Below, in pieces: positions 1 through 64,000 of a DNA stretch of 64,000 nt (its first letter is position 1; each line of letters starts with the position of its first letter). The translations under genes were made by a program, and so were the position numbers. A model generated the notes under the pieces. It was not told where the DNA came from, searched no databases, and saw nothing but the letters and a program-made list of their open reading frames with translations. The stretch spans positions 5,120,001-5,184,000 of the forward strand of contig CBDETK010000013.1 of the NCBI GenBank assembly GCA_965242865.1, read 5' to 3'. The stretch comes from Candidatus Latescibacterota bacterium (GTDB lineage Bacteria; Latescibacterota; UBA2968; UBA8231).

Positions 1-257
1 CAGACCATGACGGTAATCGGGCCGCCATCTTTCGCGTGCCGCGCTGTTTCGTTGCCGCTGCCCAAGTAGTCGAGAAAGGCCACTCGGTTGGGATCAATCA
101 CGTGTAGCGGCACGCCGCCCTTGGGCGATAAGTTGACTGGACCAATGCCGTCGGGACCAGCGGCGAGAGCCGGGGCGGCCGAGGCGACGAAAAACAACGG
201 CGCGTTGCGGATCAGCGCCGCTTGATCGTCGGTGATGGAGGGATAGTAAGTGGCCAT
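1..257 (-). CDS. Pyridoxamine 5'-phosphate oxidase-like FMN-binding protein (partial, runs off window start)
   Basis: Manual translation from ATG at 257: MATYYPSITDDQAALIRNAPLFFVASA...VNLSPKGG...VAFLDYLGSGNETARH. The NxSPKG and DxxGSGNET motifs are typical of this family. Not in the ORF track because it is partial. Confidence 0.8.
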   Translation of the reverse strand, partial: MATYYPSITDDQAALIRNAPLFFVASAAPALAAGPDGIGPVNLSPKGGVPLHVIDPNRVAFLDYLGSGNETARHAKDGGPITVMV

Positions 258-324
258 AGGGCTTGTGTCCTTTTAGAGGAATTATATACTTGACAATAGG
301 AGAACTTCTTACAAGGAGAAAAAC

Positions 325-585
325 ATGAAAAGTATGAGCCGACAGCAAGAAGTAGATGAAAACTACGAGGCTTTCAAGGCTATGCTGCCCGAGTTAATGC
401 GAACCCATCCAAATAAATTTGCGCTCATGCACAATAAGGAAGTAGTCGCTTGCTTTGATACAAGCAGAGATGCGATTGCTGCGGAAAACAATTTGATAGA
501 TGGGCATTTCTCGGTACAACAGATTACCGGCCGTTCCATTGATTTAGGATATTTCTCTCATGTCGGTGTTTTCTGGACAGTTTAA
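325..585 (+). CDS. Small DUF5678-like hypothetical protein
   Basis: 86 aa with AAGGAG RBS. NYEAFKAMLPELM..H..KFALMH..EVV..FDT..DA resembles small proteins usually paired with a downstream retropepsin-like gene (family from recall). Confidence 0.55.
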   Translation: MKSMSRQQEVDENYEAFKAMLPELMRTHPNKFALMHNKEVVACFDTSRDAIAAENNLIDGHFSVQQITGRSIDLGYFSHVGVFWTV

Positions 586-607
586 TTGGAATGAGGGCCT
601 AATATAG
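560..607 (+). pseudogene. Truncated 5' stub of partner ORF (MSVFSGQFNWNEGLI*) cut by IS630
   Basis: ATG at 560 overlaps the end of the upstream gene. The frame stops at TAG 605-607, exactly in the IS terminal repeat. Confidence 0.35.
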
Positions 608-617
608 CAATTCTAAA

Positions 618-1184
618 TTATTCAAGAGATGTTATATATTGCTGTAACTTAGGGAACTGGAAGTATTTTTTCTGTCGAATTCCCTCGACAAATAGGTCTT
701 TGATCGGTTCAAAGTTTGTAGTCCACAAGGCATGGGTACGCACAAAAGTCTTCCCTTTTAACCAAATATCTTCAACGGGATTTTCTTGTGGTGTATAAGG
801 GGCCAATCGCATACAGCATACCTTCCATTGCTCCGGTGGTCGGTTCGCTTGTATGGTTTCGAGAAAGGTGCACATGGCCTGTTGACGATGATAGGAAGCC
901 CCATCCCAAAAAATCAACAACCGTTGACCGGGACGACGCTGTTGTATAGAGCGTATAAAGTCCACCGTATGCTGCGCGTTGGCCTTGGGATAGCTTTGCA
1001 TCAGGAAGGTCCCCTTGACGACATCCAAAGCCCCATAATAGGTCTGGCGTTGACGGGCGTTGTCCATGCACACCCTAAGCCGTTGGTCGGACCGGCCCCC
1101 AGCATACCCACAGGCATCCCCCCAGTGTAGATGCGACTCGTCGACAAAAAAGGCACTCAAACGCCCCGCTTGGAGATCTGGCAT
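618..1184 (-). CDS. IS630 transposase OrfB (DDE_3 domain)
   Basis: FVDESH, IFWDGASYH and LAPYTPQENPVEDIW catalytic motifs. Confidence 0.9.
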   Translation of the reverse strand: MPDLQAGRLSAFFVDESHLHWGDACGYAGGRSDQRLRVCMDNARQRQTYYGALDVVKGTFLMQSYPKANAQHTVDFIRSIQQRRPGQRLLIFWDGASYHRQQAMCTFLETIQANRPPEQWKVCCMRLAPYTPQENPVEDIWLKGKTFVRTHALWTTNFEPIKDLFVEGIRQKKYFQFPKLQQYITSLE

Positions 1185-1701
1185 ATACGCGGCTAGTTTT
1201 TTTTATCTCAGCGCGCCGTGCGATCCCTTGGCGCGGGTCGGCTTGAGGCGAACGGCGGGCGTGGGGCTTCTTCCGACGATAGCCCGCCTGCGAGAGCAGA
1301 TCATAGTAACGCTGTGAGGAGCGATACACCACGCCAAACTGCGTTTGGATATAGGAGGCCAACGACGCCACCGAGGGCTGTGATGGGGTGGCTAACCAGC
1401 GGGTGATTTGCGCTCGCTGAGCAGCCGACAAATAGGACGGCGAGCCTTTATAGCCTAAGCGCAAGCATTCGACCCCCTCAGATAGATACCGCTTCTTCCA
1501 CGTACGGATGAACCCCGACGGAACGCCGAGCACCGCTTGAATCATACCTTGTTTGACCCCCAACAGAGTCATCTGAACCGCGACTGCACGTTTGAGTTCA
1601 CGGGCGTCGGGGTTGCTGGCGATAAAATCGGATAAAGAACGATCGGAAACCAGCTGAAAACACTCCTGAAAAAGGGACGATAGAAAACGAAACGACAACA
1701 T
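1075..1701 (-). CDS. IS630 transposase OrfA (HTH / winged-HTH)
   Basis: RELKRAVAV...WKKRY..EG...L.LGYKGS.SYL...YIQTQFGVVY.S motifs. An A8 run (1197-1204) links to OrfB by a +1 shift. Confidence 0.85.
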   Translation of the reverse strand: MLSFRFLSSLFQECFQLVSDRSLSDFIASNPDARELKRAVAVQMTLLGVKQGMIQAVLGVPSGFIRTWKKRYLSEGVECLRLGYKGSPSYLSAAQRAQITRWLATPSQPSVASLASYIQTQFGVVYRSSQRYYDLLSQAGYRRKKPHARRSPQADPRQGIARRAEIKKTSRVYARSPSGAFECLFCRRVASTLGGCLWVCWGPVRPTA

Positions 1702-1713
1702 AAAAAGAAAACC

Positions 1714-3606
1714 TTAACCTTTCAAGGCATTTCGGATTGCTATATCAGCGTTGGCGACGTGGTGGGCAACCCCGGTTCCTTCCTTGCCGCAGACGAGTAT
1801 CAAGTCCAGATGTATCGGCGTCTTGGCCTGTTTCAGCGGAGTGGAAACGGACATTTCGGCCTTGATCGGATACGCCTGTTTGCACGCGAACCCGGCGTGT
1901 CGGATCGCCCGGTGGACACAGGTCCACCCTTCGTGCCGAGCATGGTGATAGGAGAACACGAGCAGCCCGGTATGCTTGAGGACGCGGTGGCATTCGGCGA
2001 ACACGGATGTCAGTTTGTCGGCGAAGCGAATAGGACTCGTATCTTGAACTTCGTCTGGTCGTCTCGTGGTTTTAGCTTTGGAATAGTCCAAAAGCTGGTT
2101 TAGCCAGTAAAAGAAAAAGTCGGCGAGCTGGGAGTAGTGAACGTTTTCGAAGAATGGGGGATCGGTTACGACGACGTCCACACTGCGATCTGGAATAGTG
2201 GTGCGACTGGAATCGCCTTGAGTGAGGTAAACCGCGTCGTTGCCGTTCAAGGCGAACTCATCGGATACCAAAACGGCGAGAGGCCGATTAATTCCTCCAA
2301 CTTTGGTGCTTTTTCCCTGTGCCGCGTAGAGCTCGGTTGGATTCGCCTTGTAGGCAAGCGCATGTAGGACGCGAGAGCGGAACAAGGTGGAAAACGATCC
2401 AGACGACTTATTTGTACCCCAGACGTTTGCTTCAATGGGCATCATTTCGGGCTTGAGGATATGGTGTGAAAATATGTGCCGCACGGCCCCGGTTCCCTCC
2501 CCCTTGAAAGATGCAAACAGGTTATTGAACTCAAGTACACCCGAGAACAGGCAGGCAAAGAGGAGCCTATGCTCGGCGTGATCGATCTGACGAATGGCCT
2601 CTTGCAGGTGGTGGATGCAAAGGAGCTGCCGATCGGAAAACAGATCGTGCCAGAAGCGGTAGTTGTGCTTCAAAATCTGGTTTGTATTGTAACCCGGCGC
2701 GATTTCAATTTGCGGAAAGGAGGAGCGGATGCCAGTAAACTCTCGGGCGATGCGTTCGGCAAGGGAGTCGTCGAAAGCATTCATCGCAGCGTATTGCTTT
2801 TGCCCATCGGTAGTGAGGATCATCTTGGCATACCGGCGACAAGCAAGAGGACCCCGCATTGCTTTCATCCGCTCGACAAGGCGGAATGTATGGCCGCACG
2901 TATCGCATTTGACTTTTGCCCCTTTGATGTTGCCTTGCTGTGGGTTGTACCGCGTGTTACAGTCCGAACACTTCACGGAATCGGCGTCGTAGCGCGTCGC
3001 GTTGACGGCGTCGCAACTAGGGCAGAGTGCGCGGGCACTGGCGTCTTTGCGCGGTACGGCGTTCTTTGAGAAAATGCGAGACTTGAAGAGATCGATCTGT
3101 TTACTGCACTGTGGACACGACACAACCTTGACGAGAAAGTAGTACAGTACGGTGGCCCTGCGACCTTCTTCGGTACGCGTTTCAAAGTAGTTCAATAGTT
3201 TGGGAGCGACCGTGCGCTCAAGGCGGTGATATGTAGCGACGACTGCGGACGGATCGTACTGAGTGAAGGCCGCACGGCATGCGAGATATGCGACTGGATT
3301 GATATCTTGGCCCAAAGCGGTACAACCAAGTTTGATTGCTTCTCCTATGGTGACGCCGCTCCCCATGAAAGGGTCAAAAACTACGGTTTCAGCAAAATCG
3401 TTCTTCCCATAAAAACGCTTCCAGAAGTCCTCTCCCTCGTCGAGACACGCCCCCAGCAAAATACCCCGAAAAACAGAGCCTAACCTACGCGCCCACCATT
3501 TGTGGATGTAGTAAACCGGGCGATGGACTTCTTTTCTCCAAGATTCGGCTTCTGCGATTGCAGAGAGACGGGCATAGGGAAATTCGGTCTCTATGAGTCG
3601 AGGCAT
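1714..3606 (-). CDS. Zn-ribbon-containing adenine-specific DNA methyltransferase (DUF1156/COG1743-like), C-terminus clipped by IS630
   Basis: HKWWARR, FDPFMGSG (SAM binding), CxxC clusters, TDPPF (catalytic). The last ~10 codons and the stop lie inside the IS end. Visibly more AT-rich than the flanks. Confidence 0.85.
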   Translation of the reverse strand: MPRLIETEFPYARLSAIAEAESWRKEVHRPVYYIHKWWARRLGSVFRGILLGACLDEGEDFWKRFYGKNDFAETVVFDPFMGSGVTIGEAIKLGCTALGQDINPVAYLACRAAFTQYDPSAVVATYHRLERTVAPKLLNYFETRTEEGRRATVLYYFLVKVVSCPQCSKQIDLFKSRIFSKNAVPRKDASARALCPSCDAVNATRYDADSVKCSDCNTRYNPQQGNIKGAKVKCDTCGHTFRLVERMKAMRGPLACRRYAKMILTTDGQKQYAAMNAFDDSLAERIAREFTGIRSSFPQIEIAPGYNTNQILKHNYRFWHDLFSDRQLLCIHHLQEAIRQIDHAEHRLLFACLFSGVLEFNNLFASFKGEGTGAVRHIFSHHILKPEMMPIEANVWGTNKSSGSFSTLFRSRVLHALAYKANPTELYAAQGKSTKVGGINRPLAVLVSDEFALNGNDAVYLTQGDSSRTTIPDRSVDVVVTDPPFFENVHYSQLADFFFYWLNQLLDYSKAKTTRRPDEVQDTSPIRFADKLTSVFAECHRVLKHTGLLVFSYHHARHEGWTCVHRAIRHAGFACKQAYPIKAEMSVSTPLKQAKTPIHLDLILVCGKEGTGVAHHVANADIAIRNALKG

Positions 3607-3642
3607 CTTGCTACTAAGAAGTGTGCGCCGTCATGCGAGATA

Positions 3643-4980
3643 CTACAGCGCTTGCACCGCCTCGCGGACGCCCTGTACCAGCGCGTCGATGTGGTGGGGC
3701 TTGGTCGCCAGCGACACGTTGCCGCCCGTTCGCGTGTACAGCCCTCTGTTGAGCAGAGCGAAGAATAGCCAGCGGTGTAGCTGGGCGTCGTCTTGGGCTG
3801 CTTCGCGGAAATTGCGCGGCGGCTGGTCGAGGAAGTACAGGCGGAATATGGACCCGGCCACTACGACCTGCACGGCAACCCCAACCTCGCCAAACGCGGC
3901 TTGCAACCCCGCGGCCGCTCGCCGCGCCAGCCCTTCCAGCTGCTCGTAGGCCGCTGGAGTTAGCGCGTGGAGGGTCTGCAAGCCCGCGACTAGGGCGATG
4001 GGGTTGGCGTTGAAGGTGCCGGACTGTTGAATGGGCGGCCCGTCGGCTGGGTCGTATAGGTCCATGGCGTCGGCGCGGCCGCCGAAGGCCGCCCCGGGCG
4101 TCCCACCGGCGATTACCTTGCCCAAACAAACCAGATCGGGCTGCACCTGATAGGCGGTGTGCGCCCCGCCCGGGCCAAAGCGGAAACTGACGATTTCGTC
4201 GAAAATTAGCAGGGCCCCGGCGCGGGTGGTCGCGTCGCGCAGGCTCGGCAAAAAACCGGCCTCTGGCAGGGCCAGCCCGGCGGCCGTGGAAAGCGGGTCC
4301 ACGATCACGGCGGCCAGCTCTTGGGCGCAGGCGCCGATGATTTCGGCGCAGGCAGCCGCGTCGTTGAACGGCAGCACGACCACCTCGTCGAGGGTGTGGG
4401 CCATCAGCCCGGCCGAGGAGGCCACGCCCTGCGGTTTATGGGCTGGCCCCAACTCCGGCCCCAGCGGCGGCAGGTAACTCACCAATGCGCTGTCGTCTAT
4501 CCCGTGATAGGCCCCTTCAAACTTGGCGATTTTGGTGCGCCCGGTGTGCGCCCGCGCCACGCGCAAGGCGTTGAGGACAGCCTCGGTGCCCGAGGAGCAA
4601 AAGCGCACTTTCTCCAGCGCGGGCATGCGCGTCTGGAGTGCTTCGGCCATTTCCACTTCAAGGGCGAGGGGCCGCGAAAACCCCGTGCCCAAGGCGATTT
4701 GTTCGCGCAGGGCCGCGACGAGGGCGGGATGGGCGTGGCCCAAGGGCAGGGCCGTGTTGTTGTTGACAAAGTCGAGCAAGCGGTGGCCGTCGAGGTCGAA
4801 GAGATAGGCCCCCTCGCCGCGGTCGGCATAGAGGGGAAAGGGATCAATGTGGACGCCCGTGCGCGTGTTGCCGCCCGGCAGCGATTGCTTGGCTCGCGCA
4901 AACATCGCGGCCGAGCGGGGGTTGCGCGCCGCGTACGCTGCGATTTCCGCGTCGAGCAACGCCTTGATTTCTCGTGCCAT
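3643..4980 (-). CDS. Class III PLP aminotransferase (glutamate-1-semialdehyde aminomutase-like)
   Basis: SLPGGNTR, SGTEA, KFEGAYHG, LIFDEI..FR, LGKVIAGG (PLP lysine), SGTFNAN. Confidence 0.9.
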   Translation of the reverse strand: MAREIKALLDAEIAAYAARNPRSAAMFARAKQSLPGGNTRTGVHIDPFPLYADRGEGAYLFDLDGHRLLDFVNNNTALPLGHAHPALVAALREQIALGTGFSRPLALEVEMAEALQTRMPALEKVRFCSSGTEAVLNALRVARAHTGRTKIAKFEGAYHGIDDSALVSYLPPLGPELGPAHKPQGVASSAGLMAHTLDEVVVLPFNDAAACAEIIGACAQELAAVIVDPLSTAAGLALPEAGFLPSLRDATTRAGALLIFDEIVSFRFGPGGAHTAYQVQPDLVCLGKVIAGGTPGAAFGGRADAMDLYDPADGPPIQQSGTFNANPIALVAGLQTLHALTPAAYEQLEGLARRAAAGLQAAFGEVGVAVQVVVAGSIFRLYFLDQPPRNFREAAQDDAQLHRWLFFALLNRGLYTRTGGNVSLATKPHHIDALVQGVREAVQAL

Positions 4981-5050
4981 GATTCATCCTTGCTGCGAAG
5001 GGACTGCGGATTTTGCTAGGGGAGTGGGAGAGATGCGGGAGGGCGAGAGG

Positions 5051-5128
5051 TGGTCGGGGTGGTCGGATTTGAACCGACGACATCCTGCTCCCAAAGCAGG
5101 TGCGCTGACCGGACTGCGCCACACCCCG
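5051..5128 (-). tRNA. tRNA-Pro(TGG)
   Basis: CGGGGTGTGGCGCAGTCCGGTCAGCGCACCTGC-TTTGGGA-GCAGGATGTCGTCGGTTCAAATCCGACCACCCCGACCA: cloverleaf, TGG anticodon, GGTTCAAATCC T-arm, encoded CCA. Confidence 0.97.
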
Positions 5129-5160
5129 ACTGCTTAGAGAAGATAGAGATAGCGATGGTT

Positions 5161-5281
5161 GATGGCAACGGCTCAGGGGCGGTGGCGTTAGTCGGCTGGA
5201 TTCCCGCCCCGTGTCGGAGCACGGGGTGACGGTCTGGTGCGGGAATGACGGGAGACGATGGCAACGGCTCAGGGGCGGTGG
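5161..5281. repeat. REP-like nested palindrome flanked by 25-bp direct repeats
   Basis: GATGGCAACGGCTCAGGGGCGGTGG at 5161-5185 and 5257-5281. Between them: GGATTCCCGC-CCCGTG-TCGGAG-CACGGGG...GCGGGAATGAC. Confidence 0.8.
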
Positions 5282-6084
5282 GCGTTGATCGCGTCGCGCA
5301 GCGCGCGGGTCGCCTGTCGGGCCGAGGCCGCGAAATCATTGCCTTGAGAGGCGTAGAGGATGCCGCGCGAGGAGTTGATGAGGATGCCCGCGCCCCGGGC
5401 GTCGCAGCCGTTTTTGACCGCACGCTCCACAGAGCCGCCTTGTGCGCCGACCCCGGGTATCAGCAAGGGCATGTCCGGCGCTAGGGAGCGCAAGCGGGCC
5501 AAGGGCTCGGGCTGGGTCGCGCCGGCGACTAGGCCGATGTTGTTGGCGGCGTTCCACTCGTGGGCCTTGGCAACGACGCGCTCGTACAGAGGCTGGTCGC
5601 CCATGAGTTGCTTTTCAAAGTCGGCGGCGCCGGGATTGGACGTCAGGCAGACGAGAAAGGTGGTGCGATCGGGGTACGCGGTGAAGGGCGCGACGCAATC
5701 TGCGCCCATGTAGGGAGTCACGGTCAGCGCGTCGCAGCCGAGGACCTCGTAAAAGGTGCGGGCGTATTGCGCGGCCACATTGCCGATGTCGCCGACCTTG
5801 GCGTCGATGATCACCGGGATGTCCGCGGGGATGCGGTCGAGGGTGTGCTTGAGCGTGGCAAAGCCGTCGGCGCCGAGGGCGTTGTAGAAAGCAAAGTTGG
5901 GCTTGTAGCAGCAGACGAGGTCGCAGGTGGCGTCGATGATTTGCTCGTTGAAGTAGAGGACGGGATCGGCTTTGGTGCGGACGCTGGCGGGCAGCTGGGC
6001 GGGGTCGGTATCCAGCCCGACGCAGACCAGCGAGTTATTCCGGCGAATCGCTTGGTTCCATTTCGTGGTAAAACTCGAGCTCAT
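5269..6084 (-). CDS. pyrF: Orotidine-5'-phosphate decarboxylase
   Basis: VCVGLD, YKPNFAFY, DAKVGDIGN, PGVGAQGG, NSSRGI. Start reassigned to ATG 6084. Confidence 0.96.
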   Translation of the reverse strand: MSSSFTTKWNQAIRRNNSLVCVGLDTDPAQLPASVRTKADPVLYFNEQIIDATCDLVCCYKPNFAFYNALGADGFATLKHTLDRIPADIPVIIDAKVGDIGNVAAQYARTFYEVLGCDALTVTPYMGADCVAPFTAYPDRTTFLVCLTSNPGAADFEKQLMGDQPLYERVVAKAHEWNAANNIGLVAGATQPEPLARLRSLAPDMPLLIPGVGAQGGSVERAVKNGCDARGAGILINSSRGILYASQGNDFAASARQATRALRDAINAHRP

Positions 6085-7201
6085 GCTCCATGCCTTCTGA
6101 TGTGAAAATAGAATCTGATGTGAAAATAGAATCGGTATAGGTGGAATCAAAGACCGCTGGTGCGGGGCCGAGCAGGAACGTCACCCGGGCTTGGCGCAAG
6201 AAGTCGCCGGCCTCGTCGGCTTGCAGCACCTGCGCGGCGTCAAAATCGTCGAGGATGGCGTCGCCCGAGTAGCGGCCGGCCGTGCCCGTGGCCTTGACGA
6301 TGAACGGCTTGGCGTCCTCCCCGCCGAGCCGTTCGCTGGTGTAAGCGCGGTTGAGGTCGTCGTCGTACCCGGCGACTCCGTAGTCTGTGGCGAGGCCGCG
6401 GTCCACGGTAGCCACCCCGTGAATCAGATGCCCGGCTGCGCTGAACACCTGCGGCGCGATGCTCGGTTGCAGCCCAATCCCGCGGACGTCGATGAGCAAG
6501 CCCGTGTAGGGCGCGTCGGGCACGAAAAACACGAGCTCGTCAGCGGCGAGGGAATCGGCGGGGGCGGGGGCTGTGGCGAGGGAATCGGCGGGAACTGATG
6601 CTTGGTCGGCGGCGAGGGAATCGATGAGGGCCGGGGCTTGGTCTGTGGCGAGAGAATCGGCGGCGGCTGGTGCTGCGTCGGCGGCGAGGGAATCGGCGGT
6701 GACTGGTGCTGCGGCCGCCACGATAGAGTCGGCGGCCGCCGGGGCTGCGAGGAAGGTGTGCGATCGGGGATCTACAGGCTCGACTTGGGGCAACACCGCG
6801 GCCGCGAAATCGCCGAGCAGAAGCAGCCGCACGGCGATCCGATACCGCCCTTGGTCCTCGCTTTGCGAGCCAATGGCCACGCGGGCGAACTCTTGAAAAT
6901 CGCGATTGAGGCCGGCGTCTTGCAGCAGGGTATCGGCGCTGAGGCGCACTTGGCCGATGAGTTCGCGCATGGTGCGGAACGCCTCGTCGCGGGCTTGGCG
7001 CAACCCGTGGAGTCGCTGCTGCACCGGGTTGGTGACCGCGGCCGGCGCGACGCCGTCGCCATACGCAAAGAGCGCGTGTTGCGTCCAGTCGATATAGCCT
7101 TCGGCTCGCGGCGAGCCCAGCGGCTCAATGGCGTAGCGGTCGGGCTGTTGGGCGGGAAGCCGTGCGGCAATCAACACGAGCACGGCGATTGGCAGAACCA
7201 T
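6035..7201 (-). CDS. Exported LPP20/FlgT-N-like hypothetical protein with Ala/Pro-rich DSL repeat linker
   Basis: Signal-like N-terminus MVLPIAVLVLIAARLPA, G.IDWT...A.G, YTGLLIDVRG..LQPS.AP. The ORF-track extension upstream of 7201 runs into rnpB and is rejected. Confidence 0.6.
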   Translation of the reverse strand: MVLPIAVLVLIAARLPAQQPDRYAIEPLGSPRAEGYIDWTQHALFAYGDGVAPAAVTNPVQQRLHGLRQARDEAFRTMRELIGQVRLSADTLLQDAGLNRDFQEFARVAIGSQSEDQGRYRIAVRLLLLGDFAAAVLPQVEPVDPRSHTFLAAPAAADSIVAAAAPVTADSLAADAAPAAADSLATDQAPALIDSLAADQASVPADSLATAPAPADSLAADELVFFVPDAPYTGLLIDVRGIGLQPSIAPQVFSAAGHLIHGVATVDRGLATDYGVAGYDDDLNRAYTSERLGGEDAKPFIVKATGTAGRYSGDAILDDFDAAQVLQADEAGDFLRQARVTFLLGPAPAVFDSTYTDSIFTSDSIFTSEGMEHELEFYHEMEPSDSPE

Positions 7202-7253
7202 GTAGTGCTCCAACGAAAGAAAAATCACCCGGAGCCGCTGGGCTCCGGGTGTG

Positions 7254-7626
7254 GGAGGAGTGAGTCTATAAGCCGAGTTCTGTCCACGCACCTGAGGTGC
7301 GTTGTGCGGGCATTCATCTGGGGCGGCGGTTGCCCGGCCGCCTCGGTGCGGCCTACCCGGGAATCGAATGAGGCGGACCACCTCTTTCCCCTACTTGGCC
7401 TTGCTCCGAATGAGGTTTGCCTTGCCACCTGCGTCGCCGCAGGCGCGGTGAGCTCTTACCTCGCCTTTTCACCCTTACCCAGCAAACTGGGCGGTGTGTT
7501 TTCTGTGGCACTGTCTGTGGGGTCGCCCCCCCTGGGAGTTACCCAGCATCCTGTCCTGTGGAGCTCGGACTTTCCTCACCCGCGACCGCGAGGGGCCGCG
7601 AGCGCGTCCGCCCAACGTACTCCTCC
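7254..7626 (-). ncRNA. rnpB: RNase P RNA (type A)
   Basis: Minus strand has GAGGAAAGTCCGAGCTC near the 5' end and ACAGAACTCGGCTTA near the 3' end. P1 helix GGAGGAGT / ACTCCTCC. Confidence 0.96.
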
Positions 7627-7639
7627 CAAAATTGAGAAA

Positions 7640-8350
7640 TCAAGCCGACTGCTCGTCCCAGACCATGATGGTGCCGCAACTCTCGCAAAAGATGACGCGA
7701 TTGCCGAGGCGCACCTCGTTGCGAATTTGGGCGGGCATCTGATGGAAGCAAGCCCCGCAAGCCCCTTTGCGCACGGCCGCGACGCGAATCCCGCGCCGCC
7801 CCTTCTTGCGCTCGTACGTCCGCAGCAATTTGTCGTCAATGCCTTGGGCGACTGCCTGCCGGCTCGCCGCGACTTGGTCGATTTGCTCCTGCATGGTGCC
7901 GAGCTGACCTTCGAGCTCGTCAATGCGCTCCTGCTCGGCCGCGCGGCCCTCCTCAAAAGCGCTGCGCTCGTCGTCGAGCTGCTCCTGAATTTGCTCTAGG
8001 GCCTCCAGAGCTTTGATCAATTGCGTCTCGTGCTCGGCCAGGTCCTTTTTGCAGACTTCGATTTCGAGCTGGAGGGAGTCGTATTCTTTGTTGGTGGTCA
8101 CTACGGAAAAGCGCTCCTCGCGCTCGCGCAGGGCGGCCTTGCCGCTTTCGATCTCGCGCTCGCAGTGCCGCTGTTGCTTTTCGAGCTCGGCGCTCTGGGC
8201 CTCTAGACCGGCTAAGGCTGACCGCGCTTTTGCTATCCTGCGGCGACGCAGCTCAATCTCAGCGGGATATTTCTCTTTGGCCTCTTCGAGCTCAAAGAGC
8301 TTTTTATCGACCTCTTGGAGCTTTAATAGTTGCAGCAAACCCTCTTTCAT
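7640..8350 (-). CDS. Coiled-coil C4-type zinc-ribbon protein (DUF164/CT398-like)
   Basis: L..LQEVD start, long coiled coil, TNKEYDSL, CGAC...CESCG. Commonly found upstream of rnpB. Confidence 0.9.
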   Translation of the reverse strand: MKEGLLQLLKLQEVDKKLFELEEAKEKYPAEIELRRRRIAKARSALAGLEAQSAELEKQQRHCEREIESGKAALREREERFSVVTTNKEYDSLQLEIEVCKKDLAEHETQLIKALEALEQIQEQLDDERSAFEEGRAAEQERIDELEGQLGTMQEQIDQVAASRQAVAQGIDDKLLRTYERKKGRRGIRVAAVRKGACGACFHQMPAQIRNEVRLGNRVIFCESCGTIMVWDEQSA

Positions 8351-8379
8351 GCGGCCTCTCGTTTTTTGTGGCAGCGGTC

Positions 8380-8410
8380 AAACAAAAAGAGTGCATCTGA
8401 GATGCACTCT
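8380..8410 (-). terminator. Intrinsic terminator-like hairpin upstream of the zinc-ribbon gene
   Basis: Perfect 10-bp stem AGAGTGCATC-TCA-GATGCACTCT followed by TTTTGTTT on the minus strand. Confidence 0.6.
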
Positions 8411-8549
8411 AAGGATTGTAGCGTTAAGCGGTGGCTGGCGAACAAACACCCTGAAAAAAACTAGTAGGTTGCGTCATCAGCCGATTGTGGTTTGTGGTGC
8501 TTGGGTGCGGTAGGAATTGCATTTAATTACGGGCATTTGGCTACGGCAG

Positions 8550-9497
8550 TCAAGAGAACAGCCCCCGCGCCGCCTGCGCGACGTGCCCGGGAGTCAGGCC
8601 GTATTTTTGCAGCAAGTCCTCGTTGGGTGCGGATTCGCCGAAGGTGTCGCGGATGCCGACGCGCCGCATGGGCGTGGGGCAGCGCTCCCCGAGCACTTCG
8701 GCGACCGCGCCGCCCAAGCCGCCGATGATGGTGTGATCTTCGGCCGTCACAATGCGGCCGGTCTGCTCGGCCACGGCGACAATGGCGTCGGCGTCGAGGG
8801 GCTTGAGGGTCGGGACGTGCAAGACCAGCGCGGCGATCCCCTCGCGGGCCAATTCGTCGGCCGCGACGAGGCAGCGCGGAGTTTGGGCCCCGGTGGATAT
8901 GAGGGCGACATCCGCGCCCTCGCGCACGACCAAGGCGCGGCCCAGCTCAAACTCGTAGTCCGCTAAAAAGATGACCGGCTCTGGGTCGCGCGTCAGGCGC
9001 ACGTACACCGGGCCGGGCAGGTCGTTGGCCACCAGCATACAGGCGCGGACTTCCACGGCATCGGCCGGGGCCAAGACGGTCATATTCGGCATGGCTCGCA
9101 TGACCGAGAGGTCCGCGACTTCTTGGTGGGTTTTGCCCGTTTTGCCGGTCAGCAGGCCCGAGTAGGCCCCGCAGAGCTTGACCGGCAAGTTGGGCTGGGC
9201 CACGACGACGCGGAGCTGATCGAGGTCGCGGTTGACGATGAAGCAGGCGAAGCTGCTCAGCCACGGCACGAGCCCGCAGGTGGCCATGCCGGCCGCGACG
9301 CCCATCATGTTTTGCTCGGCAATGCCCATTTCGAGGAAGCGGTCGGGCCGCTCGCGGGAGACTGTGTCGGCCTTGGTCGAGTTGGCCAAGTCGCCGTCGA
9401 GCACATACACGCGGTCGTCGCGGTCGATGAGTTCGATGAGCGCGTCGCCAAAAGCATCGCGCTGGGCGCGCAGCTCGCCGGTGGGGGACAGGTTCAC
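8550..9497 (-). CDS. Transketolase C-terminal (pyrimidine-binding) subunit
   Basis: RDAFG, GIAEQNMMGVAAG, PGPVYVRL, LKPLD, EDH..GGLG. GTG start overlaps the upstream stop. Confidence 0.92.
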   Translation of the reverse strand: MNLSPTGELRAQRDAFGDALIELIDRDDRVYVLDGDLANSTKADTVSRERPDRFLEMGIAEQNMMGVAAGMATCGLVPWLSSFACFIVNRDLDQLRVVVAQPNLPVKLCGAYSGLLTGKTGKTHQEVADLSVMRAMPNMTVLAPADAVEVRACMLVANDLPGPVYVRLTRDPEPVIFLADYEFELGRALVVREGADVALISTGAQTPRCLVAADELAREGIAALVLHVPTLKPLDADAIVAVAEQTGRIVTAEDHTIIGGLGGAVAEVLGERCPTPMRRVGIRDTFGESAPNEDLLQKYGLTPGHVAQAARGLFS

Positions 9498-10360
9498 AGG
9501 GCGGCCTCCTGCGCGGCGAGTTCCTCCTGCGCTCGTTTGAGGTCTGGGGCGGTCACGGGTTTGGAGTGCCAGTTGAAGTCGTTTTCCATGTAGGATATTC
9601 CCTTGCCCTTGACCGTGCGGGCGACGATGATGGTGGGTTGGCCGCGATGCGCTTTGGCCGCGGCAAAGGCCGAGAAAATCGCGGGAAAGTCGTGGCCGTC
9701 GGTCTCAATGGCGTTCCAGCCAAAGGCGCGCCAGCGGCCGAGGGGGTTTTCCTGCGCGGCCAAGCGGTCGAGCGCGCCGTAGCCCTTTGCGGTGGCCCAG
9801 CCGTATTGCTGGAGGCCGTTCCAGTCGAGGATGGCGGTGAGATTGTCGAGGCCGTAGCGCACGGCGACAAAGGCCGCCTCCCAGATTTGCCCCTCCTGCG
9901 AGTCGCCGTCGCCGACCATCACCCAGGTGCGAAAGTCCTGCCCCTTCAAACGAGCGGCGAGGGCCATGCCGAGGCCGGGCGACAGCCCTTGGCCCAGCGA
10001 GCCGGTGGACATGTCGAGGCCGGGGAGGACGCTCATGTCCGGGTGGCCTTGGAGGCGGGAGTCAATCGCGTCAAAGGTGGCGAGCTCTGCAATGGGCAGA
10101 AAGCCGCGCAGGGCCAACGCCGCGTACAGGCCGATGGACGAGTGCCCCTTGGACAGGATGAAGCGGTCGCGGCCTTGGGCGCGGGGCCGGGCTGGGTCGA
10201 TGTTCAGCTCGGCGAAGTACAAGGCGATGAGCAACTCGGCCGCGGACATAGGGCCGCCCAAGTGCCCCGCCCCGGCGTGGTGTACCGACTCGACGACGAG
10301 GCGACGCAGTTGGATGGCATAGCGTTTTAGCTCGGCGTGCCGCGCTGGCGTCAGGTTCAT
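9494..10360 (-). CDS. Transketolase N-terminal (ThDP-binding) subunit
   Basis: GHLGG, DRFILSKGH, LQGHP, STGSLGQG, GDGD..EGQ.WEA...N. Confidence 0.93.
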   Translation of the reverse strand: MNLTPARHAELKRYAIQLRRLVVESVHHAGAGHLGGPMSAAELLIALYFAELNIDPARPRAQGRDRFILSKGHSSIGLYAALALRGFLPIAELATFDAIDSRLQGHPDMSVLPGLDMSTGSLGQGLSPGLGMALAARLKGQDFRTWVMVGDGDSQEGQIWEAAFVAVRYGLDNLTAILDWNGLQQYGWATAKGYGALDRLAAQENPLGRWRAFGWNAIETDGHDFPAIFSAFAAAKAHRGQPTIIVARTVKGKGISYMENDFNWHSKPVTAPDLKRAQEELAAQEAAL

Positions 10361-10412
10361 AGAAAATCTCCTTTTTGCGAACCGCTGCCGTAAGGTAGAA
10401 ATCGGCGCGGCC

Positions 10413-11414
10413 TTAGTCCAGCCACGGCGGCGTCACGCCAAAGGCCCGGCCGCACTCGGCTAGACGCTCAACGTCCTCTAAGCCGATGGGGACGCCGTCG
10501 CGGGTGTACGCTTCTTCGTTGCGGTGTTCAGGGGTGCCGGGCAGGGTGACTTCGTCGTACCCGCGCAGGGGAATCATCTGCTCGCTGGCTAGGCGCACGA
10601 GTTCATCGACGCCGTGGCGCACCTGCGGAGCGGGCGCGAAAAGGCCCAAGTCGAGCACGAGGATTAAGCTGCCCATGCGCGCGGCCGGCCACTGCGCGGC
10701 GATCGCTTGGGCGCGGTCGCTCCCTTGGCCGACAAAGGCCCCGCCGAGCAGGGTGGCGATGGCGGTGTAGCCCATGGACTTAAAAAAAGCCGCTGGGATT
10801 ACCTCTTCTATGGCTTCGATCGGCTCGCCGCGCTGGTAGTCGGCGAGGATGCAGGTGGCCACGTCGAGGACCACCGGCGGCCCTTCGCGCCCGGGCAGGC
10901 CAAAGCACAAGGGCGGGTTGCCGTAGTGAGCGGCGCGCTCGCCGTCGTTGCTGGGGTAGTACTGAGGGGAGGCCGCTTGTACCGAAAAACCAACGCAGTT
11001 TTCCGCCATGGCGCGGCGCACGTAGTGCCCGGCCGAGCCGTAGTGGCCAATGTGGCAGGCCGCGCCAATGGCGAGCCCTTTTTCCTTGGCCTTGGCGATG
11101 GCCCGGTCTGCGGCCAGCATGGTCGGCGCGTACCCGAGGCTGCCGTCGCCATCGACCAACACGTGGGTGTCGCTTTCGCGCAGGACGCGGATGTCTGGGG
11201 TGGGGTTGGCCTTTTTGTCGCGGAGCGTCCGGCAATACCCGTACAGGGCGCGGGTGCCGTGCGAGCGCACGCCGCGCAAGTCCGAATTGGTCAGTAGGTC
11301 GGCCAACTGGGCGGCGTGGGTGGCAGACAGGCCGGCCGCCCGTAGGCAGGCCGTGCCAAAGGCTCTGAGGTCGGCGGCGGCAATGCGTTTGAATTCTGCG
11401 GGGGGGCGATTCAT
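10413..11414 (-). CDS. Ldh_2 family oxidoreductase (malate/L-lactate/sulfolactate dehydrogenase-like)
   Basis: SDLRGVRSHG, VDGDGSLG, HYGSAGHY, GNPPL, LDVAT, LPG..E. Confidence 0.88.
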   Translation of the reverse strand: MNRPPAEFKRIAAADLRAFGTACLRAAGLSATHAAQLADLLTNSDLRGVRSHGTRALYGYCRTLRDKKANPTPDIRVLRESDTHVLVDGDGSLGYAPTMLAADRAIAKAKEKGLAIGAACHIGHYGSAGHYVRRAMAENCVGFSVQAASPQYYPSNDGERAAHYGNPPLCFGLPGREGPPVVLDVATCILADYQRGEPIEAIEEVIPAAFFKSMGYTAIATLLGGAFVGQGSDRAQAIAAQWPAARMGSLILVLDLGLFAPAPQVRHGVDELVRLASEQMIPLRGYDEVTLPGTPEHRNEEAYTRDGVPIGLEDVERLAECGRAFGVTPPWLD

Positions 11415-11443
11415 AAAAGTCTCCTGTGGGCGTTAGAGCAAAA

Positions 11444-12739
11444 TTAGGGCTGTTGTTGCAGGGCGTCGAGCAGGTGCTGGACCTTGGGGCGCAGGGCCCC
11501 GGCGGCCGCGCTGAGTGCTAGGCTGCGGTGCAACGCCTGTTCGGCGGTCGCGCGGTCCCCCTTGCTGAACAGGCCCAAGCCGAGCAGATACCAGCCCTCG
11601 GCGTCGTCTGGGCGCACCGCTGTTGCGCGGCGGCAGTGGGCGACGGCCTCGTCGTAGCGCCCGAGCTGGCCGGCGATGTGGCCGGCCTTGAGCAAGGAGG
11701 GAAAATGCGCGGGGTCTTGGGCGAGGGCGACCTGTGCGTAGCGGAGTGCCGCTTCGGGCTGTTGCAGCTTCATCAGGTCGCTGGACAAGCGGTTGAGCAG
11801 GGCGAGGTCCCCGGGGCGCAGGGCGACGGCCCGGTCGAATTTGTTCTCGGCTTGGGCAAAGTACCCGTGCCGGACGAAAAACAGGCCGAGGTTGTAGTGA
11901 TGGGCCGCTTCTTCGGGCGCGTTGAGGATGGCGGCGCGCAGCCGCTTGACCTCCTTGCCGCTGAGCGCTCGGAGGTGCTCAAAATTTTTCAGGGCCTGCT
12001 GGGCCAAGGAGTCGCGCCCGGCTTGGCGGGCGAGGGTGGCGAGGCGATAGAACGCGTCGGCAAAGCCGATGTCGAGCCCCGTGGCGCGCTGCAAGGCCGC
12101 TAGGGCCTCGGCTGGCCGATTTTCAGCCGCCAGACTTTGGCCGAGGTAGTAGTAGAGCGTGGCGTCGTCGGGAAAGAGGCGCAGGGCTTCGCGTAGCTCG
12201 CGGGTGGCCTCGGCATAGCGTCCGGTGGCCAAGTAAAGCTCGCCCAAGCGCCGGCGCACTGGCGAGTTGTCGGAGTGGAGCTGGACGGCGCGCTGGAGAT
12301 AGGGCGCGGCGCGATCGTACTGGCCCAACTTGGTGTAAATCCCGCCGAGGTTTACAAAGCCCATGGCGTAGTCGGGCTGGAGGCGGACGGTTGTTTCGAG
12401 GGCTTCGATGGCGAGGGCATAGCGGCCCTGCGCTGCGTGGGACGAGGCCAGCACGTTGTGGAGGGCTGCATTCGTGGAGTCGAGGGCTAGCCCGGCGCGG
12501 GCAGCGGCCGCCGCTTCTTCAAAGCGGGTCGCTGCAAAGTGAGCGCGGGCGCGGGCGAGGTGACTGGCCGGCGCGGGTGCCGGCGTTGGCTCGGACGCGC
12601 AGGCGGCGAGCGCGCAGGCCGCGCCGATGAGTCGCCCCCTAAGTACGCGCCCCTTGCTTTGCGTCCGGGATCGACGAGGGCAAGATGCCCTCGATCCTTG
12701 CAAGGCGGAGGCTGGTGTCGGGTAGTAAAGTCGCCCCAT
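11444..12739 (-). CDS. TPR-repeat (lipo)protein
   Basis: Many TPR units and a lipobox-like LAAC. Start uncertain; nearest ATG after the upstream stop is at 12739. Confidence 0.75.
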   Translation of the reverse strand: MGRLYYPTPASALQGSRASCPRRSRTQSKGRVLRGRLIGAACALAACASEPTPAPAPASHLARARAHFAATRFEEAAAAARAGLALDSTNAALHNVLASSHAAQGRYALAIEALETTVRLQPDYAMGFVNLGGIYTKLGQYDRAAPYLQRAVQLHSDNSPVRRRLGELYLATGRYAEATRELREALRLFPDDATLYYYLGQSLAAENRPAEALAALQRATGLDIGFADAFYRLATLARQAGRDSLAQQALKNFEHLRALSGKEVKRLRAAILNAPEEAAHHYNLGLFFVRHGYFAQAENKFDRAVALRPGDLALLNRLSSDLMKLQQPEAALRYAQVALAQDPAHFPSLLKAGHIAGQLGRYDEAVAHCRRATAVRPDDAEGWYLLGLGLFSKGDRATAEQALHRSLALSAAAGALRPKVQHLLDALQQQP

Positions 12740-12743
12740 CAGC

Positions 12744-14999
12744 TCAGGGCTGCTCGACAAAGCGGTGGAAGCGGTCGATTTCCAAGTCGGCATGCACTTG
12801 CTGCGCGCCGGAGGGCCAGCGGATTTCGAGGGTGTCAACGCGGGTGCGCGCCCCCAAGCCGAGGGCTGGTGCCAAGCTGTTGGACGACCCAAAGCCCGGA
12901 CCGCTGCTGACTTCGGCGACCCCGAGCAAATCTTGGGCGCGCCACCGCAACTGCGCGCCAATGGCTTGCGGACCCAAATCCACCCCGAGGAAGTGGTTGG
13001 GGTGGCCCTCGTTGCGGTACAGGCTGTTGGCCCACAGGTCGCCGGGGTAGTGGCCGCCGACCGCTGTATAGAGGTCGAGGTCGCCGTCGAGGTCGTAGTC
13101 GGCAAACCCCGCGCCGTGCCCCTTGCCCGGATTGCCCACGCCGGCCGCGACCGTGACGTCGGCAAAGCGGTCGCCGCGGTTGTGGAACAGCGCGTTAGGC
13201 TCAAAGCGCGTCATTAAGGGGCCGCCGTTGGTCAGGTAGAGGTCGATCTGGCCGTCGTAATCTACGTCGCCATAGCCCGCGCCCATTGAGCCAAAGGAGC
13301 GGGCCAGCCCCTGCTGCTGGGCGATGTCGCGGAAGGTGGCCCCGTCGTTGCGGTACAAATAGGCCCGGGTCGGCCGCAAGGCCAGCCCGGTGACCTGCGA
13401 CTGCACGATGTCTTCGTAGAAGTTCATGGCCGAGACGAACAGGTCGCGGTCGCCGTCGCCATCGCTGTCGATAAAAAACCCCACGTAGCTGCCCTCGCCC
13501 GGTTTGCCCACGCCGGCCGCGGCCGTGACGTCGCGGAAGGTGGCCCCGTCGTTGCGGTAGAGGCGGTTGGGGGCGGCCACGTCAATGGCGTAGAGGTCGC
13601 TGTCGCCATCGTGGTCGTAGTCGCCGCAGGTCACGCCGAGGGTTTTGCCGCGATAGGCCACGCCGGCGCGTGCGCCGCGGTCGGCAAAAGTGCCGTCGCC
13701 TTGGTTGTGGTACAGGCGATTGGGCCGCCCGCTGCCGGTGATGCCCGAGGCCACGTACAGGTCCGGCAGACCGTCGTTGTCGTAGTCGGTCCAGACGGCC
13801 ATGAAGCTGTCGTCGGCGCCGGCGACTCCGGCTTGGGGCGCGACCTCGGCAAAGGTCCCGTCGCCTCGATTGCGGTAGAGCGAATTGGGCGCGCGGCCCT
13901 CCCAAGCCTCGCGGGTGGCAAAGAGGTCCGGGTAGCCATCGCCGTCGTAGTCTGCGGCAATGGCCGCCCAGCCGCCGCGCGGGTCTGCGAGATCCGCGGC
14001 GGCCGACACATCGGCAAAGCGGCCCTCGCCGTCGTTGCGGTAGAGCGCGTGTGGGGCTTGGATGCCCGCGGCAAACAGGTCGGGGTCGCCGTCGCGGTCG
14101 TAGTCGAGCCACGCCACGCCGCGCCCCCGGTCGCGCTTGCCCACGCCGGTTGTTGCGGCCACATCGGTAAAGCGCACGGGCGACGCCTCGGCCAGCGGTG
14201 CCAAGCCAATCTGATAGGCCGGTTCGAGATCGCCCGGGTACGCGCCGTAAGCCTCGATGTAGGCCAGTCGCAGATTCCACTGGCGCACGGTGCGCTGGGG
14301 CGAGGCTGGCGGCAGGACATCGATGGCGCGCTTGTACGCGGCCACGGCCTCGGGATATTGGCGCAAGTGGTGGTGGGCCGCGCCCAACAGGAAGGATAGG
14401 TACACGTCGGTTGGCCGCTCGGCGAGCAAGCGGTCGAAGCGGTCGGCCGCGCCGGCAAAATCGCCCAAGCGCAAGAGCGAGGCCGCCTTGCCCGCCCGCG
14501 CTCGGTAGTGCTTGGGATCGACCGCGAGGATGGCTTCGTACTGGGCGAGGGCCCCCGCGGCGTCGGGTTGGTCTTGGGTCATCAGGAGGTCCGCGTACGC
14601 CATGCAGGCGACCGCGTTGCCCGGGAAGGCCGCCACGAGGGCGTCAAAAAGGGCGCGGGCCTCGGCTGGACGCCCGAGTTTGTCGAGGGTTTGGGCCAAC
14701 TGCAACCGGGCCTCCATGCGCTCGGGCGCGAGCTGTTGGGCGCGGGCGAGCGGCGCCAGGGCGCGTTGGTAGCGCCGTTGCCGCAGGTAGATTTCCCCCA
14801 GCGCGAGCGCGGCCTCGTAGTGCAGGGTATCGCGCCGGACGAGTGCTTCGAGGACGTGGGCGGCTGAGTCCAACCGGCCGGCCGCTCGGTGTTGGAGGGC
14901 CTGTTCGTAGCGTTGCGCGCTCTGCGCGGGAAGGGGCGGCTCAGAGGCACAGCCCACCAAGGCAGCGAGCGCGAGACCTAGGCTTGGCAGTGGATACAT
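12744..14999 (-). CDS. TPR + FG-GAP/VCBS repeat + ASPIC/UnbV (CRTAC1-like) lipoprotein
   Basis: Lipobox LVGC, N-terminal TPRs, repeated DYDxDGDxDL and LYRNxGDGTF motifs, C-terminal LG...VDTLEIRWPSG. Confidence 0.88.
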   Translation of the reverse strand: MYPLPSLGLALAALVGCASEPPLPAQSAQRYEQALQHRAAGRLDSAAHVLEALVRRDTLHYEAALALGEIYLRQRRYQRALAPLARAQQLAPERMEARLQLAQTLDKLGRPAEARALFDALVAAFPGNAVACMAYADLLMTQDQPDAAGALAQYEAILAVDPKHYRARAGKAASLLRLGDFAGAADRFDRLLAERPTDVYLSFLLGAAHHHLRQYPEAVAAYKRAIDVLPPASPQRTVRQWNLRLAYIEAYGAYPGDLEPAYQIGLAPLAEASPVRFTDVAATTGVGKRDRGRGVAWLDYDRDGDPDLFAAGIQAPHALYRNDGEGRFADVSAAADLADPRGGWAAIAADYDGDGYPDLFATREAWEGRAPNSLYRNRGDGTFAEVAPQAGVAGADDSFMAVWTDYDNDGLPDLYVASGITGSGRPNRLYHNQGDGTFADRGARAGVAYRGKTLGVTCGDYDHDGDSDLYAIDVAAPNRLYRNDGATFRDVTAAAGVGKPGEGSYVGFFIDSDGDGDRDLFVSAMNFYEDIVQSQVTGLALRPTRAYLYRNDGATFRDIAQQQGLARSFGSMGAGYGDVDYDGQIDLYLTNGGPLMTRFEPNALFHNRGDRFADVTVAAGVGNPGKGHGAGFADYDLDGDLDLYTAVGGHYPGDLWANSLYRNEGHPNHFLGVDLGPQAIGAQLRWRAQDLLGVAEVSSGPGFGSSNSLAPALGLGARTRVDTLEIRWPSGAQQVHADLEIDRFHRFVEQP

Positions 15000-15111
15000 G
15001 TTGCAGCGCATAGTGTACGAATTGAGCGGGGCGTTGGCGAGAGGCGGTTGATTCACCGCGTGTTGTGCGCTATACTGTTGCCGAATGAAAAACTCTGCGG
15101 AGGTACGCGCG

Positions 15112-15564
15112 ATGAAACAATGGACGTGGCTGGCCCTCGCCAGCCTTTTGACGGTCTGGAGCTGCGGCTCGGAGGAAGCCGTTCAATCGACGCCCGATTA
15201 CGCCGAGGCTTGGGTCGGCGAATACGAAGGCACCGGGGATTTTGCCCTGTCCAACGGCGTCAGCGGGCAGGATCGCCCGGTTTCACTGAGCATTGTGCGG
15301 GTTTCCCCCAAGCAGATCACCGTGGTTGCCCGATTGGTCTATGGCGAGGGCCGCAACGATTTCACCCAAACAATCGACATTCTCCAGCCCGACGATCCCG
15401 AGCAAATTACCTTGGAGGCGCGCTACCTCAATGCCAAGACGGTCTATGCCCTCACCAAAGAAGGCGACGCGATCACCGGCTCCATCGCCAAGAGTTCGCT
15501 GCGGCTCGGAGGAACTTGGGGCCAAGATCAGATCATGACCGCGCTGGCGGTCGTCCGGCAGTAG
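15112..15564 (+). CDS. Hypothetical lipoprotein
   Basis: GGAGG RBS, signal peptide ending VWSC, beta-rich mature region. Confidence 0.7.
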   Translation: MKQWTWLALASLLTVWSCGSEEAVQSTPDYAEAWVGEYEGTGDFALSNGVSGQDRPVSLSIVRVSPKQITVVARLVYGEGRNDFTQTIDILQPDDPEQITLEARYLNAKTVYALTKEGDAITGSIAKSSLRLGGTWGQDQIMTALAVVRQ

Positions 15565-15593
15565 TGCTCTCCGCCCCCCCCCACCGCAAATAA

Positions 15594-16820
15594 GTGTCGC
15601 GTCGTCTCTTTTACATCGGAGCCGCCGCGCTGGCGCTGGCCCTCGGCTTGGGCGGCTCGCACTGGTACGCGCAATACCGGGCCACGGCCGCGCAAAAAGC
15701 CGTTGAGCAAGGCGACCGCTTGCGCGCCCAAGGCCAGATGGACGAAGCAGCCGGCCACTACGAGCAGGCCGTTGAGCTCGCGCCAGACCTCGCCCAAGCC
15801 CATAGCAATCTAGGCGTGACCCAAGCGGCACTAGAACGCTTTGACGCCGCGATCCCCCACTTTGAACAGGCACTGACGCTGGCCCCAGCGCACTTTGAGG
15901 CGCGGATTGGCTTGGCGGTTTCGCTCGACGGGTTGGGCCGTTTTTTAGCGGCCGAGAAAAGCTATAAGCAGGCCCTCGCGCTGCGGCCCGACTTTGGAGC
16001 GGTGTACTACAACCTCGGCTATCTCTACCAGCAACAGGGCCTGTACGCCGAGGCCGCTGCTCAGTACGAAGAAGCCGTGCGCTTGGAGCCGACCTTTCTG
16101 CAAGCCCGGGCCAATTTGGGCTGGGTCTATCACCGGCAGCACCGCCCGGGCGAGGCCATTGCCGAGTATCAGCGCGCCCTCGCAGACCACCCGGACGAAG
16201 GGCTGGTACACGCGCGCTTGGGCGAGAGCTACATGGCCTTGAGCCAATACGAGGAAGCGCGGGCGGCCTATCGGCGAGCGATGGAACTCGGCGTTGAGAA
16301 GGCCAGCGCGTTTTACGACCTCGGCGTTATCAGCGAGCAGGAAGGCCAGCTCGAAGCGGCGCGGAGTTACTTTCATCAAGCCCTGCTCAAGGACGCGGCC
16401 CACGCCGGTTCCTATCACCGCTTAGGCGCGGTGACGGCCAAGCTGGGACACGAGGAACAGGCCGCTACTTATTACTTGGAGGCCATAAAGCGCGACCCCG
16501 GCCACGCGGGCGCTCACTACAGCTTGGCCCAGCTTTACCTCAAGCAGGGCCGCAGCAACGAGGGCCGCGAGCTGATGGGGGTCTTTGCCAAGCTCAAGGA
16601 ATACGAGGGCCGGCTCGCCAGCCTCAAACGGGCTGTGAGTCGGTCGCCGCGCTCCCCGGAGGCCGCGTACAACGTGGGGCTGCTTCACTTAGAGTTTGGG
16701 TACGTCAACAAGGCGGCCGCGGCCTTTGAGCAGCTCCTCAAACTCCACCCCGAATTCTCGGCCGCGCAGGAGCGGCTCGCCGAAATCGAGCGGGTGCGGG
16801 CCGCGCATCGCGCAGGTTGA
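15594..16820 (+). CDS. Membrane-anchored TPR-repeat protein
   Basis: N-terminal hydrophobic segment followed by about 10 canonical TPRs (AHSNLG, VYYNLG, ARANLG). Confidence 0.88.
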   Translation: MSRRLFYIGAAALALALGLGGSHWYAQYRATAAQKAVEQGDRLRAQGQMDEAAGHYEQAVELAPDLAQAHSNLGVTQAALERFDAAIPHFEQALTLAPAHFEARIGLAVSLDGLGRFLAAEKSYKQALALRPDFGAVYYNLGYLYQQQGLYAEAAAQYEEAVRLEPTFLQARANLGWVYHRQHRPGEAIAEYQRALADHPDEGLVHARLGESYMALSQYEEARAAYRRAMELGVEKASAFYDLGVISEQEGQLEAARSYFHQALLKDAAHAGSYHRLGAVTAKLGHEEQAATYYLEAIKRDPGHAGAHYSLAQLYLKQGRSNEGRELMGVFAKLKEYEGRLASLKRAVSRSPRSPEAAYNVGLLHLEFGYVNKAAAAFEQLLKLHPEFSAAQERLAEIERVRAAHRAG

Positions 16821-16948
16821 GCGGTCTGCTCCGCAAATCCTACCTTGGGGCGTGTTGAACAAGCCGTAGAGCTGGTCGCCGTCCTTCCCGCTCGGCTCCT
16901 CAGCCCGTCGTCTCAACCCATGCAAGCCGGGCAGGTGAATCTCCACGC

Positions 16949-17583
16949 CTACCGAATACCCAGCGCGATGCCCTCTGGATTAGTCAATCCTGTGACGCGG
17001 TCTTGGACGTTTGAGTTTAAGCCATCCATATCGGCCCACTGAATTTTACCCGTGCCCCGGTCCGCCCAGTACATCTTTCTGTTCACCAAATCCAGCGCGA
17101 TACCCGATGGATCACCCAATCCTGTGACGAGGTATTCGGGGTTTTGGCCATCCAGATCGGCCCGCCGAATCTTATTCGTGGCATAGTTCGTCCAGTACAT
17201 CTTTTCGCCATCCAGCGCGATGCCGATGCCCGATGGACCAATCGTTCCTAGAGCGCGGCGGTCTTGGACGTTTGAGTTTAAGTCATCCATATCGGCCCAC
17301 TGAATCTTATCACTGCCCCAGTTCGTCCAGTACATCTTTCTGTTCACCAAATCCAGCGCGATGCCCTCTGGATCACCCAATGCCGTGACGCGTTGGCCAT
17401 CTAGGTCGGCCCTCCGAATCTTATCATTGCTCCAGTCTGTCCAGTACATCTTTCTGTTCACCAAATCCAGCGCGATGCCCTCTGGCGCCGGCGTCGATCC
17501 CGTGGGGAGGTCCTCGACGTTTGAGTTTAAGCCATCCATATCGGCCCGCTGAATCTTATCCGTGGTCCAGTCCGTCCAGTATA
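16949..17583 (-). pseudogene. C-terminal remnant of LDL-receptor class B (YWTD) repeat protein
   Basis: Repeated PEGIALD..NRKMYWTD/N...KI.RADLDG units. The frame continues (IYWTDWTTDKIQRAD) up to the IS terminal repeat, with no start or signal peptide. Confidence 0.82.
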
Positions 17584-18473
17584 TAACTAATGGTGCTAGT
17601 ATGTTGACCGTGGTCCCGGTAGTTCCTACGCTGAGGGTATCTCACCTTTCAGCCCCGGAGCGTCCTGATGACCACGGCCGAGTTTATAATAGCCCTATTC
17701 TACCGTATTGACAATCAGATGCTTGATGTGCGCAAACATCCGCAAGCGTCCTTATATCCGAGTGAGGTCGTCACCTTAGGGGTGTTGTATGCGCTCAAAG
17801 GCGGGGGTAAACGGGCATTTTACCACGGGCTGGTGCGGGACTGGCAGGCTTGGTTCCCGCGCCTACCATCGCGCACCCGCTTGTTTCGCTTATTCGCCGC
17901 TCATGCCGAGTGGACCGACCGCTTCCGCGCCGCGCCGACGACCTTGGGAGTGGTCGACAGCTATGGCATTGAGTTGCGCCATCCGGTGCGTCAAGGCCGG
18001 GCGCAGCACGCCATTGGGAAGAAAGGGCTCTCCAATCACCGTTGGATCGTCGGCGGTAAGCTATGGATGATCGTCAATCAGTGGGGGCGGATCGTTGATT
18101 GGGATTGGAATACAGCATAAGTCCACGATACGGTCTTTCATCCGATGATCCGACGCTTCCAACAGCAGATGATCCTCTTCAGCGACCCAGGCTTTCATGC
18201 CCAAGCCGGTAATCCGGCCAACCTGAAAGTCTGTCCTCGCAACACGTGGAACGAGCGGATGCTCATTGAGACCGTCTTTTCTATGCTCACCCGAACCCGC
18301 CGCTTTAAGCAGCAGACCCATCGAGCGTGGGCGTATTTCACCGCCCATCTCCGCTTCGCCATGGCCGCCTTCAACCTGCTGGTGCAGTGGCATGGATTCC
18401 AACCCGATGAAAACGGATTCGTCCCATTGTCTATTGCCGAGTTCGGATTGTAAAACACTAGCACCATTAGTTA
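17584..18473 (+). mobile_element. IS982-like insertion sequence
   Basis: Perfect 17-bp inverted repeats TAACTAATGGTGCTAGT (17584-17600) and ACTAGCACCATTAGTTA (18457-18473) around a DDE transposase. Family assignment is tentative. Confidence 0.82.
17668..18453 (+). pseudogene. Transposase with in-frame stop at 18118-18120
   Basis: ORFs 17668-18120 and 18145-18453 share one frame (..WNTA*VHDTVFHP..). Motifs VVDSYGIEL, SDPGF, ERMLIETVFS. Confidence 0.85.
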
Positions 18474-18519
18474 GTAACTTCGCCAAGTCGTCGCCCGATA
18501 GGTCGCGGGGCAGTCTCAT
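18474..18519 (-). pseudogene. HicA-like toxin 5' stub truncated by IS
   Basis: MRLPRDLSGDDLAKLL, a typical HicA N-terminus. ATGA overlap with the hicB-like stop; runs into the IS inverted repeat. Confidence 0.7.
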
Positions 18520-18728
18520 ACGGCAATGGCTTCTTCCTTGACGAGATGCAGCCGGATGACTTGGGGCGCACAGCCCTCGTCGAAATGGCAGAGTACGGCG
18601 TCTTTCGCCATGGCCTTCAGCTCGGCCCAATCCCGGCCCTGCGTAAAAATGCTATGGCCCAACGCCTTGGCGTCATAGCCGCCTTCGGTCGCCTCGGTTA
18701 CTGCAAAAATAATTTCGCTTGATTTCAT
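18516..18728 (-). CDS. HicB-like antitoxin
   Basis: EIIF.V.E..EGGY.A.ALGHSIFTQG....EL.....DAV.CHF fold signature, coupled to the hicA stub. Confidence 0.75.
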   Translation of the reverse strand: MKSSEIIFAVTEATEGGYDAKALGHSIFTQGRDWAELKAMAKDAVLCHFDEGCAPQVIRLHLVKEEAIAV

Positions 18729-18819
18729 TATGGGGTCTCCAGTTGGTGAGTTTGGCTCAAGCCTGAACTTGATTTAGGGGTTCGCCTAAAAACCCTGAAC
18801 GAAGGCTGTATCCCGGTCG

Positions 18820-20694
18820 TCACGGGGTGCGGGCGTGTAGGAAGACCATGAGCGAAGAGAGATCGGCGGGTGAGACCCCGGAAATGCGCGACGCCTGTCC
18901 TAAGGTCTGCGGGCGAATCGCCGCCAGCTTTTGGCGCGCTTCGGTCGAAATGTTCAGGCCGGGAGCGGCGAAGTCGAAATCGGCCGGCAGGCGCAGGGCT
19001 TCGAGGCGCTTGAGCTTTTGCGCCTGGGCTTCTTGGCGCTTGATGTACCCGGCGTATTTGATCTCGGCTTCGACGTGTTCGGCCACGCCCGGGGCGAGCG
19101 GCTCGGCGGGCGGCGCAAATTCGCAGAGGTGGGCGTAGTTGAGCTGGGGGCGGCGCAGCAACTCGGCCAGCGAGGTTGATTCGGCGATGGGAGCAGTGCC
19201 CTGCCGCGCCAAGACCTCTCGCACCTTTTCGGTCGGTTTGACGCGCTCGTGCTGCAAGCGGGTGCGCTCGGCTTCGACCTGTTGCTGCTTGGTCTGGAAC
19301 CGACGCCACAGGTCGTCGCCGATCAACCCCAGCGCCCGGCCCTTGGCCATCAGCCGATCGTCGGCGTTGTCCTCGCGCAAGAGCAGGCGGTGCTCGGCGC
19401 GCGAGGTAAAGATGCGGTACGGCTCGAGCGTACCTTTGGTCACCAAGTCGTCAATGAGTACGCCGATGTAAGCATCCGCGCGCGTGAGGACCAGCGGGTC
19501 GTCGCCACGCGCCTTGAGCACGGCGTTGATGCCAGCCATAATCCCTTGGGCCGCGGCCTCTTCGTAGCCGGTGGTGCCATTGATCTGACCGGCAAAGAAG
19601 AGGTTGACCACGCGCTTGGTCTCTAGGTGCGGGTAGAGTTGGGTCGGCGGGGCGTAATCGTATTCGACCGCGTAGGCCGGGCGCATGATCTCGGCCCGTT
19701 CGAGCCCGGGCAGGGAGCGCACGATCTGGGGTTGCAGGGCCTCCGGCAGGCTCATCGACAGGCCGTTGAGATAAAACTCGAGGGTGCGACGCCCCTCGGG
19801 CTCGACGAACACTTGGTGCCGCTCCTTGTCGGCAAAGCGCGCAATTTTGTCCTCTATGGAAGGGCAGTAGCGCGGGCCAATGCCTTCGATGCGCCCGCTG
19901 TACATGGCCGATTGCGCCAAGTTGGCTTGGACGATCTCGTGGGTGTGGGCATTGGTGTACGTGATCCAGCAGGGCATTTGCGGCTGGGCGATCTTTTGCA
20001 CCGCGTAGGAAAAGGGGCGCGGGGGGGCATCCCCGGGCTGTTCGTCAAACGCGGCAAAGTCGAGCGTGCGGCCGTTGACGCGAGGAGGGGTGCCCGTTTT
20101 GAGCCGGCCGGTCTCAAAACCGAGCGCGACCAAGCCTTCGGCGGCCTTTTCAGCGGCGGTCTCGCCGGCGCGGCCCGCGCTGTAAGAAAAATCGCCGACG
20201 TGGATCTTGCCGCGCAGAAAGGTGCCGGTCGTGAGAATGACGGTGCGCCCGCGGTAGGCAATGCCGCCCTTGACGCCAACGCCTTGGACAGCTCCATCCT
20301 CGATCAGCAAGCTCTCCATCAGACCTTGGCGGATGTCGAGATGTGCTTGCTGTTCGCAGGTGTACTTCAGCTCAAATTGGTAATCCTTTTTGTCGGCTTG
20401 CGCCCGCGAGGCGCGCACGGCCGGCCCGCGCGAAGTGTTGAGGCGGCGGAATTGAATGCCGGTGCGGTCGATATTGACGGCCATCTGGCCGCCAAGCGCG
20501 TCAATTTCCTTGACGATGTGCCCCTTGCCGATTCCGCCGATAGCCGGGTTGCAGGACAGCTGGCCAATTGTGTCCAAGTTCATGGTCAAAAGCAGGGTCT
20601 CGGCCCCCATGCGCGCTGCGGCGAGCGCGGCCTCCGTGCCGGCGTGGCCCCCGCCGACGACGATGACTTGGTACGCTTTCTCGTAGCAAATCAC
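18820..20694 (-). CDS. mnmG: tRNA uridine-5-carboxymethylaminomethyl synthesis enzyme MnmG
   Basis: [58 protein letters not shown] start at 20694. Confidence 0.97.
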
Positions 20695-20972
20695 GATTGT
20701 TTGTACTCGGTGAGGACGCGGTCGCCTTCCTCTTGGGTTTCGCGCAAGATCGTTTGTAGCACGGCTTCGGGGTCGCCGGGGCGCTCTTGCTTGGCGGACC
20801 AGTGCCACTGGTCCAAGTAGGCGTCAGTGCCCACGAGCCCCTCCTGCATGGCGATGCGGTCGATTGCGAGTTGGAAGCGAGCGGGCAGGGCATGCGCGCT
20901 CGGCCGGCGGCCGACAAAGAGCTTGATTTGCGCGGGAATGTCGCGCCAGTAGAGGACTTGGTATTGAATCAC
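20691..20972 (-). CDS. 'Virulence factor' family small protein (PF13769-like)
   Basis: YWRDIPAQ...LP.RF..AID..AM..G..GTDAYL..W signature. GTGA overlaps with neighbours on both sides. Confidence 0.8.
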
Positions 20973-21958
20973 GAGACGAGTGCTTGGCGAAAGGCGCGGA
21001 TGTGGGCGGGCGTGGTGCCGCAGCAGCCGCCGATGATCTGGACGCCGGCCGCGGCCAAGGCTGGGATGTGCGCGGCCATTTCTTCGGGGCTTTGCGAGTA
21101 GATCGTGCGGAGGGCGCTGTTGAGCCGCGGCATGCCGGCGTTGGGATAGGTCATCAGCTTCTTGTCGAGGCCGCGCTCCTGCATGGCGGCCTTAAACTGG
21201 GCCACGCCGTGGAGGGCATACGGCATGCCGGTGTGCTCGTTGCGCCGGGTTTCGGCGCCGCAGTTGACCCCGACGAGGTGGATGTGGTCGAGCAGGTTGT
21301 CGCCCCCGGAGTATTGGCCCGAGGCGAGTGTGTCCAACAGGTCGGCGGCCGAGTGCCCCCAATCGGTGCGATAGACGATCTGCTTGCTTTTGCGGTCTCG
21401 CGTGTATTTGAGCGCGAGGTTGACGGCAATGGGCCGGCCGGTCTGGCGGGCGATGTCGCAGACCATGGCCGCTTCGACCGCGGAAAACTGGGTCTCAACC
21501 GAAAAAAAATCGACCCCGCCTTCGCAGAGTGCGTCGATGATGCGCTGATGCGCGGCGCGGACCTTGTCGTTGGCAATGCCGAAATCCGTGCTGCCCGCGT
21601 CGGCTTCAATGGCCCCGGGGGAGGGGCCGATGGAACCGGCGATGAAGACATCTCGCTCGCCTTGTTCCCGGGCGCGTTGGGCGAGCTCGGCCCCGCGCCG
21701 GGCCAGCGCACCGGCTTGAGCCGGGTCTTTGCCAGCCATGGCCAAGTGCAGCTCCGAGGCGACAAAGGTGTTGGTGCCAATGCAGTCGGCCCCCGCGGCA
21801 ATGTAGTCGGCGTGAATGGCGACGACGGCCTCTGGGTGGCTTTCGTTGGCGAGGGTGGAGTTGGTCAGTTCGACTTGGCGGGCGAAAAGCTCGGAGCCAA
21901 AGCCGCCGTCGTACAAGAGCGGACGCGGGTCGTTGAGGCGCTGGAGGAAAGGGGACAC
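20969..21958 (-). CDS. Homocysteine S-methyltransferase family protein
   Basis: LLYDGGFGSEL, GAD...TNTF, AGSIGP, GVNC, YPNAGMP, IGGCCGTTP.HI. GTG start at 21958. Confidence 0.92.
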   Translation of the reverse strand: MSPFLQRLNDPRPLLYDGGFGSELFARQVELTNSTLANESHPEAVVAIHADYIAAGADCIGTNTFVASELHLAMAGKDPAQAGALARRGAELAQRAREQGERDVFIAGSIGPSPGAIEADAGSTDFGIANDKVRAAHQRIIDALCEGGVDFFSVETQFSAVEAAMVCDIARQTGRPIAVNLALKYTRDRKSKQIVYRTDWGHSAADLLDTLASGQYSGGDNLLDHIHLVGVNCGAETRRNEHTGMPYALHGVAQFKAAMQERGLDKKLMTYPNAGMPRLNSALRTIYSQSPEEMAAHIPALAAAGVQIIGGCCGTTPAHIRAFRQALVS

Positions 21959-21974
21959 AGGGCTGGTCTCCGTT

Positions 21975-22880
21975 CTAGGACAGGGTGTCGGCGCGGGAGC
22001 CGCTGAACAGCCATTCGAGCAAGCGTGGGCCAAAGTCGGGGGCTAGGTGCGGTACGTGCGCCCCTTGCTCGATGGTCCACAGCTCAATGGTGGCGTGGTT
22101 GCGGCAACCCGTGCGGTAGCGGGTGCGGATCGTCTCGGGGCCGTCGAGATCTTGGTCGAGGTCGAGCGGGGGCAAGGTTTCTGGCTCGGTGAGGTTGCAG
22201 CGGGCGAGCGCGGCCCAGCGCAGCGCGACCTCTTCCGCGCCAGCGTACTCCTGCTCGCCGGTGCTCCCGTCGTAGGCTATGACCCGGTCGGCCGTGCCGT
22301 GGATTTGCAGCACCGAGACCGGGGATGCAAGGGCACAACGCGAGGGGTCGCTAAAGGAGGTGCCGGCGAGGCTGGCAATGGCGACGAGCTTGGGGATGCC
22401 TTCGCAGGCGAGCCGGTACGACATAAAGCCGCCGTTGGAGTGCCCGAGGACGAAGACGCGCTCTACGGCGATATGCGTGGCGGCCTCTTTGAGCAGCCCG
22501 GCAAGGTACTGCACGTCATCGACTTGGGTGTTGTGGAGGTCGCAGCAAAAGTCCGTGGCGTTCCAGAAGCGATGGCCATCGGGATCATGTGTGCCATTGG
22601 CCATAATGAGGGCAAAGCGATCGGCGTTCACCCGCTTTGAGAGGCCAAAATAGCGGTCGTGCTCGGCCAAATGGCTGGTGAAGCCGTGCAGGCTGAGGAC
22701 GAGCGGAATGGGCGTTTTGGGGTCGTGCTCGGCTGGGAGGACTAGGAGGGCCGGGCGTTCGCCGCCCAACGTGTGGACGAGGTTATTTTGGCTCAAATTG
22801 TCGATCAAATCGTTCAGGGGCATTTCGCCGCAAGCGACGAGTATCAGAGACGACAGAGTAGCAAAAATGATTTTTTTCAT
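21975..22880 (-). CDS. PHB depolymerase/LpqC-like esterase lipoprotein
   Basis: Lipobox LVAC, LHGF, WNATDFCC, GHSNGG nucleophile elbow, IHGTAD, GAH. Confidence 0.88.
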   Translation of the reverse strand: MKKIIFATLSSLILVACGEMPLNDLIDNLSQNNLVHTLGGERPALLVLPAEHDPKTPIPLVLSLHGFTSHLAEHDRYFGLSKRVNADRFALIMANGTHDPDGHRFWNATDFCCDLHNTQVDDVQYLAGLLKEAATHIAVERVFVLGHSNGGFMSYRLACEGIPKLVAIASLAGTSFSDPSRCALASPVSVLQIHGTADRVIAYDGSTGEQEYAGAEEVALRWAALARCNLTEPETLPPLDLDQDLDGPETIRTRYRTGCRNHATIELWTIEQGAHVPHLAPDFGPRLLEWLFSGSRADTLS

Positions 22881-22965
22881 TTTGGCCCTCCTTTTCGTTT
22901 TCGAGCTACAAATTGACGAAGACAAAGGCCCACACGTAGGCGGCGAGTTCGCCCGAAGATCGGTT

Positions 22966-23776
22966 TATTGACCTCTGCATTTTTAATGGAATAGTTTATC
23001 TTCATTTATATGCGACCTATATATGCGACCTAAAGGTAGTGCCGATCGGCTAGCATATCGCCATCCATGGGCGGCTCCGTTGCTTGATGCCGGTCGAGGC
23101 GTCAACGAAGTAGCTCGTCTGGTTCAAGCCGCTCCCTCCTCGGTGTCTCGCTGGAAGGCGATTGGTGGAGTGGCCGCGGAGTAAAAAAAGCCCGGCAAAA
23201 AGGGATGACCATCGTCTGGATCGATCCGAGCGGCTTCAGGCTGCAACCGACCCGTCGTAGGACGTGGGCATTGTCGGGGCACACGCCGGTACACAAGGCG
23301 TGGGGGTGCCCCGATCGCTTGTCGGTCCAAGCCGCCGTTACCTTGCCGCCAAAACGCCAGCGGTTGGGCGTTTATTTTCGGTTGTATGAGCAGAATATCC
23401 ATACGCAGGATGTGGTATCCTTTGTCGGTCATATGATGGGCATGATACGCCGATACGCCGTACGATCGGGCTCATTTTGGATCGGTGGAGTGTGCATCGT
23501 GCGGCGGTGGCGACCCGGCAAAAAAGATACGCGGATTGACCCACCATCGAAAGGTTACCCGCCTATGCACCCGAATTGAACCCGGTCGAACAGGTCTGGA
23601 ATCATACCAAGTATGGGGACTTGGCCAACTTCATCCCCGATCCCATCGAGCACCTAGCCGACGGGGTCATGCCGTCGATGACCGCCCAGCATCACGATAA
23701 CCACCTGATCCGAGGCTTCTTCAAGTACGCTCAACTACCCCTGTAACGTATTCCTTTATTTTTGCAGAACTCAATA
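22966..23776 (+). mobile_element. Degenerate IS630-family element
   Basis: Imperfect 28-bp inverted repeats TATTGACCTCTGCATTTTTAATGGAATA vs TATTGAGTTCTGCAAAAATAAAGGAATA. Fragmented transposase: MRPKGS from 23023, IDPSGF...RRTWA, LPAYAPELNPVEQVW in different frames. Confidence 0.85.
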
Positions 23777-23811
23777 AACCACTTTTTGTTTATCGGCATA
23801 CACCCTTCCCA

Positions 23812-23893
23812 AGCCGTCCCAAATGACGCCTCTATGCAAAAAAGACGGAGTCGATGAACATTCCATGCTTGCAAGTCATTTAGGACGGCTATA
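23812..23893. mobile_element. Putative IS630-type MITE / long inverted repeat
   Basis: AGCCGTCCCAAATGAC (23812-23827) pairs with GTCATTTAGGACGGCT (23875-23890), one mismatch. Right end finishes GCTATA like the IS630 ends at 603/1744. Confidence 0.55.
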
Positions 23894-23897
23894 CCAA

Positions 23898-26800
23898 TCA
23901 CAAATACCCCAACAACACCGTAAAATAAGATTTCCACCGCCCCCGATCGCGCACCTCGTCAATCCCATAGGCCACATCCACCTGCACCCGCGTCGGCACG
24001 CTGTAATAAGAAATCAAGTCAAAGCGCAACTGGCCCCCTACATCCCGCAGCGGGCCGGCGCGTCCATACCGCGCATTCCATTCGCCGATGTTTCGGTCCC
24101 AAGCCTTGCCCATGCTGGCGTACACCGCGCCATACACTTTGTCGAAATACAACTGGGCCACGCGCTTGCCCACATTCGGCAGCACGGGAAAGCGGAGCGT
24201 CGCCGTGCCCATCAACGCCTTGCGTCCCTCAATGCTGTAAAAAGTATAGCCCTTCATAAAGTTGAGCCCGCCGAGGCGGTAGTCGAAGAAATTGCCGACC
24301 CGGGTCGTGTCGTTCACCGCGTCGCTGTCGATCCAGCCCCCGTACAGCCGCAGGCCCAAGCGGGTATTGCCGGGCATGCCGATGTGCTCTTTCCAATCAA
24401 CTGTAAACTGATTGTAGAACAGCTTGAGGTACTCCTCGTCGATAAAGGACGCCTGCTCGTTAAAGCCGTCGATGAAGTAGTTGAACATCCGGTCGTAGCG
24501 CAGGTAAAGCTGGCGGCCCACCGGGCTTATATCGCGGTCCCGCCGCCGCGCAATCATTTCCATCCGATAGGTCAGCCCCAGCCCAAAGCCATTGAGATAG
24601 GTATAGCCAAAGGGCCGCTGGGCGGTGCGCTCAAACCCAACCTCGCCGTCGCCTTGGCACACGAGGCAGTCGCTCTCGACGCTGGCATTGTAGCGGTCGT
24701 ACGTGGCCGAGGCCGTCAGATCTCCATGGCGGCCCAATTTGCCGCGCACCCCCGCGCTGAACTGACTCAAGCTGTAGTTGACCGCGTTGACAATGATCGT
24801 CCGCGCATCCACGCTATCGCCGCGGGCATCGCGCCGACTCTGGTTGGACACCTCCAAAAAGAACGTGGGACGGAATCCCTTGAACTCGTATAGGGCGAAC
24901 AAATCGCGGTCGGCGTTGGCCGGCGCAATGGCCGCCCCGGCAAAGACGCTCTGGCGATTGAGCACATCGCCGGAGGCGAGGTACGCGCCCACCTTGAAAC
25001 GCCCCTCGTCGAACAACAGCCGCGGCAGGATCCCGGTCTTGAGAAAGTCAATGCCGTAATTTTGGGGCGCGCTCGGCAACGCGGGCGCGGGCGTATCGCG
25101 CCAATCCCGCGTCGCGTCGTCGGAAAACCACGCCTCCTCGGTCGCAACCAGCATCCCCTCCTCCTGCAACCGGCGAATCTCAAAGCCAGCCGCCGTATAA
25201 GCCGCAAAGACGAGCTCGCCCTCCGGACCGACCGCTGGGCTGAACGCGCCGCCAATGGTGTTGGTTAGCTGCCGTAGCGACCGCGTTGCCAAGTGGAGGG
25301 CATAGATATTGAAAATGCCGCTGAAATCCGACGCAAAGACGAGCTCTGTGCCGTCCGCGCTCCACGTGGGGTCGCGGTCCGTACCGGGCGTTGCAATCCC
25401 AACTCGTAGAGGTCCGTCCGCGTCCCATTCCATCACGGCGATGTCGCGCTGGCCCGCGCGCCCGATGGCAAACGCCAGCCTGCGTCCGTCGGGCGAAAAG
25501 CGCGGGGTGTAGAGTTGGGTGCCGTCGGCGAACTGGGTTAGATAGCGCAGGCCGGTGCCGTCGGCCCGCATCACGGCCAAGTTGTTGCTCGTGCCCTTGT
25601 TTTGCACAAAGGCGATCCACTCGCCGTCGGGCGAATAGGTCGGGTACAGGGCGCGCAGCCCGCGCGTCAGCCGCTTGATGCGCGGCGTCTCCGGGGCCGA
25701 GCCGCTGACCATGGCCGGGACCAACCACAGCATCCCGCGCCAAAAGCTAGGGCCGGCGGCCGCGGAATCCCACTCGTAGATATCCGCCTGCCGCGACCCG
25801 TATTTGTCGGCCCGGTCAATGCGCGAAAAGAGCAGCTTGCGCCCGTCCGGCGACCAATCCACGGTCGACGCCGCGGCCGGAAAGGCCGCGACTTCCTCCT
25901 CGCCGGTCGTTAGGTCGCGCACGACCAAGCCGTGGGGGCCATGGTGCCGCTTGCCCGTTGACAGGTACGCCAGCTTCTCGCCGTTGGGGGCCAGCCGTGG
26001 CCGCAGGTTGGAAAAGCCAACATCCGCGAGCGGTTCGCCCTCGCGCCGCGGCCCCAACGCCGCTACCTGCGCCCAATAGCCCTGCCGCAGCGACTCGATC
26101 CACTCGTCGTACAGCGCGTCCGCGCTCTTGCCCAAGACCTTTTTGCACGCCGCATCAATCGCGAGGGTGTGCCACTGAGCCGCGGCTCGGTACAGCGCGG
26201 CGATCTTTTCTTCGCCGTAGGTCTCGGCGATGTAGCGCACCAAGCCAAAGCCGTGATCGTACACGTATTCATTGCCAAAGCCCTGCTTGCCAAAGACGCC
26301 CATCTGCTCAAAGGATAGCTGCTCGTCGGCCAGCACCAAGGAGCGGAGCACCATGTCGCGGTTGGCATCCCAGCGGTCGTGCCCGGTCGTTGCAGTCCCG
26401 TACTGGGCCGCGCCCTCGGCCAGCCACATGGGCACCACCGTCCCCATCACGGGGTAGGAGGCAATCGCGTCTGGATAGCCGGTGAGAATGTCCTTGCGGT
26501 TTTTCTCCCGCTGGTAGCCAAAGTACTGCAAGTAAAGAGCGGGGACGCGCTGGACGCCTTTGCGGGCCGCGCCCAGCGAAACGATGTGGGCAAATTCGTG
26601 GGTTATGACGTTGCGCAGCCAATCCGAGCTGCCGCGCAAGTCAAAGTCGTGGTCGAGCGACGTGGTCCAAATCTCAATGGTGTCTTGATAAAAAAAAGCC
26701 GCGCCATTGGCGTAATCGTCGTGGTCCTTGAGCACGATCCGCACCCGCCCGCCGGGCGCGTACCCATACAGCTCGGTAATGGGCGCGTACGCGGCTTCGG

Positions 26801-26957
26801 CAATGCGCGCCGCCCGCGCCGCGGCCCCGGCCAACCCCTCGTGGTAGAAAACTCGGAAGTGCTCGGTCTCCACCACCAGCCACGCCAGTTCCGGGTGGTT
26901 TTGGCCCAGCGACGCGCTCGCCCAGCCGAGCACCAGCCACAACGCCCACCCCCTCAC
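23898..26957 (-). CDS. Outer-membrane protein: gluzincin (peptidase MA-like) + TolB/PD40 propeller + Omp85/BamA-like barrel
   Basis: Signal peptide, NHPEL.W..ETEHF, THEFAH...WLAEG, multiple WSPDG/FSPDG repeats, C-terminal amphipathic strands with LGG..MKGY. GTG start at 26957. Confidence 0.8.
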   Translation of the reverse strand: MRGWALWLVLGWASASLGQNHPELAWLVVETEHFRVFYHEGLAGAAARAARIAEAAYAPITELYGYAPGGRVRIVLKDHDDYANGAAFFYQDTIEIWTTSLDHDFDLRGSSDWLRNVITHEFAHIVSLGAARKGVQRVPALYLQYFGYQREKNRKDILTGYPDAIASYPVMGTVVPMWLAEGAAQYGTATTGHDRWDANRDMVLRSLVLADEQLSFEQMGVFGKQGFGNEYVYDHGFGLVRYIAETYGEEKIAALYRAAAQWHTLAIDAACKKVLGKSADALYDEWIESLRQGYWAQVAALGPRREGEPLADVGFSNLRPRLAPNGEKLAYLSTGKRHHGPHGLVVRDLTTGEEEVAAFPAAASTVDWSPDGRKLLFSRIDRADKYGSRQADIYEWDSAAAGPSFWRGMLWLVPAMVSGSAPETPRIKRLTRGLRALYPTYSPDGEWIAFVQNKGTSNNLAVMRADGTGLRYLTQFADGTQLYTPRFSPDGRRLAFAIGRAGQRDIAVMEWDADGPLRVGIATPGTDRDPTWSADGTELVFASDFSGIFNIYALHLATRSLRQLTNTIGGAFSPAVGPEGELVFAAYTAAGFEIRRLQEEGMLVATEEAWFSDDATRDWRDTPAPALPSAPQNYGIDFLKTGILPRLLFDEGRFKVGAYLASGDVLNRQSVFAGAAIAPANADRDLFALYEFKGFRPTFFLEVSNQSRRDARGDSVDARTIIVNAVNYSLSQFSAGVRGKLGRHGDLTASATYDRYNASVESDCLVCQGDGEVGFERTAQRPFGYTYLNGFGLGLTYRMEMIARRRDRDISPVGRQLYLRYDRMFNYFIDGFNEQASFIDEEYLKLFYNQFTVDWKEHIGMPGNTRLGLRLYGGWIDSDAVNDTTRVGNFFDYRLGGLNFMKGYTFYSIEGRKALMGTATLRFPVLPNVGKRVAQLYFDKVYGAVYASMGKAWDRNIGEWNARYGRAGPLRDVGGQLRFDLISYYSVPTRVQVDVAYGIDEVRDRGRWKSYFTVLLGYL

Positions 26958-29686
26958 TGACTCACCGCCATTTTGACCACGGCTTCTGCGCGCCGCCCAT
27001 CGTCGCCGTGCGCGATCAACCGGCACAGGTACAGGCCGCTGGCATAGCCTTCTACCGACCAAGCGATTTCGCGCTCGCCGGCTGCCAACCCGTCGCGGCG
27101 AAGCCGGCCGACGCGCTTGCCCAACGCATCGACCACCGCCAATTCGACGCGCCCGGCCGCACTCAGCGCAAAGCGCAATCGCGCCTCCTCCCCGGGGCCG
27201 ACTGGATTGGGATAGCAATAGACTCGGGTTAGCAGCACCTCCTCGGACCGCACAACGGGTCGGCCTGCGACCAGCGCGGTCCGCGACCCGGCCGCATCGG
27301 CCCCGGCCTGCGGCCAATGGACCGGGCCGCCCGCGTACTGGGCCGCCACCCTTTGCAGATCCCACGCATACAGGGCCTCGCCATCCAAGGCCGCTAGCAC
27401 CCAGCGGCCCGTGCCGTCTAAGTCCCATATCACGGGCGACGCCGTCGGAGGCACGGCCATCAGCAGGGGAAAGCCCGGCAAGAGCCGCCCATCGTCTTCC
27501 ATCCCGAAAATTCCGCTGTGACCGGCCACGAATATCTCCTGCTTGCCGTCGGCATCTACGTCGCCAAGCACCGGCTCAAACCCGAGCTCGCCGACCTCAG
27601 CAACACGCGGCAGGGCCGCGGGAAAGTTGGCTTGGCGCAATCCGTCCGCTCGCAGGGCGTGTATCACCCCACCGCGCGCCAGCAAAACCACCTCCAACAG
27701 ACCATCGCCGTCCAAATCGCCCAACACCGGCGGCGCGACGAGCGAATCGCCCAACTTGACGACATTCGCTCCGATCGTCACCTGTCCTCCGGCCGTGGCA
27801 AAGACCTGCTCGGCTTGGCTGTCGCCGTCCAAATCGCCCGTTGCCGAGGGCACCACCAGCGACCTTTGCTCCTTTAACTCGCCGCTCGTAGCATCTAGCG
27901 CGTAGGTCTGTTCCGCGCCAGCCAGCAGTAGCAGCGAGGCCCCCGTGCCCGCTGCGGCCTCCGCGGCCAACGGCCCCTCGTCCAACATGCGCTCCCACCG
28001 CGGCTGGTCCGCGCCGGCCTCCCATGCGCTGACCTCGGCACCGCGCCGCAAAAAAATCACGCCATCCCCAGCCGCCAGCAGCCGCGCCTCTGGCACGCGC
28101 CACGACGCCACCCCGCTGCCGGTCGCATAGCCGACGCCTCCCCCGACCTCAAAGAGCAACTCATCCACTCCGTCGCCATCCAAATCGGCCGCTTGTAGCC
28201 GGCCGTCGCCCGGCAAATCCCGCGGCCAGCCCGGACGCCCGCGCCCAAAGCGTATCGCCACCTGCATGGTATCGCCGGGCGCGGAAAGCACTTCTATTTC
28301 AATGCCGGTCTCCCACTCCCGATTGCTGCGCGAATCGGGCCGAGTCGCCGGGCCGAACCGCGTCTGTCCGCCGACGAAAAATGGGTCGTCGGCCTCCCCA
28401 TTGACTTGCCGCTCCCACGCACGGCGCGGATTGCCAATGTCGCGGTACCCGTCGGCCTCTTCCAAGGCAATGCCCGGCCAGTGCGGCTGATTGTTCACAG
28501 CACTGGGGTCCGCAGCGCGCGCCATCACGCCCTCGTCTATGTGCCATATCAGCACCCCGGATCCCGGGACGAAGGCGTCGTATTCCTCCACCGCCACCCA
28601 CACGCTCTCGTCTAGGGCGACTTGGTCGGGGTCGATCCACACCTTCCCCTCGTCCTCCGCGACGCCGGGTTGCCCGCGCTGCTGCCTGTTTTCCAGCAAG
28701 AAGTATTCGTGCGCGTCAATGGGGATGCGCACGGCCTTGGGGAAGTCGCCGCTGCGGTCGGTCGCTAGCAGCGTTAGGACCGTGTCGCGCCGCACCACCA
28801 CCGGCTCCAGCCACCCGAGCTGCGCCTTGCTCCAAGCCATGGGGTGCGGCGGTGCAAAGCCAACTACCCACGCGAGACTGTCGGTCCGCACGTAGCCCAA
28901 AGCGTTGTTCCCCACGTCCATCAGGCTCCAACCGCCCAAGGCCGGCAGGCCATCGGCGAAATTGGACAATCCGGGCAACCCCAACTGGTGGCCGAAGAAC
29001 TTGGCCAGCAAGCCATTGAGCCCGGCCCGGCCGTTGAGGCTGGGCGACTCCGGCAAGATCCACGCCTGCGCGATCTCCGCTCCGCCCACGATCAACGGAC
29101 CGCCGTTAAAGCGCACAAAATCGCTTTCGGACAAAAAGACCGAGCGGATGTCGTTCAGTTGACCGTTCTCGTAGCCTACGCCGGCGTGGAACACGAGGAA
29201 GCTGTTGAATTCGTCCAAGCGCGGGCCAGCGGGATCGGCCAGCACGGCGCGGAGGGCATCGCGCAACAACTCGATCCACTTCGCGCCGATCTCCTCGGTC
29301 GTGCGTCCGTTGCCGTAGTGGAGCATGGGTTGGTCGAGCGCGTACGCCTGCCGCATGGCGCGGGGGAAGACCTCGGCCGAAATCGCCACCTGACCGGCGG
29401 AAACGACCTCGTAGTAGCGAGCCAGTGCGGTCAGATGCCGCTCGAAGTAAGCGCGGTCGTGCGGCGGCAGGTCGTAGGGAAGCGCGTACTCCGCAGCCGC
29501 TTCCTCGGCCGAGCGCAAGTCAAAGGCCCCGACGCCCGTCGTCGTCGGCTCGTCGGGATTCTCGCGCGGAAAATCCACGCGCAAGGCCAAAACTCGCCAT
29601 TCGGCCTCGGCCCCGGTGGGAGCCGACGCGAGCAGGGTGCAGCAGAAGCCTAAGAGGAGCTCGACGCGACAACAAAAGCGTCCGAT
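26954..29686 (-). CDS. M6 (immune inhibitor A)-like pseudo-protease with FG-GAP repeats and T9SS-type C-terminal domain
   Basis: ALRVDFP, FHAG.G, KFFGHQLGLP, WSLMD.G, AWSK..LGW, EYFLLENRQ, GVLIWHIDE, DLDGDG repeats, YCYPNP...ASGLYLCRL. The frame extends to an ATC at 29686 with a signal peptide. Confidence 0.82.
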   Translation of the reverse strand: MGRFCCRVELLLGFCCTLLASAPTGAEAEWRVLALRVDFPRENPDEPTTTGVGAFDLRSAEEAAAEYALPYDLPPHDRAYFERHLTALARYYEVVSAGQVAISAEVFPRAMRQAYALDQPMLHYGNGRTTEEIGAKWIELLRDALRAVLADPAGPRLDEFNSFLVFHAGVGYENGQLNDIRSVFLSESDFVRFNGGPLIVGGAEIAQAWILPESPSLNGRAGLNGLLAKFFGHQLGLPGLSNFADGLPALGGWSLMDVGNNALGYVRTDSLAWVVGFAPPHPMAWSKAQLGWLEPVVVRRDTVLTLLATDRSGDFPKAVRIPIDAHEYFLLENRQQRGQPGVAEDEGKVWIDPDQVALDESVWVAVEEYDAFVPGSGVLIWHIDEGVMARAADPSAVNNQPHWPGIALEEADGYRDIGNPRRAWERQVNGEADDPFFVGGQTRFGPATRPDSRSNREWETGIEIEVLSAPGDTMQVAIRFGRGRPGWPRDLPGDGRLQAADLDGDGVDELLFEVGGGVGYATGSGVASWRVPEARLLAAGDGVIFLRRGAEVSAWEAGADQPRWERMLDEGPLAAEAAAGTGASLLLLAGAEQTYALDATSGELKEQRSLVVPSATGDLDGDSQAEQVFATAGGQVTIGANVVKLGDSLVAPPVLGDLDGDGLLEVVLLARGGVIHALRADGLRQANFPAALPRVAEVGELGFEPVLGDVDADGKQEIFVAGHSGIFGMEDDGRLLPGFPLLMAVPPTASPVIWDLDGTGRWVLAALDGEALYAWDLQRVAAQYAGGPVHWPQAGADAAGSRTALVAGRPVVRSEEVLLTRVYCYPNPVGPGEEARLRFALSAAGRVELAVVDALGKRVGRLRRDGLAAGEREIAWSVEGYASGLYLCRLIAHGDDGRRAEAVVKMAVSQ

Positions 29687-29696
29687 TGGAACCCCC

Positions 29697-30752
29697 TCAG
29701 AAAGTGATGTTCATGGAAATTGGCGTATTGTCGCCCACCACAGCCGTGTCGCCTAGGCCGATTATATACGCCACATCAAACTGGAAGCGATTGTATTTTA
29801 GACCGACGCCAAAGGCACTGGTACTGGCCTCGCCGTCGTAATCGTATGAAAGCCCGGCGCGCAACGCGATAAACGCCTCGTCCTCGTGCGCGGAAAGCCC
29901 GTATTTGTATTCGCCGCCCACTTGCAGGTCGATCTCCTTGAACTCGTTGTTCAAGCCCTCGTCGGCCCAGGCCTTGGCCAAGTTGCCGACAAAAGACCCA
30001 TCGGCAATCAGAGGTTTGTACAGATCAAAAGAGAGCATCAGATCGTTGTATTGGGTGTCCATGACCTCGTAGGCCATCCCGACGACGATGTGCTGGGGCA
30101 GCGGATCGGCCTGTGCCGCGTCGATGTAGGCGATCTTGGGGCCTAGGTTGCGCAGGGCCGCGCCCAAGCTAAAGCTGGGGACGGGCCGCCATAAAAAGCC
30201 CAAATCCGCGGCAAAACTGCTGCCCGTGCCATCGCCCTGCTCAATGCCGGCCCCTTGATTGGCCAAGCGGCTGTAGATGAACTTCAAGCCAATGCCAGCG
30301 GACATGGTAGCACTGATCTGCGCCCCGTAAGCCGCCGACAGCGCCATGTCGTAACTGCGGAACGTACCTAGCACGTCGCCGCGCTCGCCCGTGCGCGTCT
30401 GCTCGCCGAGGTTGAAGAACGTGATGTTGAGACCTAGGTTGCCCCAGCCTTCCACGGGCATAGAATAGGCCAGAAACTCGTAGGACAGGTCGTCGGCCAG
30501 CTTGGGCAACCACGCGGTGTGGGAAAAGTGGAGCTTTTTCTTCTTTTGCCCGACGAGCGCGGCCGGATTGAAGTACGTCGCCGTGGCGTCGTCGGCCACC
30601 GCCACGTACGATTCGCCCATGGCAATGGCGCGGGAACCCGGATTGATCAACAAAAGAAGCGGGGCACTGCGGCTTTCGGGCGTGGCCCAAGCCCCATCGG
30701 GCACTGCGCCCGCGCAAAGGCCGGCCAGCAGCAGGGTCGTCAGTTTCCTCAT
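29697..30752 (-). CDS. porV: PorV-family outer-membrane beta-barrel (T9SS shuttle)
   Basis: LLINPGSRAIAMGE..VA.ADDA.A.YFNPA, WLP.LADDL, F.SYD.A.S..YG, NLGPKI.Y...DPLP, terminal Phe. Confidence 0.88.
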   Translation of the reverse strand: MRKLTTLLLAGLCAGAVPDGAWATPESRSAPLLLLINPGSRAIAMGESYVAVADDATATYFNPAALVGQKKKKLHFSHTAWLPKLADDLSYEFLAYSMPVEGWGNLGLNITFFNLGEQTRTGERGDVLGTFRSYDMALSAAYGAQISATMSAGIGLKFIYSRLANQGAGIEQGDGTGSSFAADLGFLWRPVPSFSLGAALRNLGPKIAYIDAAQADPLPQHIVVGMAYEVMDTQYNDLMLSFDLYKPLIADGSFVGNLAKAWADEGLNNEFKEIDLQVGGEYKYGLSAHEDEAFIALRAGLSYDYDGEASTSAFGVGLKYNRFQFDVAYIIGLGDTAVVGDNTPISMNITF

Positions 30753-30848
30753 AGCAGAGTCCTCCTCAGCTAAAAATAAGATATGAAAACGATGCCTCCT
30801 AAGTACTAAGGCGATCTCACTGCTGCAAAAGCACTCCTCTCGCCATGC

Positions 30849-33800
30849 TCACTGGGCGACCTGCAAAACGGCGCGACGCGCCACCGCAGTGCCGCTTTCC
30901 CGCTCGGCTTCTATCCGGCAAATATACGCGCCATTGGCCAAGCCCGCCGGTGGCGTCCAAGGCACTTGGTTGTACCCGGCGCGCGTCGGTCCGTCCAGCT
31001 GGTCGATCAGCCTACCAGCCAGCGAAAAGACCGTTATCTGCACGGCGCGCATGTCGCCTGCTAGCTCGTACGTGAAGTAGCCGCTGTCGCGCATGGGATT
31101 CGGGTAAAATAGGACCTTGGCCAAGCCGGCATCTTCTGGGGCGTCCCCAACCGACACCGACACCGTCGCCCGCGACGAATTGTTGAAGTTGTCCCAGGCC
31201 TTCAGGCGGATTTCGTGTTGGCCGGTTTCCAGCTCGGGCAGAGGAAATTCAACCACGCCCTGCCGGTAGTCGCCGCCCTGTACGCTGAACAGGTCCGTCA
31301 AGGTGAAGAGCTCGCCGTCAATGGTCAGCTCGATTTCGTGGCCGGTCTCGCCAGTGATGTTGATGCCGCTGGGGTCTGCAATCGAGGCCCGCAATACCGT
31401 CTGCCGCGGAATGGTGCGGCCGTTGGCCCCCTCAAAGCGCAGGGAAATGTCCGGCCCTTCCACATCCGTTTCTACGCCTTGGGCCGTGCCCGCCAGCACC
31501 AACCCTTCAACCGCGCCGAGGGCGGCCGGGCTGTCATCGCTCCAGACGTACGCGCTGATGCGGCCGTTGTTCCCGCCGTAGGTGATGTCTTTAGGGACCC
31601 GAAACGCGGCCTTGAACCGGCCCTCAGCCACTGAAAAGCGGCCGCGAAAGATGGGAGCCCCGGTCTGCTGGTAGGTAAAACCTTCCAAATCGCTCTCTTC
31701 GCTTGAATCAAAGGCTTGCAACCACACTTGGCCTGTATAGGCGGTGGCCGGCGCACCAGCCGCGTCGAGAACTTGGCCGGCGACGACCACTTCGCCGAGG
31801 GCGCGGAGCGAATCGGGCACTGCGAGCTGCACCTGAAAGCGCGGCAGGGCCAAGCGCGTGGCCGGGTCGCCAAAGAGCGAGTAGCGCTGGACGTTGCGGA
31901 ACGTTTTGGGGCCGGTGGGAGAATACTTAGGCAGCAGCACTTGCTTGGCCTCGGCGAGGGCCAGCCCAATCGGCACGTGCTGCCGCCCGGTGTGGTATAG
32001 CTGCCGGTAGAACTGGTTGGCCAACTGGACATTGGAGTCGTGATAGCCGATGCGGGTCGCGCAAATCATGCCGATCACGCCTCCATCCTCCTTCAGCAGA
32101 AGTCCCTCCGGCATGGAGAGGCGCACGGGATCGTCGAACACCCCAACTTGACTCGCAGCCGTAAAAAACAAGGGCAGGCGCCCGCCGTTGTTGAGCTTGT
32201 CCAAATCGCGGGAAAGCAAGAACAGGCTCTCGTGGGCCAAGCGGTCAAAGCTGCCGTGCCCCAAGTAGGTCAAAATGAGCGAGCCTTTGTTGAAGAGCCG
32301 GATAAACTCGTCCCGCGCCCGCGGCTTTTCCCGCCCCTCTAGGGGGAATTGGGCGACGTAGAGCTTGGTCAGGTCTAGCACTTCGGGCAGGACGCGCCGG
32401 GCCATGTATTCGCTATCGCGGATGAAGAACGACTCGACCCGGCTCGGCTTGTCGCGATTGAGCAAATCGTCCGAGACCAGCAGCACTTGGCTCTGCCAAG
32501 GCCCCCATTCGGGGGCGTGGTCGTAGGCGATGATTTTGTCGGCCAGCGCGTCGGCCGAGGCCGCCGTCTGCACCGGCAGCCGACCAATGGCCAGATCGGG
32601 GTACAAATCGCCGCCCACCACGCGCGTGTACCATTCGTCGTATGTGCTGTCGCCGTCTTGGTATGCTGGGATCCAATTGCCTTGGCTAATGGACGAATTG
32701 TTCTTGTAGTCGTACGAGCCGTCGCCCACCAAGGCCACGAACATGGGCGCGGGCTCCCAGTGCTCAACCGCGTACGCGAGAAAGTTGCGGATCGCGGCCG
32801 GGTCCAACAGCCCGCCGGAAAATTCGTCGTAGATGTCTTGCACGTCGATCGCCACCGCTTGCAGGGGCCGGCCGAAGCGGTCGTCGGCCGCTCGCCAGCG
32901 CGCCAAGCGCTCGGCCGCGGCGCGAAAATCGCGGTGGTAAATCGCCACCCAATCGGCTCCCCGCGCCGCGGTTGCCAAGTGGCCGGGCGCGTCGAGCTCG
33001 ATTCGCACCGGGCGCTTCCAAGTGCCGCCGACCGCGTACTGGCGCGGCTCATCCCCGGGCCGATCCTGAAACGCTACAACCCCGTCTTGCGCTCCGTACT
33101 CAAAATCCACGACCTCGGCCAACCCGGCCGAGACCTCAAAGACGCGCGGCCGCTCGGCGGCAAAACCAGTGAGGCGAAATTGGGTGGGGCCGGTCAGCGG
33201 ATAGGTGAAGAGCAATTGACCGCGCTCGGCGACAAAGCCGCGGCTGTACTCCACTTCGTACCAGTCGAAGCGGGCCGGACTACCCGAGTGAACGATCCCC
33301 AAGTGGTTCAGCCCCTCCTGCGCTCCGAGCGCGGCCCACAGCGTATCGGATGCAACGTAGCGCTGGTCCGGCAGTTCGTCTGGGGTAAAAGCCACCGTGC
33401 CGATGGCCGCTTCGTTCCAGCGCACCGAAAACCGCGGCTGCGCCTCCGAGCTCCTGATAAAACCCAAGCGCACCGCCACCGGCTCGGGCGCGGCCTGCCG
33501 CACCACCACCGGAAAATTGCGCGCATTGCCGCGAAAATCCTCCCAGTACCAAGTGTAGCCAGACTTGATGCTAAAGAGCTGGGTGAGGACGAACTGCTCG
33601 GCTTCCTCGTGGATTCGCACCCGATAACTCGTGGGCTGCTGCGGGTCGGACGCGGTTAAGGCGCCGCTCCGCTGCTCGGGCCGCCGCCCTGCTACCCCAC
33701 CGCCAAACCCCAGCCAGTACGCGTTCTCGTGCGTGTAGAGGTTGTGCCGATATTGGAATGAGCGGCTAGCTGGCGCGTATTCCCAGCGGCTGACCGGCTC

Positions 33801-34586
33801 GGCCCAAAACAAGACGAAATCGTCCGCGTCCAAGCGGCCATCGCCCCCGTCTTCTACGGCCAAGCCCACTTCCGACAGGGCCTGGGGCGGGGCCGCCTCG
33901 CTGAGGGACAAGGCTTTGCCGCCGCCGTAGTACAGGCGCAAACTCGCCGGCTCGATGTCGCCGAGCGCCACCCCAGCGGCCTCAAGGTCGGCGCCCGATA
34001 TGCGGTACATTCCCTCTTCCAAGACGAAGACCCGCAGCCACGTTCCGCTCTGCAACGCGGCCTTGGGTGCCGGACGTTGCTTGAGCGGCAAGCGCCAGTT
34101 CCGAGCTTGCTCGGGATTGACGAGCACCCCTCGGTAGAATGCTTCGCCCCAAGGGTCGGCAACGCGGGTGCCGCCGCTGCCGGTCACGTGTAAATCAACC
34201 ACGATGCGATCGTACAGGGTGCGCGTTCCGTCCGCCTCGACGCGGGGAGCAAACGCCACCGGAACGACGCGCTGACGCCGCGCAAAACCGCTCTCCCCGA
34301 GGACGACCGGCGCGGGCGTGGGCGCGTCGTCAGCCGCCGCGCGGTCGGTCCGCGCCACGTGGGCTTCGACCAACTCCAAGCGAACCTGTCCATCGCTGGG
34401 GACGCCGATTAAGGCACTGCGCCCCTGCTCCAATTCTCGGCCTTCGGGACGCCAAACCAACCGCACGCGCTGGGGCGTCTGCTCGCTTACGTGTAGCTCG
34501 GCTAGGGCCGCACTCCCGCAAAAAAGCGCGAGCACCCAAAAACAGCATTTGAATCGTATGAAAGTGGTATAGGTGGGATGGGTCAT
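30849..34586 (-). CDS. porU: PorU-like C25 (gingipain-fold) T9SS sortase
   Basis: EEGMYRI, IYDEFSGG..DP.AIRNF, LVGDGSYDYK, IGRLP, YLGHG, LFGDPA, F.VPKDI.Y, D.EGP.I, D.SGIN.TG..GH, KAWDNFNNS, YPNP CTD. Confidence 0.9.
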   Translation of the reverse strand: MTHPTYTTFIRFKCCFWVLALFCGSAALAELHVSEQTPQRVRLVWRPEGRELEQGRSALIGVPSDGQVRLELVEAHVARTDRAAADDAPTPAPVVLGESGFARRQRVVPVAFAPRVEADGTRTLYDRIVVDLHVTGSGGTRVADPWGEAFYRGVLVNPEQARNWRLPLKQRPAPKAALQSGTWLRVFVLEEGMYRISGADLEAAGVALGDIEPASLRLYYGGGKALSLSEAAPPQALSEVGLAVEDGGDGRLDADDFVLFWAEPVSRWEYAPASRSFQYRHNLYTHENAYWLGFGGGVAGRRPEQRSGALTASDPQQPTSYRVRIHEEAEQFVLTQLFSIKSGYTWYWEDFRGNARNFPVVVRQAAPEPVAVRLGFIRSSEAQPRFSVRWNEAAIGTVAFTPDELPDQRYVASDTLWAALGAQEGLNHLGIVHSGSPARFDWYEVEYSRGFVAERGQLLFTYPLTGPTQFRLTGFAAERPRVFEVSAGLAEVVDFEYGAQDGVVAFQDRPGDEPRQYAVGGTWKRPVRIELDAPGHLATAARGADWVAIYHRDFRAAAERLARWRAADDRFGRPLQAVAIDVQDIYDEFSGGLLDPAAIRNFLAYAVEHWEPAPMFVALVGDGSYDYKNNSSISQGNWIPAYQDGDSTYDEWYTRVVGGDLYPDLAIGRLPVQTAASADALADKIIAYDHAPEWGPWQSQVLLVSDDLLNRDKPSRVESFFIRDSEYMARRVLPEVLDLTKLYVAQFPLEGREKPRARDEFIRLFNKGSLILTYLGHGSFDRLAHESLFLLSRDLDKLNNGGRLPLFFTAASQVGVFDDPVRLSMPEGLLLKEDGGVIGMICATRIGYHDSNVQLANQFYRQLYHTGRQHVPIGLALAEAKQVLLPKYSPTGPKTFRNVQRYSLFGDPATRLALPRFQVQLAVPDSLRALGEVVVAGQVLDAAGAPATAYTGQVWLQAFDSSEESDLEGFTYQQTGAPIFRGRFSVAEGRFKAAFRVPKDITYGGNNGRISAYVWSDDSPAALGAVEGLVLAGTAQGVETDVEGPDISLRFEGANGRTIPRQTVLRASIADPSGINITGETGHEIELTIDGELFTLTDLFSVQGGDYRQGVVEFPLPELETGQHEIRLKAWDNFNNSSRATVSVSVGDAPEDAGLAKVLFYPNPMRDSGYFTYELAGDMRAVQITVFSLAGRLIDQLDGPTRAGYNQVPWTPPAGLANGAYICRIEAERESGTAVARRAVLQVAQ

Positions 34587-34639
34587 TTTAGCGTTTTTAA
34601 GGTCATTCCAAGCCCCTTTTTTGTCAAGGGCGTCTCGCC

Positions 34640-34668
34640 TTGACTTATCGGCTCAGGGCCGCTACGTT
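34640..34668 (+). promoter_or_regulatory. Putative sigma70 promoter for rpmB
   Basis: TTGACT-17 bp-TACGTT in the divergent porU/rpmB intergenic region. Confidence 0.5.
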
Positions 34669-34694
34669 TAATAGTTTCTTACAGGGAGAAACTC

Positions 34695-34922
34695 ATGGCC
34701 AGACAATGCAGCCTGACCAATGTTAAGGGCCTAGTTGGCAACAACGTCAGCCACTCGCAGCGCAAAACCAAGCGCGTCCAACAGCCCAACCTCATCAAAA
34801 AGCGCATCTTCATTCCCGAGAAAAACCGCACCATCACCCTCCGCCTGACCGCCCGCGCCCTGCGTACCTTAAACAAAAAAGGCGTCTATCAGTTCCTGAA
34901 AGAAAAGGGAATCGAGGTCTGA
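34695..34922 (+). CDS. rpmB: 50S ribosomal protein L28
   Basis: MARQC.LT......GNNVSHS.RKTKR...PNL...I.LRL.ARALRT. Confidence 0.97.
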   Translation: MARQCSLTNVKGLVGNNVSHSQRKTKRVQQPNLIKKRIFIPEKNRTITLRLTARALRTLNKKGVYQFLKEKGIEV

Positions 34923-34938
34923 GCGGCCCGGCGCGCTT

Positions 34939-36054
34939 ATGAACCGAGGCGACGACCCAGCCGACGCCATCCAAGAGCGAGTTCGCCAAGCCCTAGCCGA
35001 AAACGCGGCCTTAAAAATTTTTGCCGGCCGCACCAAGTCCTTTCTCGGACGCCAACACCCCGGCATCCCCCTCGACCTCTCCGCTCTAACCGGCATCGTC
35101 AGCTACGAGCCAGACGAGTTGGTCCTAGTGGCCCGCCCGGGCACCAAGCTGAGCGAAATAGAAGCCCTGTGCCATAGCGAAAACCAGTACTTTGCTTTTG
35201 AGCCGCCCGCTTGGGGTGCGGCTGCGACCATCGGCGGCACTGTGGCCTGCAACCTTTCGGGGCCGCGGCGGTTCAAGATGGGGGCCCTGCGCGATCACTT
35301 GCTCGGCGCCGAGTTGATCGACGGTCGCGGCGAGCGAATTCGCACCGGCGGCAAAGTCGTCAAAAACGTCACCGGGTACGATCTAGCCAAAGTGCTGGCC
35401 GGTTCCTTTGGAACGCTAGGGGTGCTTACCGAGGTTTGCCTCAAGGTCTGGCCCCGCCCGCAAACCCAAGCCACCCTGTTCATGCACCGGCCAACGCCGG
35501 CCGCGGCGTTGGAGCGAATGCTCAACTGGGCCGCGCGGCCCCTCCAAATCACCGGCCTAGTCTGCGATGCCGACCGGCTAGCCGCCCGCGTCGAAGGCCC
35601 GACGCCCGCGGTGCGGCAGCAGCTAGCCGCGCTGTGCGCCGGAGAATCCGCCGAGTCCGAGGTCGTGGAAGAAGCCGAATCACAAGCCTTTTGGCGGTGC
35701 TGGCGCGAGCTCGAATGGCTGATGCCGGCCACCGGCCAACAGCGCTGGCGCTTTTCTGGGCCGCCGACCCAGATGGTGCCGCTCATGGAAGCCTTAAAGG
35801 CCGAGGGGCTGAGCCGCTGGGGGTTGGACTGGGCCGGCGGCCTGCTGTGGGCACTTTTGCCGGTAGCCGCCCCAGCCGCCCGCTTGCACCGCACCGCAGC
35901 CCACCACCAAGCCCTCGGCTGGCGCTTTGCCGCCGACGAACGCAACGAAGACGCCTTTACCCCGCTCCATGCCGGCGCGGCGCGCATGAACCAAATGCTC
36001 AAGCGCGCCCTTGACCCCCAAGGCATTTTCAACCGCGGCAAACTGTACGCCTAA
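34939..36054 (+). CDS. glcE: Glycolate oxidase FAD-binding subunit GlcE-like
   Basis: YEPDELV, FEPP..G..ATIGG..A.NLSGPRR, GGKVVKNVTGYDL, LK.ALDP.GIFN.G. Confidence 0.85.
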   Translation: MNRGDDPADAIQERVRQALAENAALKIFAGRTKSFLGRQHPGIPLDLSALTGIVSYEPDELVLVARPGTKLSEIEALCHSENQYFAFEPPAWGAAATIGGTVACNLSGPRRFKMGALRDHLLGAELIDGRGERIRTGGKVVKNVTGYDLAKVLAGSFGTLGVLTEVCLKVWPRPQTQATLFMHRPTPAAALERMLNWAARPLQITGLVCDADRLAARVEGPTPAVRQQLAALCAGESAESEVVEEAESQAFWRCWRELEWLMPATGQQRWRFSGPPTQMVPLMEALKAEGLSRWGLDWAGGLLWALLPVAAPAARLHRTAAHHQALGWRFAADERNEDAFTPLHAGAARMNQMLKRALDPQGIFNRGKLYA

Positions 36055-37235
36055 TAGAGCTCGCCCGGGCGATAGTCTGGCGGGGGCATTTTTTGTTCGC
36101 TGAGCCACAAGGCCCGCCCGACCCGCGCCTGAACGTACTGGTAATCATAGCTCGCATCTGGAGCGGCGATGTTGCCTTGGGACGGATACTGGGCAATCGC
36201 CTCCTCGACGAGGTCCACGCCCAGCCCAGGCGCATCCGGCACCGCAATGTGGCTATCGACGACTTGGGGTTGGCCGCTCATCACCTCGTAGCGCTGCGGC
36301 ACATCGTCGGCTAAGTGCTCCAAGATCAAAAAGTTGGGCACCGTGGCCATTAGGTGGACAGCCGCCATTTCGGCCACCGGCCCCAACGAGCCGTCGTGCG
36401 GCGCGACCGTGCAGTAGTGCGCCTCGGCCAGCGCGGCGATCTTCTTCATCTGCCACAAGCCCCCAGCGCGGCCCGTATCCGGTTGAACCACGTCGATGAT
36501 TTCGCGCTCGATCAATTCCCTTACGCCCCAAATCGTGGCGTGGCGCTCGCCCGCGGCAATGGGAATATCTACGGCAGCGGCCACGCGAGCGAGGGCGTCG
36601 ATGTTTTCAGGGGCTACGGGATCTTCGTAAAACAGCAGGTCGTAGTCTTCGAGCGCGTGCCCCAAGGCCATGGCGTCGCGCGTCGTCAGCCAAGGCGGCC
36701 CGTGGACATCGACCATGAGATCTACCGCGTCGCCGACCTCTTTGCGGATGGCCGCGACCGTTTCGACGCAGTTTTTGATTCCCCCCGTCTTGATCGCCGT
36801 GTAGCCTTGATCGACCAAGGCGCGCGCCCGCTCTGTCTCGTGCGCGTGGGCATAGACCCGCACCCGGTCGCGCATCTTGCCGCCCAAGAGGTTCCACACC
36901 GGCAGCTCAAGGGCCTTGCCCTTGAGGTCCCACAGGGCCATCTCAATGCCCGTCATGGCGCCAGAGCCGACAATGCCGGTCATGCCGTGCCCCATCATCG
37001 CCACTTGCATCTTGCCCCACAGTCGCTCGATGTGGAAGGGGTCCTCGCCGATCATCAAGGGCGTCAGGTCGTGGATGGCCGTTTCAACGACGCGCGGCCA
37101 GCCCGACGCCTCGCCCACGCCGTACAGGCCGGCGTCGGTCTCGACCTTGACGAAAAGCCAGTTGCGCGCCGACCAACCGCTCGCCTGCGGAGGCGCACAC
37201 TGCATCAAATAGGTCTTGATCTGGGTAATTTTCAT
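36051..37235 (-). CDS. Mandelate racemase/galactonate dehydratase-like enolase-superfamily enzyme
   Basis: RNWLFVKVETD.G..G.GE, ALWDLKGK, MVDVHG, EDP, AGER, QPD, APH. Start at ATG 37235. Confidence 0.9.
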   Translation of the reverse strand: MKITQIKTYLMQCAPPQASGWSARNWLFVKVETDAGLYGVGEASGWPRVVETAIHDLTPLMIGEDPFHIERLWGKMQVAMMGHGMTGIVGSGAMTGIEMALWDLKGKALELPVWNLLGGKMRDRVRVYAHAHETERARALVDQGYTAIKTGGIKNCVETVAAIRKEVGDAVDLMVDVHGPPWLTTRDAMALGHALEDYDLLFYEDPVAPENIDALARVAAAVDIPIAAGERHATIWGVRELIEREIIDVVQPDTGRAGGLWQMKKIAALAEAHYCTVAPHDGSLGPVAEMAAVHLMATVPNFLILEHLADDVPQRYEVMSGQPQVVDSHIAVPDAPGLGVDLVEEAIAQYPSQGNIAAPDASYDYQYVQARVGRALWLSEQKMPPPDYRPGELY

Positions 37236-37317
37236 AGCGGTCTCCCGGTGTTGTGATGGAGCGACAAGTATAAGCCAGCGCACAAAATCAATCCATTGCC
37301 GGCCCGCCGAGCGCAAA

Positions 37318-37346
37318 TTGACAGGCATATTTTCAATACTTAGCTT
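37318..37346 (+). promoter_or_regulatory. Putative sigma70 promoter for the ispB-apbE-secDF operon
   Basis: TTGACA-17 bp-TAGCTT in an AT-rich intergenic stretch. Confidence 0.55.
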
Positions 37347-37378
37347 CTAAATTTTCTATTTAGCAAGATGCCTTGCTC

Positions 37379-38347
37379 ATGGATCCCTGCATAGGTCTGA
37401 TCGATCAAGAACTGGCCCAGTTTGAAAGGCGGCTCAACGCCGAGCTCAACGCCGATGTCGAGCTGGTCCACGTCATTGCCCGCTACATGGCTACCCTCAA
37501 GGGCAAGCGCCTCCGGCCGGCCCTTACCTTGCTCGTGGCAAAAGCGTCCGGCGACTGGAACGATCAGCTCATCGACTCGGCCGTGGCGGTCGAGATGATT
37601 CACGCCGCCACGATGGCCCACGACGACGTCGTAGATTCAGCGACCGTGCGCCGAGGGCGCGAGACGGTCAACGAGCGCTGGAACGGGCAGACCGCCGTCC
37701 TCATGGGCGATTTTCTCCTCGCGCGCGCCCTGCGCCTGCTGATCGAGGTCGGCAATTTACAGGTCCTGAGCGTCGTCGCGCACGCCACCGAGCGGCTGAG
37801 CATGGGCGAAATATTCGAAATCCAGATCGGCACTCAGTGCGATACACGCCAAGCGTCGTACTTTGCCATGGTCAGCGACAAGACCGCTTCCCTGATCTCG
37901 GCCGCAACCCGAATCGGCGCGATCTTGGCCGGCGCGTCGGACGAGGTCGTCCAATCCATGGGGTGCTACGGCGAATCGCTCGGCCGCGCCTTCCAAGTCG
38001 CCGACGACATTCTCGACCTCACCAGCGATCAGGCCACCATGGGCAAGCCCGTCGGGCACGACCTGCGCGAAGGCAAAATCACCTTGCCCTTGATACGCGC
38101 CTTACAGCAAGCACCCGCGGCCGCACGGGCCGAGATGGAGTCCCTGTTGGCCGGGCCGGACAAGGACGAAGCCGAATGGAAGCAGATCGTGGCCTTTGTC
38201 GAGCAGTACCGAGGAGTCGCCGCGGCCACCGAAATCGCGCACGAATACGCCACCCACGCTCAACAATGTTTAGAGGTCCTGGCCCCTTCCCCAGCGCGCG
38301 CCGCGCTAGAACGAGCCGTCCAGCTCGTCGTCGAACGCAGCAATTGA
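37379..38347 (+). CDS. Long-chain polyprenyl diphosphate synthase (IspB/HepT-like)
   Basis: GKRLRP, HDDVVD...RRG, KTA, FQVADDILD, GKP.G.DL.EGK.TLP. Confidence 0.93.
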   Translation: MDPCIGLIDQELAQFERRLNAELNADVELVHVIARYMATLKGKRLRPALTLLVAKASGDWNDQLIDSAVAVEMIHAATMAHDDVVDSATVRRGRETVNERWNGQTAVLMGDFLLARALRLLIEVGNLQVLSVVAHATERLSMGEIFEIQIGTQCDTRQASYFAMVSDKTASLISAATRIGAILAGASDEVVQSMGCYGESLGRAFQVADDILDLTSDQATMGKPVGHDLREGKITLPLIRALQQAPAAARAEMESLLAGPDKDEAEWKQIVAFVEQYRGVAAATEIAHEYATHAQQCLEVLAPSPARAALERAVQLVVERSN

Positions 38348-38359
38348 CACGGCCAGTTC

Positions 38360-39403
38360 ATGCTCAAGCGCAGTCTGCTGGCCATCGGCGGTTTGGCCGT
38401 GGTGCTGTACTTTCTGCCGGCCCCCCAGCCCGCCGCGCCCGTGAGCGCAGACCGCCTCTTGTTGGGAACCCTCGTCACGGTCAAGCTCTACGGCGACGAA
38501 GCAGTGGTTCGCCCACACCTAGAAGCGGCGTACGCGGAAGTCGCCCGCGTCGATTCGTCGATGAGCCCCTACCGCGCCGACAGCGCATTGCGGCGGCTCG
38601 AACAGCAGGCGCGGCTCGCTCCAACGCGCGGCTCACCCGGGCTGATTGCGGTCTTGGCGCGCAGCCAGCATTTCGCCGCGTTGACCGATGGCGCCTTTGA
38701 CTGCACGATGGGGGCGTTGACGAGCCTGTGGAATTTTCCCGCTGCGGTCACACCGCCGGCCCCGGGGCAGATTGATTCGGCCCGGGCGTTGGTCGGCTAC
38801 GAAGCATTGGAGGTTGCGGCCCAGCCCCAGACGGTTCGGCTCCACCGGGCCGGGCTGCGGTTGGATTTGGGGGCCGCGGCCAAAGGCTACGCCGTGGACC
38901 GAGCGGTCGCGGCCATGCGGGCATTGGACGTGGAGGCCGGCGTGATCGAGGCCGGGGGCGACATTCGCTATTGGGGCACAAAGCCGGACGGGCGGCCTTG
39001 GCTTTTTGGGGTCCAGCACCCGCGCTCCCCAGCGCAATACATCGCCGTAGAGGACCTCGGGCTCGCGGCGATTGCGACCTCGGGCGATTACGAGCAATAC
39101 TTTGACTGGGAAGGCGTGCGCTATCACCACTTGCTCGACCCCAAGACCGGCCACCCCGCGCGGGCGAGCATCAGCGCCACCGTGTGGGCCGCGACAGCTC
39201 TGGACGCCGACATTTTATCCACCGCGGTCTTCGTCCTAGGGCCAGACCAAGGGCTCGCCCTCGTCGAGGGCCTACCGGACGTCGAGGGCTTCGTTTTCTT
39301 TCAGCGAGACGGGCAGCTCATGCACCGGGCCTCGAGCGGAATGCAGGGCCGCTTTCGCTTTTGCAATAGCAGCAAACTTTCGCCGGGCTGCGCCCGGCAA
39401 TAG
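38360..39403 (+). CDS. apbE: FAD:protein FMN transferase
   Basis: GAFD.T, DLGAAAKGYAVD, GGDI, ATSGDYE, YHHLLDPKTG.P, AD.LSTA. Confidence 0.93.
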   Translation: MLKRSLLAIGGLAVVLYFLPAPQPAAPVSADRLLLGTLVTVKLYGDEAVVRPHLEAAYAEVARVDSSMSPYRADSALRRLEQQARLAPTRGSPGLIAVLARSQHFAALTDGAFDCTMGALTSLWNFPAAVTPPAPGQIDSARALVGYEALEVAAQPQTVRLHRAGLRLDLGAAAKGYAVDRAVAAMRALDVEAGVIEAGGDIRYWGTKPDGRPWLFGVQHPRSPAQYIAVEDLGLAAIATSGDYEQYFDWEGVRYHHLLDPKTGHPARASISATVWAATALDADILSTAVFVLGPDQGLALVEGLPDVEGFVFFQRDGQLMHRASSGMQGRFRFCNSSKLSPGCARQ

Positions 39404-39421
39404 CGGAGTAAAGACCACTCT

Positions 39422-41953
39422 ATGAAACGCAACCGAAAACTCGTGCTAATCCTAGCCCTGATCGCCGTCGCCGTGTACTACCTGCTGCCAAGCGTGGAAT
39501 TTTACAGCATGACGGACGACGAGCGACAAGACTTAGGGCTAAAGTCCCCGGACCAGCTCGTCGATCTAAAAAACCGCTCGCTCAACTTGGGCCTCGACTT
39601 GCAGGGCGGCATCCACCTCGTCCTAGAGGTCAAGACCGAGGAGCTAGAGCCGCAGGCAGCCCAAGACGCGGTCGCCCAAGCACAGGAAGTCATCCGCAAC
39701 CGCATCGATCAGTTTGGGGTGGCCGAGCCGACGATCCAGCGCCAAGGCGACAACCGCATCATCATCGAGTTGCCCGGCGTCCAAGACGTCCAGCGCGCCA
39801 AGGACCTAGTGGGCCAGACCGCGTTGCTCGAATTCCAACTCCTCGAACCTGTAGAGGACCGCACTCGCCTAATCCAGCGCTTGGACCAAGCCCTAGCCCC
39901 GCCAGAAGAAGGCCAAGCGGAAGCAGACGCGGAAGAAGACCTCCTCCTTTCCTCCGCGCCAGACCGCGCTCCCCTCTCCTCCATGCTCAGCCCGGCCGGC
40001 GAAAACCTCACGGTCTCGGGCCGCGACTTGCCGCGCGTCAAGCGCTTACTCAACGCCCCAGAGGCCCAAAAGCTCATCCCCGCCGACGTGGAGTTTCTCT
40101 TCTCTAGCAAGCCCGCCGGCACGGCCGGCAATCCGTTCTACTTCCTCTACTTGGTGCGCAAAAAGCCGGAGATGACCGGGCACATGATCCAAGACGCCTT
40201 TGTCTCCATCGGCCAAGTCGTCGAGTACATGGGCCAGCCCATCGTCAATTTCTCGACCACCGACGAAGGGGTGCGGCTCTTCAGCCGCATCACGGGTTCA
40301 CACGTCGGCGAGCGCATGGCCATCGTCCTCGACGAATCAGTGTACTCGGCCCCGGTCATCCAAAACAAAATCAGCGAGGGGCGCGGCATCATCACCGGCA
40401 GCGGCACCCAAGAAGAGGCCAAAGACCTCGCCATTGTGCTGCGGGCCGGGGCGCTGCCGGCCGAGGTAGAGATCATCGAGGACCGCACGGTCGGCCCCTC
40501 GCTGGGGCGCGACTCAATCGAGCAAGGCAAGACCGCGGCGATCTACAGCATGGTGCTGATCGCGATCTTCATGGTCCTCTACTACCGCGCATCCGGGCTG
40601 ATCGCCAACTTCGCCCTCTTGCTCAACATGCTCTTCATCATGGCGGTGCTAGCCGGTTTTCACGCCACCTTGACCTTGCCCGGCATCGCCGGCATCATCC
40701 TGACCATCGGCATGGCCGTCGATGCCAACGTGCTGATCTTCGAGCGCATCCGCGAAGAGCTGCGCTCGGGCAAGACCATTCGCGCGGCCATTGATTCCGG
40801 CTATGGCCACGCGCTCTCGGCCATCATCGACGCCAATGTGACCACGTTCCTAGTCGGCATCGTGCTCTATCAGTTCGGCACCGGGCCGATTCGCGGCTTT
40901 GCCCTGACCTTGTGCATCGGCATCATCTCCAGCCTCTTTACGGCCTTCTTTGTAACCCGCACCATTTTCGAGCTGATCACCCGCAAGTCGCAGCAATCCA
41001 CCCTGAGCATCGGGCCGGTCGCGCTGTTTGCCAACCTGAAAATCCGCTTCCTCTCGCTCCGCAATATTGGTTTCGGCACCTCGGCCGCCGTGCTGCTGCT
41101 CGGCGTCGTCTCCATTTTGGGCATCAACGGCATCCGGCAGGGTATTGACTTTGCCGGCGGCACCTTGCTGGAGCTGCACTTCGACCCGGCCGTACAAGTT
41201 GAGGACATCCGCAGCCAGTTGGGCCGCGTTCCCGTGGGCGATGCCGAGATCGACCTGAGCAAGAGCGAGATCAAGCAGTTCGGCTCGGAAAACGACATCC
41301 TCATCCGCGTCAGCGAGAGCGGGGCCGGCACCGAGGTGGCCGACGGCATTATGGGGGTTCTCAAGGCTGGATTTGCCGCCAGCATCGAGGAGATGGAGTG
41401 GATTCGACGCCAAGAAAAGGTCGGGCCGAAAATCGGCAGCGAGCTGAGCAGCGCGGCCGTACGCGCGGTGTTGGTGGCACTGGGGCTGATTCTGATTTAC
41501 ATGGCTTGGCGCTTCCACCGCTTCCTCTACGGAATTGCCGCGGTGGTCGCGCTTTTCCACGACGTGCTCATCACCCTCGGGTTGCTCTCGTTCTTCGATA
41601 TTGAGATTACCCTCGCGGTGGTCGCGGCCCTGCTGGCCATTGTCGGCTACTCGCTCAACGACACGATCGTGGTCTTCGACCGCATCCGCGAGAATTTACA
41701 CACCGTCCGCCGACAGGGGTTTGAGGGCACGGTCAACCAGAGCATCAACGAGTGCCTGAGCCGCACCCTGATCACTTCGGCAACCACCTTATTGGCGGTG
41801 CTGGTGCTGATGATCTTTGGCGGCGAGGTCAACCGCGACTTCACGATCACTCTGATGATCGGCGTCGTAGTCGGCACCTATTCGTCTATATTCGTCGCCA
41901 GTCCCGTGCTTTACCTAGGCCACCAGCGGGCCGCGGCCAAAAAGACCGGGTAA
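39422..41953 (+). CDS. secDF: Fused protein translocase SecDF
   Basis: LGLDLQGG, RIDQFGVAEP, VGPSLG, IGMAVDANVLIFERIREE, GIDFAGG, GYSLNDTIVVFDRIRE. Confidence 0.96.
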   Translation: MKRNRKLVLILALIAVAVYYLLPSVEFYSMTDDERQDLGLKSPDQLVDLKNRSLNLGLDLQGGIHLVLEVKTEELEPQAAQDAVAQAQEVIRNRIDQFGVAEPTIQRQGDNRIIIELPGVQDVQRAKDLVGQTALLEFQLLEPVEDRTRLIQRLDQALAPPEEGQAEADAEEDLLLSSAPDRAPLSSMLSPAGENLTVSGRDLPRVKRLLNAPEAQKLIPADVEFLFSSKPAGTAGNPFYFLYLVRKKPEMTGHMIQDAFVSIGQVVEYMGQPIVNFSTTDEGVRLFSRITGSHVGERMAIVLDESVYSAPVIQNKISEGRGIITGSGTQEEAKDLAIVLRAGALPAEVEIIEDRTVGPSLGRDSIEQGKTAAIYSMVLIAIFMVLYYRASGLIANFALLLNMLFIMAVLAGFHATLTLPGIAGIILTIGMAVDANVLIFERIREELRSGKTIRAAIDSGYGHALSAIIDANVTTFLVGIVLYQFGTGPIRGFALTLCIGIISSLFTAFFVTRTIFELITRKSQQSTLSIGPVALFANLKIRFLSLRNIGFGTSAAVLLLGVVSILGINGIRQGIDFAGGTLLELHFDPAVQVEDIRSQLGRVPVGDAEIDLSKSEIKQFGSENDILIRVSESGAGTEVADGIMGVLKAGFAASIEEMEWIRRQEKVGPKIGSELSSAAVRAVLVALGLILIYMAWRFHRFLYGIAAVVALFHDVLITLGLLSFFDIEITLAVVAALLAIVGYSLNDTIVVFDRIRENLHTVRRQGFEGTVNQSINECLSRTLITSATTLLAVLVLMIFGGEVNRDFTITLMIGVVVGTYSSIFVASPVLYLGHQRAAAKKTG

Positions 41954-41987
41954 CGCCCGCTAGGCGTAGGCGGGGCCACCGCTCGCC

Positions 41988-43187
41988 ATGAAAACAATCG
42001 TCGTAGCGGTCTTTGTCCTGCTCTTGATTTACTACGGGCCGCTGCAAGATCGCGCCAGTCCCTTTGACCCGGCGTGGATGCTGGGTGCTCTGGCCCTGTT
42101 GGCCGTGGCGGGCGGCCAACTAGCACAGGCGATTCGCCTGCCGGCCTTGGTGGGGTGGGTCGGAGCGGGGATGCTGCTGGGCACTGGCGGCTTACAACTC
42201 GTCGATCTAGGCGCGTTCTCCCTACACCCAATGCTCTTTCTCACGGCGGGCCTCGGGGTCGGGTTCCAAGTGGGCCTACACGTGATATGGCCAACGCATG
42301 GTTGGCGCGTGCTCGGGCTGGCCGCGGCCGCGACCGCGCTGATCTTCGCGGCCGTAACAACGGCCACTGCCTTGCTCGGGCTGCCTTGGCAGCAAGCCGT
42401 ACTCCTCGGCGCACTAGCCAGCTTGTGGGGGGCCTTCACCGGCAAACCAGAAGTGGGCCGGCGCACCGCGCTGCTGCTGGCCGTGCTGGGGACGGGCTGC
42501 GCCCTCGGGGCGTTGGGCGGAGCAGCGATCGCGCTAAAGGCTGGGGCCGCCGGATGGGTCGGGCGCGTCGGCCTGTCGCTCGGGGCCGGCATCGGGCTGG
42601 GGTTGGGGTTGCGCTTCTTGGGGCGGTTCGCTGTCCCGAGCGCGCCCCTAGTCTCCGGCCTAGTGGGGGCTTTTTTCTTGGCGGCCCTCGCGCTCGATGT
42701 CCTCGGGCTGATGGCCCTGCCCTGCGGGCTGGTGGCGGGACTCGTGCAGGACAAACAGCAAAGCCGCCGCGTGCGGCTCCTGCTGCACCGGGGTGCGCCG
42801 GTAGCCTTCATGCTCTTTTTCGCGCTGGTGGGCACCTCGCTCGATCTCGGCGCCCTGTGGCCTCCCGTGCCCAAGCTGTACGAGGTGGCACTCGTGCTAG
42901 TGACCGTGCCCCTAATTTTGCGGGGGCTGGCCCCGATGGCGTACCAGCCATTGCCCGGCCCCCATCCGGGCTTTGGCTGGCGGCTCCTGCCGCGCGGCGC
43001 GTTGCTATTTGAATTGTTCTACGGCCCGCACGGACTGGCCCCCTACGTAGAGGCCGGAGGTCTGTTGGCGCAGGTCGTGCTCTTGGACATTCTCTTTTCG
43101 ACCCTGCTTTTCTCCTCCTTGGCATCGCTCGTAGATGCAAGCCTTTTGGCCGCGGCCCGGCCCTCAGAAAATGGGGCGGCGGCCTAA
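41988..43187 (+). CDS. Polytopic membrane protein, cation:proton antiporter-like
   Basis: About 11-12 hydrophobic segments, LPALVGW..AGMLLG and FF.LVG..LD motifs. Confidence 0.55.
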   Translation: MKTIVVAVFVLLLIYYGPLQDRASPFDPAWMLGALALLAVAGGQLAQAIRLPALVGWVGAGMLLGTGGLQLVDLGAFSLHPMLFLTAGLGVGFQVGLHVIWPTHGWRVLGLAAAATALIFAAVTTATALLGLPWQQAVLLGALASLWGAFTGKPEVGRRTALLLAVLGTGCALGALGGAAIALKAGAAGWVGRVGLSLGAGIGLGLGLRFLGRFAVPSAPLVSGLVGAFFLAALALDVLGLMALPCGLVAGLVQDKQQSRRVRLLLHRGAPVAFMLFFALVGTSLDLGALWPPVPKLYEVALVLVTVPLILRGLAPMAYQPLPGPHPGFGWRLLPRGALLFELFYGPHGLAPYVEAGGLLAQVVLLDILFSTLLFSSLASLVDASLLAAARPSENGAAA

Positions 43188-43248
43188 GGGTGCTGCTCGT
43201 TTGTGTCCAACTAGGCCGAGTTGTATCTTTGATGGTTTGGCATTTTGC

Positions 43249-43941
43249 ATGGACCACATTCGCAAAAACTGGGAATTGCTGAGTGCCCGCATTGAGCGGG
43301 CGGCCGAGCGCAGCGGGCGCGCAGCGGGTGAGATTGAGGTCGTCGCCATCGGCAAAACGCGCAGCGTCCGCGAAATCGAGGCCGCTTACGCCTGCGGCTT
43401 GCGCCTCGTGGGCGAAAACCGCATCCAAGAAGCAGCGGCCAAGCACCCGCAGGTCGCCGCACCGCTTGCTTGGCACTTCGTCGGCCACTTGCAGACGAAC
43501 AAAGCCGGGCGAGCTGTCGAGCTTTTCGACCTCGTCCACTCGGTCGATTCCGCGCGGCTAGCGACGGCACTCAGCCGCCGGGCCGAGCAGGCCGGTCGCA
43601 CCATTGAGGTGCTCTTGCAGGTAAATACGGCCGGTAGCCCAAACCAAGCTGGAGTGGTGCCCGACCAACTCGTCGATCTAGTCGCAGCCCTCGCGCCGCT
43701 GCCGCACTTGCGGATTCGCGGCCTAATGACCATTGCCGCCCACAGCGACGACGAAGCCACCGTCCGGGGCTGCTTTCGGGCCTTGCGTACGCTCGGCGAA
43801 AAAGTCGCCGATGGCCAATTTGCGGGGGTGTCCATGGACTACCTGTCTATGGGCATGAGCGGCGACTTTGAACTCGCCATCGCCGAAGGAGCCAATCTGT
43901 TGCGCCTCGGCACGGCGATCTTCGGCCCGCGGCCGACCTGA
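43249..43941 (+). CDS. yggS: PLP homeostasis protein YggS
   Basis: GENRIQE, WHFVGHLQTNK, GLMT, LSMGMSGDF..AI.EGA...RLGTAIFG. Confidence 0.95.
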   Translation: MDHIRKNWELLSARIERAAERSGRAAGEIEVVAIGKTRSVREIEAAYACGLRLVGENRIQEAAAKHPQVAAPLAWHFVGHLQTNKAGRAVELFDLVHSVDSARLATALSRRAEQAGRTIEVLLQVNTAGSPNQAGVVPDQLVDLVAALAPLPHLRIRGLMTIAAHSDDEATVRGCFRALRTLGEKVADGQFAGVSMDYLSMGMSGDFELAIAEGANLLRLGTAIFGPRPT

Positions 43942-43957
43942 TTCACAGGAGACAATC

Positions 43958-44251
43958 GTGTTCGATTACGGCGGTTTTTTTACAGACGTCAAGGGCCTCA
44001 TCATCAGTTTCATCCGGATCTACAGCTATGTGGTCATCATCCGGGTCGTACTCTCGTGGTTCAACCCCAACCCCCACAACCCACTCGTCCAATTCCTGCG
44101 CGGCGTCACCGATCCAGCCCTCGACACCGTGCGCTCCTTTTTGCCGCGGTTTTTTTGGTCAACCGGAATCGACTTTACGCCGATCGTCCTGTTTTTCCTC
44201 CTCGAGCTAGCCATCAGGTTTCTCCATCACATCTTTCCCGCAGCAGGCTGA
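43958..44251 (+). CDS. yggT: YggT family membrane protein
   Basis: RVVLSWF.P.P.NP.VQ.L..VTDP...GIDFTPI. GTG start with AGGA RBS. Confidence 0.9.
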   Translation: MFDYGGFFTDVKGLIISFIRIYSYVVIIRVVLSWFNPNPHNPLVQFLRGVTDPALDTVRSFLPRFFWSTGIDFTPIVLFFLLELAIRFLHHIFPAAG

Positions 44252-44253
44252 GC

Positions 44254-47200
44254 ATGGCCCCCCCAACCCCTTTTGCCCCGGCCCCGGCCCGCGTCGATTT
44301 TCCCGCGCAGGAACGCCGCATCCTCCAGTTCTGGCGCGACGGCAACCTGTACCGCAAATCCGTCGATGCCCGGCCCGTTGAGCGGCCCTTTCGGTTCTAC
44401 GACGGGCCGCCCTTTGCCACGGGCCGGCCCCACTACGGCCATCTGCTGGCGTCCATCACCAAAGACGTGGTGCCCCGCTACTGGACGATGCGCGGCTACC
44501 GAGTGGAGCGCCGCTGGGGCTGGGACTGCCACGGCCTGCCCATTGAAAACGAAGCCGAGCAGCAGCTCGGGCTCCGGTCGCGGCGCGACATTCTCGAATA
44601 CGGCGTGTCCCAGTTCAACGAGTTCTGCCGAGGTTTGGTGCTCCACTACACGGCCGAGTGGCAGCAGCTCATCGAGCGGCTGGGGCGTTGGGTTGACTGG
44701 GACGACCAGTACCGGACCATGGACCCGGATTTCATGGAATCCGTGTGGTGGGTGTTTAAGTCGCTGTGGGATCAGGGGCTTATCTATGAGGGCTACAAGT
44801 CCCTCGCTTACTGTCCGCGCTGTGCGACCCCGCTGTCGAACTTCGAGGTCAATCAAGGCTACCAAGACACTCAGGACCCCTCGATCACGGTGCGATTTCG
44901 CGTCGCCGGCGAGCCGCGCCTGTCCCTGCTCGCTTGGACGACGACCCCGTGGACCTTGCCCGCCAACATGGGCTTGGCCATTGGCCGCGACATCGATTAC
45001 GTGCGCGTCACCACCGGCGACGGGGAGCAGTTGATCCTCGCCGCGTCCCTCGTCGAAAGCCACTTCCGCCAGCCCGCCAGCGACATCGCCGACGCAACGC
45101 CCGTTGCGGTCGAAGACCTCGTCGGGCTGCGCTACGAGCCCTTGTTCGACTACTTCGCCGATCGCGCCGAGGAGGGCGCGTTCCGCGTCGTGCCGGCCGA
45201 CTTTGTGTCCACCGACGACGGCACCGGCATCGTCCACATTGCCCCGGGGTTTGGCGAGGACGATTACCAACTCGGGCTGGCCCAAGGCTTGCCCGTAGTA
45301 TGCCCCATTGACGCGGACTGCTGCTTCACCGCCGAGCTTCCGGACTGGGCCGGCACCTTCGTCAAGGACACCGATGCGCCCATCATCCGCCGCTTGCGCG
45401 CCTCGGGCCAGTTATTTTCCGCCAGCACCATTGAGCACTCGTACCCGTTCTGCTGGCGCTGCGACTCGCCCCTCATCTACCGCACGATCTCCACGTGGTT
45501 CGTAAAAATCGAAGGGGCGGTCAAGGAGAAGATGCGCGCTGCCAATCAGCAGATTTGGTGGATTCCCGAGCACATCCGCGATGGGCGCTTTGGCAAGGGC
45601 ATTGAGTCCGCCCCGGACTGGGCCGTCAGCCGCAACCGCTACTGGGGAACGCCGCTGCCGATCTGGCGCAACCAAGAAACGGGCGAAGCCGTGTGCGTCG
45701 GCAGCCGCCGAGAATTGTGCGAACTCACCGGCCGCGACATCGAGGACCTGCACAAGCACTTCATCGACGACCTCGAGATTCCGGCGCCATCGGGCAACGG
45801 CTCGCTGCGCCGCGTACCCGAAGTCCTCGACTGCTGGTTCGAGTCTGGGTCCATGCCGTACGCGCAGACCCACTACCCCTTTGGCCGGCCCGAGGATTTT
45901 AAGAGGTCTTTCCCGGCCGACTTCATTTCTGAAAACCTCGATATGACCCGAGGGTGGTTCTACACCCTGACGGTCCTCGCCGCGGCCCTGTTTGACGAGC
46001 CGGCGTTCCACAACTGCATCGTCGGTGGCATGTTGCTGGCCGCCGACGGCCGCAAGCTGAGCAAGCGCTTGAAGAACTATCCCGACCCGGCTGACATGCT
46101 CGACACCTACGGCGCCGATGCCGTGCGTCTCTACCTGCTCAACTCGCCGGCCATGAAGGCCGAGGAGCTGCGCTTCACCGAAGAGGGCCTCAAGCAGAGC
46201 CTGCGCGATGTCATCATCCCCTTGTGGAATGCCTATAGCTTTTTTGTCACCTACGCGGCCATTGACGGTTGGACGCCGGCCAAAGACCGCGCCCGGACGC
46301 TCGACCACCACCTCGACCGCTGGATTCTCTCGGAGTTGCAGACCTTGCTCCGCGACCTCAACGCCGAGATGGAAGCCTATCGGCTCTATCGCACGGTCCC
46401 GGCCATGGTGGCCTTTATCGAGAAGCTGACCAACTGGTACATCCGCCGCAGCCGCCGGCGCTTCTGGAAGTCCGAGGACGACCAAGACAAGGACGCCGCG
46501 TACTACACCCTCTATCGAGTGCTAACCACCTTCATCAAGGCCCTCGCGCCGGTCTTGCCCTTTATCACCGAGGCGATCTACCAAAACTTGGTGCGCCGCG
46601 TGGATGCCAAAGCACCCGAAAGCGTCCATCTGTGCGACATGCCGCAGGCCGACGAGGGCTTGCGCGACGCGGCCTTAGAGCAGCAAATGGGGCTGGCGAC
46701 CAAAGCCGTGGTCTTGGGCCGCTCGCTGCGCAGCAAGCACGCGCTCAAGGTGCGCCAGCCGCTGCGGCGTCTCTGGCTCCTGCCCCCCAATGGGCACTCC
46801 CACCACGGGCTGGAGCAGATGACCGATTTGCTGGCCGACGAGCTCAACGTCAAAAAAGTGGTGTTGGTGGAGGACGCGACCGAGTTCAGCGAGGTCTCCT
46901 ACCGGCCCGACTTCCGCGCCTTGGGACCGCGCTTCGGCAAGCAGATGCCAGCGGTCGTCGCCCGCATCCAAGCCCTGACGGCCGAGGAGGTCCACCTCCT
47001 CGAGCGCGGGGGCCAGCTCGCGGTGGCCGGCGGCCAGCTCGGGCTAGCCGACATCGTCGTGCAGCGCCGGGAGAAAGAGGGGGTGGTGGTAGCTCTCGAC
47101 AACAACCTCGGGGTGGGGCTAGACATCCAGCTCGACGACGAGCTGATCGCCGAGTGTACGGCGCGCGAATTTGTCAACCGCGTCCAGTACATGCGCAAAG

Positions 47201-47418
47201 ACGCCGGCCTAGCCGTGGCCGACCGCATCCACGTCTGGGTGCGCGGCGCGGCCGCTTTAGAGGAGGCGGTTCAGCAGCACCGTCCGTACATCGCCGCCGA
47301 GACCCTAGCGCGGGCTCTCTACCTTGGGGAATTGCCCCAAGCGGCACTCGTACAACAGGAGTGGCAGGTCAACGGCCACGACGGCACGATTGCCATTGCT
47401 AGAGTAGAGCCTGCGTGA
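44254..47418 (+). CDS. ileS: Isoleucyl-tRNA synthetase (IleRS2 type)
   Basis: YDGPPFATG.PHYGH, WTTTPWTLP, GTGIVH.AP.FG.DD, DWAVSRNRYWG, KLSKR, NWYIRRSRRRFW. Confidence 0.97.
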   Translation: MAPPTPFAPAPARVDFPAQERRILQFWRDGNLYRKSVDARPVERPFRFYDGPPFATGRPHYGHLLASITKDVVPRYWTMRGYRVERRWGWDCHGLPIENEAEQQLGLRSRRDILEYGVSQFNEFCRGLVLHYTAEWQQLIERLGRWVDWDDQYRTMDPDFMESVWWVFKSLWDQGLIYEGYKSLAYCPRCATPLSNFEVNQGYQDTQDPSITVRFRVAGEPRLSLLAWTTTPWTLPANMGLAIGRDIDYVRVTTGDGEQLILAASLVESHFRQPASDIADATPVAVEDLVGLRYEPLFDYFADRAEEGAFRVVPADFVSTDDGTGIVHIAPGFGEDDYQLGLAQGLPVVCPIDADCCFTAELPDWAGTFVKDTDAPIIRRLRASGQLFSASTIEHSYPFCWRCDSPLIYRTISTWFVKIEGAVKEKMRAANQQIWWIPEHIRDGRFGKGIESAPDWAVSRNRYWGTPLPIWRNQETGEAVCVGSRRELCELTGRDIEDLHKHFIDDLEIPAPSGNGSLRRVPEVLDCWFESGSMPYAQTHYPFGRPEDFKRSFPADFISENLDMTRGWFYTLTVLAAALFDEPAFHNCIVGGMLLAADGRKLSKRLKNYPDPADMLDTYGADAVRLYLLNSPAMKAEELRFTEEGLKQSLRDVIIPLWNAYSFFVTYAAIDGWTPAKDRARTLDHHLDRWILSELQTLLRDLNAEMEAYRLYRTVPAMVAFIEKLTNWYIRRSRRRFWKSEDDQDKDAAYYTLYRVLTTFIKALAPVLPFITEAIYQNLVRRVDAKAPESVHLCDMPQADEGLRDAALEQQMGLATKAVVLGRSLRSKHALKVRQPLRRLWLLPPNGHSHHGLEQMTDLLADELNVKKVVLVEDATEFSEVSYRPDFRALGPRFGKQMPAVVARIQALTAEEVHLLERGGQLAVAGGQLGLADIVVQRREKEGVVVALDNNLGVGLDIQLDDELIAECTAREFVNRVQYMRKDAGLAVADRIHVWVRGAAALEEAVQQHRPYIAAETLARALYLGELPQAALVQQEWQVNGHDGTIAIARVEPA

Positions 47419-47447
47419 CAATCAGACGACGCGAAGAGAGGAAAAAA

Positions 47448-47852
47448 ATGGACGACCAACCTAAACGGATGGACAAAGAACAGCTCGATTTTTTTAAGCA
47501 GTTATTACTGAAAAAAATAGCCCAGACCGCAGACGACGTCGAAGCCATTGAAAACACGGCACGCAACGAAGCCCGGGAAATGGCCTCTGAAGACCGCTCC
47601 ACGTACTCCCTACACATGGCCGACCACGGGACCGACGCCATGGAGCGCGAAAAATCCCTGCTCCTCGCCCAGCGCGGTGGCGATTACATCGACTACTTAA
47701 ACGAGGCCCTGCAACGCATTGACGACGGCACCTTTGGCATCTGCCGCACCTGCAAGCGGCCCATCGGCCGCGGCCGCCTAGAGGCCGTGCCCACCGCCAC
47801 CCAGTGCATTAGCTGCAAGTCCAAGCGCGAGGAGGCGTCGGACTTAGAGTGA
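47448..47852 (+). CDS. dksA: DksA/TraR C4 zinc-finger protein
   Basis: HMAD.GTD..ERE, AL.RI..GTFGIC..C..PI...RLEAVP.A..CI.C. Alternative GTG start at 47415. Confidence 0.88.
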   Translation: MDDQPKRMDKEQLDFFKQLLLKKIAQTADDVEAIENTARNEAREMASEDRSTYSLHMADHGTDAMEREKSLLLAQRGGDYIDYLNEALQRIDDGTFGICRTCKRPIGRGRLEAVPTATQCISCKSKREEASDLE

Positions 47853-48313
47853 CATTTCTGTGGATCATACCGCTGGCCGTGGCCCTCGATCAAGCCAGCA
47901 AACTCATCGTCCGCGGCTCCATGACCCTGTACCAGTCCGAGCCGGTGCTGGGCGACTTTTTCCGCCTGACGTACATCCACAACCCAGGCGCGGCCTTCGG
48001 GCTGAACCTGGGCAGCCCGCTTTTGCACACCGCCTTCTCGGTCCTCGCCCTCGGCGTCCTCATTTATCTCTATCGCTCGCTCGCCGCCGACGAGCGGCTC
48101 TCGCGCCTAGCCCTCTGCCTAGTCCTAGGCGGCGCCGTGGGCAACATCATCGACCGCCTGTACTTGGGGGAAGTGGTGGATTTTTTCGACTTCGGCCTCG
48201 GGGATTTGCGCTGGCCGATTTTCAACGTGGCTGATTCCTGCGTCACCGTCGGCGTCTTGCTCTTGGCCTTGGGGTACTCGCGCCGCGACAAGACCCCGGC
48301 CGCCCCCGGCTAA
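47849..48313 (+). CDS. lspA: Lipoprotein signal peptidase II
   Basis: DQASK, N.GAAFG, GGAVGNIIDR, VVDF, FNVADS. Confidence 0.96.
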   Translation: MTFLWIIPLAVALDQASKLIVRGSMTLYQSEPVLGDFFRLTYIHNPGAAFGLNLGSPLLHTAFSVLALGVLIYLYRSLAADERLSRLALCLVLGGAVGNIIDRLYLGEVVDFFDFGLGDLRWPIFNVADSCVTVGVLLLALGYSRRDKTPAAPG

Positions 48314-49266
48314 TGCACCTCGCCGTGGCCGCGGGGACGCCCGAGCGGCTCGACCTGTTTCTGCGCCGCCGCTATCTCCAGCTTTCTCGCAACCGCATCC
48401 AAACGCTGATCAAATCTGGGGCGATTCGCGTCAATGGCGCGCCGACGCGCCCGGCGTATTTGGTCCAGCCCGGGGACGAAATCGCCGTCGAGCTGCCCGC
48501 GCCCGCGCCGCTCGCCGCGCAGCCCGAGCCCCTGCCCCTGTCCATCGCGTACGAAGACGACGACCTGCTGGTCGTGAACAAGGCGGCCGGGATGACCGTG
48601 CATCCGGCCCCGGGCGCGGCCGAGGGGACGCTCGTCAACGCGCTGTTGCATCACTGCCGCAACCTGTCGGGCATCAACGGCGTGTGCCGGCCGGGGATCG
48701 TCCACCGGCTCGACAAGGACACCAGCGGCTTGCTGCTAGTGGCCAAGCGCGACGCTGCCCATCGGCAGCTCGCCCACAGCCTGCAAGCGCGGCAGATTGA
48801 GCGCTGTTATCTCGCTCTCGTGTGGGGGGCGATGCGGGAGGCCGAGGGCCGGGTCGAGGCCCCGATTGGCCGCCATCCCAAGAATCGCAAAAAAATGGCG
48901 GTGGTCGCTGGCGGGCGAGCCGCGGCCACGCGCTTCAAGGTGGCCGAGCGTTTCCCCTTTACCAACCTAGTCGAATGCCGCCTAGAGACCGGACGGACGC
49001 ACCAAATCCGCGTGCATCTGGCCCATATCGGCCACCCGGTGTTCGGCGACCCGGTGTATGGAGGCCGCGATCAAGCGCGGGGCATTCGCCCGGAATACCA
49101 GCGTCAAGCCAAGTGGATGCTGACCCTGATCAAACGCCAAGCCCTGCACGCGTACGCGCTGCGCTTCACCCATCCGACGACCGGGGAAGCCCTGGCGTTT
49201 AGGGCCGAGCCGCCGGAGGACATGCGGGCGGTGGTGGCCGCGGCGCGGGTGCGCTCGCTACCCTAG
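48313..49266 (+). CDS. rluD: RluA-family pseudouridine synthase with S4 domain
   Basis: RLD..L, VNK.AGM.VHP, GIVHRLDKDTSG, LETGRTHQIRVH, RQALHA. Confidence 0.92.
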   Translation: MHLAVAAGTPERLDLFLRRRYLQLSRNRIQTLIKSGAIRVNGAPTRPAYLVQPGDEIAVELPAPAPLAAQPEPLPLSIAYEDDDLLVVNKAAGMTVHPAPGAAEGTLVNALLHHCRNLSGINGVCRPGIVHRLDKDTSGLLLVAKRDAAHRQLAHSLQARQIERCYLALVWGAMREAEGRVEAPIGRHPKNRKKMAVVAGGRAAATRFKVAERFPFTNLVECRLETGRTHQIRVHLAHIGHPVFGDPVYGGRDQARGIRPEYQRQAKWMLTLIKRQALHAYALRFTHPTTGEALAFRAEPPEDMRAVVAAARVRSLP

Positions 49267-49310
49267 CCCTCGTCACCGTTGAGGCTGTATCGCTACATTG
49301 CGTTGGGGAA

Positions 49311-51704
49311 TTATTCGTTCCGGATCGTCTGCACTGGATTTGTCTGCACTGCTTTGCCGGTTTGCAAAACGACGGTGCCGATAACGGTCAGGCCCTGAAT
49401 CAGACTACCCAACAAAAACTCCCACCCAACGGTATCAATCCGATACGCAAAATGCGGTAGCCAAGCCTGATTGGTCATATAGGCGACCGGCCAAGCAATC
49501 AAATTGGCGACGACCAGCCAGACCAGAACGGGTTTCATCAGCAAATACACCAAACCGGAGGAAGAAGCCCCCAGCACTTTGCGAATGCCGATCTCCTTCG
49601 TGCGCTGTTCAACCGAAAAAGAGGCGAGCCCCAACACACCCAAGCAAATGATTGCAATCGACAAGGTGCTGAAAAAGCCGATCAGCCGAAAAATTTGCTC
49701 TTCTTCGCGGTAGAATTGGTCGAACACTTCGTCGAGAAAGTAGTATTGAAAGGGCTCGTTGGGCACGAACTCGTGCGTCTTGGCTTCGAGGAACGCCAAG
49801 GCACCGGACAAGTCTCTTGGGTCGATTCGGACCGTAAGATATTTAATAATAAGTTGGTTCCGCTCCCACCGTAGACCAATTACCAGCGGTTCGATAGGAT
49901 GGTGCAAGGACTGGTAGTGAAAATCCTTGACTACGCCGATCACCTTGCTCGAAGCGGACCGACGCTGTGGCATAGAGATGTATTCCAAGCGTTTGCCGAC
50001 CGGGTTTTTCCACCCCAAGAACTGGGCGGCCGATTCGTTGATGATGAAGGCCTCATGCTCATCTGAGGGAAAGTCGGCTGAAAAATCGCGCCCGGCGATG
50101 AGCTTCAAACCCATGGTTTCCAGATAGGTATAACCGCCCTGAATATTATTCATAGTTACAGCATCCTGTCCCTCCGGAATAAATCTGCCCGAACCATCCG
50201 CGACACCGGGAGGTCCGTAAGTACCGGATATGTTCAAAATCCTCGGATCCTGCAAATACTCTGCAATGGGCACTGGATGGAAGACCTTCGCGGGAATTAC
50301 GACTACCTGTTCCCGATCAAACCCCAAGTCTTGGCTTCGCACGAATTCCAATTGGTGGCGCAAGGCGAGCGTGGTGATAATGAGGACGATGGAGAGCACG
50401 AACTGGAAAATGATCAGCGTTCTTCTTAGGAGACTGACCGAGGCTCCACTTTGGTTGTGTCCTCCCAAAGTGGCCGAGGGGTTGAACTTGGCCAAGAAAA
50501 AGGCGGGATACAAACCAGCAATCAGACCGATGCACGCGATAGCAGCGAATAGCCAGAGACCATATTCTATCGCAAGGCGGAAAGCATCTATCTCTACATC
50601 CGGCCCAATAAACCTACTTACATAAGGCCACGAACACAGCACCAACACCAGACTGACCAAGAAAGCAAAGAACGTCAAAAAAAGTGTTTCACCCAAAAAC
50701 TGCTGAACCAACTGCGACTGCACACTGCCCAGTGCCTTCCGCAGCCCCACTTCTTTCGCCCGTGTGGTAAACCGAAAGGTTGAAAAATTGACATAATTGA
50801 TACACACAATAAGCAAAATGACCAGCGCAATGCCTATCAAAAGGTACAGGTATCGGACATCTCGGTTGGGGCTCAATTCCTTCTCAAAAGGGGGCTGGAG
50901 GTGGATGTCTTGTAAAGATTGAAGAAAAAGTTGCTTCTCCCAGCCCCATTCTTCCACGTTGTATTTGTGTCGTTCCAAAAAATCGGGAAATTTGTTCTCT
51001 AAAACCTCTGGCGAGGCGTTTTCGGCCAGCCGAATGTAAGTGTGGTACCAAGATTCACTCATGCCCCTGCGGAGCCTAAGGCTGTTTATCGACGCGACAA
51101 AATCAAAATTGAAGTGGGTGTTAGACGGAAGGTCTTGGACCACGCCCGTAACAAGGAACTCTTGTGTACTAATTCCACCTACTCCCATGTGCAGGGTTTT
51201 ACCCACAGGGCTGTCGTTCCCGAAGTACTTCGCGGCAGTCTGTTCCGTCAATACAACGGAATAGGGGGCCTCCAGCACCGTCTGTGCATCGCCTTCTTTC
51301 AGAGGAAAGGAGAAAAACTCAAAAAACGTCGGGTCTGTGAAATAAACCTGATCCTCCAAGAAGTATTTGTCTTGATAATGGACGGATACGACCGCTAGGT
51401 AGCGATGGACGCGTACAATGTCTTCGATTTCTGGAAAATCGCTTTTCAATAAAGAGGCCATGGAGTGCTCGGCTGAAGCATAACTAGACCGCGTACCTGT
51501 CCGTTTTTCGACCATGTCACTTCTAACTCGATACAGCCGCTCTGCGTCTTTGTGGAAGGCGTCGTAGCTCATCTCATGCGCGATAAAGACAAATACTATA
51601 ATGAAGCAGGCAAAACCGATCGCGAGGCCCAACACACTGATCGACGAGTGCATTTTGTAGCGAAAGAGGCTCCGCAGTGCCAACGTCAAGTAACTTCGCA
51701 GCAT
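49311..51704 (-). CDS. ABC transporter permease (duplicated MacB/FtsX domains)
   Basis: INV.GLAIG-like start, R.KEVGLRK.LG, QF.LS..L, VGVVKDFH..SL, RTKEIGIRKVLGA, NPV..IRNE. More AT-rich than the flanks. Confidence 0.92.
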   Translation of the reverse strand: MLRSYLTLALRSLFRYKMHSSISVLGLAIGFACFIIVFVFIAHEMSYDAFHKDAERLYRVRSDMVEKRTGTRSSYASAEHSMASLLKSDFPEIEDIVRVHRYLAVVSVHYQDKYFLEDQVYFTDPTFFEFFSFPLKEGDAQTVLEAPYSVVLTEQTAAKYFGNDSPVGKTLHMGVGGISTQEFLVTGVVQDLPSNTHFNFDFVASINSLRLRRGMSESWYHTYIRLAENASPEVLENKFPDFLERHKYNVEEWGWEKQLFLQSLQDIHLQPPFEKELSPNRDVRYLYLLIGIALVILLIVCINYVNFSTFRFTTRAKEVGLRKALGSVQSQLVQQFLGETLFLTFFAFLVSLVLVLCSWPYVSRFIGPDVEIDAFRLAIEYGLWLFAAIACIGLIAGLYPAFFLAKFNPSATLGGHNQSGASVSLLRRTLIIFQFVLSIVLIITTLALRHQLEFVRSQDLGFDREQVVVIPAKVFHPVPIAEYLQDPRILNISGTYGPPGVADGSGRFIPEGQDAVTMNNIQGGYTYLETMGLKLIAGRDFSADFPSDEHEAFIINESAAQFLGWKNPVGKRLEYISMPQRRSASSKVIGVVKDFHYQSLHHPIEPLVIGLRWERNQLIIKYLTVRIDPRDLSGALAFLEAKTHEFVPNEPFQYYFLDEVFDQFYREEEQIFRLIGFFSTLSIAIICLGVLGLASFSVEQRTKEIGIRKVLGASSSGLVYLLMKPVLVWLVVANLIAWPVAYMTNQAWLPHFAYRIDTVGWEFLLGSLIQGLTVIGTVVLQTGKAVQTNPVQTIRNE

Positions 51705-51832
51705 AATAATTTAGCTCCTTAGAGGCTATATGAAGTGGCCAGCCGTCATTGACGCGGTGTATGAAAAGCGTCTAGCGCTATCAACACCCCGTAGAGGCTG
51801 TTGCGGAAGCCATGCTACCAGCCACAGACCGG

Positions 51833-52579
51833 CTAGCCGAACAGTTTTAAGGCCCCGATTAGGCCCCACGTCGCCACGTGCAGGACAATGATCCACCGCA
51901 AGAGCTCTTTGCGCGTGTCGTCAATGGCTTGGTGGTTGGCGTCAATCTTCGTCTCAAGCTCTTGGCGCGTGACGTCGATCTTCGTTTCGAGCTCTTGGCG
52001 GTTGGCGTCGATCTTCGTCTCAAGCGCCTCCCGCGTGTTGTCAATGGCTTGGCGGTTGGCGTCGATCTTCACTTCAAGCTCTTTGCGCGTGACGTCGATC
52101 TTCGTTTCGAGCTCTTGGCGGTTGGCGTCGATCTTCGTCTCAAGCGCCTCCCGCGTGTTGTCAATGGCTTGGCGGTTGGCGTCGATCTTCACTTCAAGCT
52201 CTTTGCGCGTGACGTCGATTTCCGTTTCAAGCGCCTCCCGCGTCGCCTCAATGGCTTGGCGGTTGGCGTCAATCTTCGTTTCGAGCTCTTGGCGGTTGGC
52301 GTCGATCTTCGTTTCAAGCTCTTGGCGCGAGACTTTGAGCTCCGTTTCAAGCGCCTCCCGCGTGTTGTCAATGGCTTGGTGGTTGGCGTCGATCTTCGTT
52401 TCAAGCTCTTGGCGCGAGACTTTGAGCTCCGTTTCAAGCGCCTCCCGCGTCGCGTCCAGCTTCGTTTCGACGCGGCCTAGCCGGACATCGACTTGCTCAA
52501 TAATGCCTTCGAGTCGGGCGATGCGCCCTTCGTGATCCAACGGATAGGGCCGCGCCGGCGGCAAAGAAGGTTCAGTCAT
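51833..52579 (-). CDS. Membrane-anchored coiled-coil repeat protein (CCDC90/DUF1640-like)
   Basis: E.RIARLEG head, tandem 11- and 18-aa units, C-terminal LLRWIIV...TM segment, AAGGAG RBS. Confidence 0.75.
   Translation of the reverse strand: MTEPSLPPARPYPLDHEGRIARLEGIIEQVDVRLGRVETKLDATREALETELKVSRQELETKIDANHQAIDNTREALETELKVSRQELETKIDANRQELETKIDANRQAIEATREALETEIDVTRKELEVKIDANRQAIDNTREALETKIDANRQELETKIDVTRKELEVKIDANRQAIDNTREALETKIDANRQELETKIDVTRQELETKIDANHQAIDDTRKELLRWIIVLHVATWGLIGALKLFG
51900..52470. repeat. Intragenic 33/54-bp tandem repeats with 120-bp and 87-bp higher-order units
   Basis: Lines starting 52021 and 52141 are identical. GTCGATCTTCGTTTC-type units recur throughout. Confidence 0.92.
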
Positions 52580-52656
52580 AATCAAAGCTCCTTTTGATAG
52601 AGAACATAAGGACCAGTGGTTAGAATCATAGGGGGGCGCGTATCAAGCACCGCGCC

Positions 52657-53385
52657 TCACGCCTCCCCTTCCTCATCGCCGTACGCATGGCCGCCGAAAA
52701 TGGCCCGCAGTTCGGCCGCAGAGGTGGCTTGGCGCATCTTAGCCATGCGCTCGGCCTCGTGCTTTTGCAGGGCGCGGACGTTTTCCAACACCGCGCCGAG
52801 CTGGTCGGCGGGGAATTTCACCGCGCCGTTTTCATCCATGTGGACGATCTCGCCCGGGGCCACATCCATCCCAGCGACCGAGACCGGCACATTGACCGCG
52901 TGGACGGCTTGGGCACCGTGCCCCGCGGTGACGCCGCTGAGCAAGTACTGGAACTTCATCGGGCGAATTTCGTCGATGTCGCGCGAGGGGCCGTTGGAAA
53001 TCGCCCCGACACAACCGAGGGCCTGCATGGCAGTGGTCATGTTGCCGCCAGCCAAGCCGACCTTGCCCGCAATTTCGGGCGGAAACTTCTGCTGAAAAAC
53101 CAAGATCGTCGGCTTGGGCGAGGCGTCGAGGGCATCGAGGATGTCCATGAAGCTAACGCCGCTGTAATTGGGGTCGGGCAGGCCAAAGGTGCAGGTGACC
53201 GCGTAGCCGACCGTAGGGCCTAGCTCGGGATACATGCAGCGCAGCGACTGGTCGGTGTACCAGTTTTCGCTCCAAGGATTGTACAGCCCCAAGCACAAAG
53301 GGTCGCCCGGGTAGGTGGCGACGACGTTGGTAATGGAGGGCGTGTCAAAGTTCTTTAGCTCGGCGAGCATTTCTCGAGGGGTCAT
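52657..53385 (-). CDS. RraA/HMG aldolase-like protein
   Basis: DTPSITN, VGYAVT, G.RDIDE, V.VAGM.V.PG..VH.DENG.V. Confidence 0.85.
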   Translation of the reverse strand: MTPREMLAELKNFDTPSITNVVATYPGDPLCLGLYNPWSENWYTDQSLRCMYPELGPTVGYAVTCTFGLPDPNYSGVSFMDILDALDASPKPTILVFQQKFPPEIAGKVGLAGGNMTTAMQALGCVGAISNGPSRDIDEIRPMKFQYLLSGVTAGHGAQAVHAVNVPVSVAGMDVAPGEIVHMDENGAVKFPADQLGAVLENVRALQKHEAERMAKMRQATSAAELRAIFGGHAYGDEEGEA

Positions 53386-53442
53386 TGAAGGCTCCTGATT
53401 GGGGAATGGAACGTTGCGTTTTTCAATCGCGCACAGTACGCG

Positions 53443-54255
53443 TCAATGCTGGTCGCGCCGCGGCAAGATCGGCTGATTCTTCAGCTCGCGGATTAGCTCT
53501 ACAAGCCCCTCGGTCGCCGCGGCTAAGAATTGTTCGCCCTTTTCCCGCGAGGCTTTGGTCGCGTCGCCCACCACGCCGCTGGCCGTCTGCTGGCTCCAGT
53601 AGGGTATCAGCCGCGCCCCCGATCCCTCGGGATGCGTACCGGCCAACAGATCGGTGCGGAAGCTCGGCGACAGAGGCGAGCGCTCGTCAACGGCCTTGTC
53701 CATTTCGACGAGTTCCGGCTTGAGCGCGAGATAGAGCGAGGTCTCGTATTCGCCGGCGTGCGAAGTGCCGCCGTAGGACGAGTCGCGCAACTGGTTGCCC
53801 ACAGTTTTGGCGCGGCGCAAATCCCAGTGATTGACTGAGGCGCAGAGGATCCGGCCCTCGTATTCGAGGATGGTGAGGCGGGCTGCGAGATCGAGCGGCG
53901 AGGCGTTGGAGCCGTGGCCATTGACGATGAGGATGCGCTCAAAGCCGTGGTGGGCCAAGCTGCAACACACGTCCTTGACGTAGCGGATAAAGGTGTCCCA
54001 AGCAATGGTCAAGGTGCCGTGGAAATCTATATGGTGCGGGCTGTAGCCGTGGGTGACCGGCGGGGCGAGCACGGCTTCTTCCGGGATGCGGGCCACGGCG
54101 CGCTCGCATATCCCGTGGCACAGCACCACGTCCGTATCCACCGGCAGATGCGGGCCGTGATCTTCGTGAGTGGCAACGGGCAGCACGGCGACGCGGCCTT
54201 GTTCGGCGGCTTCTTTGGTCTCGTTCCAGATCATTTCAGCGTAGCGGTACTTCAC
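53443..54255 (-). CDS. Creatininase family amidohydrolase
   Basis: EDHGPHLPVDTD, GYSPHH..F.GT, VNGHGSN, HAGEYETS, SGVVGD...AS.EKG. Confidence 0.92.
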   Translation of the reverse strand: MKYRYAEMIWNETKEAAEQGRVAVLPVATHEDHGPHLPVDTDVVLCHGICERAVARIPEEAVLAPPVTHGYSPHHIDFHGTLTIAWDTFIRYVKDVCCSLAHHGFERILIVNGHGSNASPLDLAARLTILEYEGRILCASVNHWDLRRAKTVGNQLRDSSYGGTSHAGEYETSLYLALKPELVEMDKAVDERSPLSPSFRTDLLAGTHPEGSGARLIPYWSQQTASGVVGDATKASREKGEQFLAAATEGLVELIRELKNQPILPRRDQH

Positions 54256-54439
54256 AGCAGGTTGCTCCTTGGCGGGTAGGTGGAAATAGGGATGCGGAAA
54301 GAGATACGCAATGGGTCCAGCAGGGGCAAGCGGCGTTTGTGTTTAGTAGGAGGGATGCCTAGTTTACAAGCAGAGAACGACAGCGAAGGGGACAGCGTCG
54401 TTCAAAAGAAACGAAACATCTCATGGAGAAACCAAGAAA

Positions 54440-55534
54440 ATGAGCCGCAAGCTACGGGTGGGCGTCCTCTGCGGCGGGCGCTCGGCCGAACACGAGGTCT
54501 CGGTGATTTCAGCGCGGTCGATGTTGGAAGCCATTGACGAGGACAAGTACGAGCTGGTGATGATCGGCATCTCCAAGGAAGGACGCTGGCTGTCGACCGC
54601 GGACACCCAGCAGCTTCTGGCGTCTAGTCAGGTCCACGAGGACGGGCTGACGCCGGTGGTGCTGGACTATCTGGGGACGCGCACGCTCGTAGCGCAGCAA
54701 GGCGACGGGCAAGGCCAAGCCCTCGACGTAATTTTTCCGCTCTTGCACGGGCCTTACGGCGAGGACGGCACCGTGCAGGGCCTGATGGAACTGGCCAATA
54801 TCGCGTATGTGGGGGCCGGGGTCGTCGGCTCGGCCGTGGGCATGGACAAGGAGATGATGAAGCGGGTCTTTAAGGCCGAGGGGTTGCCGCAGGTGGCCTA
54901 TCAGGTGGTGCGGCGCAGCCGTTGGGAAAAAGACCGCGCCGGTGTGCAGGCCGCAATCGAGGCCGCGCTGGCCTATCCCGTCTTTGTCAAGCCGGTCAAT
55001 CTCGGTTCGAGCGTCGGGGTGAGCAGGGCCGGCGATGGGGCCGAGCTCGCGCAGGCCATTGACGAAGCCGCGCAATACGACTACAAGGTCGTAGTTGAGG
55101 CCGAAGCGAGCGGCTGCCGCGAAGTCGAGGTGGCGATCTTGGGCAATGAATCGCCCGAAGCGTCCATCGCCGGCGAGATCGTCCCCGGCAATGAGTTTTA
55201 CGACTACAACGCCAAATACATCGACGACAATTCCGATCTGATCATTCCAGCGCGGATCGCGCCAGCCACCCAAGCGGCCGTGCGCGCATTGGGCATCCGG
55301 GCCTTTCAGGCGGTGGAAGCTGCGGGGTTGGCGCGGGTCGATTTTTTTGTGCGCGAAAGCGACGAGGCGATTTTTGTCAACGAGATCAACACCATGCCGG
55401 GGTTTACGCCCATCAGCATGTATCCCAAGCTGTGGGAGGCGAGCGGGGTGAGCTACGGGGCGTTGATCGACCGGCTGATCCAGCTGGGGATCGAGCGGCA
55501 CGCGGACAAGCAGAAAACGAAGACGGCGCGGTAG
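54440..55534 (+). CDS. ddl: D-alanine--D-alanine ligase
   Basis: GGRSAEHEVS, LHGPYGEDG, FVKP...GSSVGV, FYDYNAKY, ARVDFF, NEINTMPGFT. Confidence 0.96.
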   Translation: MSRKLRVGVLCGGRSAEHEVSVISARSMLEAIDEDKYELVMIGISKEGRWLSTADTQQLLASSQVHEDGLTPVVLDYLGTRTLVAQQGDGQGQALDVIFPLLHGPYGEDGTVQGLMELANIAYVGAGVVGSAVGMDKEMMKRVFKAEGLPQVAYQVVRRSRWEKDRAGVQAAIEAALAYPVFVKPVNLGSSVGVSRAGDGAELAQAIDEAAQYDYKVVVEAEASGCREVEVAILGNESPEASIAGEIVPGNEFYDYNAKYIDDNSDLIIPARIAPATQAAVRALGIRAFQAVEAAGLARVDFFVRESDEAIFVNEINTMPGFTPISMYPKLWEASGVSYGALIDRLIQLGIERHADKQKTKTAR

Positions 55535-55538
55535 CTCT

Positions 55539-56246
55539 ATGCAGAAAGTGCGCTGGGAAAAGGGCCACGTCAGCAACCTGATTGCGCTCGCCCTGTTGGG
55601 GGGGGGCCTTTGGGGGCGCGGGGCGGGCGTCGGCGGCAGCGAGTGGGTGCTGGCGGTTGGGTTGTTTGGCTTTGCCGGCGGGGCGACCAACTGGTTGGCG
55701 GTAAAGATGCTCTTCGACCGAGTGCCGTTGCTGTACGGGTCGGGGGTGATTCCAGCGCGGTTTCGCGCCATCAGGGAAGCGGTCAAAGACGCCATCATGC
55801 GCTACTTTTTCGACGAGGAGTATCTAGCGCGCTTTTTCGCCGGGCAGGTCGCTGGCGAGGGCATCGAGGAAAAAGTGCAAAAGGTGCTAGCGTCCGCGGA
55901 GGTTGACGCGATCATCGACCGCAAGCTAGCCGAGTTGGCATCGTCGCCGCAGGGAATGATGATCCAGCTCGTGGGGACCCAGAAGGTCAAGCCGCTGGTC
56001 AAGCGGTTTGTGCTCGGAGTTGGGAGCGAGCTCGCGCCGCTGTTGACCGCAGGGGCCGGCTCCGAGGTCCAAGCAATCCGGGCGCAGGTTGACGAACTGC
56101 TAGAGACCAAGCTAGCCGAGCTGACGCCCGAACGAGTCAAGGCGATGATGGAGGAAGTAATCCGCGAGCACTTGGGCTGGCTGATCGTCTGGGGCAATGT
56201 GTTCGGCGGCACGATTGGACTGTTATCCAAAGCACTGGGGTATTGA
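55539..56246 (+). CDS. DUF445 family membrane protein
   Basis: GG.TNWLAVKMLF..VP.LYGSGVIP and HLGWL.VWGNVFGG.IG. Confidence 0.85.
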   Translation: MQKVRWEKGHVSNLIALALLGGGLWGRGAGVGGSEWVLAVGLFGFAGGATNWLAVKMLFDRVPLLYGSGVIPARFRAIREAVKDAIMRYFFDEEYLARFFAGQVAGEGIEEKVQKVLASAEVDAIIDRKLAELASSPQGMMIQLVGTQKVKPLVKRFVLGVGSELAPLLTAGAGSEVQAIRAQVDELLETKLAELTPERVKAMMEEVIREHLGWLIVWGNVFGGTIGLLSKALGY

Positions 56247-56248
56247 TC

Positions 56249-57055
56249 ATGAGTCAATGGAATTTGCGCGGCCAAGTGGTGGCCGTCATCGGCGGCACGG
56301 GCGTACTGGGCGGGGCCATGGCCCAAGGATTGGCTGAGGCCGGGGCCGCTGTGGCGGTGTTGGGGCGCGCCCACGACCGGGGGCACGAGCGGGTGGTGGC
56401 GATAGAGGCCGCTGGCGGCACGGGCGTTTTCGCGGCCTGCGACGCCACGGACCAAGCGTCGCTCAAGGCCGCCCACGAAGCGGTTGTCGCGGCGTTGGGG
56501 CCGGTCGCGGTGCTCGTCAACTCGGCTGGCGGCAATCAGCCACAGGTTACTCTGACCGACGACCTAGACTTTACCGCGATAGCACCCGACGATTGGCAGC
56601 GTTGTTTCGACCTAAACTTGGGGGCCGGCGCGCTCTTGCCCTGCCAAGAATTTGGGGCGGCCATGGTCGCGCAGGGCCGGGGCAGCATCATCAACATCGC
56701 CTCGGTCGCGGCCCACCTGCCGGTTTCGCGGGTGGTGGCGTACTCTGCGGCCAAGGCCGCCGTATTGAACCTAACCCAGTTCCTCGCCCGGGAGTGGGCC
56801 GACAAAGGCGTCCGGGTCAACTCCATCACGCCGGGCTTTTTCCCCGCCGAGCAGAACCGCCGCTTGCTCTTTGCGGACGACGGCACCCCAACCGAACGCG
56901 GCCAACAAATCCTTTCCCACACGCCCATGAACCGCTTTGGCCGCCCTGCTGAGCTCGTGGGCGCGGCCGTGTTCCTCGCGTCGGACGCGGCCAGCAGCTT
57001 TGTCACCGGCACGGACATCCGCGTTGACGGGGGTTTTTTGGCGACGACGATTTAG
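56249..57055 (+). CDS. SDR oxidoreductase (D-mannonate oxidoreductase-like)
   Basis: GGTGVLG, NSAGGN.P, YSAAKAA, PGFFPAEQNR.LL, TPM.RFG. Confidence 0.9.
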   Translation: MSQWNLRGQVVAVIGGTGVLGGAMAQGLAEAGAAVAVLGRAHDRGHERVVAIEAAGGTGVFAACDATDQASLKAAHEAVVAALGPVAVLVNSAGGNQPQVTLTDDLDFTAIAPDDWQRCFDLNLGAGALLPCQEFGAAMVAQGRGSIINIASVAAHLPVSRVVAYSAAKAAVLNLTQFLAREWADKGVRVNSITPGFFPAEQNRRLLFADDGTPTERGQQILSHTPMNRFGRPAELVGAAVFLASDAASSFVTGTDIRVDGGFLATTI

Positions 57056-58437
57056 ACCCACACCGTTTTGTATTCAAAAAAAGGATCCAGCCCCAGCTCG
57101 CCGTAGCGTCGGCCCAAGCCGCTCTGCTTAAAGCCGCCCCAAGGCGTGCGATGGCTCAGCATACTGGCGCTGTTCACGGCCACCACCCCCACTTCCAAGC
57201 GCCGCACAAAATAGCGTTGTCGGTCGGGATTGAGCGTCCAGAGCGAAGCGAGCAGCCCGTAGTCCGTATCGTTGGCCAACGCCAGCGCCTCGTCGTCGCG
57301 AGCAAACGTCAGCACGGATACGACCGGGCCGAAAATTTCGTCGCGGCAAACCGGGCTGGACTGATCGGCAAAGGCAAAAGCCGTAGGCTCAAAGTAGCAA
57401 CCCTTTGCGTACTCGGCGCCCGGTGGACGGGTGCCGCCAAACAGTAAATCCCCCTGTGCTTTTCCCAGCTCGACATAGCGTTCCACGCGCTCTACCGCCG
57501 CCCGGTCGATCAACATACTCGGCCCGGCGGCCCGCGCCTTTTCCTTTAGCAACGCGATAAATTCGTCGCGCAGGGATTCGTGCAGCAAAACCCGACTTAT
57601 GGCCGAACACGCTTGCCCGGGGAAGGCCGAGCCCACGGTCGCGGTCGTGGCCGCTGCTAAGTCGGCGTCGGGCCAGACGATCTGCGCCGTTTTGTTGCCC
57701 AGATTTAGCTGCACTCGCTTGAGGTCCGCGGCGGCCGCGACCATGATTTTCTTGCCCGTTGCCGTGCTGCCGGTAAAACTGATCATCCGGGTAGCGGGAT
57801 GCGCGACGAGTGCCTCGCCCACTTCAGGCCCTTGGCCGCTGAGCGCGTTGACTACCCCAGCCGGGAAACCGGCTTCGTGGAATGCCTGCATGGCCTTGAG
57901 CGCCTGCGGTGCTTCTTGGTCGGGTGCTTTAAGCACGACCGTATTGCCGGCGACCAGCGCCGGCACGGCCGATAAAAGAGTGCCCAGCAGCGGCCCGTTG
58001 AACGGGGCAAAAACGGCAACGGGACCCAGCGGTTCCCTATATACATAATTGGTGCATTGGTCGCTGTGCTCAATGAGCGTGCCCGCTCCGTCGTCTAGTT
58101 TGCCCACGTAGTAGTCGATGACGCGCTCTACCAGCGGCGGGATGCCCGGCCCTCCTTGGGGCTGGACCTTGGCGGTCGCCAGTTCGTCGGCCATGGCATA
58201 GAGCACCTCTTTCAGTTGGGCAAATAACGCGCGCTTGCGCTCAAGGCCGCAGAACTTCCACTCGGCGTAAAACGCTTCGCACGCCGCCGCAACGGCCCGG
58301 TCCACGTCGGCCCGACTGGCATCGGCGACTTCGGCGACTAATGCGCCATCTACGGGGCTGTACAGGGGATAGTAGCGTCCAGACGCTGGGGGACGCAACT
58401 GGCCCCCGATCAGCAAATCACTTTTTTTGACACACAC
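57052..58437 (-). CDS. Aldehyde dehydrogenase family protein
   Basis: REPLG, PFNGP, GN.VVLK, FTGS..TG, GQACSA, DEIFGPV, N.T.YGL, PWGGFKQSG.GR. GTG start at 58437. Confidence 0.9.
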   Translation of the reverse strand: MCVKKSDLLIGGQLRPPASGRYYPLYSPVDGALVAEVADASRADVDRAVAAACEAFYAEWKFCGLERKRALFAQLKEVLYAMADELATAKVQPQGGPGIPPLVERVIDYYVGKLDDGAGTLIEHSDQCTNYVYREPLGPVAVFAPFNGPLLGTLLSAVPALVAGNTVVLKAPDQEAPQALKAMQAFHEAGFPAGVVNALSGQGPEVGEALVAHPATRMISFTGSTATGKKIMVAAAADLKRVQLNLGNKTAQIVWPDADLAAATTATVGSAFPGQACSAISRVLLHESLRDEFIALLKEKARAAGPSMLIDRAAVERVERYVELGKAQGDLLFGGTRPPGAEYAKGCYFEPTAFAFADQSSPVCRDEIFGPVVSVLTFARDDEALALANDTDYGLLASLWTLNPDRQRYFVRRLEVGVVAVNSASMLSHRTPWGGFKQSGLGRRYGELGLDPFFEYKTVWV

Positions 58438-58465
58438 TTCATCTTCCTCCTTGTTGAAACGGCAT

Positions 58466-58714
58466 TTAGAAGCGTTTTCGGCCTGTACCTTGTGCATTTG
58501 CGAGCTGCCAAAAGAGCCCTTTCTCGGCGATTAGCTTTTCAGGAGGCCCTTTCTCAACGACGCTTCCCGCAGAAAGAACAATTACTTCGTCAACTTCGAG
58601 CACGGCAGCTATCACGTGACTCACCACGATGACGGTCCGATTGGGCATTACTTTTTTTATCGCGTCAATTATCTCTGTCTCTCGGATGGCATCCAACGCC
58701 GAGTCGAGTATAGT
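58466..58714 (-). pseudogene. ABC transporter ATPase C-terminal fragment
   Basis: ILDSALDA (collapsed Walker B/D-loop), RTVIVVSH, DEVIVL..G.VVEKG...L....G.F..L. In-frame stop just upstream; AT-rich. Confidence 0.7.
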
Positions 58715-58771
58715 AGGTCATTTAAGTTGAAGGACCAATTAGCACCGTCCCGAATCACCGAGGAATTCACC

Positions 58772-60757
58772 TTGCCATCAACCCTACCCGAAAATTACGA
58801 CGCCCAAGCCCATCTAGTCACCCATCAGGTGCGCGGGCGCGTCTTTCACGCTACCATCCCCTCGGCTCAACTGGCTTCTGAGCTAATGACCCGCGGCACC
58901 CCCGCCGACATCGCCGAAGCCTCCGCCATCTTTCGCGCCGTGCTCGCCTGCCAAGAAGTGCGCGACACTGCACCGCACCGCGGCAATTTTCGCTGGGAGC
59001 GCGAAGCCGAAGTCGTCGAAGACCTCAATGCCGTGCAGTTCGTGCTCTTTTACTGCATTCCCGTGCTGTGTAAAACGCCAGACGCCCTGCCGCCGGACTT
59101 GGTCTCGTCGATGCGCCACGCCATCGCGCTGGGCCTAGCGGAAATAGCGCGCATCGACGTGGCCTTGGCCTATACCAACATCGTCCTCAAGGACATCGCC
59201 AACTCCTGCCTCGGCGGCCAGTTGTTGGGCGACAACACCATCGGCCAGCGCGGCCGGGAAAAACTGGTGCGCTGGATGGCACACGTGAACACCTACGGCC
59301 TGCCCGCCGAGTACAACAGCCCCAACTACGCCTCGGTCGCCGTGCGCGTGTTGGGCCGCTTGGCCGAACTGACCGCGGACCCACCTACCCGCATCCGCGC
59401 CCGCACCATGCTCGCTCGCCTCGGGCTTTCGGCCGCGCTGCACATCCACCCCGGCCTCGGTTGCTGGGCCGGCCCCTTCAGCCGCGCTTACAGCCATGCT
59501 GTCTTGAACGCCAACGCCTTTAACGCCGATGACGTGCGTGCGTGGGTAGATGGCGGGCAGGTGCCCGCTTGGATCAACGACCTGCTGCTGCGCCCAGACG
59601 TGCCGCAGCAAATAGACGAAACGGCCCACGGCGAAGAGCCGGTGGCGCTGAGCACCTACCACAGCCCCTCGTTCAGTTTGGGCGTGGCCTCCTGCGAGCT
59701 CAAGACCCAAGAAATCGTCTTTATCGCCCTGCAATCCAGCGTATTTCACGCGCAGTACCGGCGTTCGCATGGCGCGCCCGGCGTGCTCTTTTCGCGTTAC
59801 ATCCTCGACGACCAGTGGCTCCGCTTCGAGACGACGCCATCGCGCACGCCCGGACAGGTCGTTCCCGAAGAGGGCCACTTCTACGGCCTGCACGAGCGGG
59901 GTCGCGCCATCGGCCTCTACGCCCCGCGCGGGTTGGACGCTTGGACGCGGCGCACGAGCGCCAAAGCCGTGCTCGTGTGGACCGAGATCGAGCCGATCGA
60001 CGCGATCTGGATCGGCCAGCGCAAAGTACATTCGCTGCCGGCGGCCGTGCCCCAAGGGCAGGTGATCGTCGTCGGCAGCGGCGCGCTGTGGACAGCTGTC
60101 AGGCCGCTTGAGCGGACCGATCTGGGCGGCGGAGCCCCCATCCGCTTAGTCGAGCTGGACGGGCACCTAGCCCTAGAGATGTACAACTACACGGGACCGG
60201 CCAAGACCTTCTGGGAAATGGCTAAACCCGGCTCCTTTTACCAAGGCCAGCCCCGCTGCGGTTTCTACGCCGAACTGGCCGAGCGCACCGCCTACGCCAG
60301 CGGGGCCGATTTTGCCGCCCGAGTAGCGACCGGCACGCTCATCGACGAGGCAGCCCCGCCCGCCACCTATGCTGCGGGAGACGAGCGCCCGCTCCGCGTG
60401 GAGTACGCACGCGACGACCGCATCCTCGGCATTGAAGTCGATCTGTACGAGTGGTCGCTAAAGCGGCGTTGGACCCAAGATGGCCCCCTCAACTGGCCCA
60501 TGCACGAGTCGCCCTACGCCCGGCAGTGCGCGGCCGGCCCAGTCTCCATCGGCGGGGCCACGCTCACCTGCGACGAGGGGCCGGTATGGCTCTGCGCCTG
60601 CCCGGGGGGCAAAAGGTACGTGGCCGCTTACAGCGGAGTTGGGACGACCTCGTTGCGGCTGGAGGTGCCCAGCGATGCGGTCGAGCTCCCTGAAATGGGC
60701 ACCGGCACGGTGATGTGGGACGAGGGCCAAGTAACAGTAGAAGCCATCCAGCCCTGA
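58772..60757 (+). CDS. Large hypothetical protein (helical N-half, beta-rich C-half)
   Basis: TTG start after GAGGA, host-like codon usage. GNF.W..E....D.NAV.F, YTNI and EYNSPNY motifs suggest an alpha/alpha-toroid lyase-like fold. Confidence 0.7.
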   Translation: MPSTLPENYDAQAHLVTHQVRGRVFHATIPSAQLASELMTRGTPADIAEASAIFRAVLACQEVRDTAPHRGNFRWEREAEVVEDLNAVQFVLFYCIPVLCKTPDALPPDLVSSMRHAIALGLAEIARIDVALAYTNIVLKDIANSCLGGQLLGDNTIGQRGREKLVRWMAHVNTYGLPAEYNSPNYASVAVRVLGRLAELTADPPTRIRARTMLARLGLSAALHIHPGLGCWAGPFSRAYSHAVLNANAFNADDVRAWVDGGQVPAWINDLLLRPDVPQQIDETAHGEEPVALSTYHSPSFSLGVASCELKTQEIVFIALQSSVFHAQYRRSHGAPGVLFSRYILDDQWLRFETTPSRTPGQVVPEEGHFYGLHERGRAIGLYAPRGLDAWTRRTSAKAVLVWTEIEPIDAIWIGQRKVHSLPAAVPQGQVIVVGSGALWTAVRPLERTDLGGGAPIRLVELDGHLALEMYNYTGPAKTFWEMAKPGSFYQGQPRCGFYAELAERTAYASGADFAARVATGTLIDEAAPPATYAAGDERPLRVEYARDDRILGIEVDLYEWSLKRRWTQDGPLNWPMHESPYARQCAAGPVSIGGATLTCDEGPVWLCACPGGKRYVAAYSGVGTTSLRLEVPSDAVELPEMGTGTVMWDEGQVTVEAIQP

Positions 60758-60771
60758 TTCAGCGGCCGCGC

Positions 60772-62013
60772 TTACTTCCACAGCAGCCGCAGATAAAACA
60801 GCGGATTGGTCAGCATCTTGCGCGGCACGGCGTTGGCCATCATGCCGCAGATTAGGTCGCTGATCTCGGCATTTTTGGCAGCCTTGCCAATGACCCAGTT
60901 CATTAGATAGGGCCAGCGGCCCAAATTGTGGAGTTGGGTGCTCACCTTGAGTTCGCTGCCCAGCGCGTCCCACAGCCGGTCTTCATAGCGGCGCAAAAAG
61001 CCAGCCGAATAGTCCCCGGCCTTCCGCGCTTGTGCGGCGGTCTCTACGGCAAAGCGCGCCGAGTACAGGGCATTGCCAATGCCCTCGCCCGTGAACGGGT
61101 CAATCAGGCCGGCCGCGTCCCCCAACAGCAAAAAGCCGTTGCCGTGGGCCGGTCGCCGGCGCGAGCCAACCGGCAGATTCCAGCCGACCGGGGCTTCGAG
61201 GGGCCGGGCGTCGCTAAAGCGCGCTCCAAAGGTCGGGCTGGCCACGGCGACCGCGAGCACTTCCTTGAGGTCAATGCCGCGCGTCTTGATGGCTCGGTGA
61301 TCCATGCCGATGCCCACATTGGCGCGGCGGCCTTCTAGGGGGAAAATCCAAAAATAGCCGGGCCGCACCTCGTCTATAAAGTGCAATTCAATCTGATCGC
61401 TCAGGCCGGCTACGCCCTCGAAGTACTGCCGCAAGGCCACCATCCAAGCGCGGCTCTCGTGGCGGTACAACCCGCTCTGGCGGGCGACGATCGAGTTGAA
61501 GCCATCGCACCCCAACACCAAGGGGGCGCGAAAATCCAAGCACGTGCCGTCGGCGGTGTGCCCCCGCACCCCGCAGACCTGCTCGCCCTCTCGCAAGAGC
61601 GTGCGCACGGCAAAGCCCTCCAGCGCGTGGGCGGCCGCGGCCCGCGCCTTGGCAAAGAGAAAGTCGTCGAAAACCGCACGGCGAATGACAAAGCCCTCCA
61701 TCGGCAGCACCCGGCCGGTCAGGGCGTCGCGCAGGTCGTAGCGGCGCAAGTCAATGGACGCGGCGGTCGCGTCTGGGCTGCCGAACACAATGCGGGTAAT
61801 CGCCGCCCCAGGCAGGTTGCACACCTCCTCAAACAGGCCCAACTCGTGGAGGATCGCCACCGTCTTGCCGGAGAGGGCGTCGCCGCAGATTTTGTCGCGG
61901 GGGAAGCACTGCTTGTCCAGCAGCAGGGCCGCCAGCCCGTTGCGCTGGGCATACAGCGCGGCCGCAGCACCGGCCGGACCGCCGCCGACGATGATCAGGT
62001 CGTAGGTTTGCAC
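60772..62013 (-). CDS. Geranylgeranyl reductase family FAD oxidoreductase
   Basis: IVGGGPAG, FPRDKICGD, R..FD, GCDG..S, GYFWIFP, GDAAGLIDPFTGEGI. Confidence 0.9.
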   Translation of the reverse strand: MQTYDLIIVGGGPAGAAAALYAQRNGLAALLLDKQCFPRDKICGDALSGKTVAILHELGLFEEVCNLPGAAITRIVFGSPDATAASIDLRRYDLRDALTGRVLPMEGFVIRRAVFDDFLFAKARAAAAHALEGFAVRTLLREGEQVCGVRGHTADGTCLDFRAPLVLGCDGFNSIVARQSGLYRHESRAWMVALRQYFEGVAGLSDQIELHFIDEVRPGYFWIFPLEGRRANVGIGMDHRAIKTRGIDLKEVLAVAVASPTFGARFSDARPLEAPVGWNLPVGSRRRPAHGNGFLLLGDAAGLIDPFTGEGIGNALYSARFAVETAAQARKAGDYSAGFLRRYEDRLWDALGSELKVSTQLHNLGRWPYLMNWVIGKAAKNAEISDLICGMMANAVPRKMLTNPLFYLRLLWK

Positions 62014-62105
62014 AGGCCCCAGAAAATAGCCCGTCTATCCCTTGCTACAAGAGCGCGGGCCAAACTTGCTTTGTAAGTGATCTTCCTTACCTTTTTGAAA
62101 TTGTC

Positions 62106-62392
62106 AACGCAATCCACGCTTTATAGCTAGTGGATGAATTCACAGTGCAGAAAAAAACATCACAATTTGCGATTTGTCTCAACAATGAGGGCTATGAGGC
62201 TTCGCTCGAAATCGGAAAAGTGTATCGCGCAATTCCCGATCGGGAGGCCGCTGCGCTCGGGTATATTCGCATGGTGGACGAAAGTGGCGAAGATTACGCA
62301 TTTGCGGCCGACCGTTTTTACGAGGTCGAGCTTCCGCCCCCGGTTGAAGCAACGCTGGCTGCTGCGCTGCACTAAGTCATAAACGCAATCCA
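62106..62392. repeat. 11-bp direct repeats flanking the small gene
   Basis: AACGCAATCCA at 62106-62116 and 62382-62392. Confidence 0.7.
62130..62375 (+). CDS. Small conserved hypothetical protein
   Basis: FAICLNNEGYEASLE..KVY...PD..A...G.IR.VDESGEDY.F....F is a recognisable small-protein family. Confidence 0.75.
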   Translation: MDEFTVQKKTSQFAICLNNEGYEASLEIGKVYRAIPDREAAALGYIRMVDESGEDYAFAADRFYEVELPPPVEATLAAALH

Positions 62393-62408
62393 GAGGAGTT
62401 GCACCAAG

Positions 62409-64000
62409 ATGTCCCAAGACGTTCAAACCGAAACCCCGCATGTCGAAAAGCGAACCTTTCAAACCGAGGTCCAACAGCTACTTCACCTGTTGGTCCACTC
62501 TCTGTACACCCAAAAGGAAATTTTCTTGCGCGAACTGATTTCCAATGCCTCAGACGCGCTCGACAAAATCCACCACCGCTCGCTGACTGACCGCAATATC
62601 CGCGACCCAGACGCCGAATTGCATATTGCGATCGAGGTGTCGAGCAGCAGCAAGACCCTGACGATCCGCGACCGCGGCATCGGCATGACCCGCGACGAGG
62701 TCAACGAAAACATCGGCATCATTGCTCGCTCCGGCTCGGCCGAGTTTGCCGCCAAGCTGGCCGACGCCAGCAACGAGCAAGAAAAGCTCAAGCTGATCGG
62801 CCAATTCGGAGTGGGATTCTACTCGGTCTTCATGGTCGCGGACCGAGTGGTGCTCACCACGCGCTCGGCCGACCCAGACGCCGACGGAGTGCTGTGGGAA
62901 TCCACCGGCGATGGCGCGTACACCCTATCCCGCGCCGACAAGGCCGACCGCGGCACCGAGATCAAGCTCTACATCCGCTCGGACTGCGAGGAATTTCTCA
63001 ACGCCCACCGGCTAGAGGCCATCATCCGCAAGCACTCGGATTTTGTCGCGTATCCCATCCAAGTCGCCGGCAAACAGGTCAACGACACGGCCGCGCTGTG
63101 GACCCGACCGCGCAACGAAATTACCCCCGAGCAGTACCGCGAATTTTACACCCACCTGACCGGCGACCCGGACGAGCCACTCGCGCACGAGCACATCGTC
63201 GTGGACGTGCCGATCCAATTCTACGCCGTGCTCTACATCCCCAAGCACACCCCCGTCCAATGGCTGCATGCGGAGCCGACGATCGCGCTCAACCTGCACG
63301 TCAAACGGGTCTTTATCCAAGACGACTGCAAGGAGCTTTTGCCGCTGTGGCTGCGCTTTGTGCGCGGCGTGGTTGACTGCGACGACTTGCCGCTCAACGT
63401 CGCGCGCGAAACCCTCCAGCAAAACCCCATCGTCGCCAAGATCCGCGCCACCTTGGTGCGGCGCATCCTCGGCGTGTTAGAAGGCTTGGCCAAAAAGGAC
63501 GAAGCCCAGTACCTGGCCTTTTGGCATGCCTGCGGCACCATCCTCAAAGAAGGCGTGGCCACCGATGCTGCCCACCAAGGCCAGCTCGCCCAGCTTTTAC
63601 GCTACCGCTCCTCGCTGGCCGACGCCGACGCGCCGTACATTTCGCTGCAAAACTACGTCGATCGGATGCAGAGCGAGCAGGACAAGATCTATTACCTCGC
63701 CGGCGAGAGCCAAGAGGCCATCGCCCAAAGTCCCCTGTTGGAAGCCTTCCGCAAGCGCGGCCTTGAGGTGCTCTACCTCGATGAGCCGGTCGATGAATGG
63801 GTCGTCCAAGGGCTGCAAAAGTTTGCCGACAAAGAGTTCGTGGGCGTGGATGCGGCCGAGCTCGACTTGGGCGAGGACACCGTCGAGTTGGCGGGGGTCA
63901 ACGAGCAAAAGGCCGAGACTATTGAGCTGATCTCCTTTCTCAAGCAGAAGCTCGCCGGTCGGGTCGAAGACGTGGTCGAGTCCAAGCGGCTGACTGACAG
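62409..64000 (+). CDS. htpG: Chaperone HtpG (Hsp90), partial
   Basis: Manual translation from ATG 62409 (GAGGAG RBS): FQTEVQQLL..LVHSLY..KEIFLRELISNASDALDK, D.GIGMT, IGQFGVGFYS.F, LPLNVARE. Open to the window end. Confidence 0.97.
   Translation, partial: MSQDVQTETPHVEKRTFQTEVQQLLHLLVHSLYTQKEIFLRELISNASDALDKIHHRSLTDRNIRDPDAELHIAIEVSSSSKTLTIRDRGIGMTRDEVNENIGIIARSGSAEFAAKLADASNEQEKLKLIGQFGVGFYSVFMVADRVVLTTRSADPDADGVLWESTGDGAYTLSRADKADRGTEIKLYIRSDCEEFLNAHRLEAIIRKHSDFVAYPIQVAGKQVNDTAALWTRPRNEITPEQYREFYTHLTGDPDEPLAHEHIVVDVPIQFYAVLYIPKHTPVQWLHAEPTIALNLHVKRVFIQDDCKELLPLWLRFVRGVVDCDDLPLNVARETLQQNPIVAKIRATLVRRILGVLEGLAKKDEAQYLAFWHACGTILKEGVATDAAHQGQLAQLLRYRSSLADADAPYISLQNYVDRMQSEQDKIYYLAGESQEAIAQSPLLEAFRKRGLEVLYLDEPVDEWVVQGLQKFADKEFVGVDAAELDLGEDTVELAGVNEQKAETIELISFLKQKLAGRVEDVVESKRLTD

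Follow-up and report, generated by a model that had tools for sequence, protein, structure and literature searches.

The window, a stretch of 64,000 nucleotides from a Candidatus Latescibacterota bacterium, carries on its minus strand four genes, porU, porV, M6i and MAomp, which on balance appear to be the first four genes of a conserved outer-membrane cluster of Latescibacterota associated with type IX secretion (the T9SS). They would form an accessory module and not a stand-alone secretion system. It is the co-location of the four genes that suggests a functional tie among them, and the roles of M6i and MAomp are those that we infer. In the mechanism that we propose, cargo with a T9SS C-terminal domain (CTD) would cross the outer membrane via SprA and then be collected by PorV. 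Its processing would take place on the cell surface, in a complex centred on PorU and PorV, with Ser812 and His777 most likely acting as the nucleophile pair of PorU in this clade. M6i would be exported by its own CTD and serve as a non-catalytic surface partner or an abundant cargo. The barrel of MAomp would fix the protein in the outer membrane. Its peptidase and propeller would face the periplasm, as one would expect from the N-terminal domains found in other Omp85 proteins, and MAomp could cut back or remove proteins that bear a CTD, or CTD fragments, or assist assembly of the complex.

Layout and conservation of the locus

The features of the locus, from porU to MAomp and with the two flanking elements, are the following.

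30849..34586, minus strand: porU, 1245 aa, homologue of the C25-family T9SS sortase with a type A CTD
29697..30752, minus strand: porV, 351 aa, outer-membrane barrel of the PorV/PorQ family
26954..29686, minus strand: M6i, signal peptide, M6-like domain predicted to be dead, FG-GAP beta-propeller, linker and 7-strand CTD
23898..26957, minus strand: MAomp, signal peptide, MA-clan zinc peptidase, TolB-like PD40 propeller of the six-bladed type and 16-strand Omp85-type barrel
23205..23746, plus strand: remnants of a DDE_3 (IS630-like) transposase, as ORF fragments (DDE_3 E 2.5e-5)
34695..34922, plus strand: small divergent gene upstream of porU, putatively ribosomal protein L28-like, judged from its translation

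The porU stop and the porV start are separated by 96 nt, and at the porV-M6i-MAomp junctions each gene begins within about 10 nt of the preceding stop codon or overlaps it. MAomp starts at GTG 26957, which overlaps the stop of M6i (GTGA); an ATG listed at 27428 as the start of the fourth gene was rejected. The first canonical start of M6i is TTG 29590. Ahead of it lie an in-frame stretch resembling a signal peptide and a GAGGGGG site, so that the likely start is ATC 29686; M6i homologues are 900-980 aa long. The four co-oriented, tightly packed genes described by a previous sequence-only reading are thus recovered as minus-strand ORFs, the domains that it assigned agree with the family and motif evidence, and its placement of the host outside Bacteroidota fits the closest loci, which belong to Latescibacterota (FCB group). 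No Rfam family reached its gathering score between 22000 and 36000. A scan of 23000-35200 for promoters and terminators was uninformative: of promoter-like sites it gave 3 where 2.3 were expected, and of terminator-like sites 7 where the expectation was 13.6.

To describe the conservation of the locus, we surveyed synteny in 80 related loci. M6i lies directly upstream of MAomp in 75/77 loci, porV lies within 2 kb upstream of M6i in all 65, and porU directly upstream of porV in 47/63. The M6i-MAomp-porV linkage extends to clades at only 42% identity, and the linkage of the M6 and Omp85-like genes to porV across Latescibacterota, which had been proposed as a check, is therefore conserved. The L28-like gene keeps its position as well: of the 80 loci searched by tblastn, 39 have a match to it upstream of porU. 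In relatives, the four genes open a longer cluster, of 6-7 genes, in which three more follow them, and the cluster includes d3, a further Peptidase_MA_2-like protein with a CTD. In the genome of the window, the three following genes lie about 83 kb away, so the cluster is split, and the transposase remnants directly downstream of MAomp lie where the cluster goes on in relatives. The description of the cassette as minimal does not hold, since it is part of this larger cluster and SprA is encoded elsewhere in the genome.

MAomp, a peptidase-propeller-barrel fusion

Residues H120, E121, H124 and E181 of MAomp are invariant among 64 sequences, and the HEFAH and WLAEG motifs lie at about 26415-26600; the intact gluzincin motif noticed earlier in the fourth gene is thereby borne out, and E181 would be the third metal ligand. 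The Peptidase_MA_2 family scored 31.8 bits, just below its cut-off of 32.4, and a paralogue reaches 65.9. The propeller was matched by PD40 (77.4 bits); the TolB equivalog stayed below its cut-off of 343, with 114 bits. Pfam Omp85 (PF01103) gave no match in the window's own MAomp at E<=1; it matched 6 of 25 C-terminal domains of orthologues (best E 5.4e-9) and two paralogues of the same genome, and the MKGY of MAomp corresponds in an alignment to LRGY in a paralogue for which this family does score as a match. At the same loci MAomp is better conserved than PorU and M6i, for example at L042, with 56% versus 48% and 45%.

In the AF2 model of MAomp (pLDDT 83.2, pTM 0.83), the propeller extends to about residue 604, and the barrel, which starts near residue 642, has 16 long strands over 642-1016. 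The Pfam scan returned no POTRA family match, and in the model the barrel comes soon after the propeller. The propeller aligns with TolB 1c5k_A (Z 25.9, rmsd 2.7, 240 residues, 24% identity), and the barrel with D. radiodurans BamA 8xnb_B (Z 21.0, rmsd 5.1, 317 residues), whose POTRA domains are without counterpart in MAomp. The rows listed by Foldseek and VIA for the whole model were taken up by propellers, and the profile of the barrel against solved structures returned nothing at E<=10. A crude count of amphipathic strands on the barrel was too noisy for use. The closest described architecture is the WD40-Omp85 subfamily, which has a TolB-like propeller N-terminal to an Omp85 barrel with no POTRA detected (Heinz and Lithgow, 2014; PMC4104836). 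In contrast to MAomp, neither an MA-type peptidase domain nor a link to T9SS genes is mentioned for it in the accessible part of that article, in which the "Metallo" class of Omp85 proteins is defined by PF00149 and is distinct from MAomp.

These likenesses bear on an explanation in which MAomp, an Omp85 protein that includes a protease and a TolB/BamB-like propeller, acts with the small membrane proteins downstream as a general factor of outer-membrane biogenesis or quality control that is merely co-transcribed with porUV and has no specific role in the T9SS. The alignment of its barrel with BamA argues in this direction, as does the description of WD40-Omp85 proteins as resembling a BamA-BamB fusion (Heinz and Lithgow; PMC4104836, as far as the accessible text goes). 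The genome furthermore encodes three MAomp paralogues of the same architecture, none adjoining T9SS genes, one beside a BamB-like PQQ_2 gene and another beside a small TPR gene, which fits a general envelope role. We nevertheless consider this explanation unlikely, because MAomp directly follows M6i (75/77) with porV upstream (65/65) down to the clades at 42% identity, and because such stable adjacency, with overlapping stop and start codons, would be unusual for unrelated functions.

PorU, PorV and the inactivated M6-like protein

The NCBIfam PorU equivalog NF033707 matches the whole PorU protein at 623.9 bits (cut-off 420); with Pfam, Peptidase_C25 reaches 256.6 bits. Its CTD was matched by TIGR04183 with 21.1 bits in the protein scan and 26.6 in the genome scan (cut-off 23). 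PorV is recognised at the family level, scoring 230.4 bits with the PorV/PorQ family NF033709, whose cut-off is 90, and 65.8 bits with Pfam PorV, whose cut-off is 27; with 155.1 bits it stays under the cut-off of 250 of the PorV equivalog NF033710. Adjacent porU and porV and a C25-fold PorU with a CTD are shared with the P. gingivalis attachment complex (PorU-PorV and PorZ-PorQ). By contrast, that complex includes PorQ, for which we obtained no match at cut-off, and has no counterpart of the protease-Omp85 fusion MAomp.

A further difference concerns the active site of PorU. His777 of the dyad is kept, but the place of Cys690 of P. gingivalis PorU, described as its catalytic residue (PMC5121618, in the text accessible), is taken by Ser812 (codon AGT, 32151-32153), and TATC of PorU in PDB 6za2 aligns with TAAS of the window's PorU. 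The serine is kept in 45/46 related loci, in TAASQVGVFD or a near variant, and these loci span 48-89% PorU identity. Among the 150 nearest PorU cluster representatives, 130 carry His and Cys and 12 carry His and Ser, and the motifs AASAVGQF and AACAVGQF found in representatives differ only in the Ser/Cys residue. We found no second C25 gene and no second PorU in this genome, in which porU is the sole C25 gene found, and the search of two near-complete genomes of the genus, G083 and G091, likewise turned up no further one. With the motif kept in nearly all loci, a pair of motifs that differ in Ser/Cys only and no other C25 gene found, the serine looks selected rather than decayed. A nucleophile migrated to Cys842 was rejected, since this cysteine occurs in only 22/46 loci. 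To our knowledge, a PorU using serine would be the first natural serine variant in clan CD.

Two points weigh against the mechanism proposed above: a change from Cys to Ser usually inactivates clan CD enzymes, so that PorU may be dead, and many relatives have an additional, longer PorU-like protein with Cys intact. A dead PorU would be a scaffold only, and CTDs would be removed by a metalloprotease of the cluster, which could be MAomp or d3, the MA-type protease with a CTD. In a genome with 96 CTD matches, the one C25 gene that we found has Ser for Cys, the HExxH…E site of MAomp is invariant, and the cluster of relatives adds the Peptidase_MA_2-like protein with a CTD, all of which would suit such a division of labour. 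However, at locus L090 a Cys-bearing PorU is accompanied by MAomp and M6i, and in some clades with MAomp and M6i the only PorU-like protein keeps Cys. The two proteins do not, then, compensate for the serine. Conservation of His777 and of the whole Ser812 motif is moreover not required of a dead site, and we regard this division of labour as quite unlikely.

As regards M6i, its HExxH position reads KFFGH (28988-29002), and all 70 orthologues covering the site have (K/R)(F/L)Fxx instead of HExxH, whereas the seven M6-type paralogues of the genome retain HE[YF][GA]H. Judged by this replacement, M6i is predicted not to be a peptidase. The altered active sites that had been read in both CTD-bearing protease folds are confirmed, with Cys to Ser in PorU and HE to KF in M6i. 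The C-terminus of M6i aligns with the PorU CTD (31% identity, E 8e-9), and its CTD covers 26957-27223 with 7 strands. The best-scoring family of M6i is NF052323, named "T9SS-dependent M6-like inactivated metalloprotease", with which it shares an M6-like domain with a lost active site and a type A CTD. However, with 283.3 bits M6i falls below the equivalog cut-off of 600, and its relatives reach 355 bits at L068 and 397 at L090; evidently the model derives from a different lineage. TIGR03296 (76.7 bits) and FG-GAP_3 (42.4 bits) also matched.

The AF2 model of M6i has a pLDDT of 79.7, with values under 50 in a linker of about 25 residues before the CTD (791-815). Its fold matches the M6 peptidases (immune inhibitor A, InhA) through the InhA2 zymogen 4yu5_B/4yu6_B (Foldseek TMq 0.32 for 4yu5_B, about 695 columns), although their HExxH zinc site is missing from M6i. 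The sequence compared with solved structures gave nothing at E<=1. M6i recalls PorZ in being CTD-bearing, apparently non-catalytic and propeller-containing, but PorZ is described with two propellers and a retained CTD (PMC5121618, accessible text), whereas M6i has a predicted dead M6 domain and one FG-GAP propeller. PorZ was absent from the top Foldseek rows listed for the M6i model, which leaves room for a likeness. For P. gingivalis, cleaved cargo is described as marked by an unstructured linker, and retained components such as PorZ are not (PMC5121618, same text); the M6i linker before the CTD is predicted to be unstructured, as in that cleaved cargo, a point against the mechanism proposed above.

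The rest of the secretion system

SprA is encoded elsewhere in the genome, in a frame of 2122 aa at C13:2954-2960 kb, 2.2 Mb from the locus, with 481.9 bits to TIGR04189 (607 with the neighbouring match in the same frame; cut-off 200). It was found in 120 of 121 Latescibacterota genomes, over the cut-off in 115. The genome has 96 type A CTD matches, 94 of them over the cut-off. GldL (TIGR03513) and GldM (TIGR03517) gave no match in the genome at E<=0.001, with models trained on Bacteroidota and a genome 93.6% complete, and none of the 121 genomes exceeded the cut-off for either with these Bacteroidota-trained models, in a survey run without a T9SS positive-control genome. There was no match of PF12081 in the genome at E<=0.1, nor of GldN, whose model is likewise Bacteroidota-trained and was applied without a control genome to a genome 93.6% complete. 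For GldK, searched under the same conditions, we obtained only partial matches of 20-69 bits (cut-off 350), and comparable matches occur in B. subtilis, Caulobacter and Methanosarcina. The best PorQ match, at C13:1448425, scored 129.7 bits, below the cut-off of 220. A Reg_prop scan for PorZ candidates yielded one frame of 550 aa, which also has a CTD match. The sequence-only reading had noted neither sprA nor porK/L/M/N in the window, which stands. The genome-wide HMM check that it had suggested gave a divided result: SprA and GldK-like matches lie outside the window, GldL, GldM and GldN were matched nowhere in the genome, and PorQ stayed below its cut-off. Rather than a complete canonical T9SS lacking any linkage to these genes, we thus find a conserved linkage together with unmatched GldL, GldM and GldN.

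In a bolder version, which we hold to be distinctly unlikely, Latescibacterota would have a T9SS with SprA but without a GldLM-type motor, in which a serine-using PorU, an Omp85-anchored zinc protease and a dead M6 adaptor form a cargo-processing station. On this view MAomp would be a core component of the T9SS and not an accessory one, hitherto unrecognised although common across the FCB group. The earlier suggestion of a minimal or ancestral T9SS-like system, with the Omp85 barrel itself supplying translocation, is very improbable: GldL, GldM and GldN are unmatched in the genome (GldL and GldM in 0/121 genomes over cut-off) and protein translocation is described for certain members of the Omp85 family, among them PlpD and the TpsB proteins (PMC4104836, accessible part), but the cassette makes up just a portion of a larger cluster, and with a full-length SprA in the genome, and SprA in 120/121 genomes of the phylum, the barrel of MAomp need not supply translocation.

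The mechanism of the T9SS is known almost wholly from Porphyromonas and Flavobacterium. The accessory-module reading points to at least three conserved, apparently unstudied proteins that accompany PorV and PorU in a sister phylum, whose genomes combine SprA and about 100 CTD matches each with no recognisable GldLM motor. Should they be parts of the T9SS machine, these proteins bear on cargo processing and attachment outside Bacteroidota, on the role of an Omp85 barrel in which a protease replaces the POTRA domains and on whether a clan CD sortase can use a serine nucleophile. Our literature search found no published study of the porU-porV-M6i-MAomp cluster and no paper joining Latescibacterota and type IX secretion. 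The M6-like member had already been named by NCBI curators (NF052323); new here are the serine-bearing PorU as the sole C25 gene found, the split cluster and the phylum-wide pattern of SprA without recognisable GldLM. Language-model look-alikes hint at the module beyond Latescibacterota, in Ignavibacteriota, Fidelibacterota, Gemmatimonadota, Cloacimonadota and WOR-3.

Architecture and active sites of the four-gene cluster

Four long co-oriented open reading frames occupy positions 23898-34586 on the minus strand of the window. Here M6i denotes an M6-like protein with a dead metal site, an FG-GAP propeller and a C-terminal sorting domain (CTD) of type IX secretion systems (T9SS), and MAomp a fusion of an MA-clan zinc peptidase domain, a TolB-like PD40 propeller and an Omp85-type barrel.

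30849-34586, minus strand: gene 1, porU, 1245 aa; 623.9 bits to the PorU equivalog of NCBI, above its cut-off of 420
29697-30752, minus strand: gene 2, porV, 351 aa; barrel of the PorV/PorQ family, 230.4 bits (cut-off 90)
From 29686 (probable start), minus strand: gene 3, M6i
From 26957, minus strand: gene 4, MAomp

PorU combines a Peptidase_C25 domain (256.6 bits) with a type A sorting domain at its C-terminus. The PorV equivalog cut-off of 250 was not reached by gene 2 (155 bits). M6i matched NF052323, "T9SS-dependent M6-like inactivated metalloprotease", at 283 bits, under the cut-off of 600, as well as an M6 domain model and FG-GAP repeats, and its last 100 residues share 31% identity with the PorU CTD (E 8e-9). 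MAomp carries PD40/TolB repeats and a Peptidase_MA_2 match near threshold (31.8 bits vs 32.4). Its start was corrected to the GTG at 26957, which overlaps the M6i stop (GTGA); an upstream ATG at 27428, whose frame overlaps gene 3, was rejected. The M6i start (29590-29686, minus strand) appears to be non-canonical. No ATG, GTG or TTG was found ahead of the signal-peptide-like stretch, and the ATC at 29686 is probably the start, since a GAGGGGG site precedes it, the porV stop is about 10 nt before it and it opens a signal-peptide-like N-terminus. The resulting length agrees with homologues of 900-980 aa.

The sequence-only reading had claimed altered active sites in PorU and M6i and an intact protease motif in MAomp, and all three claims held. 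In the alignment of PorU to the solved P. gingivalis PorU (PDB 6za2), the GHG histidine is kept and TAAS stands at the position of TATC, whose cysteine is described as the catalytic C690 in PMC5121618. M6i has KFFGH, compared to HE[YF][GA]H in seven M6-type paralogues of the source genome, and (K/R)(F/L)F replaces HE in all 70 M6i orthologues covering the site. The MAomp residues H120, E121, H124 and E181 (THEFAH … WLAEG) are kept in 64/64 aligned sequences.

The AF2 model of MAomp (mean pLDDT 83.2, pTM 0.83) has three parts: an alpha/beta domain (1-300), a propeller (approximately 308-604) and 16 long strands (642-1016). Using VIA-align on this predicted model, the propeller resembled TolB (1c5k_A; Z 25.9, rmsd 2.7, 240 residues) and the barrel Deinococcus BamA (8xnb_B; Z 21.0, rmsd 5.1, 317 residues); no POTRA domain was seen. 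The Pfam Omp85 model gave no match at E<=1 to the window's own MAomp barrel, but among 25 barrels of orthologues six did match (best E 5.4e-9), and two MAomp paralogues of the source genome exceeded the gathering score. The M6i model (pLDDT 79.7) comprises a signal helix, an M6-like domain with a Foldseek match to the InhA2 zymogen (4yu5_B, TMq 0.32), one propeller, a low-confidence linker (791-815) and a seven-strand CTD.

Conserved linkage and a split cluster

Searching one-genome-per-species contigs with an alignment of MAomp homologues gave 195 relatives, and the best 80 loci were kept. Of these 80 loci, 77 have enough flank to show the gene that precedes MAomp, and in 75 of them this is M6i, directly upstream. 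Upstream of M6i, porV is no more than 2 kb away in 65/65 (within 450 nt in 55 of them), and porU is directly upstream of porV in 47/63. The distance between M6i and MAomp is 1.5-2.2 kb in two of the loci (L084 and L085). The 16 loci without porU belong to a clade at approximately 42% MAomp identity, with a 449-aa gene between porV and M6i. MAGs titled Candidatus Latescibacterota, and in some cases Gemmatimonadetes, supply the closest loci (protein identity up to 92%). The module was confirmed here only within Latescibacterota, a phylum placed by NCBI taxonomy in the FCB group. Divergent from porU, a 75-aa gene (34695-34922, plus strand) looks L28-like by eye, and a tblastn search of the 80 loci placed it upstream of porU in 39.

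In the relatives, three further genes follow MAomp: d1 (approximately 300 aa) and d2 (approximately 205 aa), small paralogous proteins sharing a PGWGQ motif, with a weak DUF5683 match for d2 (E 0.0026), and d3 (approximately 540 aa), which bears a CTD and resembles MA-type proteases. No more than 600 nt separates d1 from MAomp in 47/65 loci, and no more than 6 kb in 64/65; d3 is within 7 kb in 58/59. In the source genome, d1-d3 are intact at 5226574-5229729 of the same contig (C13), outside the window and approximately 83 kb from MAomp on the same strand, and the following feature occupies the place after MAomp where relatives have the next cluster genes:

23205-23746, plus strand: DDE_3 transposase remnants

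Therefore, the four genes in the window are the leading portion of a cluster of six to seven genes that is split here. Since the closest relatives carry variable inserts of 0.7-3.4 kb at the same junction, for example methylase-like genes, the site downstream of MAomp looks like an insertion hot spot.

T9SS components in the genome and the phylum

The window spans C13:5120001-5184000 in an assembly of 6.0 Mb (93.6% complete), and its flanking genes are housekeeping genes (MnmG, SecDF, IleRS, LspA). At 2.95 Mb on this contig we found a 2122-aa SprA frame (C13:2954268-2960636; 8268-14636 of the retrieved locus L093), and the type A CTD model gave 96 matches in the genome, 94 of them over cut-off. 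These results, together with the larger cluster of which the cassette is the front, overturn the earlier description of a "minimal" T9SS. The SprA gene is isolated: its neighbors lptF and lptG are divergently oriented, and no other T9SS gene adjoins it. Approximately eight more PorV/PorQ-family paralogues are present, the best PorQ-like one at 129.7 bits (cut-off 220). Similar genes with products of approximately 700-900 aa, all with a type A CTD at the end, form two long arrays, at C13:3158002-3203556 (approximately 20 CTD matches) and C13:367180-408543 (approximately 13), and look like expanded cargo families.

The GldL, GldM and GldN models had no match in this 93.6% complete assembly, and the GldK model only weak, generic sulfatase-maturase-type matches, as in unrelated control genomes. 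SprA was detected in 120 of the 121 Latescibacterota genomes sampled, over cut-off in 115. GldM and GldL each exceeded cut-off in 0/121 genomes (one and three weak matches, respectively), counts made without a T9SS-positive control genome that mean "not found with these models" and not "absent".

Two reviews (PMC11285876, PMC11205867) acknowledge that T9SS components occur outside Bacteroidota, SprA is called FCB-specific in PMC12611786, PMC4104836 catalogued a WD40-Omp85 class in 2014, and the M6-like member was already named by NCBI (NF052323). We found no paper on the porU-porV-M6i-MAomp cluster, a Latescibacterota T9SS or a serine PorU. Overall, the cluster is real, conserved and T9SS-associated, with no published study found, and is not a minimal system; of note are its serine PorU and a context in which SprA was found but not GldL or GldM.

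Serine PorU and proposed roles

The serine is present in 45 of the 46 related loci covering the PorU site; only L090 has a cysteine (GATCS). Among the nearest 150 representatives of the C25 domain (50%-identity clusters), 130 have His+Cys and 12 His+Ser, all 12 among the closest relatives, and a Ser sequence (AASAVGQF) is found beside one with Cys (AACAVGQF). The serine codon, AGT, is one base from TGT, and no other conserved cysteine lies near the site. In many Latescibacterota there is a second PorU-like C25 protein, approximately 1800-2000 aa long, that retains both His and Cys (GHGS … LSCLNG); at 205-248 bits in L101-L103, L105 and L106, it falls short of the PorU cut-off. The clade whose cassette lacks porU has this long form only, and 0/3 of its tested genomes reached the PorU cut-off. 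In the window's genus, the long form occurs in 3/8 genomes; it was not found in the source genome (G000), G083 (one contig), G085, G091 (three contigs) or G117. The serine PorU is therefore the only C25 gene found in the source genome, alongside 96 CTD matches, which argues either that it is functional or that another enzyme removes the CTDs.

What the data establish is SprA and CTD matches in the genome, the linkage, the active-site states and the architecture. Beyond this, we propose that cargo would exit through SprA, be taken up by PorV and be processed at a PorU-PorV station, and that M6i would reach the surface via its own CTD. The predicted unstructured linker before this CTD is like that of cleaved cargo and unlike PorZ, as described in PMC5121618; we therefore rate an abundant surface cargo or adaptor above a PorZ equivalent for M6i. 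The MAomp peptidase and propeller would be periplasmic, as an analogy with N-terminal domains elsewhere among Omp85 proteins suggests, and there MAomp could trim or clear CTD proteins or aid complex assembly. However, three peptidase/PD40/Omp85 paralogues elsewhere in the source genome, at C13:1825988-1828684 (L097), 4362677-4364221 (L098) and 4960825-4964049 (L096), have no T9SS genes beside them; one neighbors a BamB-like (PQQ_2) gene and another a small TPR gene, which counts against a T9SS-specific role of MAomp.

The window also encodes a 770-aa TPR/FG-GAP/UnbV_ASPIC protein (12744-15056, minus strand), and a similar one lies beside the paralogue in L096 (3304-5562). The G+C content is 0.50-0.55 at 1-4000 and 50001-52000, compared to approximately 0.63 elsewhere, and a MacB/FtsX-type permease gene (49311-51704) falls at the second dip.
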